Source of the DNA: Spirochaetota bacterium
GTDB lineage: Bacteria; Spirochaetota; UBA4802; UB4802
DNA: 64,000 bases
Assembly (NCBI GenBank): GCA_026414805.1
Contig: JAOAIH010000001.1
Location: 51,335 to 115,334 of the forward strand
Direction: 5' to 3'
The translations under genes and the position numbers were made by a program. Shown one piece after another: positions 1 to 64,000 of the stretch. The number at the start of each line of letters is the position of its first letter. The first letter of the stretch is position 1. The notes under the pieces are model-generated. The model ran no database searches. It worked only from the letters and a program-made list of their open reading frames with translations, and had not been told where the DNA came from.

Positions 1-317
1 TGCGCCGTAAGGACATTGTGCATGAATTTGACCACGATATTGAGATAGTCTGCACACAACAGGAAATAGCAAAAGGAGCAATTGCGTTGGTGCAGTTGCC
101 TTCCAGAATACTGTGCCCCCTATGTAACGGGCAACACCGCGATTGCTACGTGTGTAACGGGATTGGACGGATATCAAGCGCTTCAACATTTGAAATTGCC
201 CTGCCTGAAGATATTATTCATACAACAATACTCACCGTTGACTTACGGAAATACCGCCCTGACACTTTTACCGATTTAACCATTAAGTATTTACGGATAA
301 AAGTAACAATTATATAA
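1..317 (+). CDS. C-terminal fragment of a protein with DnaJ-type CxxCxG zinc-finger repeats (partial; the frame is open from the window edge)
   Basis: The frame is open from nt 3. It contains CPLCNGQ and CYVCNGIG repeats. The listed ORF begins at GTG 18 but continues upstream. It is not a full DnaJ. Confidence 0.3.
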   Translation, partial: RRKDIVHEFDHDIEIVCTQQEIAKGAIALVQLPSRILCPLCNGQHRDCYVCNGIGRISSASTFEIALPEDIIHTTILTVDLRKYRPDTFTDLTIKYLRIKVTII

Positions 318-319
318 TA

Positions 320-1621
320 TTACTTAAACCTAATTCTCAATGAATCTCCATGCTTATCATCAAATCCTTCAACACTAGACATACGCGATACATGGTCCAC
401 TGCTTCTTTTAGTGCTGAAGGCGTCAGATACTGAAATGAGGTGCGGCGCATAAATGTTTCAACACCCAGCCCTGACGAAAATCGTGCAGCACCACCTGTA
501 GGAAGCACATGATTGGTCCCTGAAAAATAATCACCTACTGCAACAGGTGCATATCCACCTAAAAATAGTGAGCCTACATTTTTAATTTTAGTTAAATATT
601 GCAATGGGTTTTCCACCATAAGTTCCATATGTTCAGGCCCATAGTTATTTGAAAACTCTATTGCCTCTTCAATTGAAGATACAATAATAATGTGTGCATT
701 GTGTAATGCCTTTTTCTTTATTTCATGCCTTCCTCTTCCTGAGTTTATATCTTCTTCGATATACTCATTCACTTTTTTCGCAAGCTTTTGTGATGTTGTT
801 ACTAAAATGGCTATTGCCATCTCCTCATGCTCTGCTTGTGATAACAAATCCCATGCTACCCAGTGAGGATGTGCACTGTCATCAGCAATAATTAATACCT
901 CACTTGGTCCCGCAAGTGAATCAATCTGTATAATCCCCTGACTGAAAAGATATGCTTTTGCAGCAGTTACATAAATATTGCCTGGCCCAACAATAATCTC
1001 TGCTTTTGGAACGGATTGAGTACCATATGCAGCAGCAGCAATACCATGTGCCCCACCGGATTTGATTATTGTGGTAATACCAAGAATATGAGCCATTGCA
1101 CCAATATACGGAGCTATCGAACCATCTTTTGATGGAGGTGTAATAATTGAAATATGTTTGCACCCTGCAATCTGTGCCGGGATTACACCCATTAACACCG
1201 ACGAAGGATATGATGCTTTCCCCCCAGGCACATACACTGCAGCGCTTTCAATTGGCTGATACAGCATCCCCAGAGTAGTACCATCTTCCCGTGTATAAAT
1301 GAACGAATCTCTTCTCTGGTGTAAATGGAATTCGTATATATTTTCTATAGCTTTTTCAAATGATTTAATCACAACCTTATCAGTATTGTTATATGCATTT
1401 ACAATTTCCTTTTCTGTTGCACACACCTGGGTCAATTCAACCTTGTCAAATTGTCGTGTATATTCAATAACAGCAGCATCACCTTCATCTCTCACCTTTT
1501 GTATAATCGGGATAACCTTATTAACCATTATGCCCGTAAAATCCTGGCCAAAACGCTGAAACAACTTAGTACGGTCTTTTGCAGTCAAATCAGATAAATT
1601 CCTTATAGCTATCATATCCAC
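320..1621 (-). CDS. hisD: histidinol dehydrogenase
   Basis: 433 aa. Carries HisD signatures GPGNIYVTAAK, AGPSEVLIIAD and SQAEHEE, and has the typical length. Confidence 0.9.
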   Translation of the reverse strand: MDMIAIRNLSDLTAKDRTKLFQRFGQDFTGIMVNKVIPIIQKVRDEGDAAVIEYTRQFDKVELTQVCATEKEIVNAYNNTDKVVIKSFEKAIENIYEFHLHQRRDSFIYTREDGTTLGMLYQPIESAAVYVPGGKASYPSSVLMGVIPAQIAGCKHISIITPPSKDGSIAPYIGAMAHILGITTIIKSGGAHGIAAAAYGTQSVPKAEIIVGPGNIYVTAAKAYLFSQGIIQIDSLAGPSEVLIIADDSAHPHWVAWDLLSQAEHEEMAIAILVTTSQKLAKKVNEYIEEDINSGRGRHEIKKKALHNAHIIIVSSIEEAIEFSNNYGPEHMELMVENPLQYLTKIKNVGSLFLGGYAPVAVGDYFSGTNHVLPTGGAARFSSGLGVETFMRRTSFQYLTPSALKEAVDHVSRMSSVEGFDDKHGDSLRIRFK

Positions 1622-1653
1622 CCCTTATAACAAAGTAATTACTATATTATTTC

Positions 1654-1682
1654 TTGACTTTATTATACTTTATTATTAATAT
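1654..1682 (+). promoter_or_regulatory. candidate sigma70-type promoter (TTGACT, 17-nt spacer, TAATAT) for the lipoprotein gene
   Basis: TTGACT at 1654-1659 and TAATAT at 1677-1682. A GGAGG ribosome-binding site at 1720-1724 sits 8 nt before ATG 1733. The background is AT-rich, so hexamers like these are common. Confidence 0.3.
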
Positions 1683-1732
1683 TCATTAAAATATCACACA
1701 CTGTACAGTAAAAAAATATTTCTGGAGGCACT

Positions 1733-1996
1733 ATGTTCAGGTATATAGTAACAATAATGGTAGCGATAGCTCTTATTATAACTGGTTGCAAAAAAACTAC
1801 AATAACACCAAAACTTTTTGTGACAATACAAAATGAGATTCTTGACAGTGATATGCAGCAATCAACCAAAGAATCCATCGTTGCAAAATATGGAATCACT
1901 TTGCAACAGTATGAAGAATATGAAAAAAAAGTTGAAAGCGACCCCGAATTAAAGGCACAAGTTGGAAAAGAACGCCTCAATATTATGAAAAAATAG
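1733..1996 (+). CDS. small putative lipoprotein
   Basis: N-terminal signal peptide with lipobox ITGC (MFRYIVTIMVAIALIITGCKK); 87 aa. Confidence 0.45.
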   Translation: MFRYIVTIMVAIALIITGCKKTTITPKLFVTIQNEILDSDMQQSTKESIVAKYGITLQQYEEYEKKVESDPELKAQVGKERLNIMKK

Positions 1997-1998
1997 CA

Positions 1999-2820
1999 TT
2001 ACTGTATACCAAGCAGTTGTATCACATTCTTATACAAAATATGATCTGCACTGTTGCCAAGATTTTCAAAATGTTGTGCATAGCGTGAATATCCAAGAAG
2101 CGGGTAGTCACTTCCAAAAATAATTTTTTCTTTACCACATACCTGTATGCTTATACTATATATATCCGGATGGTATAGAAACGGAGTAGCGGCAGTATCG
2201 TAATAAACATGTCGTAACGATTGTTTAACTTCAGGCATTAGTTCATAAAATAAAAGCCCACCCCCCCAATGTGAGCAGATAATCGGTATTTTAGAATATT
2301 GTGCAAGTAGCGCAAAAAGCTTTCGCATATCAGTATAATATTTTCCCGCATAGAAATGGCCAACTGGTTCATTTACATGTAGGCACACCGGTAATTTAAC
2401 CTTCTCTGCTATTGCAAGAATTTGGCCACATAACAATTCCTCCTCTTCATTAAAGCCACTTACATAAAAAGCAACCTCACCAATGCCATACAATCCCATT
2501 TCCTTGATTAATGTTATCTGTTCATATATATCGCTCTCAAGAGCTATCGCTCCAAATGCATATACTTTTCCTTTATATTTCTGTTGCATCTTTACAAGGT
2601 ACTCATTATGCTCAATTGCATATTCCTTTTTTTGCCAGGTAAAGCCCAGAGTCACTGATGCATCAACTGCATTATTATTCATTGATTCTAACAGCATTTC
2701 AGCATTAGCAATCTTTGCTTTGCCATAATACAGCAAAGAAAATTGCCTGTCATCGCAATACTTTTCCTTGTTGTGTACCATCTCATCGTTAAAAATATGT
2801 GTATGTGCATCAATTATCAT
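1999..2820 (-). CDS. amidohydrolase-family (TIM-barrel metal-dependent hydrolase) protein
   Basis: N-terminal MIIDAHTHIF metal-binding motif typical of the amidohydrolase_2 family; 273 aa. Confidence 0.6.
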   Translation of the reverse strand: MIIDAHTHIFNDEMVHNKEKYCDDRQFSLLYYGKAKIANAEMLLESMNNNAVDASVTLGFTWQKKEYAIEHNEYLVKMQQKYKGKVYAFGAIALESDIYEQITLIKEMGLYGIGEVAFYVSGFNEEEELLCGQILAIAEKVKLPVCLHVNEPVGHFYAGKYYTDMRKLFALLAQYSKIPIICSHWGGGLLFYELMPEVKQSLRHVYYDTAATPFLYHPDIYSISIQVCGKEKIIFGSDYPLLGYSRYAQHFENLGNSADHILYKNVIQLLGIQ

Positions 2821-2887
2821 AGTATATTCCTAATATGTTTGACATTATCATAATCTTTTTTACTATTCTATTACCTTTATTTGATAT

Positions 2888-4393
2888 ATGAATACTATGA
2901 ATTCAATAGAATATTATTTAGAACCCTCAAAAGAGGGCTATCATACACTTCGAGTTAAAAGTGAAGACAACTCATTTAGATATATTCACAGCAAATATTA
3001 CCCCAGCAAAGAATCATCATATTTACAGGATATTGTCAATCCTGAAAAATATGATGTGTGCATTATTTTAGGAATTGGTCTAGGGTATCATCTTGCATAT
3101 TTACATCAGGTTATACATTTATTTAAGCAGATTATCTGTATAGATATTCATAATTATTTACCTAATGCCACTATATCACCTGAAATACAATCAATCATTG
3201 AAAACCCTTCTATACAATTGGTGTATGTTAATCATGACACCATTAGTATGTTACATGATGTAATAAAATTTAATTTTACTAAAGGCATCCAAGTCATTGA
3301 ACATCCTGCTTCAATCAATGCGTTCCCATCACTATTTTCCTCTATAAAAAGGTCTTTACAGCAAATTATAGAAAAATCCGTCACAAACCATCTCACTTCA
3401 TCCATGTTTGCCTATCGGTATATCAAAAATGCTTTAATAAACCTTTCACGTTTGCCAGAATGCTTTTCGGTACAGCAATGCAAAGATGTACATAAAGATA
3501 AGCCCTGCATCATCGTTGCTCCCGGTCCATCATTTGATGCAATTGCAGAGCATCTTGCCACGATGCAACATCATGTTATTATCATAGCAGTTGACTCTGC
3601 ACTTAAAGCTTTGCATGCATATTCTATCATACCTGATTATATTGTTTCCATTGACCCACAGCCCGTTGTGTTTGCTCATTTTTTTTCCACACACACTAAC
3701 TCATATATTATCTCAACGCCTACTGCACATCCGATGATTTTTTCTTCACCTGTTATTCTCTCACTAAACACACACCCTCTATGCCAGTTGATAGATGAAC
3801 TATACCCTGACCATATTGGTTCTGTCGATAGCCGAACTGGAACAGTCCTTGGCGATGCAATTTCATTTGCACTCTTTGCAGGATGCAATCCTTTAGCTAT
3901 AACTGGAGCCGACTTTTCATTTCCACGCTTTATCACTTATGCCCGTACAACAGAATACCAGTATCGTTATCAGTGCATGCATAGCCGTATAACCCCATTA
4001 GAAACAAAAAATATGGACTATATCATATATGCATCCCGACGTACTCTTACTCACAGCACATATTCAAGAAAAGTATTCATCCAGTACCGTAATGCTATAA
4101 ATAACCTTCTGCCTAAAAATGTGCATATATTCCATTTACATCCACAATTACCCCTTGAAAACGCAAGGCCTCTTACAATCAAAAACTTTTTATCACTACC
4201 ACAAGTCATACACCACAAAAAAGAAATTCCACTTCCACTACAAAAGCTATCTGGCACCATTAACATTCACACAGTATATGCAATGCTACAGGATGAAACT
4301 ATCTTTTCATCTATTTTAGAAGCATCACATATTCGGTCTTTAATTGACATTCAGAAAATACATCATCTTTTACTCAAGGGGGCAAATCTATGA
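2888..4393 (+). CDS. DUF115 / MptE-like (motility-accessory-factor-like) domain protein
   Basis: Central IIVAPGPSFD...AVDSALKAL...SIDPQ block resembles the 6-hydroxymethylpterin diphosphokinase MptE-like/Maf domain. The stop overlaps the coaE start (ATGA). Confidence 0.45.
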   Translation: MNTMNSIEYYLEPSKEGYHTLRVKSEDNSFRYIHSKYYPSKESSYLQDIVNPEKYDVCIILGIGLGYHLAYLHQVIHLFKQIICIDIHNYLPNATISPEIQSIIENPSIQLVYVNHDTISMLHDVIKFNFTKGIQVIEHPASINAFPSLFSSIKRSLQQIIEKSVTNHLTSSMFAYRYIKNALINLSRLPECFSVQQCKDVHKDKPCIIVAPGPSFDAIAEHLATMQHHVIIIAVDSALKALHAYSIIPDYIVSIDPQPVVFAHFFSTHTNSYIISTPTAHPMIFSSPVILSLNTHPLCQLIDELYPDHIGSVDSRTGTVLGDAISFALFAGCNPLAITGADFSFPRFITYARTTEYQYRYQCMHSRITPLETKNMDYIIYASRRTLTHSTYSRKVFIQYRNAINNLLPKNVHIFHLHPQLPLENARPLTIKNFLSLPQVIHHKKEIPLPLQKLSGTINIHTVYAMLQDETIFSSILEASHIRSLIDIQKIHHLLLKGANL

Positions 4394-4980
4394 GAATAGG
4401 TGTAACCGGCATTTATGCATCTGGAAAAGGCACGGTGTGCTCCATGTTTGAACAATTAGGGGCGATAGTTATTGATACAGACATTATTGCCCGCCAAATT
4501 GTCACCCCTCCAAGTCCTGTGCTTGATACACTAGTAAAAACATTTGGAGATGATATACTCAATCAAGATGGGACACTAAACAGAAGGTATCTAGCTCAAA
4601 AGGTATTTACTTGTAAAAAAAATGTGGATATGCTCAATTCGATAACCCATCCTGCAATATTCCATGAAGTTATGCAAAGATCTAATAACAGCAATAGTAT
4701 CTATATGATTAACACCCCTTTGCTGTTCGAAACAGAATTTTATAAATACATGGACAAAAATATCGTCGTAATTGCAAATACCGATCAGGTCATAAAAAGA
4801 GGTGTTATTCGTGATGGAATAAGTGAAGACGAAATAAAGGCACGTCTTAATTATCAAATTTCTCTTAAAGAAAAGATGCAATTAGCCGATTATATCATAG
4901 ATAATTCTGGATCATTAGAAAATACTAAAAAGCAGGTTGAAGAATTATGGAAAACTTTGATTTCAATGAAAGACCAGTAA
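4390..4980 (+). CDS. coaE: dephospho-CoA kinase
   Basis: MRIGVTGIYASGKGT P-loop at the N-terminus, ~196 aa, CoaE-like throughout. Confidence 0.85.
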   Translation: MRIGVTGIYASGKGTVCSMFEQLGAIVIDTDIIARQIVTPPSPVLDTLVKTFGDDILNQDGTLNRRYLAQKVFTCKKNVDMLNSITHPAIFHEVMQRSNNSNSIYMINTPLLFETEFYKYMDKNIVVIANTDQVIKRGVIRDGISEDEIKARLNYQISLKEKMQLADYIIDNSGSLENTKKQVEELWKTLISMKDQ

Positions 4981-5714
4981 CCAGGGAAAAAAATGTTTTT
5001 TTACTTCATCTTGATGTTCCCCGCATTATACTGATCTGTGCGGTATTAATCGGTATAATAGTAACAACCTTTCTTTTAGGAATGAATTTCAGCGAAAATA
5101 AAGTTGTTTCCCATAACGCTCTGGTAATGCCTGAAATCCCAGGTGATACACTGGCTCAGCTTGATAAGGGCATTGATATAACTAACAGTACCCAAAATCC
5201 AGATCTTCCATTAATAGACAATACTACTAAGATGGATATGACACCTAAAGTTGATGAACCAACCAAACTTGATATAAATCCCAAACAGGATATAGCAGAT
5301 GCTACTATGTCTAAAAATAACCAATCTCAAACAGAGCAGGTTATTCATGATACTGTGCACAAAGAAAACATTGTAAAAAATGTCCCAAAAAAGAATGTTA
5401 AAGCCAAAGCAACTATAAAAAAGAATAAAGTAGTTGAAGTAGCAAAAACCGATGAAACACATTTAAAGCATATATCCCAGCGATCATGGTCTATACAGAT
5501 AGCATCATATAATACATTAACAAAAGCTCAAAAAGAGGCAAAAAGCCTTCAGACAATGAAATATGATGCGTATGTCGATAAGGCGGATGTATCAGGAAAA
5601 ACGTACTATCGTGTTAAAGTAGGTCCTATTTTGAAAGAAGACAAAGCTATTAGTATGCTACAGGAAATACAATCAATTGATAAATATAAAGAAAGCTATA
5701 TTGTAAAAGAGTAA
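4947..5714 (+). CDS. SPOR-domain membrane protein (cell-division-associated, peptidoglycan-binding)
   Basis: N-terminal TM helix, a low-complexity linker, and a C-terminal SPOR-like block (WSIQIASYNTLTKAQKEAKSL...YYRVKVGPI). Confidence 0.6.
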   Translation: MENFDFNERPVTREKNVFLLHLDVPRIILICAVLIGIIVTTFLLGMNFSENKVVSHNALVMPEIPGDTLAQLDKGIDITNSTQNPDLPLIDNTTKMDMTPKVDEPTKLDINPKQDIADATMSKNNQSQTEQVIHDTVHKENIVKNVPKKNVKAKATIKKNKVVEVAKTDETHLKHISQRSWSIQIASYNTLTKAQKEAKSLQTMKYDAYVDKADVSGKTYYRVKVGPILKEDKAISMLQEIQSIDKYKESYIVKE

Positions 5715-5723
5715 AAGCATAAT

Positions 5724-5755
5724 AAAAAACCCGCTTTTAAGAAGCGGGTTTTTTT
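5724..5755. terminator. bidirectional rho-independent terminator between convergent SPOR gene and gyrA
   Basis: AAAAAA-CCCGCTT-ttaag-AAGCGGG-TTTTTTT: 7-bp GC-rich stem, 5-nt loop, A-run on one side and T-run on the other. Confidence 0.6.
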
Positions 5756-5768
5756 ATTATGTTACTAT

Positions 5769-8213
5769 TTACTCTTTATCTTCATATAAAACTGCAAAAT
5801 CGGTTACCTCATCATCTTTATCAAGTTGCAACAACAGAACCCCGCCTGCTGTTCTTCCCTGATATGATATCTCTTTTGCTTTTAGCCTAATTGTCATTCC
5901 TTTTTTTGATGCAATAATGACTTCATCTTCAGGATGTACGGACCTGACACCTACTGCATACCCATTCTTTTCACTTATCTTAAGATATGCCATTCCTTTC
6001 CCACCTCTGCCCTTTGTAGCAAAGTGTGAATATTGTGTCTTCTTACCATACCCACGCGATGTTACCACACAAAGGTCAGAATCTGGTTTTACAACATCCA
6101 TTGCAATTATCTGATCATCTGATGAAACTCTCATTCCAATTATACCAGAAGAATTTCTTCCCATAGCCCTCATCTTGGCAATATTTGTCCTAAGTAGCAG
6201 TCCATTTTTGGTTGCTATCACCACATCATCCTGTGATTTCACTACCTTCACATCAACGAGTTCATCATCTTTATGCAGATTAATTGCAATTATGCCACCT
6301 TTTTTTACATTGCTGAATTCTTCCAGCGCAGTCTTTTTCATTATACCATTACGCGTAACCATGCATAAAAAGTTTTCACTAAAATCATTTACTGAACAGA
6401 TTGCTGTTATGGTTTCACCCGATGCAAGGTTGATGATGCCTTTTAATGATTTTCCTCGTGTATTCTTTGAAGCAATAGGTATCTCATATACCTTCATGCC
6501 AAATATTTTACCTTTATTTGACAACAATAACAGCGTATCATGAGTTGAGGCGATAGTCATCATGGTAATAAAATCTTCTTTTTTGGATGAAAGCCCAATG
6601 ACACCCTTGCCACCACGGCGCTGTTTTTTGAATGTATCAGCAGATAGACGACGTATAAATCCATCATTAGTAATTGTAATGACCATGTCCTCTTCAGCAA
6701 TCAAATCCTCAGCTTCAAAGCTTACTGATGTATCTTCATATACAATCTCTGTTCTTCTTTTATCTTGATATTTTTCTTTAATGGCAATAAGTTCATCTTT
6801 AACTAACGCATATATTCTTTTCTCGCTTTTTAAGATCGCTGTCAGTTCATCAATCAGTTTCAACAATTCTTTTAACTCATCAATAACTTTCTTCACTTCA
6901 AGACTTGTTAACCGTTGCAATCTCATATCAAGGATTGCTTTGGATTGAATTTCAGAGAGCTTAAAACGCTTGATAAGCCTTTCATTAGCCTCTTCAACGG
7001 TCTTTGAACCTCTGATTATTGCTATCACCTCATCAATATTATCAAGTGCTATTTTTAACCCTTCAAGGATATGTGCCCTTTCTTTTGCTTTTGCTAATTC
7101 ATACTGAGTTCTGCGAGTAACAACTATTTTCCTGTGGCTAATATAGTGAGCTATAAGCCCCTTTAAATCTAAAAGCTTAGGTTGATTATTGACCAGGGCT
7201 AATAAATTTATGCCAAAGGATGTTTGCAACTGTGTATGCTTATAAAGCTGATTAATAATAATGTTTGTGACTGCATCTTTTCTACATCCAATAACTATTC
7301 TTAACCCATTTCGGTCTGATTCATCACGTAACTCATTAATACCTTCAATTACCTTATTGTTGACCAGCTCTGCAATTTTGGCTATTAATGCAGCTTTATT
7401 GACTTGATAGGGCAATTCGGTCACTACTATGAGTGATTTGTTCTTTTGCTCTTCAATATGGAGCTTGCCTCTGACAACAATACTGCCTTTTCCTTTTGCA
7501 TAGGCCTTTATCATTTCTTCTGAGGCAACAATAATGCCACCTGTTGGGAAATCCGGCCCTTTTACAAATTTCATCAACTGCTTCACAGTGGCATCAGGAT
7601 TATCAATCATGTATACTATTGCATCAATCACCTCAGAAAGATTGTGAGGGGGAATATTTGTGGCCATGCCAACTGCAATACCTGATGAGCCATTAACCAG
7701 AAGGTTTGGAAACGCAGCTGGAAGAACAACCGGCTCTTTTCTTGTTTCATCAAAGTTAGAAACAAAATCTACCGTATCTTTATCAATATCTTTGAGCAGT
7801 TCCTGCGCAAGTGCCGAAAGGCGTGCTTCGGTATATCGGTATGCAGCAGGTGGATCACCATCAATTGAACCAAAGTTTCCCTGCCCATCAATTAATGGCA
7901 GTCGCATAGAAAAGTCCTGAGCCATTCTGACTAGTGTATCATACACCGCCGCATCACCATGCGGGTGATAGTTACCTATAACCTCACCAACTATCTTTGC
8001 TGACTTTACATAGGGCCTATCACTTCGCCATGCACGCTCATTCATTGCATGAAGAATTCGTCTGTGTACAGGCTTTAATCCATCACGTACATCCGGAAGT
8101 GCTCGCCCTACAATGACGCTCATCGCATAATCCAGGTATGAGCGTTTCATCGATTCTTCAATTTCAATATTATAAACTCTTTTTTCTTTTGGGTTATCCT
8201 GTTTCTTAGTCAC
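5769..8213 (-). CDS. gyrA: DNA gyrase subunit A
   Basis: 814 aa. N-terminal GyrA signature ...DVRDGLKPVHRRILHAM..., with C-terminal beta-pinwheel repeats. Confidence 0.95.
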   Translation of the reverse strand: MTKKQDNPKEKRVYNIEIEESMKRSYLDYAMSVIVGRALPDVRDGLKPVHRRILHAMNERAWRSDRPYVKSAKIVGEVIGNYHPHGDAAVYDTLVRMAQDFSMRLPLIDGQGNFGSIDGDPPAAYRYTEARLSALAQELLKDIDKDTVDFVSNFDETRKEPVVLPAAFPNLLVNGSSGIAVGMATNIPPHNLSEVIDAIVYMIDNPDATVKQLMKFVKGPDFPTGGIIVASEEMIKAYAKGKGSIVVRGKLHIEEQKNKSLIVVTELPYQVNKAALIAKIAELVNNKVIEGINELRDESDRNGLRIVIGCRKDAVTNIIINQLYKHTQLQTSFGINLLALVNNQPKLLDLKGLIAHYISHRKIVVTRRTQYELAKAKERAHILEGLKIALDNIDEVIAIIRGSKTVEEANERLIKRFKLSEIQSKAILDMRLQRLTSLEVKKVIDELKELLKLIDELTAILKSEKRIYALVKDELIAIKEKYQDKRRTEIVYEDTSVSFEAEDLIAEEDMVITITNDGFIRRLSADTFKKQRRGGKGVIGLSSKKEDFITMMTIASTHDTLLLLSNKGKIFGMKVYEIPIASKNTRGKSLKGIINLASGETITAICSVNDFSENFLCMVTRNGIMKKTALEEFSNVKKGGIIAINLHKDDELVDVKVVKSQDDVVIATKNGLLLRTNIAKMRAMGRNSSGIIGMRVSSDDQIIAMDVVKPDSDLCVVTSRGYGKKTQYSHFATKGRGGKGMAYLKISEKNGYAVGVRSVHPEDEVIIASKKGMTIRLKAKEISYQGRTAGGVLLLQLDKDDEVTDFAVLYEDKE

Positions 8214-8261
8214 TGCCTGTTACCTTTTTTCAAAAAAATTAAATTATATACAATCTGTATT

Positions 8262-10373
<2,112 letters not shown>

Positions 10374-10393
<20 letters not shown>

Positions 10394-10742
10394 CGCTGCT
10401 TTTCCTTGATGGATTTTTTTTGACAGTGCACTTTAAAGAATGTATTGCAATTGAACTAGATAATTCAGATAACCGTTTAATAATCATAGATTGCGATAAA
10501 GTAATTTCATTTGCATATATAGGATGATCTACAATAATATACAATATGTGATTAGCTATTTTCAAAGGAAAACTATGAGTTGCAATAATATCTCCAACTA
10601 CATTTTTCCATAAATCCCGTATATGCTCCAGAACAAATCCCTGGGATAATCCAATCTCTGAAGCAACATCCTTCATAATCTGACCACATGCAATAATTCG
10701 GGAATACCTTTTTTCATTATATCTAAACTTCATTATCCACAC
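10374..10742 (-). CDS. DUF721 (YaaB/RemB-like) protein conserved between recF and gyrB
   Basis: 122 aa. W-x2-VVG-x2-IA-x-HS-P pattern (LWKNVVGDIIATHSFPLKIANHILYIIVD). The position between recF and gyrB is conserved across bacteria. Confidence 0.6.
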
Positions 10743-11830
10743 ACTCTATTATCTACAACCTTTATATGCTTATAATTTTCTATAAAATTTATATCATTAC
10801 TGCTTGCGCACGTAATGATAATCTGATTATTTCCCTCTAAAAGTTTGTGTACTAATTTTTTCCGTCTGCCATCATCCAATTCTGATAATACATCATCAAG
10901 AAGTATGACGGATTTTGTTTTTTTAACATCATATATTACATTAACTTCAGCAAGCCTCATTGCAATTGATGCTAACCTCCTTTGGCCAGTTGATGTATAA
11001 TACTTAAAAATTAAATTTTCTCTTCCATATATTACGTAAGAATCCCGATGTGGACCGGCGGTTGTGGTTCCAACCTTCATATCAATATCTCTTCTTTTAA
11101 TTAATTCATTCTTAATATTTAAAGGGTCTTTGTTACTCAATGATGAAAAATATCTTACTTCTAAATTGTCATTTAATCCTGAAAGCTCTTTATACAACTC
11201 ATTAAAATAGTTATTAAATTGCTCAATATACTGCTTCCTTTTCACTATTAAAACACTGGCACAATCAGAATACATTGAATCCCAAATGTCAAGCTGTTTA
11301 ATTATGTCTCTTTTAAATGAACTTTCTTTTAATAGATGATTGCGATTTCTTAATATTTTTTTGAATGAAGTGAGTAATTCAATATATTCCTTATCAACAT
11401 TTGATATAAGCCTATCAAAATACCTGCGAATAACATCTGGAGGACCACTTATTATTGCTGTATCATCAGGGAAAAAAGCAACTATATTAAATTTACCATA
11501 AAAATCAGATAATTTCTTTATTTCTTTTCCATCTATCTTTACTTTTTTTTCAGATTGCTCCTCTGTAATACTAGCACCTACCTCAATATTTGAAATATCA
11601 GCATTATTGACATTTACTGATATATAGTATTCTTTTTTGCCCCACTGAACAATATCCTTATCAGTACAATTTCTGAAAGATTTTATATTTGAAGCTATAT
11701 ATATGGCTTCAAGTATATTAGTCTTACCCGAGCCATTATCACCTGAAACTACATTTATTCCAGGTGAAAAGATAATAGCTTCATTTGTATAATTTCTAAA
11801 TGTCTTTAGAACTAATTTATGTATATACAT
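10733..11830 (-). CDS. recF: DNA replication/repair protein RecF
   Basis: N-terminal Walker A VVSGDNGSGKTNILEAI, C-terminal signature/D-loop ILLDDVLSELD; 365 aa. Confidence 0.9.
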   Translation of the reverse strand: MYIHKLVLKTFRNYTNEAIIFSPGINVVSGDNGSGKTNILEAIYIASNIKSFRNCTDKDIVQWGKKEYYISVNVNNADISNIEVGASITEEQSEKKVKIDGKEIKKLSDFYGKFNIVAFFPDDTAIISGPPDVIRRYFDRLISNVDKEYIELLTSFKKILRNRNHLLKESSFKRDIIKQLDIWDSMYSDCASVLIVKRKQYIEQFNNYFNELYKELSGLNDNLEVRYFSSLSNKDPLNIKNELIKRRDIDMKVGTTTAGPHRDSYVIYGRENLIFKYYTSTGQRRLASIAMRLAEVNVIYDVKKTKSVILLDDVLSELDDGRRKKLVHKLLEGNNQIIITCASSNDINFIENYKHIKVVDNRVCG

Positions 11831-11847
11831 TATGGGCAGTATATATT

Positions 11848-12969
11848 TTACATTGAGCGTATCTGTATTGGCATTATAACTGAGCGGAAATTGATATCAT
11901 CTTCGGGATATATTAATACTGGACTCATAACTCCTGTTATACACATTACAACTGAAAAAGAATCTATCTCCTTTAATAAATCCAGTAAAAACTGTACATT
12001 AATCCCTATTGTTATTGATTCTTTACTATCCGATTCAATAGACACTTCCTCCTGCCCTTCACCCTGATCGGGGTAACTTGCTTCAATGTTTAGTGAATTC
12101 TGTGAAAATTTCAGCAATATCCTCCACGAAGGTTCATTTGTAAAAATTTTGATTCTATTGAGCGCTTCTCTTAATTTTTTTACTTCAATTACTGATTTTA
12201 ATAAATAATCTTTAGGAATTACCTGTTTATAATCCGGAAACTGACCATCAATGAGTCTGGATACTAACACTGTTGGTCCTATTTTTACAAAACACCTACT
12301 ATCATCAAAAGCTAAAAGACATACACCCTTATCATCTAAAAGCCGTAAAAGCTCGTTAACTGTTTTAAGAGGTAATATAAAACCTTTTTTCATCAAATCA
12401 TTACCAGCAATATCTCTTTTGATCATAGATAAGCGTCGTGAATCGGTTGCAACAACAGTAATCGACTTTTCATCTTCTGATACAATATATACACCATTAA
12501 ATATAGGTTTTACTGTATCGTGAGCAGCAGCATGTACAGTTTTGCTTATCATTTCTTTGAATATTTTTTGTTCTATTTCTATTGCATTTTTAAAATCACA
12601 TTCTGTGATAGAAGGGTACTCTTCTGCAGAAGATCCAACCAGTACATATTGCCCTTTTACCAATCCTGATTTTGATGAAATTGATATATTTGTGTTATTT
12701 ACTTCAAGTATTATCACCCCATCAGGAAACTCTTTTAATAAACCCACCAGACGTTTCCCATTTATTGTAAAGGAACATGTACCATCCGAAATAACATCCA
12801 ACTGTGTTTTAATACCTATCTCATTATCTGTTCCAGTAATTGTAAGATTATCACCATTCACATTAAAAAGACATTGCGTGAGTATTGTATTAATACTTTT
12901 TGCACTCACAACAGAATCCGCTATTGTTGTTGCTTTGATCATTTGAATTTTGTCTACTTCAATTCTCAT
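11848..12969 (-). CDS. dnaN: DNA polymerase III beta sliding clamp
   Basis: 373 aa. Three-domain clamp-like sequence in the canonical position between dnaA and recF. Confidence 0.9.
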   Translation of the reverse strand: MRIEVDKIQMIKATTIADSVVSAKSINTILTQCLFNVNGDNLTITGTDNEIGIKTQLDVISDGTCSFTINGKRLVGLLKEFPDGVIILEVNNTNISISSKSGLVKGQYVLVGSSAEEYPSITECDFKNAIEIEQKIFKEMISKTVHAAAHDTVKPIFNGVYIVSEDEKSITVVATDSRRLSMIKRDIAGNDLMKKGFILPLKTVNELLRLLDDKGVCLLAFDDSRCFVKIGPTVLVSRLIDGQFPDYKQVIPKDYLLKSVIEVKKLREALNRIKIFTNEPSWRILLKFSQNSLNIEASYPDQGEGQEEVSIESDSKESITIGINVQFLLDLLKEIDSFSVVMCITGVMSPVLIYPEDDINFRSVIMPIQIRSM

Positions 12970-13229
12970 TGTTCACACCACCATTTCTTTTATTACTATT
13001 TATATTTTAAACTTATTTTAAATAAGTGTTAGTAATAGTGATAGTATTTTTGTTGATAACTGTAAAAAATCCTGAACTTTTCAGCATTTGGAAAAAATTT
13101 ACTTTGTTAATAATAATCAAAACAATCATTGTAAATTATTTAAAACCCATCTCTGCAACGTATAGATGTTAGATATAATAAAAAAAATTTATAACTATAC
13201 ATACTTTTAAACAATTTACTAACACAATA

Positions 13230-14574
13230 TTAACTTCGCAATTCGGAGATTAGTTCATCTATGACTTCTTTAAAATCCATATCTTCTTCTATGGATTTTT
13301 CTATGTTATTAATAGCATTGAGTACAGTTGAGTGATCTCTGTCACCAAACTCTTTTCCTATCTCGATTGTTGTTAGTTCTGTTAATCTACGAGAAAGATA
13401 CATTGCAATAAAACGTGGCTGCACTACTTTACTTTGTCTGTTTTTTGAAATGATATCTTCAACAGTAACTCCAAATTTAGAAGCCACTTTTACCATAATA
13501 TCGTGTACGGTAATCTTTTTGTTACTGTCAACATCAAATAGATCTTTGCAATGATCTTTTGCTAATTGAACAGTTATAGGCTGATTATATATACTTGACA
13601 CCATGCTAAGCCTGACCAATGCAGCTTCAAGCGCACGTATACTTGATTTTATCCTACGAGCTATATAGTTGCATACTTCATCGGAGAGCTCAATGTTTAT
13701 TTTCTCTGCTTTATTTCGCAGAATTGCCTCTCGGGTTTCTAAGTTTGGAAGCTGGATATCAACAATCATTCCCCACTCAAATCGGGTTCTAAGCCTCTCT
13801 TCAAGTGTTGAAAGCTCTTTTGGAGGCCTATCACTGGAAATTACAATTTGTTTTTTATTATTATGTAGTGTATTAAAAGTATGGAAAAACTCTTCTTGAG
13901 TTTGCTCTTTCTTTTCAATAAACTGAATATCATCTATCAACAGGATATCCACATTCCTGTATTTAATCTTAAAGCTTGATAAGGTATTAGCTCTTATTGC
14001 CTGTATAAATTCGTTAATGAATTGCTCGCAAGGAACATACAATACGTTAAGGTATGGCCGTTCTTGAATAATCCTATGACCTATGGCCTGCATAAGGTGA
14101 GTTTTACCTAGTCCAGTGCCCCCATAAATAAACAAAGGATTATATTGTGTTGCAGGAGCTTTTGAAACAGATATTGCAGCTGCATGTGCCAACTGGTTGT
14201 TAGGACCAATGACAAAATTTTCAAAAGTATAGTTTGGATTTAATATAGTAGGAAATTGTAATGTCTCTTTTTGATCTTCATTTGGAACTAGTATAGGAGA
14301 ATTTTTTGGCTGTTCCTTAAAGCCATTACCAGTAACAAACTCACACATTATTTCTTTGCCTGTTTGTTCCTTAATGATGGAGTGAATTAGTGAGGCATAA
14401 TGGTCAGAAATATGCCGTTTTGCTACATCATCTGGAACTTTAACAACTAGGATATTTTCATTATATGCCACTGGTTCCGTATTTTTGAACCACATATTGA
14501 AAGATTGTTTATTAATATATGTTTCAACCGAATTTAATACCTTATTCCAGATAGTTACTGTTTGATCTGTCATA
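13230..14574 (-). CDS. dnaA: chromosomal replication initiator DnaA
   Basis: AAA+ Walker A GGTGLGKTHLMQAIGH and a C-terminal DnaA-box-binding HTH (HSTVLNAI). The listed ORF extends to a TTG at 14600; ATG 14574 (MTDQTVTIWNKVL...) is the more likely start. Confidence 0.93.
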
Positions 14575-14900
14575 TTAATAACCCACCTAGTTATCAACAA
14601 TTGTTAATAACTTTGTTGATATCGTAATATACGTTTAGCATGTAATGAAAAGGTTAGTAGCTCAAATCTTTTGGTGTTGATAGTATGTTGAATTGGCTCT
14701 AATAAAGCATGATTACTTTTTTTTGCAACCAATTAATACATAAAAATTATCGGGACAATAAAAAATTTTTTAATTATGGATAATATGAGTATAAATGATT
14801 AAAATCTGTGAATATTATGTGGATAAATAGAAATATATAGTTGAAAAATATGATTTTATGTGTATTATTTGTTAATAATCTATACTAAAAGGTGTAAGCC
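14575..14900. promoter_or_regulatory. candidate oriC / dnaA promoter region with DnaA boxes and an AT-rich unwinding element
   Basis: Perfect DnaA box TGTGGATAA at 14818-14826. Near-perfect boxes TATGGATAA at 14775-14783 and TTATCAACA at 14591-14599. Long A/T runs at 14750-14775. Confidence 0.5.
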
Positions 14901-15158
14901 ATGGGTGTAATAATTAAAGACATAAAGAAAAATAATAATGAAATTATAAGGGTTGAAATTTCTGAATTCCAGGGAAAAGAACTAATTAATTTAAGAATAT
15001 GGTATCAGACAATCGATGGTGGAGAAGTTGTGTATAAGCCAACACAAAAAGGTGTTGCACTTTCGGTTGAAAAATTTGATGAATTACAGGAAGCGGTCAC
15101 AAAAATAGCTGAGTATTTACATGATAAAAAACATGGAACTACTCCACATGATGTATAG
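14901..15158 (+). CDS. PC4/YdbC-like putative ssDNA-binding small protein
   Basis: 85 aa. The pattern LRIWYQT...KPTQKGVALSVEKFDEL resembles the bacterial PC4 (YdbC) family consensus (IRxW...KGIxLSxEEF). It lies directly beside the origin. Confidence 0.4.
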   Translation: MGVIIKDIKKNNNEIIRVEISEFQGKELINLRIWYQTIDGGEVVYKPTQKGVALSVEKFDELQEAVTKIAEYLHDKKHGTTPHDV

Positions 15159-16599
15159 TTTCGTGATAATACAACTTAATAATTGATTGTATTAGTAAGT
15201 ATTGTGATTTTTTTATCTGCATCTCATCATGTAGTAAATTGGGGTTTAGTACACCATTAATCATATCCATAATGCAATATTGTGCTCCTATGGGTAGCTT
15301 CTGAGTACAATTGTGAACAAGCTTTTTTGGTAGTTGTTTAAATGCTGTTGCAAGGGTAAACCATCCAAGTTCAAATAGTAAATAATATATACTATCAGAA
15401 TTAATGTATTTAGGATATAATTTGTGAAATGGCATAGAATATAATTTATTTATTTGTGACATGTGTGAAAGATAAAGTTGTATTAGAGAATATTGTGCTT
15501 CCATTGTGTCCATATAATTAAATTTATTTTTAAAATATGAATGTATACTTTGTAATCTTCTTGAAGAGATGTACAGCGATAGTTTTTGTAATAGGAATGT
15601 GTGGTTGGAAAAAGCTGAAGCGATAGTACTATCAGTACAATGTGATAATATAGTGTACAACAATCCTGAATTTTCTATTTCATTAAACCAGGTTTCAAAA
15701 TTTTTTTTCTGAAATGTGGACAGTATTGTTATAAAGTGCAGAATCTTATTAATTTTGTCTATAAAATTGCCATACTTAAAGTATTGTTTACTTCTCAGTT
15801 TTAAATAGAGAATCTCTTCAAAAGCATATATCCCTTCAATCAAATCCCGGGTCTTGATATTTTTAACTACTTGTCCAACATGCATTATATCTGATATAAG
15901 ATTGCTGGAAATGTTATATTTGATTTTTAATGCATGTTGAGGAAAAGCACGTGTTAATAGATACAGATGATAAGGAGTGAGTACATTTTCGTTCAATAAG
16001 AAATAAATTAGTTTTTGTAACTCATTGTCTTCCATTCTTTCAAGAATAATTTCAAGAGAAGGGAAAAGGTTATAGGGATCTCTAAAAAACTGCAAAAATT
16101 GTAATTCAATATCATTGATCAAACCTTGCTTTGTTAAGTCATTAGCTTTTATTCTAAAAAGCTTAAAAAATTCTAAAGGGACATAGATTGTGAAAGAATG
16201 TACATCATTATTTGTAGGATCATCATGAAAAGAAGCGGTAATGGAAACATGTGGAATTTTCAAAGATGCGTTTTCAGATGGTACTTCATCAGAAAAAGTT
16301 ACTTTTAATATTTTTTTTGTAACCATGCTTACTCGTAATGCTATGCTAAAGGTGTTGTTATGAATATATTCCTTTATTGCTAGGAAAATATTGTTATTAT
16401 CAGTGGTGATAGTTATTGGATAATGTTTTGAAGACACTTTATGAAATGAAATACTGATATTATATTTTTGTAATTGTATGTATTCTTCCTGCCATGGGGT
16501 TAAAGCAAATATATTACAGTTGCATACCCTTGCTATTGAAACATCGATATCCTGAAACAGAATCAAGAAAAGTAGATGCGAAGCTGTGTTATAAAACAT
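15139..16599 (-). CDS. hypothetical protein (486 aa) at the end of the REC-GGDEF / REC-PP2C operon
   Basis: Long ORF with typical coding composition; no motif recognised. A 25-nt gap separates it from the upstream REC-PP2C gene. Confidence 0.5.
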   Translation of the reverse strand: MFYNTASHLLFLILFQDIDVSIARVCNCNIFALTPWQEEYIQLQKYNISISFHKVSSKHYPITITTDNNNIFLAIKEYIHNNTFSIALRVSMVTKKILKVTFSDEVPSENASLKIPHVSITASFHDDPTNNDVHSFTIYVPLEFFKLFRIKANDLTKQGLINDIELQFLQFFRDPYNLFPSLEIILERMEDNELQKLIYFLLNENVLTPYHLYLLTRAFPQHALKIKYNISSNLISDIMHVGQVVKNIKTRDLIEGIYAFEEILYLKLRSKQYFKYGNFIDKINKILHFITILSTFQKKNFETWFNEIENSGLLYTILSHCTDSTIASAFSNHTFLLQKLSLYISSRRLQSIHSYFKNKFNYMDTMEAQYSLIQLYLSHMSQINKLYSMPFHKLYPKYINSDSIYYLLFELGWFTLATAFKQLPKKLVHNCTQKLPIGAQYCIMDMINGVLNPNLLHDEMQIKKSQYLLIQSIIKLYYHETIHHVE

Positions 16600-16624
16600 T
16601 TCGTGTTTTAGCTTATTGTAAAAT

Positions 16625-17842
16625 TTATGAAAAATCTATATACACAAAAGCGATATCATCATTCCTCTCCTCCAGTGGGGAGAAGTTTTCAAGAGTTTGT
16701 AAAAGATGTTCACAAAATTCTTCCGGGTTTTCATTGTGTTGTTTTAAGAATTTTGCTAATCTATTTTCTCCAAATTCTTCTTTATTGGCATTTTTAATTT
16801 CAGTTATGCCATCTGTATAAAGTATGCACCTGTCACCCTGTTCAAAGTGGATGGTCTTTTGCTCATAGAGTGAATCATCCTGAATACCTAAAAATAACCC
16901 GTTTGTGTCAAGGGCAATAACTTTGTCTGAATTTTTTCTATAGTACAATGGTCGTGTATGTCCAGCATTTGTGAAAGAAATGGTTTTTTTATCAACATCA
17001 ATAAGCATGTAAAATGCAGTAATATATTGCATATCTAACAATAATCCACGCATTTCTTCATTGATTTTTGCCATTAGTTGCTGAGTGTTTGTTATCTCAT
17101 ACGCATAGATATTGAATGTCATCTTTGCCATACTCATGACAAGAGCTGCAGGGATCCCGTGTCCAGTAACATCGGCAATGAGAATACCAACTTTTGAATC
17201 AGAGATTTTATAGCAATCAAAAAGATCTCCACCAATATCAGCAATAGGGAGGTATCGTCCGCTGATAGATGGATATGATATGAATGAAAAATCTTTAGGA
17301 ATGATGAATTGTTGGAGTCGTTTTGCATATTCAAGTTCTTTTTGAATTAATTGATTCTTTTCATAGAGTTCATCATGAGCATTTTTTAATCTCAGTAAAG
17401 ACTGTACCCGTGCTATCAATTCTTTTGGGTTAAGTGGTTTTAACAAAAAATCATCAGCGCCAATCGTTAATCCTTTAATCTTTGAATTAAGATCATCAAG
17501 GCCCGTCATAAGAATGACAGGAATAAATTCGTTCCCTATATATTTTTTGAATTGTTCAAGAAAACCAAAACCATCTAAATTTGGCATCACAATATCAACC
17601 AGTATTAAATCAAAGTGTCTCAATTTTAAGGCATTAAGACCTTCTATGCCATCTGATGCTTCAAAAACATTAATGTTGTAGGTTGATAAAGTATTTTTTA
17701 CAATTGCCCTGTTTAATTTACTATCATCAATAACCAATATATTTTTTGGTGTTTCTGATGAATGAAATGATTGTAATATCATAATCATTAATCCTTCATA
17801 CTGTTTTTGATGCCGCAGAGAAAAGTGAAAATTGTTGTTCAA
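16625..17842 (-). CDS. response regulator with C-terminal PP2C/SpoIIE (RsbU-like) phosphatase domain
   Basis: REC: ILVIDDSKLNRAIV...DLILVDIVMPNLDGF. PP2C-like C-terminus: ADVTGHGIPAAL, LYTDGITE and ERNDDIAFVYIDFS. Confidence 0.75.
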   Translation of the reverse strand: MNNNFHFSLRHQKQYEGLMIMILQSFHSSETPKNILVIDDSKLNRAIVKNTLSTYNINVFEASDGIEGLNALKLRHFDLILVDIVMPNLDGFGFLEQFKKYIGNEFIPVILMTGLDDLNSKIKGLTIGADDFLLKPLNPKELIARVQSLLRLKNAHDELYEKNQLIQKELEYAKRLQQFIIPKDFSFISYPSISGRYLPIADIGGDLFDCYKISDSKVGILIADVTGHGIPAALVMSMAKMTFNIYAYEITNTQQLMAKINEEMRGLLLDMQYITAFYMLIDVDKKTISFTNAGHTRPLYYRKNSDKVIALDTNGLFLGIQDDSLYEQKTIHFEQGDRCILYTDGITEIKNANKEEFGENRLAKFLKQHNENPEEFCEHLLQTLENFSPLEERNDDIAFVYIDFS

Positions 17843-19976
17843 TATATGGACCAGAGGAATACGCTATATAAATATCTTTGATTATGCGATATTCTTCATC
17901 CTTTAGAATATTTGGAGCATATAACGGAAGATTAATTTGATCACAGAATAATCGCAACCCGTTTATAATTTTTATTCTATCTTTAAAATAATGGATGTTT
18001 CGGATCATATGTTCGGAAAGTATCACCATAGAGAATTCAATTGTAGAAAGGTATTGCAACAAGTTGCTTCCAATATAGCAATTTGAAACTGCAAATTCAA
18101 TACATGAATTGTTTTTTAAAGATAATCTCTCAAATTGGGTACTAAATGAATTCAAGTCTATTTCATCAATAGCTAAGATAACTTTTTTGAGTGAAAGTTT
18201 GGTGCAAATAGTATGCAGTGTTTCAATTTGTAATGATAGATCAATTGCAGAAATCCAGTTAATAATGACAGGTAATTGTATATGATGTGCTATCATAATT
18301 TCAGACAATGACGAAATAAATTGCATATAATGGTTAGCGGCTGTTATCGCATTTTTTGTCATAATATCAAAAAAGTTTTTTGCTGAAACAAGTTGCTTGC
18401 TTAATACATGATACATCGTTTTTTTAAAGCTTGTTGTATACACCGGCATAAAAAAGAGATAATCGCTGATTTCTTTTTTGGAATGAATTGCGTGTAAAAA
18501 TGAAGTCACTATGTTTGCTTCATTTGGAAGTGATAATAGTGGGGCAAAATATGATTTAATTGACTTAATTTCTTGTAGTATTTTTCTGGCACGGTTTTTG
18601 TGAAATGGGACAACTCCATGAGCATAGTGAATATCAATATGATGATGTATGGATTGCAATGAAATATCCAGAACAATTTCTTTACATAATTTATTAAATT
18701 CAGAAATGTTGGTTTTTAATGTTGAAGGAAATGGAAAAAGAATTGCTATTTCATAATCATAAAGATCCGCAACGGTTACATATCGTTCATAGGGAAAATG
18801 TATTTCACAAATCTTAGGGATCAGTAGAGCAATATTCTCTATATCGTATTCAAAATTTTTGTATCCCCTGTATTGGTAAAAATCAATAAGTGGCATAATT
18901 TTTATAATTAACACGCCAATCGCGTCTATTGATGTTTCAAAAGATAGCAGATTTTCAAGGACAACTGGAAGATAATGGTAGCCTGTCACAGGTTCATGAA
19001 GGAATGGGTCAATGAATATATTTTTAATTGCTTTATTTGTTTTAATGTATTCCCAGAATTTATCATTTCTGGACATGATAGGGCTGAAAGTGTATACACG
19101 ATTCCTTCCATCAGTTTTTGCTGAATATAAAGCTTGGTCAGCACGTGATAGCAATTCTGACAGATTGGTACCCATAGAGGGATACTCTGAAATGCCTGCA
19201 GAAAAGCTTACTGAAAATGTTTTATCGGGAGTGTTGGTTTTGAAGCTGATACTTGAAAATTGAAGCCTGATGCGGTCTATAATTTTTTTTGCTTCATTTG
19301 ACTGAAGCCCTGGGAATATGACTACAAATTCTTCACCGCCAAAGCGGGCAGGAGTAAAGTTATTTGATTGCAGTGATTTTAGCATATTAGCTAACTGAAT
19401 CAGCACAATATCTCCAATTGGATGACCATAAGTATCGTTGATATTTTTAAAATGGTCAATATCAATAATAGCTATACAGACACAGCTATGGATGTGACTT
19501 TCAATCTCAAATGAAAAGCGACGAAAAAATTCTTTTCTAGTAAAAAGGCCAGTGAGGTCATCAGTGACTGACAGCAGATAAAGCTCATCATGCTGTACTA
19601 ATTTTGCATGGACTAAAGAGTGTAACTCTTCATTTTTAAAGGGTACAGCTAGATACCCATCTGCTCCTGCATCAATTGCTGAGATTCTGTCATGTATCTC
19701 GTTATTTTGGCCAAAGACAATACAGGGAACATAACGGGTTATTGAATTTTTCTTAATTAGGCTCACAAGTTCAAATGCATTAATGTCGGCAATGTCAGTA
19801 CCAATTAATATGATATGGGGCAATTTATATGATATAAGGCTCAGTACTTCCATGCCGCTTTTTGTAATTGTTATCGTATATAGCGAATCTGAAAAAACCC
19901 TTGTGATGGTGCTAATAGAATCTTCATCTTTAGATACGATAAAAATCTGATAATTTTTTTCAATGCCCGGTGTCAT
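17796..19976 (-). CDS. response regulator-diguanylate cyclase (REC-GGDEF) with ~420-aa C-terminal extension (possibly degenerate GGDEF/EAL)
   Basis: REC domain at the N-terminus. GGDEF domain with LTGLFTRKEF, IDIDHFKNINDTYGH and the GGEEF active-site motif (RFGGEEFVVIF). The C-terminal part carries weak GGDEF-like and EAL-like remnants. Confidence 0.8.
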   Translation of the reverse strand: MTPGIEKNYQIFIVSKDEDSISTITRVFSDSLYTITITKSGMEVLSLISYKLPHIILIGTDIADINAFELVSLIKKNSITRYVPCIVFGQNNEIHDRISAIDAGADGYLAVPFKNEELHSLVHAKLVQHDELYLLSVTDDLTGLFTRKEFFRRFSFEIESHIHSCVCIAIIDIDHFKNINDTYGHPIGDIVLIQLANMLKSLQSNNFTPARFGGEEFVVIFPGLQSNEAKKIIDRIRLQFSSISFKTNTPDKTFSVSFSAGISEYPSMGTNLSELLSRADQALYSAKTDGRNRVYTFSPIMSRNDKFWEYIKTNKAIKNIFIDPFLHEPVTGYHYLPVVLENLLSFETSIDAIGVLIIKIMPLIDFYQYRGYKNFEYDIENIALLIPKICEIHFPYERYVTVADLYDYEIAILFPFPSTLKTNISEFNKLCKEIVLDISLQSIHHHIDIHYAHGVVPFHKNRARKILQEIKSIKSYFAPLLSLPNEANIVTSFLHAIHSKKEISDYLFFMPVYTTSFKKTMYHVLSKQLVSAKNFFDIMTKNAITAANHYMQFISSLSEIMIAHHIQLPVIINWISAIDLSLQIETLHTICTKLSLKKVILAIDEIDLNSFSTQFERLSLKNNSCIEFAVSNCYIGSNLLQYLSTIEFSMVILSEHMIRNIHYFKDRIKIINGLRLFCDQINLPLYAPNILKDEEYRIIKDIYIAYSSGPYIEQQFSLFSAASKTV

Positions 19977-19982
19977 TATTCG

Positions 19983-20825
19983 TTAATATCCCAACGTTTC
20001 ATTTAATATTTTTAAAGACTCTACTGCTGCACTGGCATAATCCAGCAAGCTATACTGCGGCTCCTTATATGCATAATTTATACTGCTAGAAGCATTTACA
20101 CGATGAAGGCTTTTAGTACGGGTATTATTTAATAATGCACTAACTGCTTCAATATCTCCTCCCTGTGTACCAATACCGGGTATGAGCAATGGGATGTCTT
20201 TCCCTGATTCATCAAACAATTGTATAATGTCGTTGAGTTGTCGTGGGAATGTTGCGCCAACAACAGCTCCAATACCGGGAGAATGCCACTCAATAATTTT
20301 TTTTGCAATTATAAAATATAATGGTGTATCATTAACAGTAATATCCTGTATTTCTACCGAACTTTTGTTGGATGTTTTAACAAGAACATAACAACCCTTA
20401 TCCGGGTAAGTGCTTGTAAATGGTTGAATTGCGTCATATCCAAGGTAGGGCGAAAGTGTGACAGCGTCAGCATCAAAGAATTCAAATGCTTCTTTTGCAT
20501 ACGCTGTTGCGGTTTTGCCAATGTCTCCTCGTTTTACATCCAGTATAACAGGAATCCCTTCATTTTTAAAAAGCTTTATGACATCACATAATGCAAAAAT
20601 TCCTTCAATGCCATACTGTGCATAAAAAGCATAATTTGGTTTTACACAGGCAGGGAAAACCCCAAGCTGCAAACATTTGTTAAGTATTCCTTCATAAAAT
20701 GCAACTATCGTTGTACGTGGAGATTCTTTTTTAAAAGGTATATCTTCAATAACAGGGTCAAGGCCCATACATACAATGCTTTTAAATTTGTTGGAAAAAA
20801 ATTGTAACGATTCGCAATAGTTCAT
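19983..20825 (-). CDS. pyrF: orotidine 5'-phosphate decarboxylase (long, type 2 form)
   Basis: 280 aa. Contains VCMGLDP, VKPNYAFY and ILDVKRGDIGKTATAYA motifs. Confidence 0.8.
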   Translation of the reverse strand: MNYCESLQFFSNKFKSIVCMGLDPVIEDIPFKKESPRTTIVAFYEGILNKCLQLGVFPACVKPNYAFYAQYGIEGIFALCDVIKLFKNEGIPVILDVKRGDIGKTATAYAKEAFEFFDADAVTLSPYLGYDAIQPFTSTYPDKGCYVLVKTSNKSSVEIQDITVNDTPLYFIIAKKIIEWHSPGIGAVVGATFPRQLNDIIQLFDESGKDIPLLIPGIGTQGGDIEAVSALLNNTRTKSLHRVNASSSINYAYKEPQYSLLDYASAAVESLKILNETLGY

Positions 20826-21362
20826 TTAAGAGAGCTCCTGTAAATATTTTTGGTATAATCCATAGTTCTCATCATCAAAAAGGACAAAGTACACATCTAT
20901 AAGAAAATTTTCTTTTTCCATGAATTCAATCACTGTTGAAAGAGCTATCCTGCATGCTTCATCTTTTGGATAGCCATATACACCTGTAGAAATAGCTGGA
21001 AATGCAATTGATTTGCATTCTTTTTCTTTTGCTAATTTCATACTGTTATAATAGGAATTCTTTAATATACTAGACTCATTGTGCTTTCCTCCTCTGTATA
21101 CTGGGCCAGGCGTATGGATCACATATTTTGCCGGGAGTCTGTAGCCTTTAGTGATCTTGGCTTCGCCAGGCTGTGCGCCACCTAAAGCCCTGCATTCCTC
21201 CAAAAGCTGTGGACCTGCGGCACGGTGTATTGCACCATCAACACCCCCGCCGCCAAGCAAAGAGGGGTTTGCCGCATTGACTATCGCATCAACCTCTATT
21301 TTAGTTATATCCCCTTTCTGTATGTGTATGTGTTTCACAATAGCGCTTCTGTCTATTGCCAT
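20826..21362 (-). CDS. macro-domain protein (O-acetyl-ADP-ribose deacetylase, YmdB-like)
   Basis: DITKIEVDAIVNAANPSLLGGGGVDGAIHRAAG and GYPKDEA motifs; 178 aa. Confidence 0.85.
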   Translation of the reverse strand: MAIDRSAIVKHIHIQKGDITKIEVDAIVNAANPSLLGGGGVDGAIHRAAGPQLLEECRALGGAQPGEAKITKGYRLPAKYVIHTPGPVYRGGKHNESSILKNSYYNSMKLAKEKECKSIAFPAISTGVYGYPKDEACRIALSTVIEFMEKENFLIDVYFVLFDDENYGLYQKYLQELS

Positions 21363-21501
21363 AGGTGCCTCCCGACTATGCTATAGAGTAAAAAATTTTT
21401 TTTCACAGAAAAAAAGGTATTATTAATTGATAATAGTATGCACACTATGTGTTTAATTCAAGCATAATTAAAGAAAATGTTGTAAGAGATAGTTAAATAC
21501 T

Positions 21502-23388
21502 ATGATACGATATTTTGACATTATAGTCATAGGTGCAGGACATGCTGGGGCCGAAGCAGCACTGGCATCTGCACGGCGGGGTTTTGCAACACTACTTTTG
21601 ACTGGCAATCTTGATACTATATGCCAGATGAGTTGTAATCCTGCTATAGGTGGGTTGGCAAAAGGGCATCTAGTGAAAGAGATTGATGCATTAGGTGGAC
21701 AAATGGGATTGACAATAGATGAAACGGGTATTCACTATAAGATGCTCAACAAAAGTAAAGGGCCAGCAGTGTGGGCACCACGTGCACAAGCCGATAAAAA
21801 GCAATATCAACTCAGGATGAAGGAAGTTATTGAAAAACAGAAGAATTTAACATTGATACAGGATATTGTGGACGAAATTATTGTTGAAGGTGATACGGTA
21901 AAAGGAGTTCAAACCATACGAGGACAGCAACATGTCGCACAAGCAGTTATAGTGTGTACAGGAACATTTTTAAAGGGACTTATCCATATTGGCAATTATA
22001 ATGAGAGAGCAGGGAGACTGGGTGATTTTTCATCTGAGAAGCTTTCGGATTCATTGCGCGCATTGGGCTTTCCAGTAAGACGGTTAAAAACAGGGACCCC
22101 TCCACGGGTTAATGGTAATTCAATAGATTTTAGTAAATGTGAAGTGCAACATCCTGACCCTGTTCCCACACCATTTTCGTACAGGACACAATCCATTAAT
22201 AGACCACAGGTGCCCTGTTATATTACCTATACAACTGACAAGACTCATACAATTATAATGAATAACCTGCATCTATCCCCATTGTATTCAGGCAAGATTA
22301 AAGGTATAGGGCCACGATATTGTCCATCAATTGAGGATAAGGTTGTCCGTTTTTCTTCACGAAATCGCCACCAACTGTTCCTAGAACCAGAGGGATTACA
22401 CACAAATGAATACTACATAAATGGATTTTCTAGCTCATTACCTGAGGATGTACAATTAGAAATGATTAAAACTATCCCTGGCTTAGAGGAAGTGCAAGTA
22501 ATGCGTCCTGCGTATGCTGTGGAATATGACTATGTGCCACCGGTAGAGTTATATCATACATTGGAAACCAAAAGGGTCAAAGGATTATATCATGCAGGGC
22601 AAATTAATGGGACATCAGGGTATGAGGAAGCAGCTGCACAGGGAATTATTGCTGCAATAAATGCAGGTAATAAGCTATTGGGATTGCCACCTCTGGTGCT
22701 TAAACGTTCTGAAGCATATATCGGAGTGCTCATTGATGATCTGGTTACCAAAGGTGCTGATGAACCTTACAGGATGTTCACATCCCGGGCCGAGTACAGG
22801 CTGTTACTAAGGCAGGATAACGCTGATGAACGGTTAATGAAGTATGGTTATCAGATAGGCCTAATTGATAAGGAACTATATGAAAGAACCGTTGAAAAGT
22901 ATAAAAGAATACAGGAACTTACCGCTAAAATAAATAGCATGACCATTGTAATTAATGAAAAAATGAAGGATATTCTCAGAGATAAGAATATAGAGATAGA
23001 AGAACAACACCAGATCCTAGCAGGAAAACTGTTAAAGCGCCCTGAAATAACCATGCATGATGTCATGTCTTTTATTGTTGAAAGCGATAGTACCCTTATA
23101 ATGAATGAGCAGGAAGCTAAGATTGTTGAGATGAATATCAAGTATGAAGGATATATCAGGAAAGATATGGAACGAGTAAAAAAGTTGGAGCAGATGGAAA
23201 ACAAAAAGATTCCAGAAACTATTGATTACGATAGTATCATTGGGCTTAAAAATGAAGCACGCGAAAAACTGAAAAAAATAAAGCCTCAAACAATAGGGCA
23301 AGCGTTGCGCATTTCAGGAGTTGATCCTTCAGATATATCGATAGTCTTAGTACATATAGAATCGTTAAGCAGAAAAAAAAGTAATTAA
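21502..23388 (+). CDS. mnmG: tRNA uridine-5-carboxymethylaminomethyl modification enzyme MnmG (GidA)
   Basis: 628 aa. FAD-binding [15 protein letters not shown] at the N-terminus, GidA-like throughout. Confidence 0.95.
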
Positions 23389-23424
23389 ATAAACTGAAAT
23401 TAGTTAAATATTTTACAAAAAATG

Positions 23425-23442
23425 ATGTTCCACGTGGAACAT
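23425..23442. promoter_or_regulatory. parS-like 18-bp perfect palindrome (ParB-binding centromere-like site), copy 1, intergenic
   Basis: ATGTTCCACGTGGAACAT. The core TGTTCCACGTGGAACA differs from the Bacillus-type parS consensus TGTTNCACGTGAAACA only at the symmetric A/G positions. Confidence 0.5.
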
Positions 23443-23546
23443 TATGTCGCATTATCATATTCAATTATACACTATACCAACTAAATTATTGAATATAATT
23501 ATTTTATTTATGCTTGAAGATATGGAAATTTTCAAATAATATCGTT

Positions 23547-23555
23547 TGGTATAAT
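23547..23555 (+). promoter_or_regulatory. candidate extended -10 promoter (TGGTATAAT) inside the long gidA-gidB intergenic region
   Basis: Exact TGnTATAAT motif ~270 nt upstream of the rsmG start. No good -35, which an extended -10 does not require. Confidence 0.25.
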
Positions 23556-23823
23556 ATTATCTTCATGAATGGACTGGCTTGATTAGTGGCTATAAATATT
23601 GGCGATTAAAATATATAAGTGATCCTTATAGCTTGATAATGAAAGTATTAAAGTGTGCAATTTAGTAAGGATTTATATACTGCATTCTGAAAGAATGTAA
23701 TAGATGAGTAAATATATTTATAAATTACATTAAAACAACATCTTATTGTTGCAATTTATTTGTGATGTGAATATGATCATTACTTTATTACAAATTAAGA
23801 TATAATTTATTTAATTTAAATAT

Positions 23824-24636
23824 ATGAAAGGTACCGTTATGCTGGCATTATCAGTAGAAATAGAAGAAAAACTAAAAAACTTTGCCTATTTGATATTTGA
23901 ATATAATAAAATAATAAATATTACCGGGTTAAAAGATGTCGATTCAATTTATAATCAGCTTATTGTTGAAAGTATTTTGCCACTTAAAAATATCAATGTT
24001 CCACGTGGAACATCCTTTATTGACATAGGCACAGGAGCGGGAATTCCAGGCATTCCATTGTTATTATATTTTGGCACGAACATCAATGGTGTATTGGTTG
24101 ATTCAAATAATAAAAAGATTAAATTTATTGAGAAAGCAATAGGTGTTCTTGGTCTTGCCCACAGTACTATGGTTATACAGGGCAGAGTAGAGGAAATGGC
24201 ACATGAAAATCAATATAGGGACAAGTTTGATTTTGCAGTAGCCAGGGCTTTTGCGCATCCGTATATGGCACTTGAATATGGATTGCCCTTTGTCAAAATA
24301 GCAGGTTGGTTGTATATATATTACGCTTCAAAGTTATATTCTACAAATTATAAAGAAAATGCAATAATAAGCAAAAACAATAGCAGAATGACGAATAATA
24401 TTAATACATTGCACGATCATAAAGTAGCTAATTTATCACAAAGAAATGTAAAAGCACTTGTAGAGTATTTGGAAAAGCATTCCCATGCTCTATGTGGACA
24501 TGTGGCAACTTTTGAAGAAGCTATGAATAAGGGCATTGATGAAGGTTTTCTTTTTATCAAGGATGGGCCAACACCGTTACAATATCCAAGAAAGTATGCT
24601 ATAGTCAAAAGGGAGGTTGATAAGATAAGAGGGTAA
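23824..24636 (+). CDS. rsmG: 16S rRNA (guanine527-N7)-methyltransferase RsmG (GidB), with a ~50-aa internal insertion
   Basis: SAM-binding motif IDIGTGAGIPGIPL, a C-terminal YPRKYAIVK tail typical of RsmG, and the conserved position after gidA. 270 aa against the usual ~210-240. Confidence 0.8.
   Translation: MKGTVMLALSVEIEEKLKNFAYLIFEYNKIINITGLKDVDSIYNQLIVESILPLKNINVPRGTSFIDIGTGAGIPGIPLLLYFGTNINGVLVDSNNKKIKFIEKAIGVLGLAHSTMVIQGRVEEMAHENQYRDKFDFAVARAFAHPYMALEYGLPFVKIAGWLYIYYASKLYSTNYKENAIISKNNSRMTNNINTLHDHKVANLSQRNVKALVEYLEKHSHALCGHVATFEEAMNKGIDEGFLFIKDGPTPLQYPRKYAIVKREVDKIRG
23997..24014. promoter_or_regulatory. parS-like 18-bp perfect palindrome, copy 2, inside rsmG coding sequence
   Basis: Identical ATGTTCCACGTGGAACAT, 572 bp from copy 1. 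It encodes NVPRGTSF in rsmG. Confidence 0.5.
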
Positions 24637-24644
24637 ATGAATGT

Positions 24645-25205
24645 ATGAAGAAGATAAAACGTCTATCAATGTATATTATTTGGTATGTACTTGCTCTGTA
24701 TTTGAGTGCGGTGTATGCAGAAAACCAGAGTAGCCTGCATAGTATAGTACTAAAAGATGAAACATTGATTGTACCTGGCACAGGTGCTTCAGGCATAGTA
24801 ATCGGTATGCCTGAACGTGAGGTCGTATTGATAAAGGGCAAGCCTTTTGAAAAAACAAAAAGTGTTGTCCATGAATTTTTTAAAGATGTATTAAAAATAA
24901 ATTCTCCATCACAGCTTCACTTTAATTATCTATATATATACAAGAGCCCATCAGCATTTATTGGAATATATAAAGAAAAAGTATCATTTATTGTAGTATG
25001 GAATTCCACTGGCATATTGATTGAAGGAATACCACTATCTAAGGGTTTACAGGCAATAGTATATCATTATGGGAATGAGGGCATGTTGAGTATTTCTGGG
25101 GCAGATGGGAAGATATGCATATATTCTTCAAAAGGAATAGCCTTTATTGATGATAAGAATGATAATAGCATTGATGGCATTATAATTTTTAAAGGTAATA
25201 TGTAA
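24645..25205 (+). CDS. secreted hypothetical protein
   Basis: Signal peptide (MKKIKRLSMYIIWYVLALYLSAVYA); no other motif. Confidence 0.45.
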   Translation: MKKIKRLSMYIIWYVLALYLSAVYAENQSSLHSIVLKDETLIVPGTGASGIVIGMPEREVVLIKGKPFEKTKSVVHEFFKDVLKINSPSQLHFNYLYIYKSPSAFIGIYKEKVSFIVVWNSTGILIEGIPLSKGLQAIVYHYGNEGMLSISGADGKICIYSSKGIAFIDDKNDNSIDGIIIFKGNM

Positions 25206-25214
25206 TTACTTTAT

Positions 25215-26987
25215 TTATGCAATTGAATTGAAATGTTCCATTGTATCGTTAATATGATGAGCAACAATATCACTGATATGGTATTCATGATAAATAATAT
25301 CATCAATTGAGTCCATTAATAGTTTCCTTTTATGCTCATTTGTTTCTTCCCTTAGTGTTAGGGATAAATTTTTTAACATGTTTTTATTAGATGAATTAAT
25401 TATTTTTATAGGTAATTTTTCAAGATTCCCGCGTAACACTTTTACAGTAAAAAATTGAGTATCATAGATATATTGAAGAAGGCGTGAGTTTAAGATTGCA
25501 GTAAGAATATCCGGATCCAAATCTGGGCTAAGAGGGATAAATCCATTAACATTATTCAAAGTATAAAATCCATGAGGGTCTACAGCAAACGTAAGATGCT
25601 TGCCAATAAATTTGTATACTATTTTATTGGGAGTTAGGTAACAACTCTTTTCGGCAACCTGTTGTAATGTAGCCACATTGTACTTGAAATAATGACCACT
25701 AAAAGTAATTCGAAATTTTTCGACATCTTTGCCTACAATTATTGGGTCTGGATGCAAACTATCTCTGGTATTGCTTATGTGGTGTTCATTGTTTCCAGTA
25801 ACAATTCCAAGAAAAAATTTTACTCTGTCTTTTAGTGTAATGTATGAAAGGGACTGAATATGTTCTAATAAGGCAACAGCTTTTCGTGAATAATTAATTG
25901 AAAATATATTTTGATATGATTCACTATACATATGTTGTGGTATTAGGTGAGCGGTATTTTTAGCAAGATTTATTAAAGATTTCCCGTGTTTTATATGTAC
26001 AATATTTTTCTTACGAACATCTTTGCACGGCTCTTTTTGAATTGTTAATGATATCGCCGGTGCATATACTCCTTTAAAACAATCTCCCCATTGTACTATT
26101 TCCTTAATCACCGAAAGCGATAGTACTAGTTCTCTTGATTTCTGATGCGCTTTGATATTGAGATATGCTTCTGGAATAAGAAATGATAATATCCCATGAT
26201 TTCGTAATAAAGACAATGACTTTTCAATAAATAGTGTAAAACTGTTAATACCACTTAAAGCTGAAATATAATGCTGTTTGAAATATTGTTTTTGCTCTTT
26301 AGTAAAATATGCACCCCATGGTGGATTACCAATAATAACATCAAATAGCATAGAATTGTATTGTCTATTAAAAAGATCGCCGGATGTAAGGGTGTCTTTA
26401 TGAAATATGTTAGTTTTTCTTCCTGATATCTTTTGTATATTCCACTGAGCAATCATACAGGCTATAGGGTCTATATCATAACCATACAGATTGGTATGAC
26501 AAATAATATTGGTAGATTCATTTTCAGGTATGCCAAGGTGTTTGTATAATGTTAATAAATATTGAAAGATATATATTAAAAACTGGCCTGAACCACATGC
26601 AGGATCTAAAATCCTCATAGTATATGGATTATCATAGTGCTGAAGTGCATTGTGTACCATATACTGAACAATTGCAGGTGGTGTAAAATACTGTCCTCTC
26701 TTTTTTTTGTCATCTGTATCTTTTAGCTGTTGATAAATATAGCCAGCAATATCGCCATATTGTATTATGTCCCATTTTTGGATTACCTTTAAAAGATCAT
26801 TGCATGCTAATTTTCCTTGTTCAGATAATGGTAATGGAATTTCTCTATTAAAAAGTAAATATTCAAGTATTGTTTGAATGAAATTGGATGACTCTTGGTT
26901 TGCAATAATATCTTTTTTTAGTTGCCCTATGCAGTAATCGATATAATGAATGTTATGAGTAATATAAGAATCAAATTTGTTTTTCAT
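25215..26987 (-). CDS. N6-adenine DNA methyltransferase (gamma-class, Eco57I/TaqI-like) with C-terminal target-recognition region; no adjacent restriction endonuclease
   Basis: Motif I LDPACGSGQFLI, motif IV NPPW (IIGNPPWGAYF), preceded by QYFTPPAIV. 590 aa. Confidence 0.75.
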   Translation of the reverse strand: MKNKFDSYITHNIHYIDYCIGQLKKDIIANQESSNFIQTILEYLLFNREIPLPLSEQGKLACNDLLKVIQKWDIIQYGDIAGYIYQQLKDTDDKKKRGQYFTPPAIVQYMVHNALQHYDNPYTMRILDPACGSGQFLIYIFQYLLTLYKHLGIPENESTNIICHTNLYGYDIDPIACMIAQWNIQKISGRKTNIFHKDTLTSGDLFNRQYNSMLFDVIIGNPPWGAYFTKEQKQYFKQHYISALSGINSFTLFIEKSLSLLRNHGILSFLIPEAYLNIKAHQKSRELVLSLSVIKEIVQWGDCFKGVYAPAISLTIQKEPCKDVRKKNIVHIKHGKSLINLAKNTAHLIPQHMYSESYQNIFSINYSRKAVALLEHIQSLSYITLKDRVKFFLGIVTGNNEHHISNTRDSLHPDPIIVGKDVEKFRITFSGHYFKYNVATLQQVAEKSCYLTPNKIVYKFIGKHLTFAVDPHGFYTLNNVNGFIPLSPDLDPDILTAILNSRLLQYIYDTQFFTVKVLRGNLEKLPIKIINSSNKNMLKNLSLTLREETNEHKRKLLMDSIDDIIYHEYHISDIVAHHINDTMEHFNSIA

Positions 26988-26992
26988 GGTTA

Positions 26993-27045
26993 CTATCGGT
27001 TATCAAGAATGTAAATACGATGTGTCCATATTTACATATCGATAG
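26993..27045. promoter_or_regulatory. nested inverted-repeat operator-like element in the divergent methyltransferase/hypA promoter region
   Basis: CTATCG(26993-98)...ATGTAAATA(27009-17)-11 nt-TATTTACAT(27029-37)...CGATAG(27040-45): an outer 6-bp arm and an inner 9-bp arm. Confidence 0.3.
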
Positions 27046-27080
27046 TTTCCAGAAAAACGATTAGCATTTGTGAGGAAACA

Positions 27081-27431
27081 ATGCATGAATTATCAATTAT
27101 GTCTAATGTTCTTGATATCGTAATACAGCATGCATCACGAAATGGTGCAACGAAGGTAACAAAAATTCATCTTCTGGTAGGGGAACTATCTGATTATATT
27201 CCAGAGTGGATGCAAACATATTTTGATTTTGTCAGTAAAGATACTATTGCAGAAAAAGCAGAACTTGTTGTTGAAACGGTGAAGGCATCGCTTGCATGTG
27301 ATGATTGTGGGAATACATTCAATTTCAATAAAAATGATTGGCAATTCAGTTGCCCACAATGTTCTTCACCAAATGTGACCATTATTTCAGGGAGGGAACT
27401 TACAGTAAAAAGCATAGAAATAGAGGGATAA
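27081..27431 (+). CDS. hypA: hydrogenase nickel-incorporation protein HypA
   Basis: N-terminal MHE Ni-binding motif. Zn finger CDDCGN...CPQCSS. 116 aa, with the typical HypA layout. Confidence 0.8.
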   Translation: MHELSIMSNVLDIVIQHASRNGATKVTKIHLLVGELSDYIPEWMQTYFDFVSKDTIAEKAELVVETVKASLACDDCGNTFNFNKNDWQFSCPQCSSPNVTIISGRELTVKSIEIEG

Positions 27432-27432
27432 T

Positions 27433-27921
27433 ATGATTACTATAGCAATAGTTGTTGTAAGTGATAGGTCGTACAATAAAGAGCGTGAGGATCTTTCAGG
27501 GAAGGCTATTGAGAAGTGGGCACATAGCAGAGGGTATGATGTTGTAGAATATATCATTGTGCCAGATGAGCGCGAGATGATCGCACGCACCTTGCGAGAC
27601 CTGTGTGCAAAAAATATTAATTGTATTCTCACTACAGGAGGAACAGGATTTGCTCATCGAGACGTTACACCTGAGGCAACTTCAGATGTTATTGAACGAT
27701 ATGCTCCAGGCTTTACTGAAGCAATGCGACAGGAATCACTTAAAATCACAAAACATGCAATGTTGTCACGGGCAATTGCAGGGATTAGAGGCTCATCAAT
27801 TATTATTAATTTACCGGGTAGTCCAAAAGCTGTTGTAGAAAATCTTGAAGTTATCCAGGATGCGCTGCCTCATGCTGTGAAACTTTTGCAGGGGCAGGTT
27901 AAAGATTGCGCTCATGAATAA
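27433..27921 (+). CDS. mogA: molybdopterin adenylyltransferase MogA/MoaB family
   Basis: IAIVVVSDRS...ILTTGGTGFAHRDVTPEAT matches the MogA/MoaB GGTG motif region; 162 aa. Confidence 0.8.
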   Translation: MITIAIVVVSDRSYNKEREDLSGKAIEKWAHSRGYDVVEYIIVPDEREMIARTLRDLCAKNINCILTTGGTGFAHRDVTPEATSDVIERYAPGFTEAMRQESLKITKHAMLSRAIAGIRGSSIIINLPGSPKAVVENLEVIQDALPHAVKLLQGQVKDCAHE

Positions 27922-28090
27922 AATTTGATTGCATTCACAATTAGGTCATACCGATAGTATAAACAGAGTAGTAAATTTCAAGTCATAAAAATTGTAAATA
28001 TCTCATAAATTTTTTTAAAACAAGTAGTAGTACTGAAATAAAGATTAAATGAAAGTATTTGTTATTAAATGATGAAATAACGAAAAAACA

Positions 28091-29536
28091 ATGAATACAA
28101 AACAAAAGGATATTTTAGCTATTTTTTGTTTGTTTTTAATTTTGCCTGTTATTGTGACTGCAAAGCCAATTATTACGATTGATAGCATCGATGTAACTTC
28201 ATTTCCAGCGATTAATATAAAAGGTATTATCAACAAACCAGAAAGCACTGATATTGGTGCAGTAACAAAAGAACATTTTACAGTTCTAGAGGATGGCACA
28301 AAAGTTAAGAATTTTGAATTAAAAACTTCTATAGCAGATAGTTATATTGCTGTTTGTGTAGATTCAAGTAAAAGTATATCCAAGAAAAATTTTTTAAAAC
28401 TTAAAAAAATAGCATTGAACGTAATCAGTAAAAGCCCTGAACACTATAAGTTTATTCTGTATAAATTTAATGATGAGGTTGTAAAATTAGGTTCTTTTTT
28501 AGAAAATAGATACTATTATCATGAAACTATTGAAACAATACAGCAGCATGGTAAGCGCACAAAATTGTTCAACTGCTTGTTTACAGCTACAGAGGAACTA
28601 GCGCGTTATGAGGGGAAAAGATCCATTATACTGCTGACCGATGGGAGGGATGAAGGCAGTTTTATGTTACCAGATGACATTATCAGCAATGCCCGTGAAC
28701 ATTCTATCCCTATATATACAATTGTACCAGAGCGCTGTTCAAAGGCTGCGGTTGTTAGCCGGTTAAGCAAAATTACAAAAGGGAAGCTTCTTGTTGCTGA
28801 TGCAGGGATAGAACATACTGTACTTAATTTGCTTCAGGGAGGAAAGTCATCCGTTATCCCATTTGAGATTATTTTCACATCCAAAAAACATGATAGTGCA
28901 ATACATTCCATTGAAGTACAATTCAAATATAAAACTATTCAGGATAATGATACTGTACACGTAAAGTACGCAATAGCACGTAATACCTATTCACTTACTG
29001 ATGAGCTTCCCTTTGTGGTACTTGCTGGGATTGTAGTGCTATTGATCATGGCGCTTGTTATAGTTATATTGATATTTATAAATAAATGGAGAGAGATAGT
29101 TGAGCTCATCACCATGCATAGGATACCAAAACCAATTCAGCGTTATTATTCCGTACTGTATGAAAAAGATGAAATGACAAAAAAAGAAGCAGATACATTA
29201 CTTTTGGCAACATCTCCTGAATACAGTTATACAAATGCTTGGCTTGTTGAAAAAAGTGGCCCTGAAACAGGGAAAAAATTTCCTCTAATATGGGATGAAG
29301 TAACAATTGGGCGCGATAAGGAGAATACTATAGTAATTAATGATGATGCAGTATCCCTGAAACATGCAAAAATAAAAAAAATTGGAAATACATATTATCT
29401 TTTTGACTGTGCAAGCGATAATGGTACCTTTTTGAATAACAAGAAGTTATTGCGTCCCAAACCTCTCTCAGACTGGGATGAAATACAGATAGGAAGAACA
29501 ACGATATTGTTCCGTGGAACAAAGATAAAACATTAA
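28091..29536 (+). CDS. signal-peptide vWA domain - transmembrane helix - cytoplasmic FHA domain protein
   Basis: vWA-like region (VCVDSSKSIS, ILLTDGRDEGS). A single TM (LPFVVLAGIVVLLIMALVIVILIF). C-terminal FHA-like region (VTIGRDKENTIVINDDAVSLKHAKI...YYLFDCASDNGTFLNNKKL). Confidence 0.7.
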   Translation: MNTKQKDILAIFCLFLILPVIVTAKPIITIDSIDVTSFPAINIKGIINKPESTDIGAVTKEHFTVLEDGTKVKNFELKTSIADSYIAVCVDSSKSISKKNFLKLKKIALNVISKSPEHYKFILYKFNDEVVKLGSFLENRYYYHETIETIQQHGKRTKLFNCLFTATEELARYEGKRSIILLTDGRDEGSFMLPDDIISNAREHSIPIYTIVPERCSKAAVVSRLSKITKGKLLVADAGIEHTVLNLLQGGKSSVIPFEIIFTSKKHDSAIHSIEVQFKYKTIQDNDTVHVKYAIARNTYSLTDELPFVVLAGIVVLLIMALVIVILIFINKWREIVELITMHRIPKPIQRYYSVLYEKDEMTKKEADTLLLATSPEYSYTNAWLVEKSGPETGKKFPLIWDEVTIGRDKENTIVINDDAVSLKHAKIKKIGNTYYLFDCASDNGTFLNNKKLLRPKPLSDWDEIQIGRTTILFRGTKIKH

Positions 29537-29540
29537 GTAT

Positions 29541-31046
29541 ATGTCCCTAAAAGTACTTCTGGTATCACCTCCGGTATTTGATTTTTATTATAGCTTTCAC
29601 CGTTCTGAACCCCTTGGGCTTTTGTATATTAGGGAAGCTTTGTTGAGGTATGATTGGCTTACGGTAGATATGTTTGATGCACGGTGTAACAGCACCACAA
29701 AAATGATACCTACCCCACACATATTTGATTATCTGAAACATATCTATGTTAAGGATACTTCATGGTTTAGTCTTCTTTATGGCTTTAAACGATATGGTTA
29801 TTCATTTGAAACAATATCAAAATTTGTTAAGGAACATGCGTATGATGTAGTATGCATTTCTTCTCTTTTCTCGGCATATCACCATGATGTTGAGTTACTG
29901 GTTAAAAAAATTAAAGAAGAAACCGGGGCGATAGTTATTGTGGGAGGATGGGCTGTATGGGCAGAAAAAACGGTAATTGAAAATGGCAGTGCTGATTTTT
30001 ATATAAGTGGAGATGGAGATGTGATACTGCCTGAGATACTGCGTGAGATAGATAGCAATAATACATCTAGGTTGCCTAAACTGATTACTACTAAGAATTC
30101 AGAATATAACGAATTCTTTGTAAATAGCTTCCCCTCTCGTAGGCACTGGTATACCTACTATGGTGCACGAATAGCAAATATCATCTGTAGCAAAGGGTGT
30201 GTGTATCGTTGTGATTTTTGTTCAATACATTGTCGGTATCGTTACTATCAGCGGAATTTTGAATCAATAGAAAAAGAATTAGAATATCTGTATGCACACG
30301 GAGTGAAAATAGTCAATTTTGAGGATGACAATTTTTTATTCCACAAAGGATTTGCATTACAGTTGCTATCGCTTTTGAAATATTACCATAAAAAAGGAAT
30401 GCATTTTTTATGTATGAATGGCGTAACCGCTTTCAATCTTCATTCAGTTTTGGATGATGCTCTTAATGCTGGATTTTTAGAATTTAACCTTTCCCTGGTT
30501 TCTTCGCAAAATACAGTAGTTGCTCAACATCACAGGCCTGATGTAAAAGAAATAATCAAAACTATTGCAAAACATTCTGCGGGGAAAGTAAAAGTGGTTG
30601 TGTATCTCATAGCGGGGCTACCGGGTTCTACTGTTGAAACCTGTGTTGAGGATATCCTTTTTTTAGCAAAGCTACCTGTTTTAATAGGATTTTCGCCTTT
30701 ATATATGCTTCCCGGGCTTGAATTATTTGATGCTATTGGTTTACCCAAAGACCGAAGATTATGCAGAGGCAGTGCCCTGTATTATTTTGGAGATAATTTT
30801 AGTCGTGAGGATATTGCGGCATTGTGGAAACTATGCCGTTTTATAAATAGGGTGAAGAATCCAGCAACAATTGATGCAGGTGAGATGAAAGAGCATAGTG
30901 ATTTTTATAAAAAATCCTGTAGAGAAAAGGTATGGTATTTTCGAGATAGCCAAGGTATGTGGCATGAAGGCTTTCAATTTAATGTAACCTTACCCCAAAG
31001 TTTTAAGGTATATGATATACAGGGTAATGAAATGCTTATTTTATAA
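29541..31046 (+). CDS. B12-binding-domain radical SAM protein
   Basis: N-terminal B12-binding-like fold (VLLVSPPV...PLGLLYIREAL). Radical SAM cluster motif CVYRCDFC (CxxxCxxC). Its start is 4 nt after the vWA-FHA stop. Confidence 0.75.
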   Translation: MSLKVLLVSPPVFDFYYSFHRSEPLGLLYIREALLRYDWLTVDMFDARCNSTTKMIPTPHIFDYLKHIYVKDTSWFSLLYGFKRYGYSFETISKFVKEHAYDVVCISSLFSAYHHDVELLVKKIKEETGAIVIVGGWAVWAEKTVIENGSADFYISGDGDVILPEILREIDSNNTSRLPKLITTKNSEYNEFFVNSFPSRRHWYTYYGARIANIICSKGCVYRCDFCSIHCRYRYYQRNFESIEKELEYLYAHGVKIVNFEDDNFLFHKGFALQLLSLLKYYHKKGMHFLCMNGVTAFNLHSVLDDALNAGFLEFNLSLVSSQNTVVAQHHRPDVKEIIKTIAKHSAGKVKVVVYLIAGLPGSTVETCVEDILFLAKLPVLIGFSPLYMLPGLELFDAIGLPKDRRLCRGSALYYFGDNFSREDIAALWKLCRFINRVKNPATIDAGEMKEHSDFYKKSCREKVWYFRDSQGMWHEGFQFNVTLPQSFKVYDIQGNEMLIL

Positions 31047-31050
31047 AATT

Positions 31051-31734
31051 TTACTTTTTATACATTATAAAAAGATAATTAAATCCTCTTAAGAAGAAAT
31101 TACCTTCTTGGGCAGCTTTGTGGTACTTGCCCATCTGCAATGTTTTGTTATGGCGCACTACTGCAATAATATCAATGGCAGAAAAATATTTAAGCAGTAG
31201 TAAAAACAGATGGAAACCAATGGGAACAAACCCGTCTTTTTTATTAAAGTAATCGCACACATACAATCCCATATACCGCTTTGGTTTTAATATTCTATGA
31301 ATCTCCTTAATTACTTCCTCCATGGCTATGAAATAATCTTGTTCTGTGGCCTTTAATTTGCCTATACATAATGCTTCATTGGAGTAGGTGATGTTGTCGC
31401 CGTAGGGAGGGTCAATAAAGACAAAGTCTGCTTTGTTATTTTCAAGGGGCAATTTCCGTGCATCTGCTTTTATTATATCTTTTCGGTAGGGATGAATATC
31501 ATAGCCCAGACATTTTCTGCCAATATCTTTGCAGACGTCAATGGTGGTGCCGCTGCCACACATAGGATCGACTACAAGATCGCCTTTATTGGTATAGCGC
31601 ATAAGTAAATTCCAGATAACATATGATGGTGTAGCGCCAGGGTAGTTCTGATCCCCCTGCTGTGTATTACCATAATGCTGTGAAGGGTAATTCCATAGCG
31701 TTGTGGTTTGAATAGATAAAGGTGGCTTGAGCAT
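31051..31734 (-). CDS. small DPPY-motif amino-methyltransferase (N6/N4 DNA MTase-like; motif I precedes motif IV)
   Basis: YPGATPSYVIWNLL...GDLVVDPMCGSGTT resembles the motif-I half of N6_N4 methylases. FIDPPYG (motif IV) lies 40 aa downstream. 227 aa. Confidence 0.55.
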   Translation of the reverse strand: MLKPPLSIQTTTLWNYPSQHYGNTQQGDQNYPGATPSYVIWNLLMRYTNKGDLVVDPMCGSGTTIDVCKDIGRKCLGYDIHPYRKDIIKADARKLPLENNKADFVFIDPPYGDNITYSNEALCIGKLKATEQDYFIAMEEVIKEIHRILKPKRYMGLYVCDYFNKKDGFVPIGFHLFLLLLKYFSAIDIIAVVRHNKTLQMGKYHKAAQEGNFFLRGFNYLFIMYKK

Positions 31735-31864
31735 ATTTTTACATCCTAATAAAAAAAAGTTTATTTTAATATATCAAAAATTTTTCTCAATTTCAGATAT
31801 ATCATAAAATGAGAAGAAAATAAATAATATTTATGTTATAGCACTTAAAAAATAGGTATAAATT

Positions 31865-32428
31865 ATGGAATACTTTGGAGGAGATATGGGTAACAGAAGT
31901 TCAGATTGTATTGCACAATGTTATGTTCTATACGGAAGTTATGTTCGAAGTATCATTAAAAGGTTTTACACAGATAAAGACGATATTGAGGATATTTTTC
32001 ATGATGTTTTTCTTAAATTGCTTAACGTTGGGTTTTCCGCAGATCCACATTCATATAAAACCAAAAACTATATTGGGAAGGCAACACGACATTGTTGCAT
32101 TTCACATATGCGTAAAAAGATTGCACGCCAAAAGAATTGCAAAGAAGTCTATACAAGTACTCTATGTGATAGTGATATAGTTGTTGATATATGCAACAAA
32201 AATATTGAAGACACAATAATTGAGGGGATGGTTGTCAGTACTCTTTACGATGTTATACATGAGCTTGAATATCATGAGCAAAATCTGGTGTTTGACAAAT
32301 ATTTTCACAATAAAAAATATGTACAGCTTGCTGCAGAGCAGGGAGTTCCATATTATAGCGTTAAAAGGAAGATTAAAGAAATTAATATTAAAATAAAACA
32401 AAAGTTAATGAATAAAGGTATTGTATAA
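31865..32428 (+). CDS. sigma-70 family (ECF-like) RNA polymerase sigma factor
   Basis: Region-2-like EDIFHDVFLKLL, and a region-4 HTH-like KKYVQLAAEQGVPYYSVKRKIKEI. 187 aa. Confidence 0.5.
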   Translation: MEYFGGDMGNRSSDCIAQCYVLYGSYVRSIIKRFYTDKDDIEDIFHDVFLKLLNVGFSADPHSYKTKNYIGKATRHCCISHMRKKIARQKNCKEVYTSTLCDSDIVVDICNKNIEDTIIEGMVVSTLYDVIHELEYHEQNLVFDKYFHNKKYVQLAAEQGVPYYSVKRKIKEINIKIKQKLMNKGIV

Positions 32429-32471
32429 TAATAAAGGCGATAGCTATTGTAGTATTTAGCTTGAAATTTAT

Positions 32472-32530
32472 CGATATCTATTGTACAAGTAGCTTGTTTT
32501 TACTAGCAAACAATACAACAATAGATATCG
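32472..32530 (+). promoter_or_regulatory. 13-bp perfect inverted repeat (CGATATCTATTGT / ACAATAGATATCG) with nested TTGTTT/AAACAA stem, abutting the ribosome-binding site of the downstream 7TM-PP2C gene
   Basis: Arms at 32472-32484 and 32518-32530. The right arm ends at the G of GGAAGG (the ribosome-binding site), 8 nt before the TTG start at 32543. No U-run follows. Confidence 0.35.
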
Positions 32531-32542
32531 GAAGGTTTAACT

Positions 32543-34699
32543 TTGAAATATATTGTTACCCTGATATGTAGTTTCACAATTGTGTATGCGTTTTATGTGG
32601 TACTGGTTAATGTACTGAAACGGTTTTCCTATGCAGTAAACAGGTTATTTTCATTTATAGCTTTGCTTACTGCAGGGATGATCTTATGTTTACTTATACC
32701 TATTTATGTACCAGGTATTGATGTTACAGTAGTAACACGCTTATATTTTGCACTCATTATAATTATTAATCAATCCTTCTTCCATTATACACAGATATTC
32801 CCACGCTGGGAAAAAAGGAGCCCTTTACTCGTTATTATACTATCAGCAATTCCTGGCATTATTACTTTTCTAGTTACTATAGCAACCAATGGAATTATTC
32901 TTTCTGCTTCTTTGGTTGATGTTCATCTACAGTTTACCTATGGTCAATTTGTACTACTGTACCTGATTGTGTTTGTTCTTTATATATTGGGCACTTTCTT
33001 AACCCTATTCTACAAAGTGCGCCGGTTGGAAAATACCTCATTCAGATATCAGCTTTTTTATGTGTTTATGGGAAATCATGTAGGTGCGTTAATTATACTT
33101 GTGTCGTTTATTATTATGCCCTATGTTTTTCACCGCTATGAATATCACAGTTTGGGGATTTCTTCAGCAGCGTTGCTATTGTTATATATCAATAATTATG
33201 CTATATCTGATGAGCGGTATCTCAACTTTAAAGAGTTTTATCTTAAAATATTTTTTTATGCAATTGTATTGTTGTTCACTGTTTTTCCAACCTACTTGAT
33301 TCTTATCAATAGTTACCGTTATTTTTTGGCAGGGGGACAGATACCTGCAGTTGCTGTTGCATTTTTAAATTTTATATATTTAATATTTTTTACCAGGGTT
33401 GTACAACCGTACTTAGAAAAATTTATTAAACAAGAATATGCCCATTTAGAAAAACGTTTTAACGATTTTATTCAGGCATTATCGCAAACTGAAGAATTTG
33501 AAGGCGATCCAACCTACTGGGACAGGTTCTTTACAACTACTATGGAATCGCTTGAATATTTATTTAATGTTGTTTTTGCAAGCTTTTTAATGTACAATGA
33601 ATCAGAAAAAGCATATATATTAAGCCACACTGTAGGTCAACAGCCTCAATTGAAGAGGATATCCTTGGATGATTCATTAGTTCAATTATGCCAGACTGTT
33701 AAAACAACCATACATAAATCATTGTTCTATACTGATGCAATGATAAGACCATTTGATGATGTACTTACATTGATAAAAAATAATTCAATTGAAGTTATTC
33801 TTCCATGTTTTGACCAGTCAGGCAAGCTTATTGGGATTCTTTTTTTAGGGCCTCATAGAAAGGGGCGGCCATATACGTTTAATGAAATTGAGTTTATGGA
33901 ATTGTACCGCGTGAAATTTAATAATGCACTCATTAATTCACTTCAGATTGAAGAGGTAAAGGTAAAACAGATAGGTGAACATGATAATTTAGTAGTAAGT
34001 GCCATAAAAAATTCAATTATACCAAGACAGTTGCCCTCTATTGAACATATACGAATGAGTTCGTTGTTTATGAACAATTCAAATTTAGGGGGTGAATTCT
34101 TTAGTGCAAAAGTTTTACATAAGAATGCGCTTGCTTTTTTAATTTCGGATTGCTCATACAGTGGAGTAGATGCTGCGGTACTGGCATTGGAGCTTTATGC
34201 TGCTTTTGAATCATTATCCTCAACCTATGATACACCAGAAAAAATAATGCAGTTATTAAACTGGGTAGTATGTACATCAAAATTTACTGAACGATATGCG
34301 ACAACTTTTTGTTTTACCTTTAACTCTGAGACGTTATCATTAAAGTATATCAATGCTGCATTTAATCCTCTGATAATGTATGAAATTAATAATGACAGTT
34401 TTGTAGAATTAGATACAAAAGGTATACCAATAGGAATTGAAAAAGAATTTATTTATGAGTCAAAAGAATATATTGTTAAAGGACCATGTGTTGGATGTAT
34501 TTACTCTAATGGAATCACTGGTGCTGTGAATCAGATGGGGCAGCCATATGCTGTTGGAAGAATTAAAGATTTGATAAGGCTCCATAATAACGAAAGCCCT
34601 GCTCTTTTAATCCGTCGTATCACTGCAGATATAGAGACATACACAAGTAATACAGCAGTTAAAGAAGATATAAGTATTATTATTTTTAGAATTGATTGA
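32543..34699 (+). CDS. multi-pass membrane sensor with C-terminal PP2C/SpoIIE-type phosphatase domain
   Basis: ~9 N-terminal TM helices. C-terminus has LISDCSYSGVDAAVLALE (Asp-rich metal site like DvsGHGxxAA) and LIMYEINNDSFVELDTKGIPIGI. 718 aa. Confidence 0.6.
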   Translation: MKYIVTLICSFTIVYAFYVVLVNVLKRFSYAVNRLFSFIALLTAGMILCLLIPIYVPGIDVTVVTRLYFALIIIINQSFFHYTQIFPRWEKRSPLLVIILSAIPGIITFLVTIATNGIILSASLVDVHLQFTYGQFVLLYLIVFVLYILGTFLTLFYKVRRLENTSFRYQLFYVFMGNHVGALIILVSFIIMPYVFHRYEYHSLGISSAALLLLYINNYAISDERYLNFKEFYLKIFFYAIVLLFTVFPTYLILINSYRYFLAGGQIPAVAVAFLNFIYLIFFTRVVQPYLEKFIKQEYAHLEKRFNDFIQALSQTEEFEGDPTYWDRFFTTTMESLEYLFNVVFASFLMYNESEKAYILSHTVGQQPQLKRISLDDSLVQLCQTVKTTIHKSLFYTDAMIRPFDDVLTLIKNNSIEVILPCFDQSGKLIGILFLGPHRKGRPYTFNEIEFMELYRVKFNNALINSLQIEEVKVKQIGEHDNLVVSAIKNSIIPRQLPSIEHIRMSSLFMNNSNLGGEFFSAKVLHKNALAFLISDCSYSGVDAAVLALELYAAFESLSSTYDTPEKIMQLLNWVVCTSKFTERYATTFCFTFNSETLSLKYINAAFNPLIMYEINNDSFVELDTKGIPIGIEKEFIYESKEYIVKGPCVGCIYSNGITGAVNQMGQPYAVGRIKDLIRLHNNESPALLIRRITADIETYTSNTAVKEDISIIIFRID

Positions 34700-35838
34700 G
34701 GAAAAATTCCCTTTTTAATATATTTATGATGATGAATATTGATTTTGAAGGATTGGCAAAAAATATTATAGCACTATTGCAGGGACAGGAAAATGTTGCA
34801 ATTATAATCAAAGGCTCACCTGATCCGGATGCTATAGCTTCTTCATATTTTTTCTGGAAAATTTGTACCATAATGCATGTCAATGCTTCAATATTTTGTT
34901 TCATGCCTGCATCTTTACCATCTAATAGAGCTTTAATTTCAATGTTTAACATACCGGTGAAAATTGTTGCAAGTATAAATGAAATAAAATTGAAACGATA
35001 TTCGGGATATATAGTATGTGATTATCAAACAGCAAGGCTTGAAGATGAATTTTCTTCCACTCCCTGCATTATTCATCTAGATCATCACACTCCTGCAGAA
35101 CATGATGTTCCTGCAAGTATTAGAATTTTAACAGATGAAGTATCGTCAACCAGTACGCTTTGTGTGCTGTTAATGCAGCATATATCCTTTTTATCGATGG
35201 ACGATATTTCGGAGCTTTCTACTATATTGTATGTTGGCATAAAAACAGATTCAGATGGTTTTAGCCACATGAATGAATATGATACAGTGGCTATTGAATA
35301 TATAAAACCATATTGTGATATAGCATCAATTCAAAAAATTGAAAATACACCATTAACTCCTTATACAGTTGCCCTGCTACAAAAAGCAATGAATAATGCT
35401 GTCAATTATAAAGATTGGCTTATTGCAGGTGTTGGATTTGTTGAAGAAAAGTATCGAGATACTATCGCCATAATAGCTGATTATCTTTTGCAAAACAACG
35501 ATGTTGAGCTTGTTGTAGTATATGGAGCAGTCTACCATAATAACCACACTAAATTGGACATAGATGCATCATTTAGAACAAAAAATGAAGACTTTGATTT
35601 AAATGAGCTTATTAAAAATATTACTCCTGATGGGGGTGGACGTAAATATAAGGGAGCATTTCAGGTTCATATTGATTATTTTGTCCATTGTCCTGATCAG
35701 GATAAATTGTGGGAAGTGATAGAAATTACAACAAATGCTATTTTGCAGAATCAAAGAGACCATAGTTTTGCAATAGCTTTGCAGAGTAAATTTAAAAAAC
35801 TAAAAAATATATTAAAGCAGCTATTTGGCTTTAAATAA
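34696..35838 (+). CDS. DHH/DHHA1 phosphoesterase (NrnA-like nanoRNase / pAp phosphatase)
   Basis: DHH motifs GSPDPDAIAS and HLDHH, with a DHHA1-like GGGRKYKGAF. Its start overlaps the preceding stop. Confidence 0.7.
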   Translation: MRKNSLFNIFMMMNIDFEGLAKNIIALLQGQENVAIIIKGSPDPDAIASSYFFWKICTIMHVNASIFCFMPASLPSNRALISMFNIPVKIVASINEIKLKRYSGYIVCDYQTARLEDEFSSTPCIIHLDHHTPAEHDVPASIRILTDEVSSTSTLCVLLMQHISFLSMDDISELSTILYVGIKTDSDGFSHMNEYDTVAIEYIKPYCDIASIQKIENTPLTPYTVALLQKAMNNAVNYKDWLIAGVGFVEEKYRDTIAIIADYLLQNNDVELVVVYGAVYHNNHTKLDIDASFRTKNEDFDLNELIKNITPDGGGRKYKGAFQVHIDYFVHCPDQDKLWEVIEITTNAILQNQRDHSFAIALQSKFKKLKNILKQLFGFK

Positions 35839-35855
35839 AAATTAAAACCGGGGTT

Positions 35856-38800
35856 TTAAAATAACAAGCTAAACTGGAAACCCAGTTCGTATGATATGAT
35901 CTCACGGTTAATACCATTTGTTTCCCTATTTCTGAATCGTTCCAGAATCCCACGCGCTATGCATTGTCCTTGTACATTTTTATGCATGTTTATTGTCAGG
36001 CTGGATGAGATACTGTAGAGATCATAGGGTTCAGGTGAAGTAAAATAGGTATAGTTATACCGGTTTAGCGTCATAAGATATTCTAACCTGAATATAGGCA
36101 GCGCTGTCAATGTGTACCAGATACTGAAAAAATCATATATAAAAGGGACATCCGTTTCATATATAGTTGAAAACGTATACCCTTTATCAATGTTGGTATA
36201 TGGTGGTTGCATAGTCATATTATAGTAATAGATATCATCCTTTGCTGATCGCTTGTCTTCTTCAATTGGTATGAATTCATACCATTGCTGTGAGCGGTAG
36301 CTTATACCAAATTTTGTAGCTATGCTTGACCTATCCCACTTGAATGTTGTTCCAATACTTGGTGTGTGCTCATTTATCAGTATATTAGATGTGATTCGTA
36401 AATATTTATTAAACTGGTATTCAAATAGTGCTGTTGCTGAATGATATGGGAGGTTGGGCCTGTTTGGCCTGAAAAAGCCAAATGAAAATATCTTCATTAA
36501 ATCGCAAGACAATGATGAGACTAGTGTATAGGTTACTACCTGCTGGGATGGTGAGTTAACACCATTGCGGTCTGATACTGAGTGGAGGCTGCTATTTACA
36601 AAAATTATAAATGGAGATAGCTCCCAGCTGATTGCAAATGATACATTGTCTAAAAGCCTGAAGTAGTTATTGTATTCTGAAAATGTGGTCTGGTTAACTA
36701 CTGGTTGAGAAGATAACGTATATGTTACAAAATCACGCCCTCTGGCATAATTTGATCTTCCCTTAAAGAAATACCATGGAGGATATTGTAGTAAATTATA
36801 TATTGAATTGGCAGATGCATTGCAGTAACGACCAGCACCAAATTTTTCTTCATAAAAGTTGATGGATTCACCTTCATAAGGGACGTTAATTTCATTGAGT
36901 GTACTACTCCTGGTATAATTAATTGAACAATTTTTTATGCTGGGAAAGTATGATTGGAGATTGATGGGCAATGAAAGTGTATTGGATAAAAATCCTTGTG
37001 TGGATCGGGTACGTTTGAAACCGTAGTGTAGCCAGTTATCATAAGGCAGTAGGTCTTTAAATTGATTTTCAAAATACGAAAATTCATACGTTATTGTAGG
37101 GTTTATAAATTTATAGCGCTGCAGTCCCAAGGCAAGTGAGTATTTTTTTAACCGCTCAATGAACCGGATTGTGTCATTATAAAGAAAGGGGATATGGAAG
37201 CCAGAGCTTATCTCATTTGATAAAACTGGATTAATATCAGTAACTGTACCTGAGTAGGTAAGGAATTCTTCAGATACATGTTGAATTCTGGGAGAAATAA
37301 AAAAATGGGTGAATTGATAATTGATATTTATTGAACATGATTGGCGCTGTTTTTTTTGTGTATTGTATCCTGATGTTAATGATTGGCTGTATTCTTTAAA
37401 TATGTCTTCCTTAAATGAAGCATCCAGAAATATCCTGTACGATAAATCTCCCCCTACTATATCATGCAATGATTGTTGTAATCCTACTGTTGCTTGATGT
37501 GTTGTTTTACTTGTATCATTATCAAATGTATTAATGTCCTGATAATACGCCTGTCTGTTAGTGAAGTTTTCATAATTGTACAGTACATTAAGCTGTGGAA
37601 TAGCTGTATCTGGTGGTGACAGAGTTGATGAAAAGTGGAATTGTTGTATATTGGTTGTTCCCCGTTTTGTAGGGCTAACCTGTTCATTGAGACTATCAGT
37701 CCTTGATTGCTCCTGTATGTAATCAAATGATGTGTGCCAGTATGGAAGAACACTGCAAGTTAATGTTGCCTGATTGTAGTCTTCGGATATATCATTATAT
37801 GGCTGCCCTATCGTATAAAAATTATTTCCGTGTTTTTTCTTTACATATGATACGGTAATATCGGATAATACAGGTGTACCTGATTCAGTGCGGGTAATAG
37901 GTTTTGTTATTTTTACTGTACCTTCATACCATGATGCAGTGTCTTCAAGTGTCATAGGGTCACTGGTGTAAATATCATTAAGCCAGAATTCACCATTTGT
38001 GGGAGTGGTATTTTCAACTGAAACTGTGATGGCAGTTATCCGTTTGAGATCAGGTTCTCCTTCCTTTTTTTTAAACTGTACGTTTGTATTCTTGCATTGG
38101 AGTGATAATACAATATCTTCCCAGGTATGCAGCAGTTGAGGGGTGTAGGAATATTCCAGGTAATCACTGTCAGATGAATGTATACGAAATGTAAGAATAT
38201 CCCCTGGTGTAAAACTTCGCATGTTAATCCAGCTATGTATGTTGCGATAAAAACGCAAATCCATGGGTTTATGAAATTTTCGCTTGATAGTAGCTGAACT
38301 AATCGCACTATATGTTACTTTGAGAGCAGATTCCATAGTTTGGGTGAGTTCTTTTTTGGATTTATCGCCATAGAGACTTGTATACACGTCGCTTTTTATG
38401 CGCGCAAATGATTCCTGTGCATAGTCTGTATCATTAAATGAATCAATGAGTGTGAGTTTGACTTTATCTGTGTTACTGCCACTTATCCCATCAATGCTAT
38501 CAACCTGCCAGTGCATGGTAACAAAACGTATTGTATCAATAAGGATTGTACCTGAAGTTGCTGTTGCTTTGTGTAATATCAATCGAATTGAATATATTTT
38601 TTTCAATATATCATAAAACGCATCTGGATTTGTAGCATATAATGAGGGGTTGTTTTTATTCACATAGATACGGATGCTTTTCCATGAGGTATCTGCCAAA
38701 TTTACTGAGAGAGGAGATGGTAGCCCAGGGATTCGTATGTACTGTTCTCCAGTATCAAGCATACCGTTGTCATTTAAGTCTTCGGTATTGAGTACTCCAT

Positions 38801-41495
38801 CGCCAATGGTGGTGGATGATAAACCTGGGCCTGACCCTACTGTAGTTGGGAAAGATGGATTATTAAAAATATAACCTGTATCTTCGGATATATTCCGGTT
38901 AGTATCATAATCTAAGAATCCATTACGGTTGCTATCTTCACTGTCAAGGATCCCATCCCCGTCGCTATCTTCGTTTATACTGCCAATATCGCAATAAAGG
39001 TCAATGGTTCCTGTGCCACCAGTACTGCGATACCATATCTCTACATATTCAATTGTAGAAAGATCAACTGGTTTGGGCGATAATGTACGGGTAACAATGG
39101 AGATATACTCACCTGTGCTGAAGTCAAAATTTAACCCTAAAGACCGCTGGGATTGTTCTGTTTGTATGGATTCCGCTATATGCCCTGTGGCAACATTGTA
39201 CGGACCAGGCTTTTTTGAATAGGGAACATTAATAGGGGTAAAGTTTAATCCGTACAGTGTTTGGGGATTATTAATATCACGGTAGAATTTATAATAAATT
39301 CGCGCACGATCGTTCTGTGTAATACCGGCTGGCAATGAACCAAGTATCCAGTCTTTCTCGGACATTGACAGCGTAAGACCTGAATAGATTGATTCAAAAT
39401 CATCAATAAGGCCTTTGCCAAAAGTGTTGATGCTGTGATAGCTTTTTGCAAATTCTGCATACCCTTTGAACATTGCAGGCACTGATATATCAGAATTGGT
39501 TATGTTTGATGCTAAGGCTGATATATCATGAGGGCTGAACTCTACTGTGCTATCGGCTTCAATAACAGTTGTTTGCGTTGGTTCGTTCCCTAACAATGGA
39601 ACAGTGGATGCCATGCCCTGTGTGGTATACAGGATTGTACCACCTACATTAATGTTTTTGTTGAGAGCATAATCAGCACGCATGCCACCGATAAACTGCT
39701 GTGCCTGCCCTTCAAAGGGAAGATACTGGTAGCTTACTTCAATATCGGTTTCAGGTGTTATGACTGGATTGCCAGAATTGGTGAACTGGAAAAAACCTGA
39801 TGTAGGGTCAACGCTGTATAGACTTTCTGCAATCTGTATGCCATTAATTTTTACACGTACTGTGTCAGGGATTATGTTGACGTGTTTAAGCTGAAACCCA
39901 CGTGACTGGCTGTATCCTGCAATGCCAATTTTATACTGTGAAACTGTAAACGCCTGCTGATTTTGTGATTCAGTATAGATAATTTTTTGTGATTGTGCAG
40001 GCAATAGACCTTTAAAGGGTTCGCGCAGCTTAAAAGTGATAGTACCAGAATTATAATCCACATTAAAATTGCCTAATTTTTGTATATCAGATTGAGACAT
40101 TGGGAAAAGGTTATTGAAAAAAGATATTTTTACATCTTCAGCACGTATATTTTGTAAGCCTGTAGAGTATATCCCGCGAATTTCATAGATGTCTAAATTT
40201 AGTGTACCGTCATTATTAGTGTCCTCACCGGGATCAAGGGTACCATTAAAATTGACATCTTCGTGAATTGACGGGCCATATTTAATAAACACGCATATTT
40301 TGCCTGGAAATTGTGGGTGTGTAGTGATTGCAGAAGGGTCAGAGGTTTGAGTGCTTCCACCATTACGCGTATATACTGCAAATATTTTTGCTTGAGGTTT
40401 AAAAGATTTTAATAGGGCGATAGTACCTGTGGAAAAGTTTATGGTGTAATCAGAACCCTGTTGCAATCTTCTGAAATATCCCAAAATAATAGAAGGATCA
40501 TCCCATTTGCGAAGTTCCAGCAATCCACTTTTACTTTGTGTGATAGCTTCATCAGCATACAGTTCAAAACCAGAGCTATCGATACCCACAGGATACGGTG
40601 TGTAGGTAGAAGGGATAGCAGGTGTTGAAGTCCAGGTAATGGTTGTATAATAATTTGTTGGTGGAGTATCACTATTATCATAACGCTTGAAAGGTTCCAA
40701 CTGATAGTAGGTGGCTTTGGTATACTGGTATTCCTGCAATGTAATGCTTGCGCTTGAGAAGTTTCCCTTAAATCGTTCTATTTCGCTGACTCCCTTTGCA
40801 ACGGAGCCAAATGCTTTTAATTGCAAGTTACCCTTTTTAATAGTAAAATCAATTCCCATACCTTTTGATGAGGTATCATCGTATACGGCATATTTTGATT
40901 TGTTCACTTTAATGGTTATATCACCAGCATTGATTTCACGCAACACTTCATCATCTTCTACAGCTTTATATTGCATAATATAGGTGTTGGTACGCTGCTG
41001 GCTGTCATGGTCTATGTAAAGTGTGAGTCGTCGCCCTGCTTTCCCTTCGATATGCAACTGCATAGTCTGTTCGGGACTAAATCCTTGTTGAATTAATGTT
41101 GAAGTGGGTTTATCCTCATCAAATCGCTTATACTTATTGTTAGTAAAAAAAGATTTTCCATATTTAAGGTTAAGGTTCATTGATCCATAGGAGAGGATAT
41201 CATAAGGCTCTTCTTGTGATAAGGTTTCAGTGCCGGGAATGGTATATTTGTAATGAGGATCAATGATATATTTAGTCCAATCACCCTGATTATATTCAAA
41301 GGGTGATTGTGTGTCATCTCCAACTGCTGGCACTGTTTCAACAGGGACATCTGTTTTTTTTTCTATTACTTTGTATGTTGAAATGTATTCATCTATTAAT
41401 TGTCTAAAAGAGGAAGTTGGTTGTTGGGAAATGACTATGGCAGTTGCTGATGTCAGCAGTACACCAATAACGATGATATTGGATAGTGATTTCAT
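35856..41495 (-). CDS. giant (1879 aa) secreted outer-membrane beta-barrel-type protein with thrombospondin-type-3-like Ca-binding repeats; SprA/Sov-like (candidate T9SS translocon) at low confidence
   Basis: Signal peptide. Repeated DxDxDG/DxNxNG motifs (DSDGDGILDSEDSNRNGFLDYDTNRN, DLNDNGMLDTGE, DPGEDTNNDGTLNLD). The C-terminal residues ...FQFSLLF end in Phe, as outer-membrane beta-barrels do. The size is comparable to SprA. Confidence 0.6.
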   Translation of the reverse strand: MKSLSNIIVIGVLLTSATAIVISQQPTSSFRQLIDEYISTYKVIEKKTDVPVETVPAVGDDTQSPFEYNQGDWTKYIIDPHYKYTIPGTETLSQEEPYDILSYGSMNLNLKYGKSFFTNNKYKRFDEDKPTSTLIQQGFSPEQTMQLHIEGKAGRRLTLYIDHDSQQRTNTYIMQYKAVEDDEVLREINAGDITIKVNKSKYAVYDDTSSKGMGIDFTIKKGNLQLKAFGSVAKGVSEIERFKGNFSSASITLQEYQYTKATYYQLEPFKRYDNSDTPPTNYYTTITWTSTPAIPSTYTPYPVGIDSSGFELYADEAITQSKSGLLELRKWDDPSIILGYFRRLQQGSDYTINFSTGTIALLKSFKPQAKIFAVYTRNGGSTQTSDPSAITTHPQFPGKICVFIKYGPSIHEDVNFNGTLDPGEDTNNDGTLNLDIYEIRGIYSTGLQNIRAEDVKISFFNNLFPMSQSDIQKLGNFNVDYNSGTITFKLREPFKGLLPAQSQKIIYTESQNQQAFTVSQYKIGIAGYSQSRGFQLKHVNIIPDTVRVKINGIQIAESLYSVDPTSGFFQFTNSGNPVITPETDIEVSYQYLPFEGQAQQFIGGMRADYALNKNINVGGTILYTTQGMASTVPLLGNEPTQTTVIEADSTVEFSPHDISALASNITNSDISVPAMFKGYAEFAKSYHSINTFGKGLIDDFESIYSGLTLSMSEKDWILGSLPAGITQNDRARIYYKFYRDINNPQTLYGLNFTPINVPYSKKPGPYNVATGHIAESIQTEQSQRSLGLNFDFSTGEYISIVTRTLSPKPVDLSTIEYVEIWYRSTGGTGTIDLYCDIGSINEDSDGDGILDSEDSNRNGFLDYDTNRNISEDTGYIFNNPSFPTTVGSGPGLSSTTIGDGVLNTEDLNDNGMLDTGEQYIRIPGLPSPLSVNLADTSWKSIRIYVNKNNPSLYATNPDAFYDILKKIYSIRLILHKATATSGTILIDTIRFVTMHWQVDSIDGISGSNTDKVKLTLIDSFNDTDYAQESFARIKSDVYTSLYGDKSKKELTQTMESALKVTYSAISSATIKRKFHKPMDLRFYRNIHSWINMRSFTPGDILTFRIHSSDSDYLEYSYTPQLLHTWEDIVLSLQCKNTNVQFKKKEGEPDLKRITAITVSVENTTPTNGEFWLNDIYTSDPMTLEDTASWYEGTVKITKPITRTESGTPVLSDITVSYVKKKHGNNFYTIGQPYNDISEDYNQATLTCSVLPYWHTSFDYIQEQSRTDSLNEQVSPTKRGTTNIQQFHFSSTLSPPDTAIPQLNVLYNYENFTNRQAYYQDINTFDNDTSKTTHQATVGLQQSLHDIVGGDLSYRIFLDASFKEDIFKEYSQSLTSGYNTQKKQRQSCSININYQFTHFFISPRIQHVSEEFLTYSGTVTDINPVLSNEISSGFHIPFLYNDTIRFIERLKKYSLALGLQRYKFINPTITYEFSYFENQFKDLLPYDNWLHYGFKRTRSTQGFLSNTLSLPINLQSYFPSIKNCSINYTRSSTLNEINVPYEGESINFYEEKFGAGRYCNASANSIYNLLQYPPWYFFKGRSNYARGRDFVTYTLSSQPVVNQTTFSEYNNYFRLLDNVSFAISWELSPFIIFVNSSLHSVSDRNGVNSPSQQVVTYTLVSSLSCDLMKIFSFGFFRPNRPNLPYHSATALFEYQFNKYLRITSNILINEHTPSIGTTFKWDRSSIATKFGISYRSQQWYEFIPIEEDKRSAKDDIYYYNMTMQPPYTNIDKGYTFSTIYETDVPFIYDFFSIWYTLTALPIFRLEYLMTLNRYNYTYFTSPEPYDLYSISSSLTINMHKNVQGQCIARGILERFRNRETNGINREIISYELGFQFSLLF

Positions 41496-41538
41496 GTGTT
41501 ATAATAAAAAGCATGTATGGCACTGGGAAATAATACTA

Positions 41539-42531
41539 TTACCACATCTTGCTCATATAAGGGTAAGGATTAATTGGCACCCCTCCCAAACGTATTTCAT
41601 AATGGCAGTGACTGCCTGTGGCCGAACCGGTTTGGCCAACATAGGCAATAACCTGCCCTTTCTGGATATTCTGCCCTGGATACACTATTATCTTGGAACA
41701 GTGTCCATATATTGTTTCATAGCCATATTTGTGTTTAATCCTGACCATGTAGCCGTAACCGCCACCCCATGATGATGATACCACTACACCAGGAGCTGTC
41801 GCACGAATTTCTGTGCCCTGAGGCGCTGCTATGTCAATGCCAGAGTGGAAATCTCTTCCAAAACCAAATGGCGAACGCCTCCATCCAAAAAGTGAGGTAA
41901 TGTGGCCAGGATTAGGTATTATTGATGGTGTGTCGTATATTACTTTATTACGGACATCAATGAAATTCTTAATTGTTTTAACGGTATTTGTGGTGCAAAT
42001 TAAATCTTTTTGAAGAGCGCGCAGTGTTTTTACTTCAGAGGGCAGAATTGCTGAGTATTGTCGCATTGCAGGATCTTCAACCGGAATCATTGATGATTCC
42101 CATATTGATTGTGTGTTGTTATTATTGGTTGCTAATTCATACAAATCTTCGATGTCGGGTTTTATGTCATCTAATTCTTTTTCCAGTTCATTTGTCAATT
42201 GTTCAAAACGTATGAGTTGTGACCGAATATCTTTGTAATTTGACATTAATCGCTCTTCTTCCCGTTTTACTGCAGCATTTTTTATTATGGCATAGGCAGA
42301 TGTAACAATAACTATAACCATTAATGAACTAAAAAAAAGTATTGTAAAACGAGAAATCTGAAAATTAAATATCTTCTGTTCATTATGCGGAATGAACATT
42401 ATTGTCATTTTTTCATGGCCATGTTCAAGGAATTTGTCCCATTTTTTGGCCCATTGCTTTTTTTTAAGATAATATTTTTCTTTGAGCTGTCGCTCAATTT
42501 CACTCTTTATTATTTTAAGCTTTACCTTCAT
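41539..42531 (-). CDS. M23 (LytM-type) peptidase with N-terminal TM and coiled-coil (EnvC-like)
   Basis: FHSGIDIAAPQGTEIRA...GHCSKI...GSHCHYEIR are the HxxxD / HxH motifs of M23 peptidases. Confidence 0.8.
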   Translation of the reverse strand: MKVKLKIIKSEIERQLKEKYYLKKKQWAKKWDKFLEHGHEKMTIMFIPHNEQKIFNFQISRFTILFFSSLMVIVIVTSAYAIIKNAAVKREEERLMSNYKDIRSQLIRFEQLTNELEKELDDIKPDIEDLYELATNNNNTQSIWESSMIPVEDPAMRQYSAILPSEVKTLRALQKDLICTTNTVKTIKNFIDVRNKVIYDTPSIIPNPGHITSLFGWRRSPFGFGRDFHSGIDIAAPQGTEIRATAPGVVVSSSWGGGYGYMVRIKHKYGYETIYGHCSKIIVYPGQNIQKGQVIAYVGQTGSATGSHCHYEIRLGGVPINPYPYMSKMW

Positions 42532-42692
42532 AGTTCCTTTACAAATACTATCAGTGTATAATGATTTAGGGCAATGGTTAAAAATGTAGAATAAATTGCA
42601 ATAAAAATTAAATATGCTATTATTGTATTATATCGTATGAAAAGCGTAATTTATGCAAGTTTTTTTTGTTGCTTGAATGATGTCAAAAAGAT

Positions 42693-43055
42693 TTGCTAAC
42701 GAATATGGAATGTAAACGATGCGGAACATGCTGCAATGATGTACGACTTGCCGAATCACCAGAAATGCTTAAAAAAGCCTATGAATATTGGCGAAAACTC
42801 CCTTCAGTTGACCCAAAATTTTCAGAAATATACCTCATTTACCCCATGCTAACATTTAAATATGAAAATCCCTCTGAGGATTTACCTTACCATTATGTAT
42901 GCAAGCATTTTACACGTGACAGCAATGGACTTGGTGTATGCAGTATATACCAAATAAGGCCTCGCATGTGTAGAGATTTCCCTTATTATGAGGGAATTGA
43001 ACTGGCACATGAAGAAAAGATAAGCCCTTATGAAGGATGTGGGTATAATGAATAA
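42693..43055 (+). CDS. YkgJ-family (UPF0153) Fe-S/Zn-chelating CxxCxxCC domain protein
   Basis: CKRCGTCC ... C..Y.IRPRMCRDFPY matches the YkgJ pattern. Confidence 0.6.
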   Translation: MLTNMECKRCGTCCNDVRLAESPEMLKKAYEYWRKLPSVDPKFSEIYLIYPMLTFKYENPSEDLPYHYVCKHFTRDSNGLGVCSIYQIRPRMCRDFPYYEGIELAHEEKISPYEGCGYNE

Positions 43056-43266
43056 CTATGCTTAAGATTATAGAACATCCAGCTTTTTTGATTAGATATT
43101 TCTATTTCAGGGGGCAATCTGGCAATTGTGTGAACCGTATTGCAGGCTTGAAAAGTATGTTCTATATGCTATGCTCTTTTTTTCATATCTAAATTATTGT
43201 AAAAAACGCTTGTATTAATAGCAAGGGCAATGTATAGTTTTTCAAGGATTAAAAAATGGTGTGTAA

Positions 43267-43809
43267 ATGAAATCTGAAAATAAAGACAAGCTTTTAGCTG
43301 TATTGTTTTATACACTGGTAGCTGCCTATTCTTACCTGGTATTGACAGTGGGTTCTGGAAACGATATTTTATTCTGGTCGTATGAAGAATTAATTTTTGG
43401 GATTGTAATTAGTATCATTTTGGCATCTGTCACCTACTGGCTTATACCAATAAAAATTACCGGAAAATTACTGAATCCGTTTTTTTATGTGGGGATAGTA
43501 TTATATTTCATTGGCCCTTTTTTTGTAGCGCTTTTGATAGCTAATCTGGAAGTACTTTACAGAATTATTACTGGGAAAATTAAACCCGCTATTGTAAAAG
43601 TTGATCCGGAAATTAACGATGAGATGGGTGTGTATCTACTGGCAAATTCAATAACGCTATCGCCTGGAACACTCACAATAGGTGTTGATCCCGAAAAACG
43701 AAAATTATTCATTCACTGTTTGTACTGGGATAAAGCAAAGGAATATTCTGCTGTGCCAAAAGATGTTGCAGGTTTTCTGCACTATTTTTTAAAAAAGCTT
43801 TTTACATGA
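43267..43809 (+). CDS. Mrp/Mnh antiporter subunit E-like (MbhA-like), first gene of the hydrogenase cluster
   Basis: LANSITLSPGTLTIGVDPEKRKLFIHCL matches the MnhE signature LANxITLTPGT. Confidence 0.65.
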   Translation: MKSENKDKLLAVLFYTLVAAYSYLVLTVGSGNDILFWSYEELIFGIVISIILASVTYWLIPIKITGKLLNPFFYVGIVLYFIGPFFVALLIANLEVLYRIITGKIKPAIVKVDPEINDEMGVYLLANSITLSPGTLTIGVDPEKRKLFIHCLYWDKAKEYSAVPKDVAGFLHYFLKKLFT

Positions 43810-43822
43810 AACAGGCGTATAT

Positions 43823-44092
43823 ATGTATGATTATAACTCTATATTTTTGATATCTGCATTTCTCTGTATACTATATGTATGCATTATCGTTATACGGATT
43901 GCATTCAGCCATAACGTCCCTGAACGGATTGTAGCGCTTGATACAATTAATACATTAATTATCGTTATCATGATTGTTTTAGGTGCTGCTCAAAAGAAGG
44001 CCTTGTATATTGATATTGGTATAGTCTATGGGATTATCTCTTTTATTGGTACATTATATATTGCCCGATATCTCATAGATGAGAGGAAATGA
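43823..44092 (+). CDS. Mrp/Mnh subunit F-like small membrane protein (MbhB-like)
   Basis: 89 aa, 3 TM; its position after the MnhE-like gene follows the cluster order. Confidence 0.5.
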   Translation: MYDYNSIFLISAFLCILYVCIIVIRIAFSHNVPERIVALDTINTLIIVIMIVLGAAQKKALYIDIGIVYGIISFIGTLYIARYLIDERK

Positions 44093-44500
44093 ATGGACGC
44101 TTTGATTTTGGTTTGTATGGCAATTGGTTTATTTGTTAATGGTATGAGCATTATTGGGCTAATGCGCTTTCCTGATATATATACCCGCCTGCACGCAGCT
44201 ACAAAAACTACAACATTTGGAAGTATTTTTGTGGTTTTAGCGATAGTTATTAAAAATATATTTTATTATGACCCCACCAGTCTCACAATTATTATTCATA
44301 GTATTGTTGCATTGCTGGTTATTATATTTACTAATCCAATCAGCGCTCATGCAATTGCACGAGCATCATTACTGTCGGGCATTAAGCCTGTGGGCGTTAT
44401 AATTAATGAGTTTGACTATAAATCCCAGATGAAAACCGCTGATGAGCTTGAATTGGAAAAGGTGAGTGAAGGAATCCCGGATGAAGGTGGTATGGTATGA
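44093..44500 (+). CDS. Mrp/Mnh subunit G-like (MbhC-like)
   Basis: RFPDIYTRLHAATKTTTFGSIFVV matches the MnhG signature. Confidence 0.65.
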   Translation: MDALILVCMAIGLFVNGMSIIGLMRFPDIYTRLHAATKTTTFGSIFVVLAIVIKNIFYYDPTSLTIIIHSIVALLVIIFTNPISAHAIARASLLSGIKPVGVIINEFDYKSQMKTADELELEKVSEGIPDEGGMV

Positions 44501-44739
44501 TGTATTATTTTTTTCTGGTTATTTCAATAGCACTAGTAATAACTGCACTGCTTTCAATATATTTTCGTGATCTTCTTGCAGCAATAGTGAGCTATTCGGT
44601 CTTTTCATTAGTACTCACTGTACTGTATTTTCTCCTTGATGCGCCTGATGTAGCTATTGCTGAAGCTGGAATTGGTGCAGCACTGACCACCTGTATTTTT
44701 GTTATCGCAATTAGGATGACACGGAGAAGGGAAGAATGA
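44497..44739 (+). CDS. small membrane subunit (MbhD-like)
   Basis: 80 aa, 2-3 TM; overlapping start and stop within the operon. Confidence 0.45.
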   Translation: MMYYFFLVISIALVITALLSIYFRDLLAAIVSYSVFSLVLTVLYFLLDAPDVAIAEAGIGAALTTCIFVIAIRMTRRREE

Positions 44740-45569
44740 GGCTTTTAAGTGTTGTAGCTATTGTCATTATATTTGGGTTTTTATTTGTTGGGATACTTAA
44801 CCTTCATCCAGTGGGGCAGGCTATTGGGAATCCGGATGTATTAAAGGAAAGGCCAGAGTATGGCATTGATGTCCAGGGCGTTACCACTATGGATGATTAT
44901 TTTTTACGAAACGGACAGGTAGAAACAAAATCAAACAATATTGTGGCAAGTGTAGTATTTGATTATAGAGGATTTGATACATTGGGGGAAGCAACAGTAT
45001 TATTCGTTGTGGTAAGCAGCATTTCAATGCTATTCTTTACATTCCTTAAGAGCAAAAGTATTGTATCAGCGGGTGTACCTCCCGCAGGGCAGTTCCCTAA
45101 AATTGAATCACGGATAATAACATTTGGAGCTTTTATCATGTATATCATGATATTAAGTTTTGGTGTGTATCTAGTGGTACATGGACATCTTTCCCCTGGG
45201 GGTGGTTTCCAGGGTGGCTCGGTTATGGCTTCTGCTACTGCGCTTCTGCTTATAAGTTTTTTAATTACCAGGCATATGCAACGCACTCGTAAAATATTTT
45301 CATTCTTTGAATCATTTGGATTAACAATTTTTATTGGTATCGGTTTTACTGGAATTGGAATATCATTTTTATATAATTTTCTAGCGCACAGTGGCGCTGC
45401 ATTTGGAAGGCTTATCCCATTTGGGCCCAATCAGGGTTATCTTATTTCCGCTGGAATATTGCCATGGCTGTCACTGGCTGTGGGTATTGAAGTATTTTTT
45501 GGATTAAGTCTTATACTTGTGACGTTATTCCATGCATCGGGAGTGAAAAATAATTCTTTGCAACGGTAA
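44736..45569 (+). CDS. Mrp/Mnh subunit B-like membrane protein (MbhE/F-like)
   Basis: IVASVVFDYRGFDTLGEATVLF matches the MnhB motif NIVxAIlxDyRGxDTLGE. Confidence 0.6.
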   Translation: MRLLSVVAIVIIFGFLFVGILNLHPVGQAIGNPDVLKERPEYGIDVQGVTTMDDYFLRNGQVETKSNNIVASVVFDYRGFDTLGEATVLFVVVSSISMLFFTFLKSKSIVSAGVPPAGQFPKIESRIITFGAFIMYIMILSFGVYLVVHGHLSPGGGFQGGSVMASATALLLISFLITRHMQRTRKIFSFFESFGLTIFIGIGFTGIGISFLYNFLAHSGAAFGRLIPFGPNQGYLISAGILPWLSLAVGIEVFFGLSLILVTLFHASGVKNNSLQR

Positions 45570-45573
45570 TGCT

Positions 45574-45933
45574 ATGGCAGCTATTGTACTTTATGTAACA
45601 TTTATTTTACTGCTGATTATAGGGATAATTGCTCTACTGTTTAAACGAAACCTTATAAAGATTGTGCTTGCATTTAACATTCTAGACTCAGGCATAAACC
45701 TTTTTTTTATTACACTTGGCTATCGTGAAAATGCTATGGCGCCCATTTTCACTTTAGCGCCATTTGATTATGTCTTCACCATGGTATTGCCAACGCCTCA
45801 GGCTTTGATATTAACCAATATTGTTATTGGATTTGCCACTACTGCACTGATGTTGGGTGTTGCTGTACTTACCTATAGAAACAACAATACAATGGATACA
45901 CGAAAATTACGTGGAGTTGAAGAGTATGATTAA
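45574..45933 (+). CDS. Mrp/Mnh subunit C / NuoK-like (MbhG-like)
   Basis: 119 aa, 3 TM, NuoK/MnhC-like N-terminus (LLLIIGIIALLFKRNLIKIVLAFNILDSGINLFFITLG). Confidence 0.6.
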   Translation: MAAIVLYVTFILLLIIGIIALLFKRNLIKIVLAFNILDSGINLFFITLGYRENAMAPIFTLAPFDYVFTMVLPTPQALILTNIVIGFATTALMLGVAVLTYRNNNTMDTRKLRGVEEYD

Positions 45934-47458
45934 ACACGTGCCGGTATTACTGGTAACTATACCGCTTCTGGTTGCATTTATGGTGCCAATGATTGGTATG
46001 GTTAATCGTACTGCACGTACAATTATTGGGGCGATAGCTCTTGTTATTATAATGGCAGCATCTTATTATATTGCTGGTGATGTTTTGCTTCATGGAAGGA
46101 TTTTTTATTATATGGTAGGTTCTTCTAATCCGGAAGTTGTTACAGAACATGGTTTAACGTTCCCAATACGTATAGGGTTGAAAATTGACCAATTTTCGCT
46201 CTTTTTTATTATCATGGCAACAACTCTTGTATTTATTTTTTATGTATTCTCAACGCAATATATTGAGGAAAATGATAGGAAAAATTATTTTGTTGTGCTT
46301 TTTATAAGCATGGTAGCGGGTATGATGGGTTTGCTTGTTGCAAATGACCTGTTTACATTCTTTGTATTTTTAGAAATTCTTTCAATTTCATCGGCTGCTC
46401 TGGTGGCTTTCAGAACTGAACGAAGGCATCCGCCGTATGCTGGGTATAAATACATGTTTGTGAGTGCAGTGGCAACTAGTTTCTTTTTGTTAGGAATTGC
46501 TTTTTTATATGCTCAGTATGGATCATTCAATATTGACTATCTCAAAGAAGCTTTACGGGGAACATTCTTAGATAAAATTGCTATTATACTTCTCATTATT
46601 CCACTTGCAATGAAATCAGGCGTTGTTCCTATGCATATGTGGATACCTGATACCTATTCTGAAGCTCCTGCCCCAATAAGTGCAATGGTAAAATTAGCAA
46701 GTTTAATTTGTCTTTATGGTTTATTCAGGATTTCCTTTTCTTTTGGATTAAGCCATGCTCATGTTAGTTATCCTCTTGGAATATTATTTATTGTGTTTGG
46801 AATATTATCAATGTTTGTAGGGGTAACTCAAGCGCTGGTACAAAGGGATGTGAAACGCCTTATGGCTTTTCACGCCGTTTCGCAAGTTGGATATATGCTG
46901 TTAGGTATGGGTGTTGGATTATCAGTGATTAAATCAGGTGATGCTTCTTTTGCTCTTTTTGGAAAAGTAGCTATGATAGGGGGACTGCTTCATGTAGTTA
47001 ATAATGCATTATATAAGGGATTGCTGTTTTTAACATCAGGTATTTTGGTACGACATTTTAAAACACGTAATCTGGATGAAATGCATGGCTTAGCACATTA
47101 TGATATTTTTACTACAGTAGTGTTTATGATTGCTGCCCTTGCAATATCAGGGATTCCACCGTTCAATGGATTTATATCAAAAATTATCATTTATGAATCT
47201 GTTTTCCAGTACAATCCAGTGTTGACATTGATTGCAATATTTGTTTCAATTTTAACGCTGGCTTCATTTATGAAAGTTTTTTACAGTGCTTTTCTTGGTA
47301 TGCCCTGTGACAGAATCCCAAAAGAACAGCCTATTTTGATTAAATGCAGTATGCTTTTGATTTCAATATTTATTATAGTAATTGGTATATTCCCCCAAGG
47401 TATATTAAAGATATTGATTGAACCAGCTATTAATGCCTTAATCAATTTTCAGGGGTAA
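45926..47458 (+). CDS. MrpD/NuoL/NuoN-like proton-pumping antiporter subunit (MbhH-like)
   Basis: ~510 aa polytopic protein of the complex-I antiporter-like family. The probable start MIKHV overlaps the preceding stop. Confidence 0.8.
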   Translation: MIKHVPVLLVTIPLLVAFMVPMIGMVNRTARTIIGAIALVIIMAASYYIAGDVLLHGRIFYYMVGSSNPEVVTEHGLTFPIRIGLKIDQFSLFFIIMATTLVFIFYVFSTQYIEENDRKNYFVVLFISMVAGMMGLLVANDLFTFFVFLEILSISSAALVAFRTERRHPPYAGYKYMFVSAVATSFFLLGIAFLYAQYGSFNIDYLKEALRGTFLDKIAIILLIIPLAMKSGVVPMHMWIPDTYSEAPAPISAMVKLASLICLYGLFRISFSFGLSHAHVSYPLGILFIVFGILSMFVGVTQALVQRDVKRLMAFHAVSQVGYMLLGMGVGLSVIKSGDASFALFGKVAMIGGLLHVVNNALYKGLLFLTSGILVRHFKTRNLDEMHGLAHYDIFTTVVFMIAALAISGIPPFNGFISKIIIYESVFQYNPVLTLIAIFVSILTLASFMKVFYSAFLGMPCDRIPKEQPILIKCSMLLISIFIIVIGIFPQGILKILIEPAINALINFQG

Positions 47459-47462
47459 GGTA

Positions 47463-47798
47463 ATGAATATATTTCAAGTAGAATATCTTCACTGGACACC
47501 ACTGTTATGGTTGGGGATTTTTTTTGTGTTGTTTATTGTAATGATTATTGTTGGAAAACTTTTTTTCAGAAATGATTATAATACAGTTGATCAGCAAAGC
47601 TTGCCTTTTTACTCGGGGACAAGTAATAAAATGCTCCAAATGATTACCGCAAGCAATTTATACTGGGGTTTTAAGCATGCTCTGGATGTGTATTTTACTG
47701 CTATCAAGAAATTATTCATAAGTGATGTTGAAGATTTTATTCAATGGTTTATTATAATAATAGCGTGTATGCTTCTTTTAGTAACAGGAGTATTATAG
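47463..47798 (+). CDS. small membrane subunit (MbhI-like)
   Basis: 111 aa, 2 TM, inside the operon. Confidence 0.4.
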   Translation: MNIFQVEYLHWTPLLWLGIFFVLFIVMIIVGKLFFRNDYNTVDQQSLPFYSGTSNKMLQMITASNLYWGFKHALDVYFTAIKKLFISDVEDFIQWFIIIIACMLLLVTGVL

Positions 47799-48226
47799 TG
47801 AAGATAAATTACCGCCATTTGAAACGTTCCTTATGGGCTTATCATTTGAATACAGGGTCATGCAATGCATGTGATATTGAGATTTTGGCAACACTTATGC
47901 CTCGGTATGATATTGAACGCTTTGGTATAAAACTGGTTGGTACCCCACGTCATGCTGATGTTTTACTTGTTACTGGAACTGTAACCGAAAAGATTAAAGA
48001 AAGCGTCATTCAAGTATATCAGCAGGTACCAGAACCCAAGTTGGTGATTGTCATTGGAGGGTGTGGTTCAACTAAAGGTGTGTTTCAGGAGTCCTATGCA
48101 ATGGCTGGACCGGTTGATGAAATAATTCCTGTTGATGTGTACATACCCGGGTGTCCACCAAGACCTGAAGCTATAATTTATGGAATAGCAAAAGCCTGGG
48201 AAAAATTGGAAAAATTCCAAAAATGA
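47798..48226 (+). CDS. [NiFe] hydrogenase small subunit, NuoB/HycG-like (MbhJ-like)
   Basis: Four-Cys [4Fe-4S] ligands GSCNACDIE, GGCGSTKG and IPGCPP. GTG start at 47798 overlaps the upstream TAG, with an AGGAG ribosome-binding site 8 nt before it. Confidence 0.85.
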   Translation: MKINYRHLKRSLWAYHLNTGSCNACDIEILATLMPRYDIERFGIKLVGTPRHADVLLVTGTVTEKIKESVIQVYQQVPEPKLVIVIGGCGSTKGVFQESYAMAGPVDEIIPVDVYIPGCPPRPEAIIYGIAKAWEKLEKFQK

Positions 48227-48244
48227 AGTTACTATATATATGCC

Positions 48245-48739
48245 ATGGGTACTGAATCTATTATAACAGCTTTACAGGAAAAATTAGGAAGTCATATTGT
48301 GGCATCTAGGGAAAAGATTAAAGAATATGCAAGTGGTGTTTCCCGCATTACACTATGGATAAGTATTGATAGAGAGTCATTTCATCACGCTGTGGGGATT
48401 TTAAAAACCCTTGGAAGGTTACATATATCTACACCAATGCCCTACAAGGAGTATGAAGACCGCATAGAACTTATATATCCTTTTGCTTTGAAGATGAAAG
48501 ATGCCAGGTTCTCTGAGGTAATGGTCATTCTATCAGTAGATGTCCCCAAAGAAGATTTAATGGTACGCACAATTACCGATATTGTCCCTGGGGCTCTATT
48601 TATGGAACGAGAGGCTATGGAAATGATAGGAGTTGCAATTGAAGATATACCTGACCCACGTAGGCTTTTTACAGGTAATTATTTGCCAGATGGTTTTTAT
48701 CCACTAAGGGAATCAGGTAAGAAGGAAATATTACCATGA
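48245..48739 (+). CDS. NuoC/HycE-N-terminal-like subunit (MbhK-like)
   Basis: ALFMEREAMEMIGVAIEDIPDPRRLFTGNYLPDGFYPLRE matches the 30-kDa subunit signature (ERExxDMFGIxFxxHPDLRRIL). Confidence 0.65.
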   Translation: MGTESIITALQEKLGSHIVASREKIKEYASGVSRITLWISIDRESFHHAVGILKTLGRLHISTPMPYKEYEDRIELIYPFALKMKDARFSEVMVILSVDVPKEDLMVRTITDIVPGALFMEREAMEMIGVAIEDIPDPRRLFTGNYLPDGFYPLRESGKKEILP

Positions 48740-49974
48740 AATCAGATATATACTATCCGTTAAATATTGGTCCTGTACATCCTGCATTTAAGGAACCTAT
48801 TAAATTTACTTTCAGAATAGAAGGTGAAAAGGTTATTGGAGCTGATATAGAATTTGGGTACACGCACAGAGCCATAGAAAGAGTTGCTCAGGAAAGAAAT
48901 TACATCCAGATTATCTATCTTTTAGAAAGAGTCTGTGGTATTTGTTCTTTCTCACATCCAATGGCATATTGCCTGGCTATTGAGGATGTAGCTGGTATTG
49001 AGGTTCCACCACGTGCAAGGTATATCCGGACTATCATTGGGGAGCTTGAACGCCTTCACTCTCACTTATTGTGGACGGGGGTTGCAGCTCATGAAATAGG
49101 ATTTGATACGCTGTTTATGTATACATGGAATATACGAGAAAAAGTCCTGGATTGTTTAGAGGAACTTACAGGGAACAGAATTAATTATGCAATGCTTACT
49201 ATAGGAGGTGTACGCCGTGATATAACTGCAGAAAATGCAGTAACTATCAATCAGATTCTAGAATACTATGAGGAATTATATAATAGAACTTCCGAAATAT
49301 TACTTGATGATTTAACGCTGAGAGCAAGAACTGAAAACATTGGAATTCTGACTCTGGAGCAGGCAGAGCGTTTATGTGCAGTAGGTCCAACAGCTCGGGG
49401 TTCGGGACTTTTGAAAGATGTTCGATTTGATTATCCTGTGAATGCATATTATGAAATACCTTGGTTAAAACCTGTATCACCTAAAGATATTGGGAAAGAA
49501 CCTATTGGTGATGTGTATGACAGGATGGCTGTTCGCGTATTAGAGATAAAACAATCAATCCAAATCATCCAATTTTGTATGGAAAACCTTCCTCAAGGGA
49601 ATATTAATACCGGTGAAAATGCTGTAAAGATGATAAACACTCTAAAGAAGCTTGAAGGGGAAGGAATAGGCCGGTATGAAGCACCACGTGGGGAAGTGTG
49701 CCATTATGTTATACTGGATAATCAAGAACATCCTGTTCAGATTAAAGTAAAAGCTCCAACATACTCTAATGGTTTTACCTGGGCACCAATGCTTACTAAT
49801 ATTGAGATAGCTGATATTCCAATAGTTATTGCTTCAATAGACCCATGTGTTGCATGTGCTGATAGGATGACATATATTCAATCGAATGGCAAATTGATCA
49901 CAATGTCGTGGGAAGAATTGCACAAAAAGAGTATACAGAAGTTCAAAGAGGCACGCAGAAAATGTTTGAGGTAA
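48736..49974 (+). CDS. group-4 [NiFe] hydrogenase large (catalytic) subunit (MbhL/HycE-like)
   Basis: N-terminal L1 motif ERVCGICSFSH (RxCGxCxxxH) and C-terminal L2 motif DPCVACADR (DPCxxCxxR) are both intact, which marks a true hydrogenase rather than a complex-I/Mbx-type paralogue. Confidence 0.85.
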   Translation: MKSDIYYPLNIGPVHPAFKEPIKFTFRIEGEKVIGADIEFGYTHRAIERVAQERNYIQIIYLLERVCGICSFSHPMAYCLAIEDVAGIEVPPRARYIRTIIGELERLHSHLLWTGVAAHEIGFDTLFMYTWNIREKVLDCLEELTGNRINYAMLTIGGVRRDITAENAVTINQILEYYEELYNRTSEILLDDLTLRARTENIGILTLEQAERLCAVGPTARGSGLLKDVRFDYPVNAYYEIPWLKPVSPKDIGKEPIGDVYDRMAVRVLEIKQSIQIIQFCMENLPQGNINTGENAVKMINTLKKLEGEGIGRYEAPRGEVCHYVILDNQEHPVQIKVKAPTYSNGFTWAPMLTNIEIADIPIVIASIDPCVACADRMTYIQSNGKLITMSWEELHKKSIQKFKEARRKCLR

Positions 49975-50975
49975 TGTATATAGCGATAGCTATCACTATC
50001 GCAGGTGTGATTGTGGGGCTTTTTCTTAAAGGTATAGATAGGAAACTTGCAGCGTATTTGCAGTCAAGGATTGGTCCACCTATCGCACAACCCCTGTACG
50101 ATGTAATGAAATTAATGCATAAACAGACAATTGTACCATCGACATCTGTACGATGGTTATTTAATGGAGCACCATTTGTTGCGCTTGTTTCATGTATAGT
50201 ATTATTCTTATATATTACCCTACCCTATATGTTTTATATTATGGGAATGCACAGTCCCCTTCACGGTGACCTTATTGTTGTCATCTACCTTGTTCTTATT
50301 CCATCCATTGCAGTTATCAGCGGTGCATTTGCATCAGGATCTCCATATGCTTCAATTGGTGCGCAGCGTGAAATGGTTCTTTTGATGAGTACAGAGTTGC
50401 CAATTGCAGTTGTAGTGGTGAGCATTGCATGGCATGTAGCTGATAGCTTGTATAATCCGTTTGCATTACAATCTTTTCTTGAATATACAGTATGGCATAA
50501 AGCGGGGGCATTTGGAATTCTGGGCAGTATTTTACTGTTGCTTGCAATGATGCTTGTTTTACCTGCTGAAATGTCTAAAGTACCATTTGATCAGGCCGAA
50601 GCTGAAACTGAGATAGCTGAGGGAGTGCTTGTAGAGTATTCTGGTAAGCTGCTGGCATTTTTGCTTTTAACAGATGCATTTAAAGCATTATCTTTATCAA
50701 TTCTGATAATTATATTGTTTTTCCCCTATACAATTTCAAGTTTGTTTGGAATATCGTTTACAATTGGTAATTATACTATCACCCCATTAGTTGAAATACT
50801 TTTTCTTGTATTCAAAATTATCATTGTCTATAGCTTTGGGGTTACTATTATTAGAGTAATTATGGCTCGATTAAAGATTTCGCAAGTTGCAAAAGTATTT
50901 CTTTTTGCAATTTCAGCAATAAGTATTATCGGAATGGTCTTGATTATGTTAGACCCTAAGATGAAAATGATGTGA
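49962..50975 (+). CDS. NuoH/HycD-like membrane subunit (MbhM-like)
   Basis: Polytopic membrane protein directly after the large subunit; the alternative ATG 49974 overlaps the stop (TAATG). Confidence 0.75.
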   Translation: MFEVMYIAIAITIAGVIVGLFLKGIDRKLAAYLQSRIGPPIAQPLYDVMKLMHKQTIVPSTSVRWLFNGAPFVALVSCIVLFLYITLPYMFYIMGMHSPLHGDLIVVIYLVLIPSIAVISGAFASGSPYASIGAQREMVLLMSTELPIAVVVVSIAWHVADSLYNPFALQSFLEYTVWHKAGAFGILGSILLLLAMMLVLPAEMSKVPFDQAEAETEIAEGVLVEYSGKLLAFLLLTDAFKALSLSILIIILFFPYTISSLFGISFTIGNYTITPLVEILFLVFKIIIVYSFGVTIIRVIMARLKISQVAKVFLFAISAISIIGMVLIMLDPKMKMM

Positions 50976-50985
50976 CAGGTGTACT

Positions 50986-51453
50986 ATGTTGGGAATGATA
51001 TATAAAGTAGTTGAGCAGCTATTTTCAAAAAAGTCTACAAATTTTTTCCCTTCAAAATATATACTGGAAAATACAGAGTATGCTCTGAAAAGCGGTTTAC
51101 TACATCCGACTGTTGAAGTCAAAGATGGCTTCAGGGGCAGGTTGAAATATGATTTTGAAAGCTGTACAGGCTGTGGATTATGTAACAAAGTATGCCCTGC
51201 TAATGCTATTGAATTATATCCTGCTCAAGTAAATGCCAAAAAAACAAAAAGGATCGTGATTTATTTATCACGGTGTACATATTGTCAGGAGTGTGTTAAT
51301 ATATGCCCTAAAAATTCAATTCAGATTACCAAAGATTTTTTTATGGCTGGTTATAAAAAATATGGAAATTCAATGGTTGTTGGTTTTGAGCACAGAGAAA
51401 ATTATGAGATAAAACAAGAGGAAAGCTCAGATGTTCAAAAAGAAGGAAATTGA
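50986..51453 (+). CDS. NuoI/HycF-like 2x[4Fe-4S] ferredoxin subunit (MbhN-like)
   Basis: Two ferredoxin motifs, CTGCGLCNKVCP and CTYCQECVNICP. Confidence 0.8.
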   Translation: MLGMIYKVVEQLFSKKSTNFFPSKYILENTEYALKSGLLHPTVEVKDGFRGRLKYDFESCTGCGLCNKVCPANAIELYPAQVNAKKTKRIVIYLSRCTYCQECVNICPKNSIQITKDFFMAGYKKYGNSMVVGFEHRENYEIKQEESSDVQKEGN

Positions 51454-51694
51454 GATAAAAGTAAAACTATATAGCGGGCTTCACAAGGAAGCTAAAATTG
51501 ATCATTATAACCCCGATTTAGGATATGTGCTTAAAATTCCAAAGGGTGCTCGGGTGAGGCATGTTGCAAAACTGTTAGGATTACCTGATATTTATTCACT
51601 GGCATATTTTTGCAATGGGCAGCGCATAGGTGTTTTCAAAAAGTTGCATGAAGGTGATGAGCTTTCCTGTTTTAGGCCTTCGGGCGGTGGCTGA
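51431..51694 (+). CDS. ThiS/MoaD-like ubiquitin-fold sulfur-carrier candidate ending in Gly-Gly(-Gly)
   Basis: 87 aa, beta-grasp-like pattern; the C-terminus ...CFRPSGGG-stop is the hallmark of sulfur-carrier proteins. Confidence 0.5.
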   Translation: MFKKKEIEIKVKLYSGLHKEAKIDHYNPDLGYVLKIPKGARVRHVAKLLGLPDIYSLAYFCNGQRIGVFKKLHEGDELSCFRPSGGG

Positions 51695-51696
51695 TA

Positions 51697-52419
51697 TTAT
51701 AGTAAATATTCGTCCTCTCTATGGCTCAATGATCTGAAAATACTAGATTGAGCACCTTTAACTGATTTGTTAATTATTTTTAAAAGTTCTTTTGTATGAT
51801 TTCGTTTTGTAAGATCCTTGTAAGGACATTCATTTTCAACAGGTGATAACATACATGCACTGCAATATCCTTTTACTTCAGCCTCTGTGAGAAATGCTAG
51901 AGGACGTATAATCTCCAATGTGCCATTAAACATTTTTAATTTAGGCGGCATGGTAGATAGTTTGCCATGATATAACATATTCATAAAAAAAGTAATTATA
52001 ATATCATCCTGATTGTGACCAAATGCTATTTTTTTACATCCCAGCTCGGCTGCGGTCTCAAATAAAATTTTTCTTCTAAACCATGAACAAACAAAGCAAG
52101 GAGAGGAATTTTTTCTTGAAAGATCTAGCGTTATTTCTTTAATATAAAGAGGTATATCGTAGTTGCAACAGTACTGTTTGAGTCTGTCAATGCTTTTACT
52201 ATTGTGAAAGTTTTTTACTATTACATGGCAGCAAAACAAATTATAATGTATTGGTATATGCTTTAAACGTCGGTGTAATGCATCCATCAAAACAAGTGAA
52301 TCTTTCCCTCCTGAAAGAGCTATAAGAATATTATCATTTGCTTCTATCATGTTATAGGTATTAATAGCTTTTCCTACAATCTTCAGTAATTTCCCAATCT
52401 GTTTATCCTTATGGTTCAT
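51697..52419 (-). CDS. ttcA: TtcA/TtuA-family PP-loop tRNA thiolase (short, 240 aa)
   Basis: PP-loop SGGKDS. CFVCSWFRRKILFETAAELGCKKIAFGHNQDDII...MPPKL closely parallels the E. coli TtcA block CNLCSRLRRG...GHHRDD...MPPKL. Confidence 0.8.
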   Translation of the reverse strand: MNHKDKQIGKLLKIVGKAINTYNMIEANDNILIALSGGKDSLVLMDALHRRLKHIPIHYNLFCCHVIVKNFHNSKSIDRLKQYCCNYDIPLYIKEITLDLSRKNSSPCFVCSWFRRKILFETAAELGCKKIAFGHNQDDIIITFFMNMLYHGKLSTMPPKLKMFNGTLEIIRPLAFLTEAEVKGYCSACMLSPVENECPYKDLTKRNHTKELLKIINKSVKGAQSSIFRSLSHREDEYLL

Positions 52420-52508
52420 ATAATAAAGCCTTGACGGAAAGGGTATTGTATGATTTACTAGTGTTTAGTACATTATATGGTGTCAATACAAATTATAACT
52501 AAATAATA

Positions 52509-52886
52509 ATGAATACAGAGGTTTTACTGATGGCTCGTTGTATGATAGTTGATGATTCAAGTTTTATGCGCCGAATTATTAAACAGACATTGGAAGAAGG
52601 AGGTCATGAGGTTGTTGCGGAAGTAGATAATGGCCTTGAAGCTTTGGAAAAATATAAAGAAAAGAAGCCTGATATTGTTACCATGGATATTACTATGTGG
52701 GGGAAAGATGGACTGGAGGCTATTTCTGAAATAACCAATAGTTATCCAGATGCCAAAATTATTGTGATATCAGCGTTAAATGAAAGAACTTTGAAAATAA
52801 ATGAAAAAGACATCAAAGCCAAAATATTTTTAACCAAGCCTTTTGAAAAGAAAGAACTTCTGGAAGCAATAAATAAAGTCCTTTAA
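52509..52886 (+). CDS. CheY-like single-domain response regulator
   Basis: MIVDDSSFMRR...DIVTMDITM...K: REC domain only, 125 aa. Confidence 0.8.
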   Translation: MNTEVLLMARCMIVDDSSFMRRIIKQTLEEGGHEVVAEVDNGLEALEKYKEKKPDIVTMDITMWGKDGLEAISEITNSYPDAKIIVISALNERTLKINEKDIKAKIFLTKPFEKKELLEAINKVL

Positions 52887-52892
52887 ATTGCT

Positions 52893-53936
52893 ATGGAAGA
52901 ACAATTTTTACAATTATATAAAAAAAATTCATCTGCAGATAGTGCGTATTTAATTGCTGATGGGAAGGTGTTTTTGTTTGTAACTGAAGCAGATAAGTAT
53001 ATATTACAGGGCAAAAACCTTATTGTTGGTGCTACTGAACTAGTATTAGAGTCAAAGAATGGTGAATCTATACAGAGACTAGAAACTGCGTTAGCAGTTA
53101 AAGGTACAACTATAAAAAAGATCCCTACTACAACACTTTTGCAAGGATTAGAAAACAATGCATTTGCCATGAACCTTGCAATTGTTGAAGCTAAAAGTGT
53201 AGTTTTGACCAATGAGATTCTGAAAAGAGATTTGCAACTTGATGCTCAGCTAACTAAAGAAAAAAGCATTTGTATGGAATATTATATAATTATCCAATCT
53301 TTACAAAAAGAATATGATAAAAGAAGACTGCCATGGTTAAAAGAGCTCATTGATAAATACAAAACTAGTATAATATTTAAGAAAGGTGAGGCTTTTACAC
53401 GATCTACAGAAGCTATAAGAGTTGAAACTCCCAAAGAACTATCTTCAAACACCATTGAATTTCCACCTGGATCAATGTTATGCCAAGAAGGCAGTGTTGG
53501 AGATTTTATGTATATACTTGAATCTGGCAACCTGGAAGTTTTTATACAGAATGTAAAGGTTGCAACAATTTCTGAAAAAGGTACAGTTATAGGTGAGATA
53601 GCTATGCTTCTATCAATGCCTCGTACTGCTACACTTAAAGCTCAGAATACAGTGATTGTTACTAAAGTAACACGTGAAGATTTGAAAAATACCTCCTCAC
53701 CAAAATTAATTCAGATGCTGTTAGTTTCCCTAGCAAAAAAGCACCATGCAAATATTGTGCATATTGAAGATATTAACCAGAAAAAGGCTCTTGCTTATGC
53801 AGAAAAAAAAGAACAAGAGCCACATAAAACAGATGTACATCGTTATTATAATGAACTATCTCAGCTAAAAAGCTCCTTAGAAAAAATCATCCACAACAAA
53901 CAAGCTGATTATCTAGAGTACATACTTAAAAGATAG
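52893..53936 (+). CDS. cyclic-nucleotide-binding domain protein
   Basis: The central region FPPGSMLCQEGSVGDFMYILESGNLEV...GEIAML...RTATLKA is a CAP/CNB fold; the N-terminal part may be a second, degenerate CNB. Confidence 0.6.
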   Translation: MEEQFLQLYKKNSSADSAYLIADGKVFLFVTEADKYILQGKNLIVGATELVLESKNGESIQRLETALAVKGTTIKKIPTTTLLQGLENNAFAMNLAIVEAKSVVLTNEILKRDLQLDAQLTKEKSICMEYYIIIQSLQKEYDKRRLPWLKELIDKYKTSIIFKKGEAFTRSTEAIRVETPKELSSNTIEFPPGSMLCQEGSVGDFMYILESGNLEVFIQNVKVATISEKGTVIGEIAMLLSMPRTATLKAQNTVIVTKVTREDLKNTSSPKLIQMLLVSLAKKHHANIVHIEDINQKKALAYAEKKEQEPHKTDVHRYYNELSQLKSSLEKIIHNKQADYLEYILKR

Positions 53937-53942
53937 ATAACA

Positions 53943-54476
53943 TTATTCAAATTCAGCTAATACTTCGCCTTTCTTTAATGATTTCAACCAGTTCAGCTCT
54001 GCCTTTAAGTGGTTTTCAAGATATGTATACACGTGCAATTGAGAAGCAGGGGATGTGTTTTTTGATTCAGCGTCAATCTTTTCGCGCAGCGCGTTCATCT
54101 TTTCTTTAATATGTTCTACACGATCTTCAATAAACTGTTCTCGCTGTTCTGGTGAAAGTGAATTTAAGAACATAAGTACGATGTCGATATCAAAATGAAT
54201 AAAATTATGATCAAAGTATTGTTTTAACATCTTTTTATAGTATTTTCTTCCTTCTGGAAGTATCTGGTAAATATAGCGCTCTGGATTCCCACCTTCTTTT
54301 TCAGTTCCTATTTTTTTAACCCAGCCATTATCAAGGGCTTTCTTGATAGCATAGTAAATAGAACCAAATTTTATATCCACATAGTCTTCCAAACGTTCAA
54401 CTATCCTTTTTTTGATTTCATAGCCATATAAATTTTCTTCCATTAAAAGCCCCAATATGGTAATTTCAATTTTCAT
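53943..54476 (-). CDS. PadR-family transcriptional regulator
   Basis: LLMEENLYGYEIKKRI...GSIYYAIKKALDNGWV: PadR winged helix. Confidence 0.8.
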   Translation of the reverse strand: MKIEITILGLLMEENLYGYEIKKRIVERLEDYVDIKFGSIYYAIKKALDNGWVKKIGTEKEGGNPERYIYQILPEGRKYYKKMLKQYFDHNFIHFDIDIVLMFLNSLSPEQREQFIEDRVEHIKEKMNALREKIDAESKNTSPASQLHVYTYLENHLKAELNWLKSLKKGEVLAEFE

Positions 54477-54671
54477 ACTACACCTCTTTATAAAAATTTA
54501 ATTATTTATTTTATAATACTAATAATAGTGTTAAAAAGCAATAATAATATTGTATGTGTATATAAATATTTTAAAAATAATTTAAATTAAATTATATAAA
54601 TATGAGTTTATATATAATATTATTTAATATAGTTTAATTTTACTATTTTAATAAAACATATAATTTTTGTT

Positions 54672-55259
54672 TTATCTTGATAATTGTTTTAATGCCAATC
54701 GTATAATAGTTTCAATATTTGTTATTTCAGGATTTTCTTTAATTATTGATGTAACAGTTGAAGTTGCAATTTTTTCTTCAAAGCCCAATGAAATTAAAGC
54801 TTCAATTGCATCACTCATATAAGGAATTGTAGCAGATTTATTTGAAAGAATGGAATCTAATTTTTTTAATTTTCGTTTTAATTCAAATACTATTTTTTCA
54901 CTTTTACTTTGCCCAATACCTGGTATTGATTTAAATGCTACAATTTGTTCATTTTTCACTGCTGATACTATCTGTTGTGGGGTCATTGAGGATAAAATGG
55001 AAATTGCGATTGAAGGTCCAATCCCTGATATTGTTAGTAACAGAGAAAACATCTGCTTTTCCTCTTCAGTGTTGAATCCATAAAGAGAGATAGCATTTTC
55101 TCTTACGACCATGTGAATATATAATTGTACGTTTGTTGCAGTATTGATTTGTTCATACGTTGATAAAGGGATATGTATCTCATAGCCAACACCATTTACA
55201 TTAAGAACTACAACTGTTGGTTTACACGAAAGTATAGTGCCTTCAAGGAATGATATCAT
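54672..55259 (-). CDS. ruvA: Holliday junction branch-migration complex subunit RuvA
   Basis: MISFLEGTI...VVLNVNGVGYEIHIP with HhH motifs (GIGPSIA, IPGIGQ); 195 aa. Confidence 0.85.
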   Translation of the reverse strand: MISFLEGTILSCKPTVVVLNVNGVGYEIHIPLSTYEQINTATNVQLYIHMVVRENAISLYGFNTEEEKQMFSLLLTISGIGPSIAISILSSMTPQQIVSAVKNEQIVAFKSIPGIGQSKSEKIVFELKRKLKKLDSILSNKSATIPYMSDAIEALISLGFEEKIATSTVTSIIKENPEITNIETIIRLALKQLSR

Positions 55260-55265
55260 AGTATG

Positions 55266-55769
55266 TCACTTTTCTTTTTTAACTAATAAAGTGTTATTAC
55301 GTGATGAATATCTGGGTAATGCAAGACAATGGCATAAAGCTATGGCAAGAGCGTCAAAGGCATCATCATGATTTATATGAGAAGATGGCTTCAGTATTTT
55401 TTTTATCATATTAGCAAGTTGTTCTTTTGATGCACGTCCGTAACCGGTTATTGATTGTTTTACCTGTAAGGGAGTATATTCAACATAAGGTATGCTTTGC
55501 TGAATTAACAATAATTTTATCACTCCAATAACTTGGGAAACGGGTATGGCTGTTGAAATGTTTTTATTAAAAAACAATTTTTCTATTCCGCATGACACAG
55601 GAGTATATTGAATAATCACATCGCTGAGAAGATTATACACCCGTAATAAACGATTTTCGTCATTTGATTTTGTTTCTATCACGCCACAATCAATATATGA
55701 AAATGTGTCATCGATGACGGCCCATCCACAACGGCCGTAGCCTGGATCAATTCCTAGTAATTTTGCCAC
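55266..55769 (-). CDS. ruvC: crossover junction endodeoxyribonuclease RuvC
   Basis: LLGIDPGYGRCGWAVID with the catalytic acidic residues; 167 aa; adjacent to ruvA. Confidence 0.9.
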   Translation of the reverse strand: MAKLLGIDPGYGRCGWAVIDDTFSYIDCGVIETKSNDENRLLRVYNLLSDVIIQYTPVSCGIEKLFFNKNISTAIPVSQVIGVIKLLLIQQSIPYVEYTPLQVKQSITGYGRASKEQLANMIKKILKPSSHINHDDAFDALAIALCHCLALPRYSSRNNTLLVKKEK

Positions 55770-55775
55770 AAATAA

Positions 55776-56522
55776 TTAACTCATAGTGTTGATGATATCG
55801 TCAGGAATATCAAAATTAGAGTGAACATTTTGTACATCATCATGATCTTCCAATGCTTCGATAAGACGAAGGCATTGGGATGCTTTTTGTCCTTCTAAAT
55901 GTACTGTTGTTTGAGGGATGTACGTTATTTCACTATTCAATGTTGGCAAGTTGTGTGAGCGGATTACTTCCAGAATATCGTTAAATTTTTCTGGAGCTGT
56001 GTAGACGACAATTGTATTATCTTCGGTTTTTATGTCCTCAACATCATAATCAAGTAAAATTTCCATAACTTTATCTTCGGTAGTTGCTTGTGCATCTATG
56101 TTGATAACACCTTTTTTGTCAAAAAGGAATGATACACATCCGGTTTCACCTAGATTACCGCCGTTTTTTGAAAATATTGTCCTGATTTCAGGAGTTGTGC
56201 GGTTTTTATTATCGGTCATGCAATCGACCATGATTGCCACTCCACCAGGTCCATATCCTTCATAACGAACTTCTTCATAGGTTGATCCTTCTAGGGCGCC
56301 GGTACCTTTTTTAATAGCTCTTTCAATATTTTCCATGGGCATATTATTTTCACGTGCTTTCAACACTGCGGTGCGTAAACGTGGATTACTGTTTATATCA
56401 TCCCCGCCAACACGAGCAGCAACTGTAATTTCGCGTATCAATTTTGTAAATATTTTTCCTTTTTTGGCGTCCTGTGCTGCTTTTCTGTGTTTGATATTTG
56501 CCCATTTAGAATGTCCTGACAT
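55776..56522 (-). CDS. yebC: YebC/PmpR-family transcriptional regulator
   Basis: MSGHSKWANIKHRKAAQDAKKGKIFTKLIREI is the family's invariant N-terminus. Confidence 0.9.
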   Translation of the reverse strand: MSGHSKWANIKHRKAAQDAKKGKIFTKLIREITVAARVGGDDINSNPRLRTAVLKARENNMPMENIERAIKKGTGALEGSTYEEVRYEGYGPGGVAIMVDCMTDNKNRTTPEIRTIFSKNGGNLGETGCVSFLFDKKGVINIDAQATTEDKVMEILLDYDVEDIKTEDNTIVVYTAPEKFNDILEVIRSHNLPTLNSEITYIPQTTVHLEGQKASQCLRLIEALEDHDDVQNVHSNFDIPDDIINTMS

Positions 56523-56644
56523 ACGCTATCTCCTCATCATGCTATTTTTTGGAAATTTTTATGCAGAGCGCAAACGAATAGTAAAACCATACAAGTTTTT
56601 GTCATTAATAAAATAATCACAAAATTGAGACAAAAATAATTTTT

Positions 56645-57931
56645 TCAATAACCTTTTGAAATTTTCAACTGTATTTTTTCAATTTTTTTTGTGGATTCAC
56701 GGATCTTTGTACCAGTAGCGATAGCTTTTGTATACCAGTCAATTGCAAGCTGATATTGTGAAATAACTTCATATATTGAAGCGATTTTAAAATATAATTC
56801 TCCGGTATTAAGTTTACTATATTCATGATCAAGACGGCGTAATTCGAGCTCATTGTTACCCAATTCATCCATAAGAGATTGATATTCAGGGTATAGGGAC
56901 ACATCCTTTTTATCGAGCAGTGTTGATTTGATTGTATTAATTTTTGTTTTAATACTTTCAATGTTATTTTTTTTATCATCTATGGACTGTTTCATGATAT
57001 CTGATATTGCTATTGCCTGTAAATAATGATCAATGCTTTCTTTATAGTTCAAATCCATACTAGATATATCGCCCAATATGGAATGAGACATGCCTTTGCG
57101 GAAAAGATCATTGGAGTTATATAATGATAGACCTTTATTCAATGAAGTATATGCCAATTTCATGTCTGATATTTTTGTGTATGCTAGGTAGCCCAGTGCA
57201 AACAATACTGCAGAATCATCAGAATTCCTGTTAAGATACAATTGATAAAAACGCGAAGCGCTTATGAAATCATTAATTGATTCATAGCAGTTTGCGGCAG
57301 TAAGGTATAATTCTGGAGGTGTCTGATCCCCTTTTGCCTGTATGTAGCGATTGAGATGATATAATGCTTTTTTTTTATTTTTTCCAGAAGCAAGACTTAG
57401 CGCTAATTCCAGAGAGTAGTCATAGTTATCAGGATTTATTTCATATGCTTCTTCTAAAAAATTTAGATAGGCATCAGTTTTGTTAAGACGTTTAAACAGC
57501 TGTGCAAGGGAATAAAAAATGATATGGTCTTTTTGGCTTATGGTAGTAAATCGCAAAGCTTGGAAATAATGCTGTATAGCTTCATTGTATTTAAAAATGC
57601 TCTGGTAACATAAAGCTGCATCAATATGTAGAGTATAAAGGGTGTCATTGTTTTCAATAAAATATGGTTGCAGTTTTCTCTCAGTAAAAAGTTTTTTAAG
57701 ATCTATACCTTCTTCAATTTTTTCAATTGCAATATATGAGGTAGGTATTTTTTTATCAAAACTTCGGCTGGTATAGATTTTGTTCAATTGAGATTGTATC
57801 AAGGGAAGGGCATCTGTGAATTTTTTTTGCTCAATAAGATTACGATAATCCTGCCCGTTGCTATTGTTATAAAATAACAGGATTAAAAATGTATAAACAA
57901 TAAAGGTATATATATTATATCTCATGTTCAT
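56645..57931 (-). CDS. secreted TPR-repeat protein
   Basis: Signal peptide, then multiple A/Y-rich TPR-like 34-residue repeats. Confidence 0.55.
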   Translation of the reverse strand: MNMRYNIYTFIVYTFLILLFYNNSNGQDYRNLIEQKKFTDALPLIQSQLNKIYTSRSFDKKIPTSYIAIEKIEEGIDLKKLFTERKLQPYFIENNDTLYTLHIDAALCYQSIFKYNEAIQHYFQALRFTTISQKDHIIFYSLAQLFKRLNKTDAYLNFLEEAYEINPDNYDYSLELALSLASGKNKKKALYHLNRYIQAKGDQTPPELYLTAANCYESINDFISASRFYQLYLNRNSDDSAVLFALGYLAYTKISDMKLAYTSLNKGLSLYNSNDLFRKGMSHSILGDISSMDLNYKESIDHYLQAIAISDIMKQSIDDKKNNIESIKTKINTIKSTLLDKKDVSLYPEYQSLMDELGNNELELRRLDHEYSKLNTGELYFKIASIYEVISQYQLAIDWYTKAIATGTKIRESTKKIEKIQLKISKGY

Positions 57932-57991
57932 TGTAGTAGCTGTTTTGTAACATTATCGGTTGGTTAAAAAGGTATGTTAAAATAAAAAGAG

Positions 57992-58606
57992 CTATCGTCT
58001 AATCCGTATTTTTGGTAGCTGTCGTTTTTTAATTTTTGGTGCACCTTCAGGATTATATTTATTCTGCACTTCTTCAATGCTATGTGTTATAAGCATTCTG
58101 ACCACTTCTTCTGATTTGTTAAGTACGTCTATCAATATCAAATTTTCATCTTCAGAAAAATCATTCAGGAGATATTCCTCCATTGTCATGCCTTTTTTAG
58201 GATATCCAATCCCTATGCGTACCTTGGCAAATCTGTCTGATTTTAACGCACGGGTTATCGATTCAATGCCGGGATGCTTAAGCTTTGACATAATTGAGTC
58301 AATTCTTATTTCACCAAGAGGGAGGGTGGGATCCTCCAATACACATATAATATCGCGTACATTTATGCGAAGAAAGGAGGCAATATATAACACTGATTCG
58401 CCTAGTAAATTGACAAAGGTTTGTGGTTTGAGCAGTACAACATCCTCACCGCAAATTTTTCCACGTCCAATAATAGATTTTTTCTTTTTTATACGGATGT
58501 CGATATTCTCGTTGTTTCCAAGAATATCGACAACCTTAAATCCAATATTTTGTCTGTTATTGAAATATTCTTCGCCTGGATTTCCAAATCCTACGATTAG
58601 TTTCAA
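57992..58606 (-). CDS. pth: peptidyl-tRNA hydrolase
   Basis: MKLIVGFGNPGEEYFNNRQNIGF matches the Pth N-terminal signature. Confidence 0.85.
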   Translation of the reverse strand: MKLIVGFGNPGEEYFNNRQNIGFKVVDILGNNENIDIRIKKKKSIIGRGKICGEDVVLLKPQTFVNLLGESVLYIASFLRINVRDIICVLEDPTLPLGEIRIDSIMSKLKHPGIESITRALKSDRFAKVRIGIGYPKKGMTMEEYLLNDFSEDENLILIDVLNKSEEVVRMLITHSIEEVQNKYNPEGAPKIKKRQLPKIRIRR

Positions 58607-58630
58607 TTACATACTCCTTGTGATTGACTG

Positions 58631-59254
58631 TTACTGCTGTTCTTCAGCAGGTTTAACTTCTTCAGCAACTGGCTGTGCAACCTCTTCTGCTGCCTTGTGT
58701 GGTGCAAGGACAGCCAGAACTACAGAATCGGGTGTACTGAGAATTTTAACGCCTTTTGGAGCAATTATATCCTTTACATGTATAGATTGCCCAATTGCCA
58801 GATTTGTTACATCAATTGTAATTTTTTCCGGTAAATCTGCAGGGAGACATTCGACCTCAATTTCACGTTCTATAAATTCAAGTATACCACCCTGCTTCAC
58901 ACCCACAGGAGTTCCAACAACTTCAACAGGCACCTTGGTAGAAATAGCTTCGGTCATTGTTACTCTGAAGAAGTCTACATGCAATATTTCATCTGTTATT
59001 GGATGACGCTGATAATCTTTGACAAAGGCTTTTACTGGTGAATCAGGGTTGTCCTTGATATCAAGGTCTATCAGCACATTTTCGGAAATATGCCCTTTGA
59101 AAATTTTAAAGAAGTTTTTCTTCTGAAACATTATGCTTTGTGATTCGCCATGTGCATAGAGCACTGCAGGAATGTACCCTTGAGCTCTGAGTCTATGATT
59201 GGCATTTTTTCCGGTTTGGGTCCTTATTTCAACTGGTAAAACGTGTGCTTCCAT
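58631..59254 (-). CDS. rplY: 50S ribosomal protein L25 / general stress protein Ctc
   Basis: N-terminal L25 fold (LPVEIRTQTGKNANHRLRAQGYIPAVLY), an acidic C-terminal tail, and the conserved position between pth and prs. Confidence 0.8.
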   Translation of the reverse strand: MEAHVLPVEIRTQTGKNANHRLRAQGYIPAVLYAHGESQSIMFQKKNFFKIFKGHISENVLIDLDIKDNPDSPVKAFVKDYQRHPITDEILHVDFFRVTMTEAISTKVPVEVVGTPVGVKQGGILEFIEREIEVECLPADLPEKITIDVTNLAIGQSIHVKDIIAPKGVKILSTPDSVVLAVLAPHKAAEEVAQPVAEEVKPAEEQQ

Positions 59255-59327
59255 ATCAACCTCTTTCAGATTATTTAATATACATTATAGTAAAAATGTT
59301 ATAAAATTCAACAATAAATTCCTGTAA

Positions 59328-60275
59328 CTATCGGATAAACAATGAGCTAACAGATTCACCGTTATGAATGCGACGTATAGCTTCACCAAATAACGGTGCC
59401 ATCGATAATATTTTCATATTTGGCAAAAGTTTCTTTTCTGGGATATCGATTGTATTAGTTAAAATAATCTCCTTAAAATCTGCTTTTTTAAGCTTTTCAG
59501 CTGCATTTTCAGATAAAACAGCATGAGTGGCAATACAGTATATATCCTTTGCACCGTTTTCGCGTAGGGCATGAGCTGCCTGTGTTATGGAGCCTCCGGT
59601 GTCGATCATGTCATCGATTAATATACAGTTGTGGTTTTTGACACTTTCTTCACCTATGATATTCATTACCTCAGATTTGTTAGGTTCCGGCCTTCTTTTA
59701 TCTACTATCGCCAATTCTGCCCCAATATTTCTTGCTAAAAATCGTGCGCGCTCTGTTCCACCCGCGTCTGGTGATACTACAGTTGGGTTTTGGATGTTAA
59801 GTTCCTTCACGTATTCGATGACCAGAGGTGAAGCAAAAAGATTATCTACGGGGATATCAAAGAAGCCTTGTATTTGGTCAGAATGTAGTTCCATGGTGAG
59901 TATACGGTCAACCCCGGCTGCCTGTAACATGTTTGCAACTAATTTTGCAGAAATAGGTACACGTGGCTCAACCTTTCTGTCCTGACGGGCATAGCCATAA
60001 TATGGTATTACGGCGGTAATTCGCTGTGCTGAAGCACGCATGGCTGCATCCACCATTAGCAGCAATTCCATGATGTTGTCATTTGCAGGGTTGCTGGTGG
60101 ATTGAATTAAAAAAACATCTACGCTACGTACATTTTCAAGAATCTTGACGGATATTTCACCATCCTTGAATTTTTTAATTTCAATTTCGGAAAGCTCAAT
60201 TCCTAAATAATGAGCTATCTCCTGAGCTAAGGGATAGTTTGATGTTCCAGAAAACAATTTTATTGGATATATCAT
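59328..60275 (-). CDS. prs: ribose-phosphate pyrophosphokinase
   Basis: PRPP-binding DLVIDDMIDTGG-like motif (ILIDDMIDTGGSI) with a Prs-like N-terminus. Confidence 0.9.
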   Translation of the reverse strand: MIYPIKLFSGTSNYPLAQEIAHYLGIELSEIEIKKFKDGEISVKILENVRSVDVFLIQSTSNPANDNIMELLLMVDAAMRASAQRITAVIPYYGYARQDRKVEPRVPISAKLVANMLQAAGVDRILTMELHSDQIQGFFDIPVDNLFASPLVIEYVKELNIQNPTVVSPDAGGTERARFLARNIGAELAIVDKRRPEPNKSEVMNIIGEESVKNHNCILIDDMIDTGGSITQAAHALRENGAKDIYCIATHAVLSENAAEKLKKADFKEIILTNTIDIPEKKLLPNMKILSMAPLFGEAIRRIHNGESVSSLFIR

Positions 60276-60295
60276 AACAAACCTTTTTTAAAATA

Positions 60296-61048
60296 CTATT
60301 TTTGTGAGAGTATAGCTTCTAGTTTTGATAGCTCTTCTTTTGAATTAATACCACTTCCTTCAAGTGGGTCAGAAAGTTTAATAATTTTGACATTGCTACC
60401 AGTATTGTGGATGTAGGTCAATGCATCAGGAAGATAATATTCGCGCTGTGCATTTTCAGTGGTTACGGTTTTCAACCCCTGAAAAAGCAGCTGCGACTTG
60501 AATGCATATGTACCAGTATTGACCTCATGCAGTGCTTTTTGTTCGGGGTCTGCATCTTTTTCTTCAACAATTTTCAACAAATTTCCCTTTTTATCACGCA
60601 CAATCCGACCATACCCAAAAGGATTATCAAGTTCCATTGTAAGAACCACAGCACCAGTGTTTGGTTCATTGGCTGATTCAAAAAGTAATGAAAAAGTTTT
60701 GGGCTTTATTAAGGGGACATCTCCGCATGCTACAATGACAATCCCATCATAGTTGCGCAATACATCTTCTGTTTGCATTACGGCGTGTCCAGTTCCCAGT
60801 TGCTCTTTCTGCCAAACAAAATGAACCCTGTTCCCTATTGCTTTTATAACATCATCACCTTTATAGCCAACAACCACTATAATATCCTCTTCTTTTAAGC
60901 CTGCCTTAGTAAGATTATCAATTACATGTAGAACAAGTGGTTTGCCCCCTAAAAGGTGGAGTACTTTGGGCATTTCTGATTGCATTCTTACTCCTTTTCC
61001 GGCAGCAAGAACAATAGCTTTACACTTACTGTCCATAAATAGTTCCAA
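60296..61048 (-). CDS. GlmU-N-terminal-like sugar-1-phosphate nucleotidyltransferase (lacks the C-terminal LbH acetyltransferase domain)
   Basis: AIVLAAGKGVRMQSEMPKVLHLLGGKPL matches the GlmU uridyltransferase signature. At only 250 aa there is no hexapeptide-repeat domain. It sits at the glmU position upstream of prs. Confidence 0.6.
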   Translation of the reverse strand: MELFMDSKCKAIVLAAGKGVRMQSEMPKVLHLLGGKPLVLHVIDNLTKAGLKEEDIIVVVGYKGDDVIKAIGNRVHFVWQKEQLGTGHAVMQTEDVLRNYDGIVIVACGDVPLIKPKTFSLLFESANEPNTGAVVLTMELDNPFGYGRIVRDKKGNLLKIVEEKDADPEQKALHEVNTGTYAFKSQLLFQGLKTVTTENAQREYYLPDALTYIHNTGSNVKIIKLSDPLEGSGINSKEELSKLEAILSQK

Positions 61049-61058
61049 AAATAAAAAT

Positions 61059-61130
61059 CTGAGGTGCCAGGATTCGAACCTGGGAATGCCGGGACCAAAA
61101 CCCGGTGCCGTACCGCTTGGCTACACCTCA
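61059..61130 (-). tRNA. tRNA-Gln (anticodon UUG)
   Basis: Reverse complement TGAGGTGTAGCCAAGCGGTACGGCACCGGGTTTTGGTCCCGGCATTCCCAGGTTCGAATCCTGGCACCTCAG folds as a cloverleaf: 7-bp acceptor stem, U8, GTTCGAATC T-loop, anticodon loop TTTTGGT. It is near-identical in layout to E. coli tRNA-Gln. CCA is not encoded. Confidence 0.8.
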
Positions 61131-61159
61131 ATTATTAAATAATATAGTAAAAATTTATA

Positions 61160-62080
61160 TTATATCATTAATAATTTGGCAAAAAAAACTTGAGAAAACC
61201 GTGATTGAATCTGTCCAAATACATTTTCAGCTCTGACTTTATCAAAAAATAGTGCAAAAATTGCAGATCCGCTCCCAGTTAACTGAACAAACTCAGGCTG
61301 ATAGTGTTTTAAAGTATTATACACATTTACAAGCTCAGGATAATTGGTAAATATTGTATCTTGAAAGTCGTTTTTAAATACATTCAGCAACGATATTACA
61401 TCTCCATTATACCACAATGACAGAATATCTTCCTTTAAAGAAGGCAATTTGTCCGGTCCTCTTTTAAGTGAAGTATATGCTTCTTTAGTATTACAGTAAA
61501 TTTCATCATATACAATAATTGCATACGCTGGAAGTTTAATAGGATGCAGTGGTGTTACTATCTGGCCAATTCCTTCGCACAATGCAACATTACCGTTTAA
61601 GCAGAAAGGGACATCTGCCCCTATTGTATGAGCTATCGCTGAAAGTTGCTGTATATTAAAGCAATTCAAAGAATTGTTAAGAAGCAACAATGTTGCTGCA
61701 GCATCTGCACTCCCGCCTCCTAACCCTGCCTGTGCGGGAATATTTTTTTGTATGGCGATAGCAACTTGCAATCCAATACCAGCATGGCGACAATACACAT
61801 CAACAGCCCTTGCAATGAGATTTTGCTCATGTGGGATATTTTCAACGACAGATGCGTTGCGTCCACCTACACATTTAAGTGTACATATAACAGAATCAGG
61901 ATTGCACAATGTGCAATGTTCAAGTTGTAAAAGATCAAAAATATCTACTTTTGCCATGATGCTACAGATATTGTGGTAGCCATCAGGCCTTTTATTCAAA
62001 ACTTCAAGATGAAGATTTATTTTTGCGTAGGCTTTTATGCTATCAATCATTACTACCGCTAAATCATAACAGAATGGCAA
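61160..62080 (-). CDS. ispE: 4-diphosphocytidyl-2-C-methyl-D-erythritol kinase
   Basis: AKINLHLEV...RPDGYH and the GHMP-kinase motif PAQAGLGGGSADAAA. Confidence 0.85.
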   Translation of the reverse strand: MPFCYDLAVVMIDSIKAYAKINLHLEVLNKRPDGYHNICSIMAKVDIFDLLQLEHCTLCNPDSVICTLKCVGGRNASVVENIPHEQNLIARAVDVYCRHAGIGLQVAIAIQKNIPAQAGLGGGSADAAATLLLLNNSLNCFNIQQLSAIAHTIGADVPFCLNGNVALCEGIGQIVTPLHPIKLPAYAIIVYDEIYCNTKEAYTSLKRGPDKLPSLKEDILSLWYNGDVISLLNVFKNDFQDTIFTNYPELVNVYNTLKHYQPEFVQLTGSGSAIFALFFDKVRAENVFGQIQSRFSQVFFAKLLMI

Positions 62081-62139
62081 ATCTATATTTTAGCTATTTT
62101 TCTGTCAAGCAATTAATAATTCCAGGATAATTGCCCGCA

Positions 62140-62951
62140 CTAATTATTTTCTAGATAGCTTTTTATGGCCTCTTCAGAAGTAAATCGGGGGCAAAACCCC
62201 AGAACTTTCTTAATTTTTTCTGCATTCATAGATAAGGGATATTGAATATATGTCAATTGACCTGGTCCAAAAGGCAGGAGGTGGAGAGTATACAATGCTG
62301 AAACAATTGGTTTTATAATGCTAGCAGGAATTTGTACCAAGTGTTTCCCGGAAATCTTTGCCATTTCATCATAACGCAATCCTTTGTCTGCAGCAAGATT
62401 AAATGCTCCCCGTACATTTTTTGTTAAAGCTAGATAAAATGCTTCTGCAGCATCATCTTCATGGATAAATTGCATGATTGGGTTACAACCTTTAAATCCT
62501 AGTATAAATGGTTGCTTCAGTGATTTTGCTACTGCGCTATTACAGTGAGGACCCATAATAATGCAGGGACGCATGATAACAACTTTTACTTTGGGGTTTT
62601 CTTTAGCAAACTGCTCAACTTTATGTTCAATTTCAACTTTGTTTATGGCATAGGTAAAACCAGGGGTTGGACGCAATGGTGCTGTTTCATCAAGAAAATC
62701 CGGAGTATAAGATATGCCAAATGCAAAACATCGGTCACTTTGTGGTTAACAAAAATATCAGTAAGTTTTTTGCTATCCCGTATGTCACAATGTTCGAAAA
62801 CAAATGGGGATGGAAGTGGATGTGATGGTGTGATAATATCCGTGCAGATAATTTTATGATAAAATCTGGATTTTTTAAGATGCTCAATAACTCTTGAGCC
62901 AACATACCCAAAAGCTCCAGTGATAATTAGAATTCTTTTTTTATTTTTCAT
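62140..62951 (-). pseudogene. NAD-dependent epimerase/dehydratase-family gene split into two frames (frameshift, possibly with an internal deletion)
   Basis: The N-terminal ORF (62643-62951) has the Rossmann motif ITGAFGYVGS and then degenerates into nonsense after ...DVLHLA. The C-terminal ORF (62140-62676) in another frame carries the catalytic YAINK (YxxxK). The HLA-to-YxxxK spacing (~22 aa) is shorter than the usual ~55 aa. Confidence 0.45.
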
Positions 62952-63173
62952 AGTAGGGTTTCACCAATCATGATTTTTACAGATTGTACTATAGCATTAT
63001 GACTATTATCAATTACTTTTTTTTATTTTTTATTGTGATTTGTTAAATGATGAATACTATTCTGTATATCCAATAGCTATACAGGGTAGTATCATTTACT
63101 ATAATTTATATATTGATATGTGACGGGATACGAAGTATATTAATATAATTAAGTATTTAAGAGGAAACTTAAT

Positions 63174-64000
63174 ATGTTAAAAACAATTGTAGTAAATGTA
63201 AAAAATTCATCCCACCATAAAATAGAAGATATTGTACCTAACATTAATGGTATTATTAATATAGAACAAACAAACAAAAACTACACTATACTGTACGATA
63301 GCTCCGTTACCAATCCATCCCAGATATTAAACCAACTGGAAAAAGCTGGATTGTATGTGGAAAAAGATATGCTGCAGGCTTCTGTTGGTGGTATGAGTTG
63401 CGTAATGTGCTCAAAAGCTGTTACGCACTCAATAGAGACTTTACCAGGCGTTCTGGATGTTACAGTAAATTATGCTACCGGGAAGGCTACTCTTATTGTC
63501 ACTCCAAACACTATCAGCGTAAACGATATTAAAACAAAAGTTGAGGAAGCCGGATATCAGTTTCTTGGGTCCGATACAGTTGATCAGAAGAGTTCAGGCA
63601 TTCGATTGATACAGATAATTACTGGTATGGTAGCAGGCATTGCATATATGGTGATGATGTATTTCCCAACTGATGTTAATTATTGGATTATGGCACTACT
63701 ATCTACACCAGTATTTATTTTTATAAGCTATCATATTTTTATTCACGCATACACTGCACTACGACAAGGGCTTTTAACAATGGATGTTATGTATGCGTTA
63801 GGAATTGGGGTGTCTTTTAGTGCTAGTATATTAGCAACGGTACATGTATTGCCTCATGAGTTTTTTGTTTATGAGACAGCGATATTCCTTGCAACATTTC
63901 TTACTATTGGGAAATATCTTGAGGATAGGGCTAAATCCAAAACGTCTGCGACCATTAAAAAGTTGCTATCGCTCAAACCTGATACTGCTGTCGTAATACG
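63174..64000 (+). CDS. copA: heavy-metal (Cu+-type) translocating P-type ATPase, N-terminal part (partial at window end)
   Basis: GAGGAAA ribosome-binding site, then ATG. An HMA domain with GMSCVMCSKAV (GMxCxxC), preceded by a degenerate HMA without CxxC. The first TM helices follow. Confidence 0.8.
   Translation, partial: MLKTIVVNVKNSSHHKIEDIVPNINGIINIEQTNKNYTILYDSSVTNPSQILNQLEKAGLYVEKDMLQASVGGMSCVMCSKAVTHSIETLPGVLDVTVNYATGKATLIVTPNTISVNDIKTKVEEAGYQFLGSDTVDQKSSGIRLIQIITGMVAGIAYMVMMYFPTDVNYWIMALLSTPVFIFISYHIFIHAYTALRQGLLTMDVMYALGIGVSFSASILATVHVLPHEFFVYETAIFLATFLTIGKYLEDRAKSKTSATIKKLLSLKPDTAVVI

What the first reader, a model, noticed from the sequence alone, without database searches (positions are those of the whole stretch)
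43267..51453. Complete 13-gene Mrp-antiporter-linked group-4 [NiFe] hydrogenase (Mbh-like) cluster in a bacterium
Gene order MnhE-F-G-like, small subunits, MnhB-like, MnhC-like, MrpD/NuoL-like, small membrane protein, then NuoB-like small subunit, NuoC-like, large subunit, NuoH-like, NuoI-like. This mirrors the archaeal mbhA-N respiratory H2-evolving, ion-translocating hydrogenase. The large subunit keeps both Ni-Fe ligand motifs (RVCGICSFSH; DPCVACADR) and the small subunit keeps its 4 Cys, so this is an active hydrogenase rather than an Mbx or complex-I relic. Only hypA of the maturation genes is in the window (27081), 16 kb away.
Basis: partly seen in the sequence, partly recalled or inferred. 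Interest (0 to 1): 0.6.

Follow-up and report, generated by a model that had tools for sequence, protein, structure and literature searches.

The report
Mbh-type membrane hydrogenase operon, Spirochaetota
This is an intact 13-gene operon for a membrane-bound, ion-pumping [NiFe] hydrogenase of the Pyrococcus "Mbh" type in an uncultured spirochaete; the enzyme type is already well known and already annotated in many bacterial genomes, so the finding is correct but ordinary.

Summary
Thirteen tightly packed + strand genes (43267-51453) encode homologues of all 14 Pyrococcus furiosus MBH subunits; MbhE and MbhF are fused. Nearly every subunit's best solved-structure match is the corresponding MBH chain (6CFW). 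The large subunit is 47% identical to MbhL. It keeps all four Ni-Fe cysteines, the proton-donor Glu and a cleavable C-terminal tail. MbhJ keeps 4 Cys and MbhN keeps 8 Cys. MBS/Mbx, complex I and formate hydrogenlyase readings are rejected. All genes are under strong purifying selection (dN/dS 0.007-0.16). The operon is syntenic in six Spirochaetota genomes. The same cluster occurs in Atribacteria, Acetothermia, Thermoplasmata and other lineages. Bacterial Mrp-linked group 4 hydrogenases are already in the literature and in public annotation. This is therefore a new member of a known kind, of low interest.

The probable function is ferredoxin-driven H2 evolution coupled to H+/Na+ translocation; this is inferred, not shown. 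Only hypA is in the window. The hycI gene that flanks the cluster in four more distant relatives is missing here.

One point of detail differs. The antiporter-like subunit MbhH lacks the canonical TM8 lysine (Pf K256) and has a Lys about one helical turn earlier. MbhH H350 and MbhG H41 are Asn. These are traits of the subfamily or lineage, not of this locus alone.

The parts
43191..43224 (+). Conserved AT-rich block with partial dyad symmetry (..AAAAAACGCTTGTATTAATAGCAAG..), 45-75 nt upstream of mbhA. Candidate promoter or operator; inference only.
   Evidence: This is the only conserved stretch of the ykgJ-mbhA spacer in the alignment with L001-L004. The generic promoter scan was no better than shuffles.
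43267..43809 (+). mbhA (MnhE/MrpE-like membrane subunit, 180 aa)
   Evidence: Pfam MNHE 8.6e-26. Best PDB hit 6cfw_A, 3.8e-24.
43823..44092 (+). mbhB (MrpF-like, 89 aa). Keeps the Na+-site residues D35, N38, T39, D59 and S68 (P. furiosus numbering).
   Evidence: Pfam MrpF_PhaF. 6cfw_B 3.7e-18, with an ungapped alignment. Residue list from PMC8679088.
44093..44500 (+). mbhC (MnhG/MrpG-like, 135 aa). Keeps T42, H75 and T86-N87-P88.
   Evidence: Pfam PhaG_MnhG_YufB. 6cfw_C 5.3e-22.
44497..44739 (+). mbhD (DUF4040/MbhD, 80 aa). 98-100% identical in close relatives.
   Evidence: Pfam MbhD 1.9e-17. 6cfw_D and 6u8y_D hits. Identity to relatives.
44736..45569 (+). Fused mbhE-mbhF (MbhE domain + MnhB domain, 277 aa)
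   Evidence: Pfam MbhE + MnhB. 6cfw_E matches residues 2-97 and 6cfw_F residues 135-262. The naturally fused MBS subunit 6u8y_E spans both. The same fusion occurs in L007 and L008. The two genes are separate in L010, L011 and L012.
45574..45933 (+). mbhG (MnhC/NuoK-like, 119 aa). K23, K28 and D37 are kept; H41 is Asn.
   Evidence: Pfam Oxidored_q2. 6cfw_G 5e-23. Residue comparison.
45926..47458 (+). mbhH, the single antiporter-like (MrpD/NuoL-type) subunit, 510 aa from ATG 45926. The ORF is open from GTG 45857. E143, K225, H346, K354 and K409 are kept. K256 is Ser, with a Lys about one helical turn upstream (3 residues, 4-5). H350 is Asn.
   Evidence: Pfam Proton_antipo_M 1.6e-52. 6cfw_H 5e-90, against Mrp and MBS hits at about 1e-41 to 1e-44. 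Residue mapping.
47463..47798 (+). mbhI (111 aa membrane linker subunit, Nqo7/ND3-like role)
   Evidence: NCBIfam NF053600 MbhI, 1.7e-15, 57 bits, below the cutoff of 95. No Pfam hit. Position conserved in all relatives.
47798..48226 (+). mbhJ, the hydrogenase small subunit (NuoB-like), 142 aa from GTG 47798. The ORF is open from ATG 47744. Four Cys ligate the proximal [4Fe-4S].
   Evidence: Pfam Oxidored_q6 4.9e-31. 6cfw_J 2e-52 with all four Cys aligned. AGGAG lies 8 nt before the GTG. Relatives are 143-149 aa.
48245..48739 (+). mbhK (NuoC-like, 164 aa)
   Evidence: Pfam Complex1_30kDa 9.7e-17. 6cfw_K 8.6e-13.
48736..49974 (+). mbhL, the [NiFe] large subunit (412 aa). E20, C67, C70, H74, C371 and C374 correspond to Pf E21, C68, C71, H75, C374 and C377. 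A 35-aa C-terminal extension follows R377.
   Evidence: Pfam NiFeSe_Hases + Complex1_49kDa. 6cfw_L 1e-113. 46.8% identity and residue mapping.
49962..50975 (+). mbhM (NuoH-like membrane anchor, 337 aa from ATG 49962). The ORF is open from GTG 49908. E141 is kept.
   Evidence: Pfam NADHdh 2.3e-54. 6cfw_M 8.8e-48, against 6u8y_M 1e-23.
50986..51453 (+). mbhN (NuoI-like 2x[4Fe-4S] ferredoxin-type subunit, 155 aa). Two CxxCxxCxxxCP motifs.
   Evidence: Pfam Fer4 families. 6cfw_N 5.6e-18. Cys positions 60/63/66/70 and 97/100/103/107.
51431..51694 (+). 87-aa ORF of unknown function that overlaps the mbhN 3' end by 23 nt and has its own Shine-Dalgarno sequence. It may be a lineage-specific 14th gene of the operon. 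Membership of the complex is not shown.
   Evidence: dN/dS 0.064 against L002. Present in L001-L004 and absent in L005/L006. No family hit. No fold match.
27081..27431 (+). hypA, the nickel metallochaperone. It is the only maturation gene in the window, 16 kb upstream.
   Evidence: Pfam HypA 9.3e-36. TIGR00100 108.7 bits, above its cutoff of 88.1.

Best explanation
The locus is one operon encoding an Mbh-type, Mrp-linked respiratory [NiFe] hydrogenase (group 4; nearest characterised enzyme is P. furiosus MBH, HydDB group 4d).

Proposed mechanism, by homology:
1. Reduced ferredoxin docks on MbhN.
2. Electrons pass along three [4Fe-4S] clusters (two in MbhN, one in MbhJ) to the Ni-Fe site in MbhL.
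3. There, protons delivered through Glu20 (Pf E21) are reduced to H2.
4. The small free energy is transmitted through MbhM and MbhI to the membrane arm. MbhH moves H+, and the Mrp-like MbhA-G module exchanges H+ for Na+.
5. The resulting ion gradient is usable by an ATP synthase.

MbhL is made as a precursor. Its 35-residue C-terminal tail must be removed by a HycI-type protease after Ni-Fe insertion by HypA-F. Apart from hypA, those genes must lie elsewhere in the genome.

Shown here: gene content, order, conserved ligands and ion-site residues, purifying selection, and wide phylogenetic conservation. Inferred: ferredoxin as donor, H2 evolution as the physiological direction, and Na+ coupling.
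For: - Domain content and order are identical to mbhA-N.
- Best solved-structure hit of nearly every subunit is the cognate 6CFW chain. Margins over MBS, FHL, Mrp and complex I are large. Examples: L 1e-113 vs 3.5e-43 for MBS; H 5e-90 vs 7e-41; M 9e-48 vs 1e-23; J 2e-52 vs 2e-27.
- Pf E21, C68, C71, H75, C374 and C377 are all conserved. MbhJ has 4 Cys and MbhN 8 Cys.
- The Na+-site residues proposed for Mbh (PMC8679088) are kept in MbhB, MbhC and MbhG D37. MbhD also keeps a Glu in the conserved APDVA..E motif, probably Pf E69; this was read only from the alignment to the MBS D chain. The MbhH ion pair E143/K225 plus H346, K354 and K409, and MbhM E141, are kept.
- There is a single antiporter-like subunit, as in MBH.
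- Gene junctions of -13 to +18 nt indicate one transcription unit.
- dN/dS is 0.007-0.16 for all 13 genes at dS of about 1.
- The operon is syntenic in six Spirochaetota species genomes. The same cluster in other phyla has hycI and hyp genes alongside it.
- A Thermoplasmata enzyme of the same subfamily was reported to evolve H2 and to complement a Na+-sensitive E. coli strain (PMC9585477).
- No formate dehydrogenase or CO dehydrogenase gene was found in the window.
Against: - There is no biochemical evidence for this enzyme or for any bacterial member of its clade.
- Only hypA of the maturation set is in the 64-kb window, and hycI is missing from the position it holds in four more distant relatives. 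Maturation capacity is therefore assumed.
- Three residues that the P. furiosus model treats as functional differ: MbhH K256 (Ser here, with a Lys about one helical turn earlier), MbhH H350 (Asn) and MbhG H41 (Asn). The ion pathway or stoichiometry may therefore differ from the archaeal paradigm.
- The direction of catalysis in vivo and the identity of the coupling ion cannot be read from sequence.
- The HydDB subgroup (4d or 4g) was not determined.
Confidence: 0.85

Rival explanations
1. Same complex, opposite physiological direction. It would use the Na+/H+ gradient to drive H2 oxidation and produce reduced ferredoxin for biosynthesis or CO2 fixation, as Eha/Ehb and some Ech enzymes do.
For: Group 4 enzymes are reversible in principle; HydDB describes 4e as physiologically reversible. 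Nothing in the sequence fixes the direction. Some relatives sit beside NuoE/NuoF-like and Fe-S/molybdopterin oxidoreductase genes (L007 and L010).
Against: The closest characterised enzyme evolves H2. Studied Spirochaetota of anoxic habitats are fermentative H2 producers (PMC6052044; PMC10867827). No autotrophy genes are in the window.
Confidence: 0.08
2. It is the hydrogenase/Mrp core of a formate- or CO-oxidising respiratory complex (HydDB group 4b type), with the dehydrogenase module encoded elsewhere.
For: Group 4b enzymes are also Mrp-linked (PMC5037454). The subgroup was not formally assigned here.
Against: No formate dehydrogenase, CO dehydrogenase or formate transporter was found among the window's ORFs of 100 aa or more, nor in the flanks of L001-L006, which are syntenic with the window. 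The Mrp-like genes precede the hydrogenase genes, as in mbh. From my own knowledge, in the Thermococcus onnurineus fdh-mfh-mnh clusters they follow. MbhL is 47% identical to P. furiosus MbhL over its full length.
Confidence: 0.04
3. It is a non-hydrogenase relative (an MBS/Mbx-type sulfane-sulfur reductase or a complex-I-like relic), or a decaying operon.
For: The same protein families build MBS and complex I. MbhD scores slightly better against the MBS D chain than against the MBH D chain.
Against: All four Ni-Fe cysteines and E21 are present, whereas MBS keeps only a vestige of the four-Cys site and complex I has lost all four (PMC8165549). The MBS large subunit scores only 3.5e-43 against 1e-113 for MBH. 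There is one antiporter-like subunit, not the extra ones of MBS. There are no frameshifts or internal stops. dN/dS is at most 0.16.
Confidence: 0.02

Closest known systems
Pyrococcus furiosus membrane-bound hydrogenase MBH (mbhA-N; cryo-EM structure PDB 6CFW; HydDB [NiFe] group 4d)
   Same: - Same subunit set and gene order.
- Cognate best hits for nearly all subunits.
- Ni-Fe ligands, E21, the Fe-S cysteines, most proposed Na+-site residues, and the MbhH E143/K225 pair with K354 and K409 are conserved.
- One antiporter-like subunit.
- The large subunit has a C-terminal extension.
   Different: - Bacterial host, probably mesophilic.
- 13 genes because mbhE and mbhF are fused.
- 47% identity in MbhL.
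- MbhH K256 is Ser, with a Lys about one helical turn upstream. MbhH H350 is Asn. MbhG H41 is Asn.
- No hyc/hyp genes adjacent.
- An extra 87-aa ORF follows mbhN.
Uncharacterised Mrp-linked group 4 hydrogenases of bacterial and archaeal MAGs: Atribacteria, Acetothermia/Bipolaricaulota, Synergistota (called 4d), Cloacimonadota/Omnitrophota (called 4g 'Mbh'), Thermoprofundales
   Same: - Same operon architecture (L007, L008, L010-L013).
- 52-70% identity in MbhL.
- Same loss of the canonical TM8 Lys in MbhH, and Asn at MbhG position 41.
- The fused MbhE/F is shared with L007 and L008.
   Different: - The window lineage has Lys about one helical turn upstream of the K256 column. This is seen otherwise only in its nearest 50%-cluster representative, P0121.
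- It keeps K354, which Acetothermia and Thermoplasmata lost.
- It keeps Asp rather than Glu at MbhG position 37.
- It lacks the adjacent hycI.
P. furiosus MBS (Mbx) sulfane-sulfur reductase, PDB 6U8Y
   Same: Homologous Mrp-like and NuoBCDHI-like modules. The fused MbsE corresponds to the fused MbhE/F here.
   Different: MBS lacks a complete four-Cys Ni-Fe site and has additional antiporter-like subunits. All scores are much weaker than to MBH.
E. coli formate hydrogenlyase (Hyc, group 4a; PDB 7Z0S) and Mrp antiporters (PDB 6Z16, 7QRU, 7D3U)
   Same: HycE, HycG, HycF and HycD are homologues of MbhL, J, N and M, with the same maturation logic (HycI cleavage after the C-terminal Arg). MrpA-G are homologues of MbhA-H.
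   Different: - FHL has no Mrp-type Na+ module. Its large subunit is a NuoC-NuoD fusion. It needs formate dehydrogenase H.
- Mrp has no redox module.

Membership tests
MBH-type Mrp-linked respiratory [NiFe] hydrogenase (group 4d-like) | Large subunit with both CxxC Ni-Fe ligand pairs (L1 RxCGICxxxH, L2 DPCxxCxxR/H) | tested here: met
   C67, C70, C371 and C374 align to Pf C68, C71, C374 and C377.
MBH-type Mrp-linked respiratory [NiFe] hydrogenase (group 4d-like) | Proton-donor glutamate on the beta1-beta2 loop (Pf E21), with H75 next to the active site | tested here: met
   E20 and H74 align to them. Role of the residues from PMC8679088.
MBH-type Mrp-linked respiratory [NiFe] hydrogenase (group 4d-like) | Three-cluster electron wire: 4-Cys [4Fe-4S] in MbhJ and two CxxCxxCxxxCP motifs in MbhN | tested here: met
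   MbhJ C22, C25, C89 and C119 (numbered from GTG 47798) align to 6cfw_J. MbhN has 8 Cys in two motifs.
MBH-type Mrp-linked respiratory [NiFe] hydrogenase (group 4d-like) | Mrp-like MbhA-G module plus exactly one antiporter-like subunit (MbhH), encoded upstream of the hydrogenase module in one operon, with MbhI and MbhM as linkers | tested here: met
   MbhI is recognised only by NF053600, at 57 bits, below its cutoff of 95.
MBH-type Mrp-linked respiratory [NiFe] hydrogenase (group 4d-like) | Proposed Na+-binding residues of the P. furiosus model (MbhB D35/N38/T39/D59/S68; MbhC T42/H75/T86/N87/P88; MbhG D37/H41; MbhD E69) | tested here: inconclusive
   All MbhB and MbhC residues and MbhG D37 are conserved. 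MbhG H41 is Asn, as in every non-Thermococcales relative examined. MbhD E69 is probably kept (APDVA..E motif), but the 6cfw_D alignment was not displayed.
MBH-type Mrp-linked respiratory [NiFe] hydrogenase (group 4d-like) | Canonical proton-path residues of the antiporter-like subunit (MbhH E143, K225, K256, H346, H350, K354, K409) | tested here: inconclusive
   Five of the seven are kept. K256 is Ser, with a Lys 3 residues upstream in the 10-sequence alignment and 4-5 residues upstream in the 112-sequence alignment. H350 is Asn. These residues define the mechanism model rather than family membership.
MBH-type Mrp-linked respiratory [NiFe] hydrogenase (group 4d-like) | HydDB or phylogenetic placement of the large subunit in subgroup 4d rather than 4b or 4g | not testable with these tools
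   No HydDB reference set is available here. The nearest characterised protein is Pf MbhL (46.8% identity). Similar bacterial clusters have been labelled 4d (PMC10867827) and 4g (PMC8542988).
MBH-type Mrp-linked respiratory [NiFe] hydrogenase (group 4d-like) | Maturation system: HypA-F and a HycI-type endopeptidase acting on a C-terminal extension | tested here: inconclusive
   A 35-aa extension after R377 is present and hypA is present. hypB-F and hycI are not in the 64-kb window. hycI is adjacent in L007, L008, L010 and L013.
MBH-type Mrp-linked respiratory [NiFe] hydrogenase (group 4d-like) | Ferredoxin-dependent H2 evolution coupled to Na+/H+ translocation | not testable with these tools
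   This needs biochemistry.
MBS/Mbx sulfane-sulfur reductase | Incomplete Ni-Fe cysteine set in the NuoD-like subunit, and extra antiporter-like subunits | tested here: not met
   All four Cys are present. There is a single MbhH. 6u8y_L scores only 3.5e-43.
Formate hydrogenlyase / formate- or CO-respiring group 4a/4b/4c | Adjacent formate dehydrogenase or CO dehydrogenase module. For 4a, also a NuoC-NuoD fused large subunit. | tested here: not met
   No such genes are in the window or in the syntenic flanks. MbhK and MbhL are separate genes. HycE scores 6e-70 against 1e-113 for MbhL.
Respiratory complex I / NDH-1 | NuoD without Ni-Fe cysteines, three antiporter-like subunits, and NuoA/J/K | tested here: not met
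   The cysteines are present. There is one antiporter-like subunit. Mrp E/F/G-type subunits are present.

The most novel reading that the evidence does not exclude
The window's enzyme belongs to a large, biochemically almost untouched subfamily of Mrp-linked hydrogenases that spans bacteria and non-Thermococcales archaea. In this subfamily the antiporter-like subunit has lost the canonical TM8 lysine, and often K354 and H350 as well. MbhG position 41 is Asn. The spirochaete lineage may have re-created a Lys about one helical turn earlier.

If these changes re-route or abolish proton pumping in MbhH, the subfamily would couple H2 evolution to ion transport by a different path or stoichiometry from the P. 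furiosus paradigm. One possibility is Na+ translocation through MbhA-G alone. The spirochaete variant would then be a natural 'revertant' useful for testing the role of that lysine.
Probability: 0.15. Interest if true: 0.45.

Novelty: new member of a known kind. Interest (0 to 1): 0.2.

Why it matters
It adds little that is new. It is a well-preserved example of a known energy-conserving hydrogenase in an uncultured Leptospira-like or Spirochaetota lineage. Cultured anaerobic spirochaetes are described as relying on [FeFe] hydrogenases (PMC6052044).

For the organism, it predicts that reduced ferredoxin from fermentation can be disposed of as H2 while building a Na+/H+ gradient. That would give extra ATP and a role as an H2 source for syntrophic partners.

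For enzymology, the only point of possible wider use is the natural variation at residues that the P. furiosus mechanistic model treats as essential: MbhH K256 and H350, and MbhG H41. This variation is shared across a large uncharacterised subfamily and could guide mutagenesis. It does not open a long-standing question.

Tried and rejected
1. Other maturation genes. ORFs 32543-34699 (718 aa) and 34696-35838 (380 aa) have sizes like HypF and HypD. They are a SpoIIE-type phosphatase and a DHH phosphoesterase. The gene after hypA is MogA/MoaB-like, not hypB.

2. The 87-aa ORF ending in GGG, next to a TtcA-like PP-loop enzyme. I asked whether it is a ThiS/MoaD/ubiquitin-like sulfur carrier. It has no Pfam or NCBIfam hit even at E=10. 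A single-sequence AlphaFold model (pLDDT 76, all-beta) has no significant PDB fold match. The idea is not supported and the function stays unknown.

3. Promoter and terminator scans of 42.4-52.6 kb gave counts no higher than shuffled sequence, so they were not used.

4. Rfam found no riboswitch or other RNA near the operon; its only hit in the window is a tRNA-Gln at 61058-61131.

5. An exact-sequence look-up of the window's MbhL to find the source contig found nothing on record.

6. The Yu et al. 2018 Cell paper (PMC6003862) is not held in the library. Residue roles were taken from PMC8679088, PMC8165549 and PMC9585477 instead.

7. I considered that the long ORF overlaps (mbhG/H 77 nt, mbhI/J 55 nt, mbhL/M 67 nt) might signal frameshifts or programmed events. 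They disappear when internal starts with proper ribosome-binding sites, and with relatives' lengths, are used.

Full report
**Observation**

The region 43267-51453 holds thirteen + strand ORFs. Junctions between them run from -13 to +18 nt once the best-supported start codons are used, so this is the layout of a single operon.

Pfam and NCBIfam assign the ORFs, in order:
- MnhE
- MrpF
- MnhG
- MbhD (DUF4040)
- a fusion of MbhE and MnhB domains (277 aa)
- MnhC/NuoK-like
- one MrpD/NuoL-type antiporter-like protein
- MbhI (NF053600, E=1.7e-15, below the curated cutoff; no Pfam hit)
- NuoB-like
- NuoC-like
- a protein with both NiFeSe_Hases and Complex1_49kDa domains
- NuoH-like
- a 2x[4Fe-4S] NuoI-like protein

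This is the P. furiosus mbhA-N order. There are thirteen genes rather than fourteen because mbhE and mbhF are fused. The same fusion occurs in two bacterial relatives (L007, L008) and in the MBS subunit MbsE.

Three gene starts need correcting:
- mbhH: ATG 45926.
- mbhJ: GTG 47798, preceded by AGGAG. This gives 142 aa, like the 143-149 aa of relatives.
- mbhM: ATG 49962.
The longest-ORF starts are less likely for these three.

**Identity of the complex**

Against all PDB sequences, the cognate chain of the P. furiosus MBH structure 6CFW is the best hit for A, B, C, E, F, G, H, J, K, L, M and N. Margins are large. For the large subunit the values are 1e-113 for MbhL, 6e-70 for E. coli HycE, about 1e-53 for complex I NuoD/Nqo4, and 3.5e-43 for the MBS subunit. 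For MbhH they are 5e-90 against about 1e-41 to 1e-44 for Mrp and MBS. For MbhM they are 9e-48 against 1e-23. For MbhJ they are 2e-52 against 2e-27. Only MbhD scores marginally better against the MBS D chain.

MbhL is 46.8% identical to P. furiosus MbhL over 370 residues. It keeps the proton-donor Glu (Pf E21), the four Ni-Fe cysteines (Pf C68, C71, C374, C377) and H75. The roles of these residues come from PMC9585477 and PMC8679088. MbhJ has the four cysteines of the proximal cluster, and MbhN has two full CxxCxxCxxxCP motifs.

MbhL carries a 35-residue extension after the C-terminal Arg. The P. furiosus chain in the structure ends at that Arg. In four more distant relatives a HycI endopeptidase gene sits directly after mbhN. 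The tail is therefore best read as the usual cleavable maturation extension.

Neither is met.

**Is it functional and maintained?**

There are no internal stops or frameshifts. Against the 90%-identical homologue in L002, dS is about 0.7-1.4 and dN/dS is 0.007-0.16 for every one of the 13 genes.

The operon and its flanks are syntenic in six species-representative Spirochaetota genomes. The flanks are an M23 peptidase and a YkgJ-type CxxCxxCC protein upstream, and a TtcA-like PP-loop enzyme and a response regulator downstream.

**Host and context**

The window also carries dnaA-dnaN-recF-gyrB-gyrA, with a GC-skew sign change near 14 kb. It is therefore bacterial chromosome, and the operon lies about 30 kb from the probable origin on the leading strand.

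The nearest relatives are MAGs labelled Spirochaetota, 'uncultured Leptospira' or Spirochaetia UBA2205.

hypA is at 27081-27431 (TIGR00100, above its cutoff). It is followed by a MogA/MoaB-like gene, not hypB. No other hyp gene, hycI, formate dehydrogenase or CO dehydrogenase was found among the window's ORFs of 100 aa or more.

**Mechanism**

By homology with MBH:
1. Reduced ferredoxin delivers electrons to MbhN.
2. Electrons travel through three [4Fe-4S] clusters to the Ni-Fe site.
3. Protons are reduced to H2.
4. The energy is transmitted through MbhM and MbhI to MbhH (H+ path) and to the Mrp-like MbhA-G module (Na+/H+ exchange).

I checked the residues that the P. furiosus simulations single out (PMC8679088).

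Conserved:
- MbhB D35, N38, T39, D59, S68
- MbhC T42, H75, T86, N87, P88
- MbhG K23, K28, D37
- MbhM E141
- MbhH E143, K225, H346, K354, K409

In addition, MbhD keeps a Glu in the conserved APDVA..E motif. This is probably Pf E69, but I read it only from the alignment to the MBS D chain.

Different:
- MbhG H41 is Asn.
- MbhH H350 is Asn.
- The canonical TM8 lysine, MbhH K256, is Ser. There is a two-residue deletion, and a Lys lies about one helical turn upstream (KLAS). The offset is 3 residues in one alignment and 4-5 residues in the other.

These differences are not peculiar to this locus. Atribacteria, Acetothermia, Thermoplasmata and other Spirochaetota homologues all have Asn at MbhG position 41 and S/T-Q in place of K256. 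Among the full-length hits of a search of 1.84 billion representatives, roughly the 15 closest lack the canonical Lys. More distant antiporter-like proteins nearly all have SGxxxK. Only the window and its nearest representative (P0121, 53% identity) have the displaced Lys.

A Thermoprofundales enzyme of this subfamily has been reported to evolve H2. Its membrane arm was reported to rescue a Na+-sensitive E. coli strain (PMC9585477). The subfamily is therefore functional despite these substitutions. The ion path or stoichiometry may nevertheless differ from the archaeal paradigm; this is inference.

**Comparison with what is known, and novelty**

HydDB defines group 4d as ferredoxin-coupled, Mrp-linked, Na+-translocating hydrogenases (PMC5037454). 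Bacterial members are already reported: 12 of 15 Synergistota genomes in one study (PMC10867827). Very similar Mrp-linked 'Mbh' clusters in Cloacimonadota and Omnitrophota have been labelled 4g (PMC8542988). Public annotation already calls close homologues 'membrane-bound hydrogenase subunit alpha'.

I could not run HydDB, so the 4d or 4g label is open. Either way this is a known kind of system. Within Spirochaetota it is somewhat uncharacteristic, because the studied fermentative members are described with [FeFe] hydrogenases (PMC6052044). That is a distributional note, not a new mechanism.

**Rivals**

- Reverse operation (H2 uptake to make reduced ferredoxin) cannot be excluded from sequence, but it lacks supporting context.
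- A formate- or CO-linked 4b complex is unlikely, given the gene order, the absence of a dehydrogenase module and the similarity to MbhL.
- An MBS/Mbx or complex-I-like relic, or a decaying operon, is refuted by the conserved ligands, the score margins and purifying selection.

**Verdict**

The finding is an ordinary, well-preserved new member of a known enzyme family. I score interest at about 0.2.

The most novel reading still open has a probability of about 0.15. It is that the subfamily-wide remodelling of MbhH and MbhG reflects a different ion-coupling mechanism, with the spirochaete lineage carrying a displaced, possibly compensating lysine.

Noticed in passing
window 51431-51694 (+): 87-aa ORF that overlaps the mbhN 3' end by 23 nt, has its own Shine-Dalgarno sequence and ends ...RPSGGG. 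It is a real gene by dN/dS (0.064 against L002). It is present in L001-L004 and absent in L005/L006. It has no Pfam or NCBIfam hit. A single-sequence AlphaFold model (pLDDT 76, all-beta) has no significant PDB fold match. It occupies the slot where more distant relatives carry hycI.
   Followed up: partly
window 51697-52419 (-): TtcA-like PP-loop tRNA 2-thiocytidine synthetase (NF007972, 172 bits, below its cutoff of 272). It is convergent with the mbh operon and conserved in that position in L001-L006.
   Followed up: partly
window 5769-14600 (-), skew change near 14000: Replication-origin neighbourhood. dnaA (13230-14600), dnaN (11848-12969), recF (10733-11830), gyrB (8262-10157) and gyrA (5769-8213) all lie on the - strand. 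GC skew changes sign at about 14 kb. mnmG and rsmG lie at 21.5-24.6 kb. The mbh operon therefore lies about 30 kb from the probable oriC, co-oriented with replication.
   Followed up: partly
window 27081-27921 (+): hypA is followed one base later by a MogA/MoaB-like molybdopterin adenylyltransferase gene (27433-27921) instead of the usual hypB. No hypB-F is in the window.
   Followed up: partly
window 45926-47458 (MbhH residues corresponding to Pf 244-266); P0121-P0139; L007, L008, L010-L013: The canonical TM8 lysine of antiporter-like subunits (Pf MbhH K256) is absent from roughly the 15 closest 50%-cluster representatives of MbhH, replaced by S/T-Q and similar. Several of these have also lost K354 and H350. 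Only the window lineage and P0121 carry a Lys 4-5 residues earlier in that alignment. MbhG H41 is Asn in all non-Thermococcales relatives examined.
   Followed up: partly
L007 12808-13296, L008 12922-13383, L010 10681-11130, L013 10757-11209; L010 1906-2262; L012 1-2637: In more distant relatives the cluster is flanked by maturation genes. hycI lies convergent right after mbhN. hypA lies upstream in Atribacteria. hypB-like, hypA and hypF lie upstream in Acetothermia. The window lineage has lost this linkage.
   Followed up: yes
L007 7142-9064: In this relative (56% identity in MbhL) mbhH and mbhI are fused into one 640-aa protein, giving a 12-gene version of the operon.
   Followed up: no
window 43056-43266: The spacer between the ykgJ-like gene and mbhA carries an insertion of about 130 nt relative to L001-L004. 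It also holds one conserved AT-rich block with partial dyad symmetry (about 43191-43224) that could be a promoter or operator.
   Followed up: partly
window 35856-41495 (-): Very large (1879 aa) protein with an N-terminal hydrophobic, signal-like segment. It lies next to an M23 peptidase gene (41539-42531, -), upstream of the operon. It was not analysed.
   Followed up: no
window 25215-26987 (-) and 31051-31734 (-): Two DNA methyltransferase genes: an N6_Mtase/Eco57I/TaqI_C type (590 aa) and an N6_N4_Mtase type (227 aa). They bracket the hypA region and may be restriction-modification remnants.
   Followed up: no

What the first reader, a model, noticed from the sequence alone, without database searches (positions are those of the whole stretch)
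51431..52419. ThiS/MoaD-like Gly-Gly protein tail-to-tail with a short TtcA/TtuA-family tRNA thiolase
An 87-aa beta-grasp-like ORF ending ...PSGGG starts inside the last hydrogenase gene. It terminates 2 nt from the stop of a convergent 240-aa PP-loop/CxxC thiolase that aligns block-for-block with TtcA. The TtuA-TtuB (thiolase plus ubiquitin-like sulfur carrier) pairing is known from Thermus, and a linked pair like this suggests a sulfur-relay tRNA thiolation module. The thiolase is ~70 aa shorter than E. coli TtcA.
Basis: partly seen in the sequence, partly recalled or inferred. Interest (0 to 1): 0.5.

Follow-up and report, generated by a model that had tools for sequence, protein, structure and literature searches.

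The report
MoaD-like sulfur carrier beside TtcA thiolase
A small ubiquitin-fold sulfur-carrier gene and a tRNA-thiolase gene do sit tail-to-tail here, but relatives show the carrier belongs to a known group normally partnered with tungsten aldehyde oxidoreductases, so the adjacency is probably not a dedicated thiolation module.

Summary
An 87-aa ORF (51431-51694, +) ending PSGGG overlaps the last Mbh hydrogenase gene by 23 nt. It stops 2 nt from a convergent 240-aa PP-loop protein (51697-52419, -).

The small ORF is a real gene (dN/dS 0.02-0.06). It has a confident beta-grasp model (pLDDT 89.6) whose best matches are MoaD and SAMP1.

The thiolase has the SGGKDS PP-loop and the three [4Fe-4S] cysteines of E. 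coli TtcA. Its short length is normal for the family.

The proposed TtuA/TtuB-like pairing is not supported by comparative context:
- The two genes are convergent, so not co-transcribed.
- One relative with the same neighbourhood keeps the carrier but lacks both thiolase and hydrogenase. Another keeps carrier and thiolase without the hydrogenase.
- Thiolase homologs at 48-50% identity have no carrier gene next to them.
- In four unrelated neighbourhoods, carrier homologs (28-48% identity, same GDExSCxxPSGGG tail) lie directly upstream of an aldehyde:ferredoxin oxidoreductase gene. This is the AOR-linked MoaD class described in 2006.

Best reading: a displaced MoaD-type sulfur carrier, probably for pterin cofactor synthesis, next to an ordinary stand-alone TtcA-family thiolase. 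A carrier-to-thiolase sulfur relay remains possible, at roughly 10-25% depending on whether shared use is counted.

The parts
51431..51694 (+). 87-aa MoaD/ThiS-type beta-grasp protein, a putative sulfur carrier, ending GDELSCFRPSGGG.
51418..51422 (+). Shine-Dalgarno GAGGA, 8 nt upstream of the ATG of the small gene, inside the 3' end of mbhN.
   Evidence: Read from the sequence. Purine-rich equivalents are present in relatives.
51683..51691 (+). Codons for the C-terminal Gly85-Gly86-Gly87, the predicted site of adenylation and thiocarboxylation.
   Evidence: G86 and G87 are the only invariant columns across 49 family members. The codons vary synonymously among relatives.
51697..52419 (-). 240-aa TtcA-family PP-loop [4Fe-4S] tRNA thiolase, convergent with the small gene.
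   Evidence: PF01171 and NF007972. An identical protein is named TtcA in an NCBI Spirochaetes MAG. AF2 model pLDDT 92.7. Foldseek top hits are TtuA 5mkp, 5ztb and 5gha at TM 0.80-0.86.
52297..52314 (-). PP-loop SGGKDS, residues 36-41 of the thiolase.
   Evidence: S36, G37, G38, D40 and S41 are invariant in 41 homologs and K39 nearly so. All six align with E. coli TtcA. Codons verified in the sequence.
52087..52098 (-). C108-F-V-C111, equivalent to E. coli TtcA Cys122 and Cys125 (Fe-S ligands).
   Evidence: Alignment A2. Ligand identity from PMC4081106.
51826..51828 (-). Cys198, equivalent to E. coli TtcA Cys222 (third Fe-S ligand).
   Evidence: invariant.
43267..51453 (+). Mbh-type group-4 [NiFe] hydrogenase operon (Mrp-like subunits plus NuoB/C/D/H/I-like subunits). 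Its last gene overlaps the small gene by 23 nt.
   Evidence: Pfam hits. NCBIfam hits.
42693..43055 (+). CxxCxxCC (PF03692) protein gene. In relatives without the hydrogenase it is the gene immediately upstream of the small gene.
   Evidence: 67% identical orthologs lie directly upstream of the carrier gene in L021, L022, L036 and L037. A PF03692 protein lies directly upstream of it in the P0230 contig.

Best explanation
The 87-aa gene encodes a MoaD-type ubiquitin-fold sulfur-carrier protein. It belongs to the subfamily whose members are usually encoded directly upstream of tungsten-pterin aldehyde:ferredoxin oxidoreductase (AOR) genes.

By analogy with MoaD (inferred, not shown here), an E1-like MoeB/ThiF enzyme encoded elsewhere would adenylate its C-terminal glycine. 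The glycine would then be converted to a thiocarboxylate. That sulfur would go into the dithiolene of the molybdo-/tungstopterin cofactor through a MoaE-type synthase subunit.

In this Leptospiraceae-related lineage the gene no longer sits beside an AOR gene. It lies in a conserved neighbourhood (CxxCxxCC gene, carrier, response regulator, cNMP-binding protein, PadR, RuvA/RuvC). Comparison with relatives suggests that an Mbh hydrogenase operon was later inserted upstream, so the carrier gene is now the overlapping, probably co-translated, last gene of that operon.

The convergent 240-aa gene is an ordinary stand-alone TtcA-family enzyme: a PP-loop ATPase with a three-cysteine [4Fe-4S] cluster. 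It most likely thiolates tRNA, with s2C32 as the default expectation, and takes sulfur as E. coli TtcA does, without a dedicated protein carrier. The tail-to-tail adjacency is most likely inherited synteny, not a functional module.
For: Fold and family:
- The AF2 model has pLDDT 89.6.
- Foldseek top hits are MoaD 6jc0 (E 1e-5, TM 0.73), 1vjk and SAMP1.
- A profile of 49 family members hits P. furiosus MoaD-like 1vjk best (E 6e-5), against TtuB at 0.098.
- 39 of 49 members hit PF02597 and 34 of 49 hit TIGR01687 moaD_arch.

AOR linkage of the family. An AFOR gene lies immediately downstream on the same strand in four unrelated neighbourhoods:
- L023/L024.
- L025.
- L026-L035 and L038 (AFOR_N and AFOR_C confirmed).
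- L040/L041.
The L026-L035/L038 homologs are 39-48% identical to the window protein and the other three are 28-36%. The closer ones share its GDE[VIL]SC[LF][KR]PSGGG tail. AOR-linked MoaD genes are a described class (PMC1779556; aorD/aorE in PMC6365974).

Independence from the thiolase and the hydrogenase:
- L021, L022, L036 and L037 have CxxCxxCC, carrier, RR, cNMP, PadR, with neither thiolase nor Mbh.
- The P0230 contig has CxxCxxCC, carrier, a convergent PP-loop gene, then RR, without Mbh.
- Thiolase homologs P0022 and P0027 (50% and 48% identity) have no small Gly-Gly gene adjacent.

Thiolase is ordinary:
- The PP-loop and the three Cys ligands align with E. coli TtcA.
- There are thousands of homologs, mostly about 240-250 aa.
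- It matches the TtuA catalytic core at TM 0.80-0.86.

A MogA/MoaB-like gene at 27433-27921 is consistent with pterin cofactor synthesis in this organism.
Against: - No AOR, MoaE, MoeB/ThiF or cysteine desulfurase gene is in the 64-kb window. The rest of the genome could not be examined, so the proposed pathway partners are unverified for this organism.
- The carrier-thiolase junction (2-6 nt between stops) is kept in two deep subclades and in the P0230 contig, even though the carrier proteins have diverged to about 45% identity. That is compatible with selection for linkage.
- Some family members (L019/L020, the P0222 contig, L039) persist after loss of the adjacent AOR gene. The carrier therefore has a role not tied to a neighbouring AOR.
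- The window protein itself scores below threshold in every Pfam and NCBIfam model. It carries a conserved Cys80 that canonical MoaD lacks.
Confidence: 0.55

Rival explanations
1. One reading: a TtuA/TtuB-like module. The 87-aa protein, as a C-terminal thiocarboxylate, is the dedicated sulfur donor for the adjacent TtcA-family thiolase. Its Gly-Gly tail would bind the free iron of the [4Fe-4S] cluster, as TtuB does in TtuA.
For: - The carrier is beta-grasp with a Gly-Gly end.
- The thiolase has the TtuA-like core and a 3-Cys cluster site.
- The tight tail-to-tail junction is conserved in two subclades and in the P0230 contig.
- The TtuB to [4Fe-4S] mechanism is established for TtuA (PMC7138817).
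Against: - The genes are convergent, so they are not co-transcribed.
- The adjacency is confined to one syntenic lineage.
- L021, L022, L036 and L037 keep the carrier without the thiolase.
- The nearest thiolase homologs outside the clade lack a carrier neighbour.
- Carrier homologs in four independent contexts partner with AOR, and none of those sampled partners with a PP-loop gene.
- The structure is closer to MoaD and SAMP1 than to TtuB or ThiS.
- E. coli TtcA works with Cys and IscS and no protein carrier (PMC4081106).
Confidence: 0.13
2. A shared, multi-purpose carrier. A single Ubl thiocarboxylate serves both pterin-cofactor synthesis and the TtcA-family thiolase, comparable to the redundant or shared Ubl carriers of Thermus and Thermococcus.
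For: - The carrier is retained under strong purifying selection where no AOR gene is adjacent.
- Redundancy of Ubl sulfur carriers in Thermococcus kodakarensis is stated in the abstract of PMC11323500, listed (abstract only, not read in full).
- TtuA-type clusters accept carrier or sulfide sulfur (PMC7138817).
Against: - No direct evidence links this carrier to the thiolase beyond adjacency.
- The number of Ubl carriers in the genome is unknown.
Confidence: 0.15
3. The small protein is an accessory or maturation component of the Mbh hydrogenase, since it is the overlapping last gene of that operon. RnfH, for comparison, is a beta-grasp subunit of Rnf.
For: - A 23-nt overlap with mbhN, with a Shine-Dalgarno inside mbhN.
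- The same order in all Mbh-bearing relatives.
Against: - Orthologs at the same chromosomal position exist without any hydrogenase genes: L021, L022, L036, L037 and the P0230 contig.
- Family members elsewhere are AOR-linked.
- The invariant free Gly-Gly end points to carrier chemistry.
Confidence: 0.05
4. A SAMP-like protein modifier that is conjugated to target lysines, not a sulfur carrier.
For: SAMP1 and SAMP2 are among the best structural and profile matches.
Against: - No E1, JAB or E2-like genes are in the window or in any related locus examined.
- AOR linkage fits cofactor sulfur chemistry.
Confidence: 0.04

Closest known systems
AOR-linked MoaD genes (Iyer, Burroughs and Aravind 2006, PMC1779556; aorD/aorE of Aromatoleum aromaticum, PMC6365974)
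   Same: - A stand-alone beta-grasp protein of about 85 aa with a Gly-Gly end.
- Homologs at 28-48% identity, the closer ones with the same C-terminal motif, sit directly upstream of AFOR genes in four unrelated neighbourhoods.
- The best models are MoaD-type.
   Different: - In the window and its clade there is no AOR gene at the locus. The gene is instead the last gene of an Mbh operon, convergent with a thiolase.
- The subfamily carries a conserved Cys 8 residues from the end.
- The window protein is below threshold in Pfam and NCBIfam.
TtuA-TtuB of Thermus thermophilus (PDB 5gha, 5ztb)
   Same: - A PP-loop thiolase core with a 3-Cys [4Fe-4S] site.
- A beta-grasp Gly-Gly protein encoded nearby.
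   Different: - The thiolase is about 65-70 aa shorter than the TtuA chains it matches and covers only about 65% of them. From my own knowledge the missing parts are TtuA's N- and C-terminal zinc-finger regions.
- Linkage is not conserved outside one lineage.
E. coli TtcA (tRNA s2C32 synthetase)
   Same: - 32% identity.
- SGGKDS PP-loop.
- Cys108/111/198 align with Cys122/125/222.
- Best NCBIfam hit, E 1.7e-50.
   Different: - It scores 172 bits, below the 272-bit equivalog cut-off.
- It lacks E. coli's C-terminal tail of about 60 aa and a few N-terminal residues.
- The tRNA target position is untested.
Pyrococcus-type Mbh membrane-bound hydrogenase operon
   Same: The upstream genes are Mrp-like MnhE, MnhG, MnhB, NuoK-like and MrpD-like, followed by NuoB-, NuoC-, NuoD-, NuoH- and NuoI-like subunits.
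   Different: It carries an extra MoaD-like gene overlapping its last gene. Relatives show that gene predates the operon at this site.

Membership tests
ThiS/MoaD beta-grasp sulfur carriers (PF02597) | Beta-grasp (ubiquitin-like) fold | tested here: met
ThiS/MoaD beta-grasp sulfur carriers (PF02597) | Free C-terminal Gly-Gly | tested here: met
   The protein ends ...PSGGG followed by a stop. G86 and G87 are the only invariant columns in 49 family members.
ThiS/MoaD beta-grasp sulfur carriers (PF02597) | Significant match to the family profile | tested here: inconclusive
   The window protein has no Pfam or NCBIfam hit at E 0.1 or better. However, 39 of 49 homologs hit PF02597 (best 1e-8) and 34 of 49 hit TIGR01687. 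The family profile hits PDB 1vjk at E 6e-5.
ThiS/MoaD beta-grasp sulfur carriers (PF02597) | E1-like (MoeB/ThiF) activating enzyme and thiocarboxylate formation | not testable with these tools
   No ThiF-family gene was found in the 64-kb window.
AOR-linked MoaD class | Sequence relatedness to MoaD-like genes that are adjacent to AFOR genes | tested here: met
   39-48% identity, tblastn E 1e-18 to 1e-24, to the AFOR-adjacent proteins of L026-L035 and L038. They share the C-terminal motif.
AOR-linked MoaD class | Gene immediately adjacent to an aldehyde:ferredoxin oxidoreductase gene | tested here: not met
   No AFOR gene is in the window or in L001-L014. The neighbours are mbhN and the thiolase.
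TtuA-TtuB thiolation module | Thiolase with a PP-loop and three Cys ligands for a [4Fe-4S] cluster | tested here: met
   SGGKDS at residues 36-41, with C108, C111 and C198 aligned to the TtuA and TtcA ligands.
TtuA-TtuB thiolation module | TtuA-type N- and C-terminal zinc-finger CxxC pairs (the defining feature is from my own knowledge) | tested here: not met
   The protein is 240 aa and covers only about 65% of TtuA chains (TMt 0.63-0.68). Only three Cys are invariant in the family.
TtuA-TtuB thiolation module | Carrier-thiolase gene linkage conserved across lineages | tested here: not met
   The carrier is retained without the thiolase in L021, L022, L036 and L037. Thiolase homologs P0022 and P0027 have no carrier beside them. 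Carrier homologs elsewhere are next to AFOR.
TtuA-TtuB thiolation module | Physical docking of the carrier C-terminus at the cluster | not testable with these tools
TtcA (tRNA 2-thiocytidine-32 synthetase) | PP-loop SGGxDS plus a central CxxC and a third Cys (E. coli C122, C125, C222) | tested here: met
   Alignment A2. Ligands from PMC4081106.
TtcA (tRNA 2-thiocytidine-32 synthetase) | NCBIfam equivalog NF007972 score at or above its cut-off (272 bits) | tested here: not met
   172 bits. Even so, NCBI names the identical MAG protein TtcA.
TtcA (tRNA 2-thiocytidine-32 synthetase) | Forms s2C at tRNA position 32 | not testable with these tools
   This needs nucleoside analysis of a mutant or an in-vitro assay.

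The most novel reading that the evidence does not exclude
In this Leptospiraceae-related lineage, an AOR-type MoaD carrier has been recruited as the protein sulfur donor for a zinc-finger-less TtcA-type thiolase. As far as I know from the reviews consulted, that would be the first TtcA-group enzyme fed by a ubiquitin-like thiocarboxylate. Expression of the carrier would be tied to a membrane-bound hydrogenase operon, linking tRNA thiolation to hydrogen and energy metabolism.
Probability: 0.12. Interest if true: 0.55.

Novelty: new member of a known kind. Interest (0 to 1): 0.27.

Why it matters
The finding is mostly a caution. A visually appealing pair, a Gly-Gly ubiquitin-fold protein beside a TtuA-like thiolase, turns out to be inherited synteny once relatives are examined.

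Three modest positive results follow:
- A divergent MoaD-like subfamily, which current Pfam and NCBIfam models miss for the window protein, can be assigned to the AOR-linked MoaD class.
- This subfamily has a conserved cysteine near the C-terminus that canonical MoaD lacks.
- A 14-gene Mbh hydrogenase operon was gained or lost precisely between two conserved genes in this lineage, leaving the carrier gene translationally coupled to the hydrogenase.

If the carrier did serve the thiolase, it would extend the TtuB paradigm to TtcA-type enzymes. The present evidence does not favour that.

Tried and rejected
- **Complex prediction.** I built a thiolase-linker-carrier fusion with paired orthologs to predict the complex.
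- **Structure library.** The afdb50 fold library was unavailable.
- **Metagenome scans.** Scans with the broad alignments A3 and A4 failed because no stretch was conserved enough. A narrower alignment, A5, worked. It is biased toward one spirochaete-like lineage, so I count its 11 AOR-linked loci as one independent neighbourhood.
- **Extending past the window.** A look-up with the GHMP-kinase ORF found no record.
- **Promoter and terminator scan.** Nothing above the shuffle expectation.
- **GC profile.** It does not mark the Mbh operon as foreign.
- **Apparent truncation in L014.** The truncated carrier gene is a run of masking N, not a deletion.
- **Hydrogenase-subunit idea.** Rejected because orthologs occur at the same site without any hydrogenase.
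- **Literature.** A search for Leptospira plus Mbh hydrogenase found nothing.
Full report
**1. Observation**

The ORF list and the raw sequence confirm the description.
- An 87-aa ORF runs 51431-51694 on the + strand. It ends ...HEGDELSCFRPSGGG.
- Its ATG lies 23 nt inside the preceding gene (50986-51453). That gene is a two-[4Fe-4S] NuoI/MbhN-like subunit.
- A GAGGA Shine-Dalgarno at 51418-51422 lies 8 nt upstream of the ATG.
- Its TGA stop is separated by 2 nt from the stop of a convergent 240-aa ORF (51697-52419, - strand).

Upstream, 43267-51453 encodes an Mbh-type group-4 hydrogenase. It has MnhE-, MnhG-, MnhB/MbhE-, NuoK-like and MrpD-like subunits, then NuoB-, NuoC-, NuoD/NiFe-large-, NuoH- and NuoI-like subunits.

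**2. The small ORF is a real, conserved gene**

- A homolog search found seven proteins of 87-91 aa at 62-89% identity.
- In the alignment the C-terminal GDELSC[FL]RPSGGG is invariant.
- A scan of one genome per species found eight more loci, all Leptospiraceae or Spirochaetota MAGs. Wherever the sequence is unmasked the ORF is intact. The apparent truncation in L014 is a run of N.
- Against close relatives dN/dS is 0.02-0.06 with dS above 1. The three terminal glycine codons vary synonymously.

**3. Fold and family of the small protein**

- Pfam and NCBIfam give no hit for the window protein itself.
- AlphaFold2 on the 8-sequence alignment gives a confident model: pLDDT 89.6, pTM 0.80. Its strand and helix order fits a beta-grasp.
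- Foldseek against the PDB ranks mycobacterial MoaD2 6jc0 first (E 1e-5, TM 0.73). P. furiosus MoaD-like 1vjk and SAMP1 follow.
- An exhaustive profile search of 1.84 billion representatives found 93 proteins at E 1e-3 or better, 38 of them at 1e-10 or better. Almost all are 67-115 aa and end in GG.
- In a 49-member alignment only the last two glycines are invariant.
- 39 of the 49 members hit PF02597 ThiS. 34 of the 49 hit TIGR01687 moaD_arch.
- The family profile's best solved relative is 1vjk (E 6e-5). TtuB scores 0.098 and E. coli MoaD 0.28.

The protein is nearer to MoaD and SAMP1 than to TtuB or ThiS.

**4. The thiolase**

- The 240-aa protein matches PF01171 (E 6e-19). Its best NCBIfam match is TtcA NF007972 at 172 bits, below that model's 272-bit equivalog cut-off.
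- An identical protein in an NCBI Spirochaetes MAG is named TtcA. More than 7000 homologs were found, and nearly all of the 120 best listed are about 232-281 aa.
- I aligned it with E. coli TtcA, taken from the K-12 record (32% identity).
  - The SGGKDS PP-loop (residues 36-41) is conserved.
  - Cys108, Cys111 and Cys198 line up with E. coli Cys122, Cys125 and Cys222. Those three residues are essential for s2C32 formation and were proposed as the [4Fe-4S] ligands (PMC4081106).
  - They are invariant in 41 homologs.
  - E. coli's extra length is a few N-terminal residues and a C-terminal tail of about 60 aa that the other homologs aligned also lack.
- By sequence, the closest solved structures are TtuA (PH0300; T. 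thermophilus) and NcsA.
- The AF2 model (pLDDT 92.7) superposes on TtuA at TM 0.80-0.86 over its whole length. It covers only about 65% of TtuA. From my own knowledge the uncovered parts are TtuA's zinc-finger regions.

The thiolase is thus an ordinary TtcA-group enzyme. Its shortness is not a peculiarity.

**5. Is the pair a module?**

*Within the clade.* L001-L014 all carry the same layout: NuoH-like, NuoI-like and carrier on the + strand, the thiolase on the - strand, then response regulator, cNMP-binding protein, PadR, RuvA, RuvC and YebC. This shows descent, not function.

*More distant carrier homologs.* I found these through the profile and looked up their contigs.
- P0224 is 45% identical to the window carrier. 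On contigs L021 and L022, and again on L036 and L037, the order is CxxCxxCC, carrier, response regulator, cNMP, PadR, RuvA, RuvC, YebC. The flanking genes are 42-77% identical to the window's. There is no hydrogenase operon and no thiolase.
- P0230 is 46% identical. Its contig has CxxCxxCC, carrier, a convergent 243-aa PP-loop gene, then the response regulator and the rest. There is no hydrogenase.
- In the window, the orthologous CxxCxxCC gene is at 42693-43055, just before the Mbh operon.

The carrier is therefore an old resident of this site. The Mbh operon lies between CxxCxxCC and the carrier only in the window's clade. The thiolase is present in some lineages and absent in another.

*From the thiolase side.* The nearest homologs outside the clade, P0022 (50%) and P0027 (48%), have no small Gly-Gly gene and no hydrogenase nearby.

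**6. What the carrier family associates with elsewhere**

Seven carrier homologs from outside the window's clade were looked up.
- Three lie immediately upstream, on the same strand, of an aldehyde:ferredoxin oxidoreductase (AFOR) gene, each in a different neighbourhood:
  - P0171 on L023/L024.
  - P0237 on L025.
  - P0235 on L040/L041.
- Two, P0223 and P0222, lie in a spirochaete-like neighbourhood of Metallophos, FBPase_2, an outer-membrane beta-barrel protein, the carrier, then PlsB and STAS on the opposite strand.
- The other two, P0224 and P0230, are the Leptospiraceae-locus cases of section 5.

A metagenome scan found 14 more loci.
- In 11 of them (L026-L035 and L038) an AFOR gene follows the carrier. 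Where enough flank was recovered the neighbourhood is the same spirochaete-like one, often with Fe-ADH genes after the AFOR gene. AFOR_N and AFOR_C domains were confirmed.
- L039 has that neighbourhood without AFOR.
- L036 and L037 repeat the P0224 layout.

AFOR is therefore the only partner that recurs across lineages, in four unrelated contexts. The spirochaete-like AFOR-linked proteins (L026-L035, L038) are 39-48% identical to the window protein, and the other three AFOR-linked proteins are 28-36%. The closer ones share the GDE[VIL]SC[LF][KR]PSGGG tail.

In a rough NJ tree the AFOR-linked members are basal and surround the Leptospiraceae-locus proteins. An 87-residue tree has low resolution.

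This matches a described class. [quoted passage not shown] They proposed that these make molybdopterin for the tungsten cofactor (PMC1779556). The A. aromaticum AOR operon carries the MoaD-like genes aorD and aorE, described as putative W-cofactor maturation factors (PMC6365974).

**7. Mechanism: shown versus inferred**

Shown:
- The fold, the Gly-Gly end and purifying selection on the carrier.
- Its family relationship to AOR-linked MoaD proteins.
- Independence of its chromosomal position from both the thiolase and the hydrogenase.
- Intact catalytic motifs in the thiolase.

Inferred from established MoaD/ThiS biochemistry:
- Adenylation by a MoeB/ThiF-type E1.
- Thiocarboxylation of Gly87.
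- Sulfur delivery to the pterin precursor through MoaE.

None of these partners is in the window. Pfam scans of the window's longer, non-overlapping ORFs (about 50 of them) found no ThiF, MoaE, AFOR or cysteine desulfurase. The only cofactor-related gene found is a MogA/MoaB-like gene at 27433-27921.

The 23-nt overlap and the internal Shine-Dalgarno imply that the carrier is now expressed with the Mbh operon in this clade. In the other subclade the gap is 21 nt.

For the thiolase, the default is E. coli-like chemistry. ATP-dependent adenylation of the tRNA base is followed by sulfur delivery at the free iron of the cluster (PMC4081106).

A TtuB-like delivery (PMC7138817) cannot be excluded. 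The tight convergent junction is kept in three sublineages. Family members also survive loss of the adjacent AOR gene, which shows a role beyond a neighbouring AOR. I give about 0.13 to a dedicated carrier-thiolase module and about 0.15 to a shared carrier.

**8. Verdict**

The identification of both parts is correct. The functional pairing is not supported.

The locus holds a divergent, currently unannotated member of the known AOR-linked MoaD class. It was displaced into the tail of an Mbh operon and sits beside an ordinary TtcA-family thiolase. This is a new member of a known kind, of modest interest.

Noticed in passing
window 42693-51694; compare L021, L022, L036, L037 and the P0230 contig: The whole Mbh-type hydrogenase operon (about 14 genes by comparison with Pyrococcus Mbh) sits exactly between the CxxCxxCC gene and the carrier gene. 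Relatives with the same flanking genes have these two genes directly adjacent, so an operon-sized gain or loss occurred at this spot. The GC profile does not mark it as foreign.
   Followed up: partly
window 51668-51670 (Cys80 of the 87-aa protein); family alignments A3 and A4: The carrier subfamily has a conserved cysteine 8 residues from the C-terminus (SC[LF][KR]PxxGG). It is present in 27 of the 38 best representative hits but only 6 of 53 weaker, canonical-MoaD-like hits. Its role is unknown.
   Followed up: partly
L008 about 8680-8700: The thiolase ortholog in one relative has a +1 frameshift inside an A10 run just before the CxxC motif, while the adjacent carrier ORF is intact. This could be an assembly error or a pseudogene.
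   Followed up: partly
L014 7902-8000: A run of about 100 N masks the mbhN/carrier junction in this public record and mimics a truncated carrier gene.
   Followed up: yes
window 27433-27921 (+): A 162-aa MogA/MoaB-like protein (PF00994 MoCF_biosynth) is the only pterin-cofactor-related gene seen in the window.
   Followed up: no
window 5769-14600 (-): A dnaA-dnaN-recF-gyrB-gyrA cluster is present, so the window probably lies next to the replication origin.
   Followed up: no
window 35856-41495 (-): A very long ORF of 1879 aa lies upstream of an M23 peptidase gene. It was not examined.
   Followed up: no
window 47463-47798 (+); 15139-16599 (-); 24645-25205 (+): Three ORFs have no Pfam hit. One is a 111-aa ORF inside the Mbh operon, between the MrpD-like and NuoB-like genes. 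The others are 486 aa and 186 aa.
   Followed up: no
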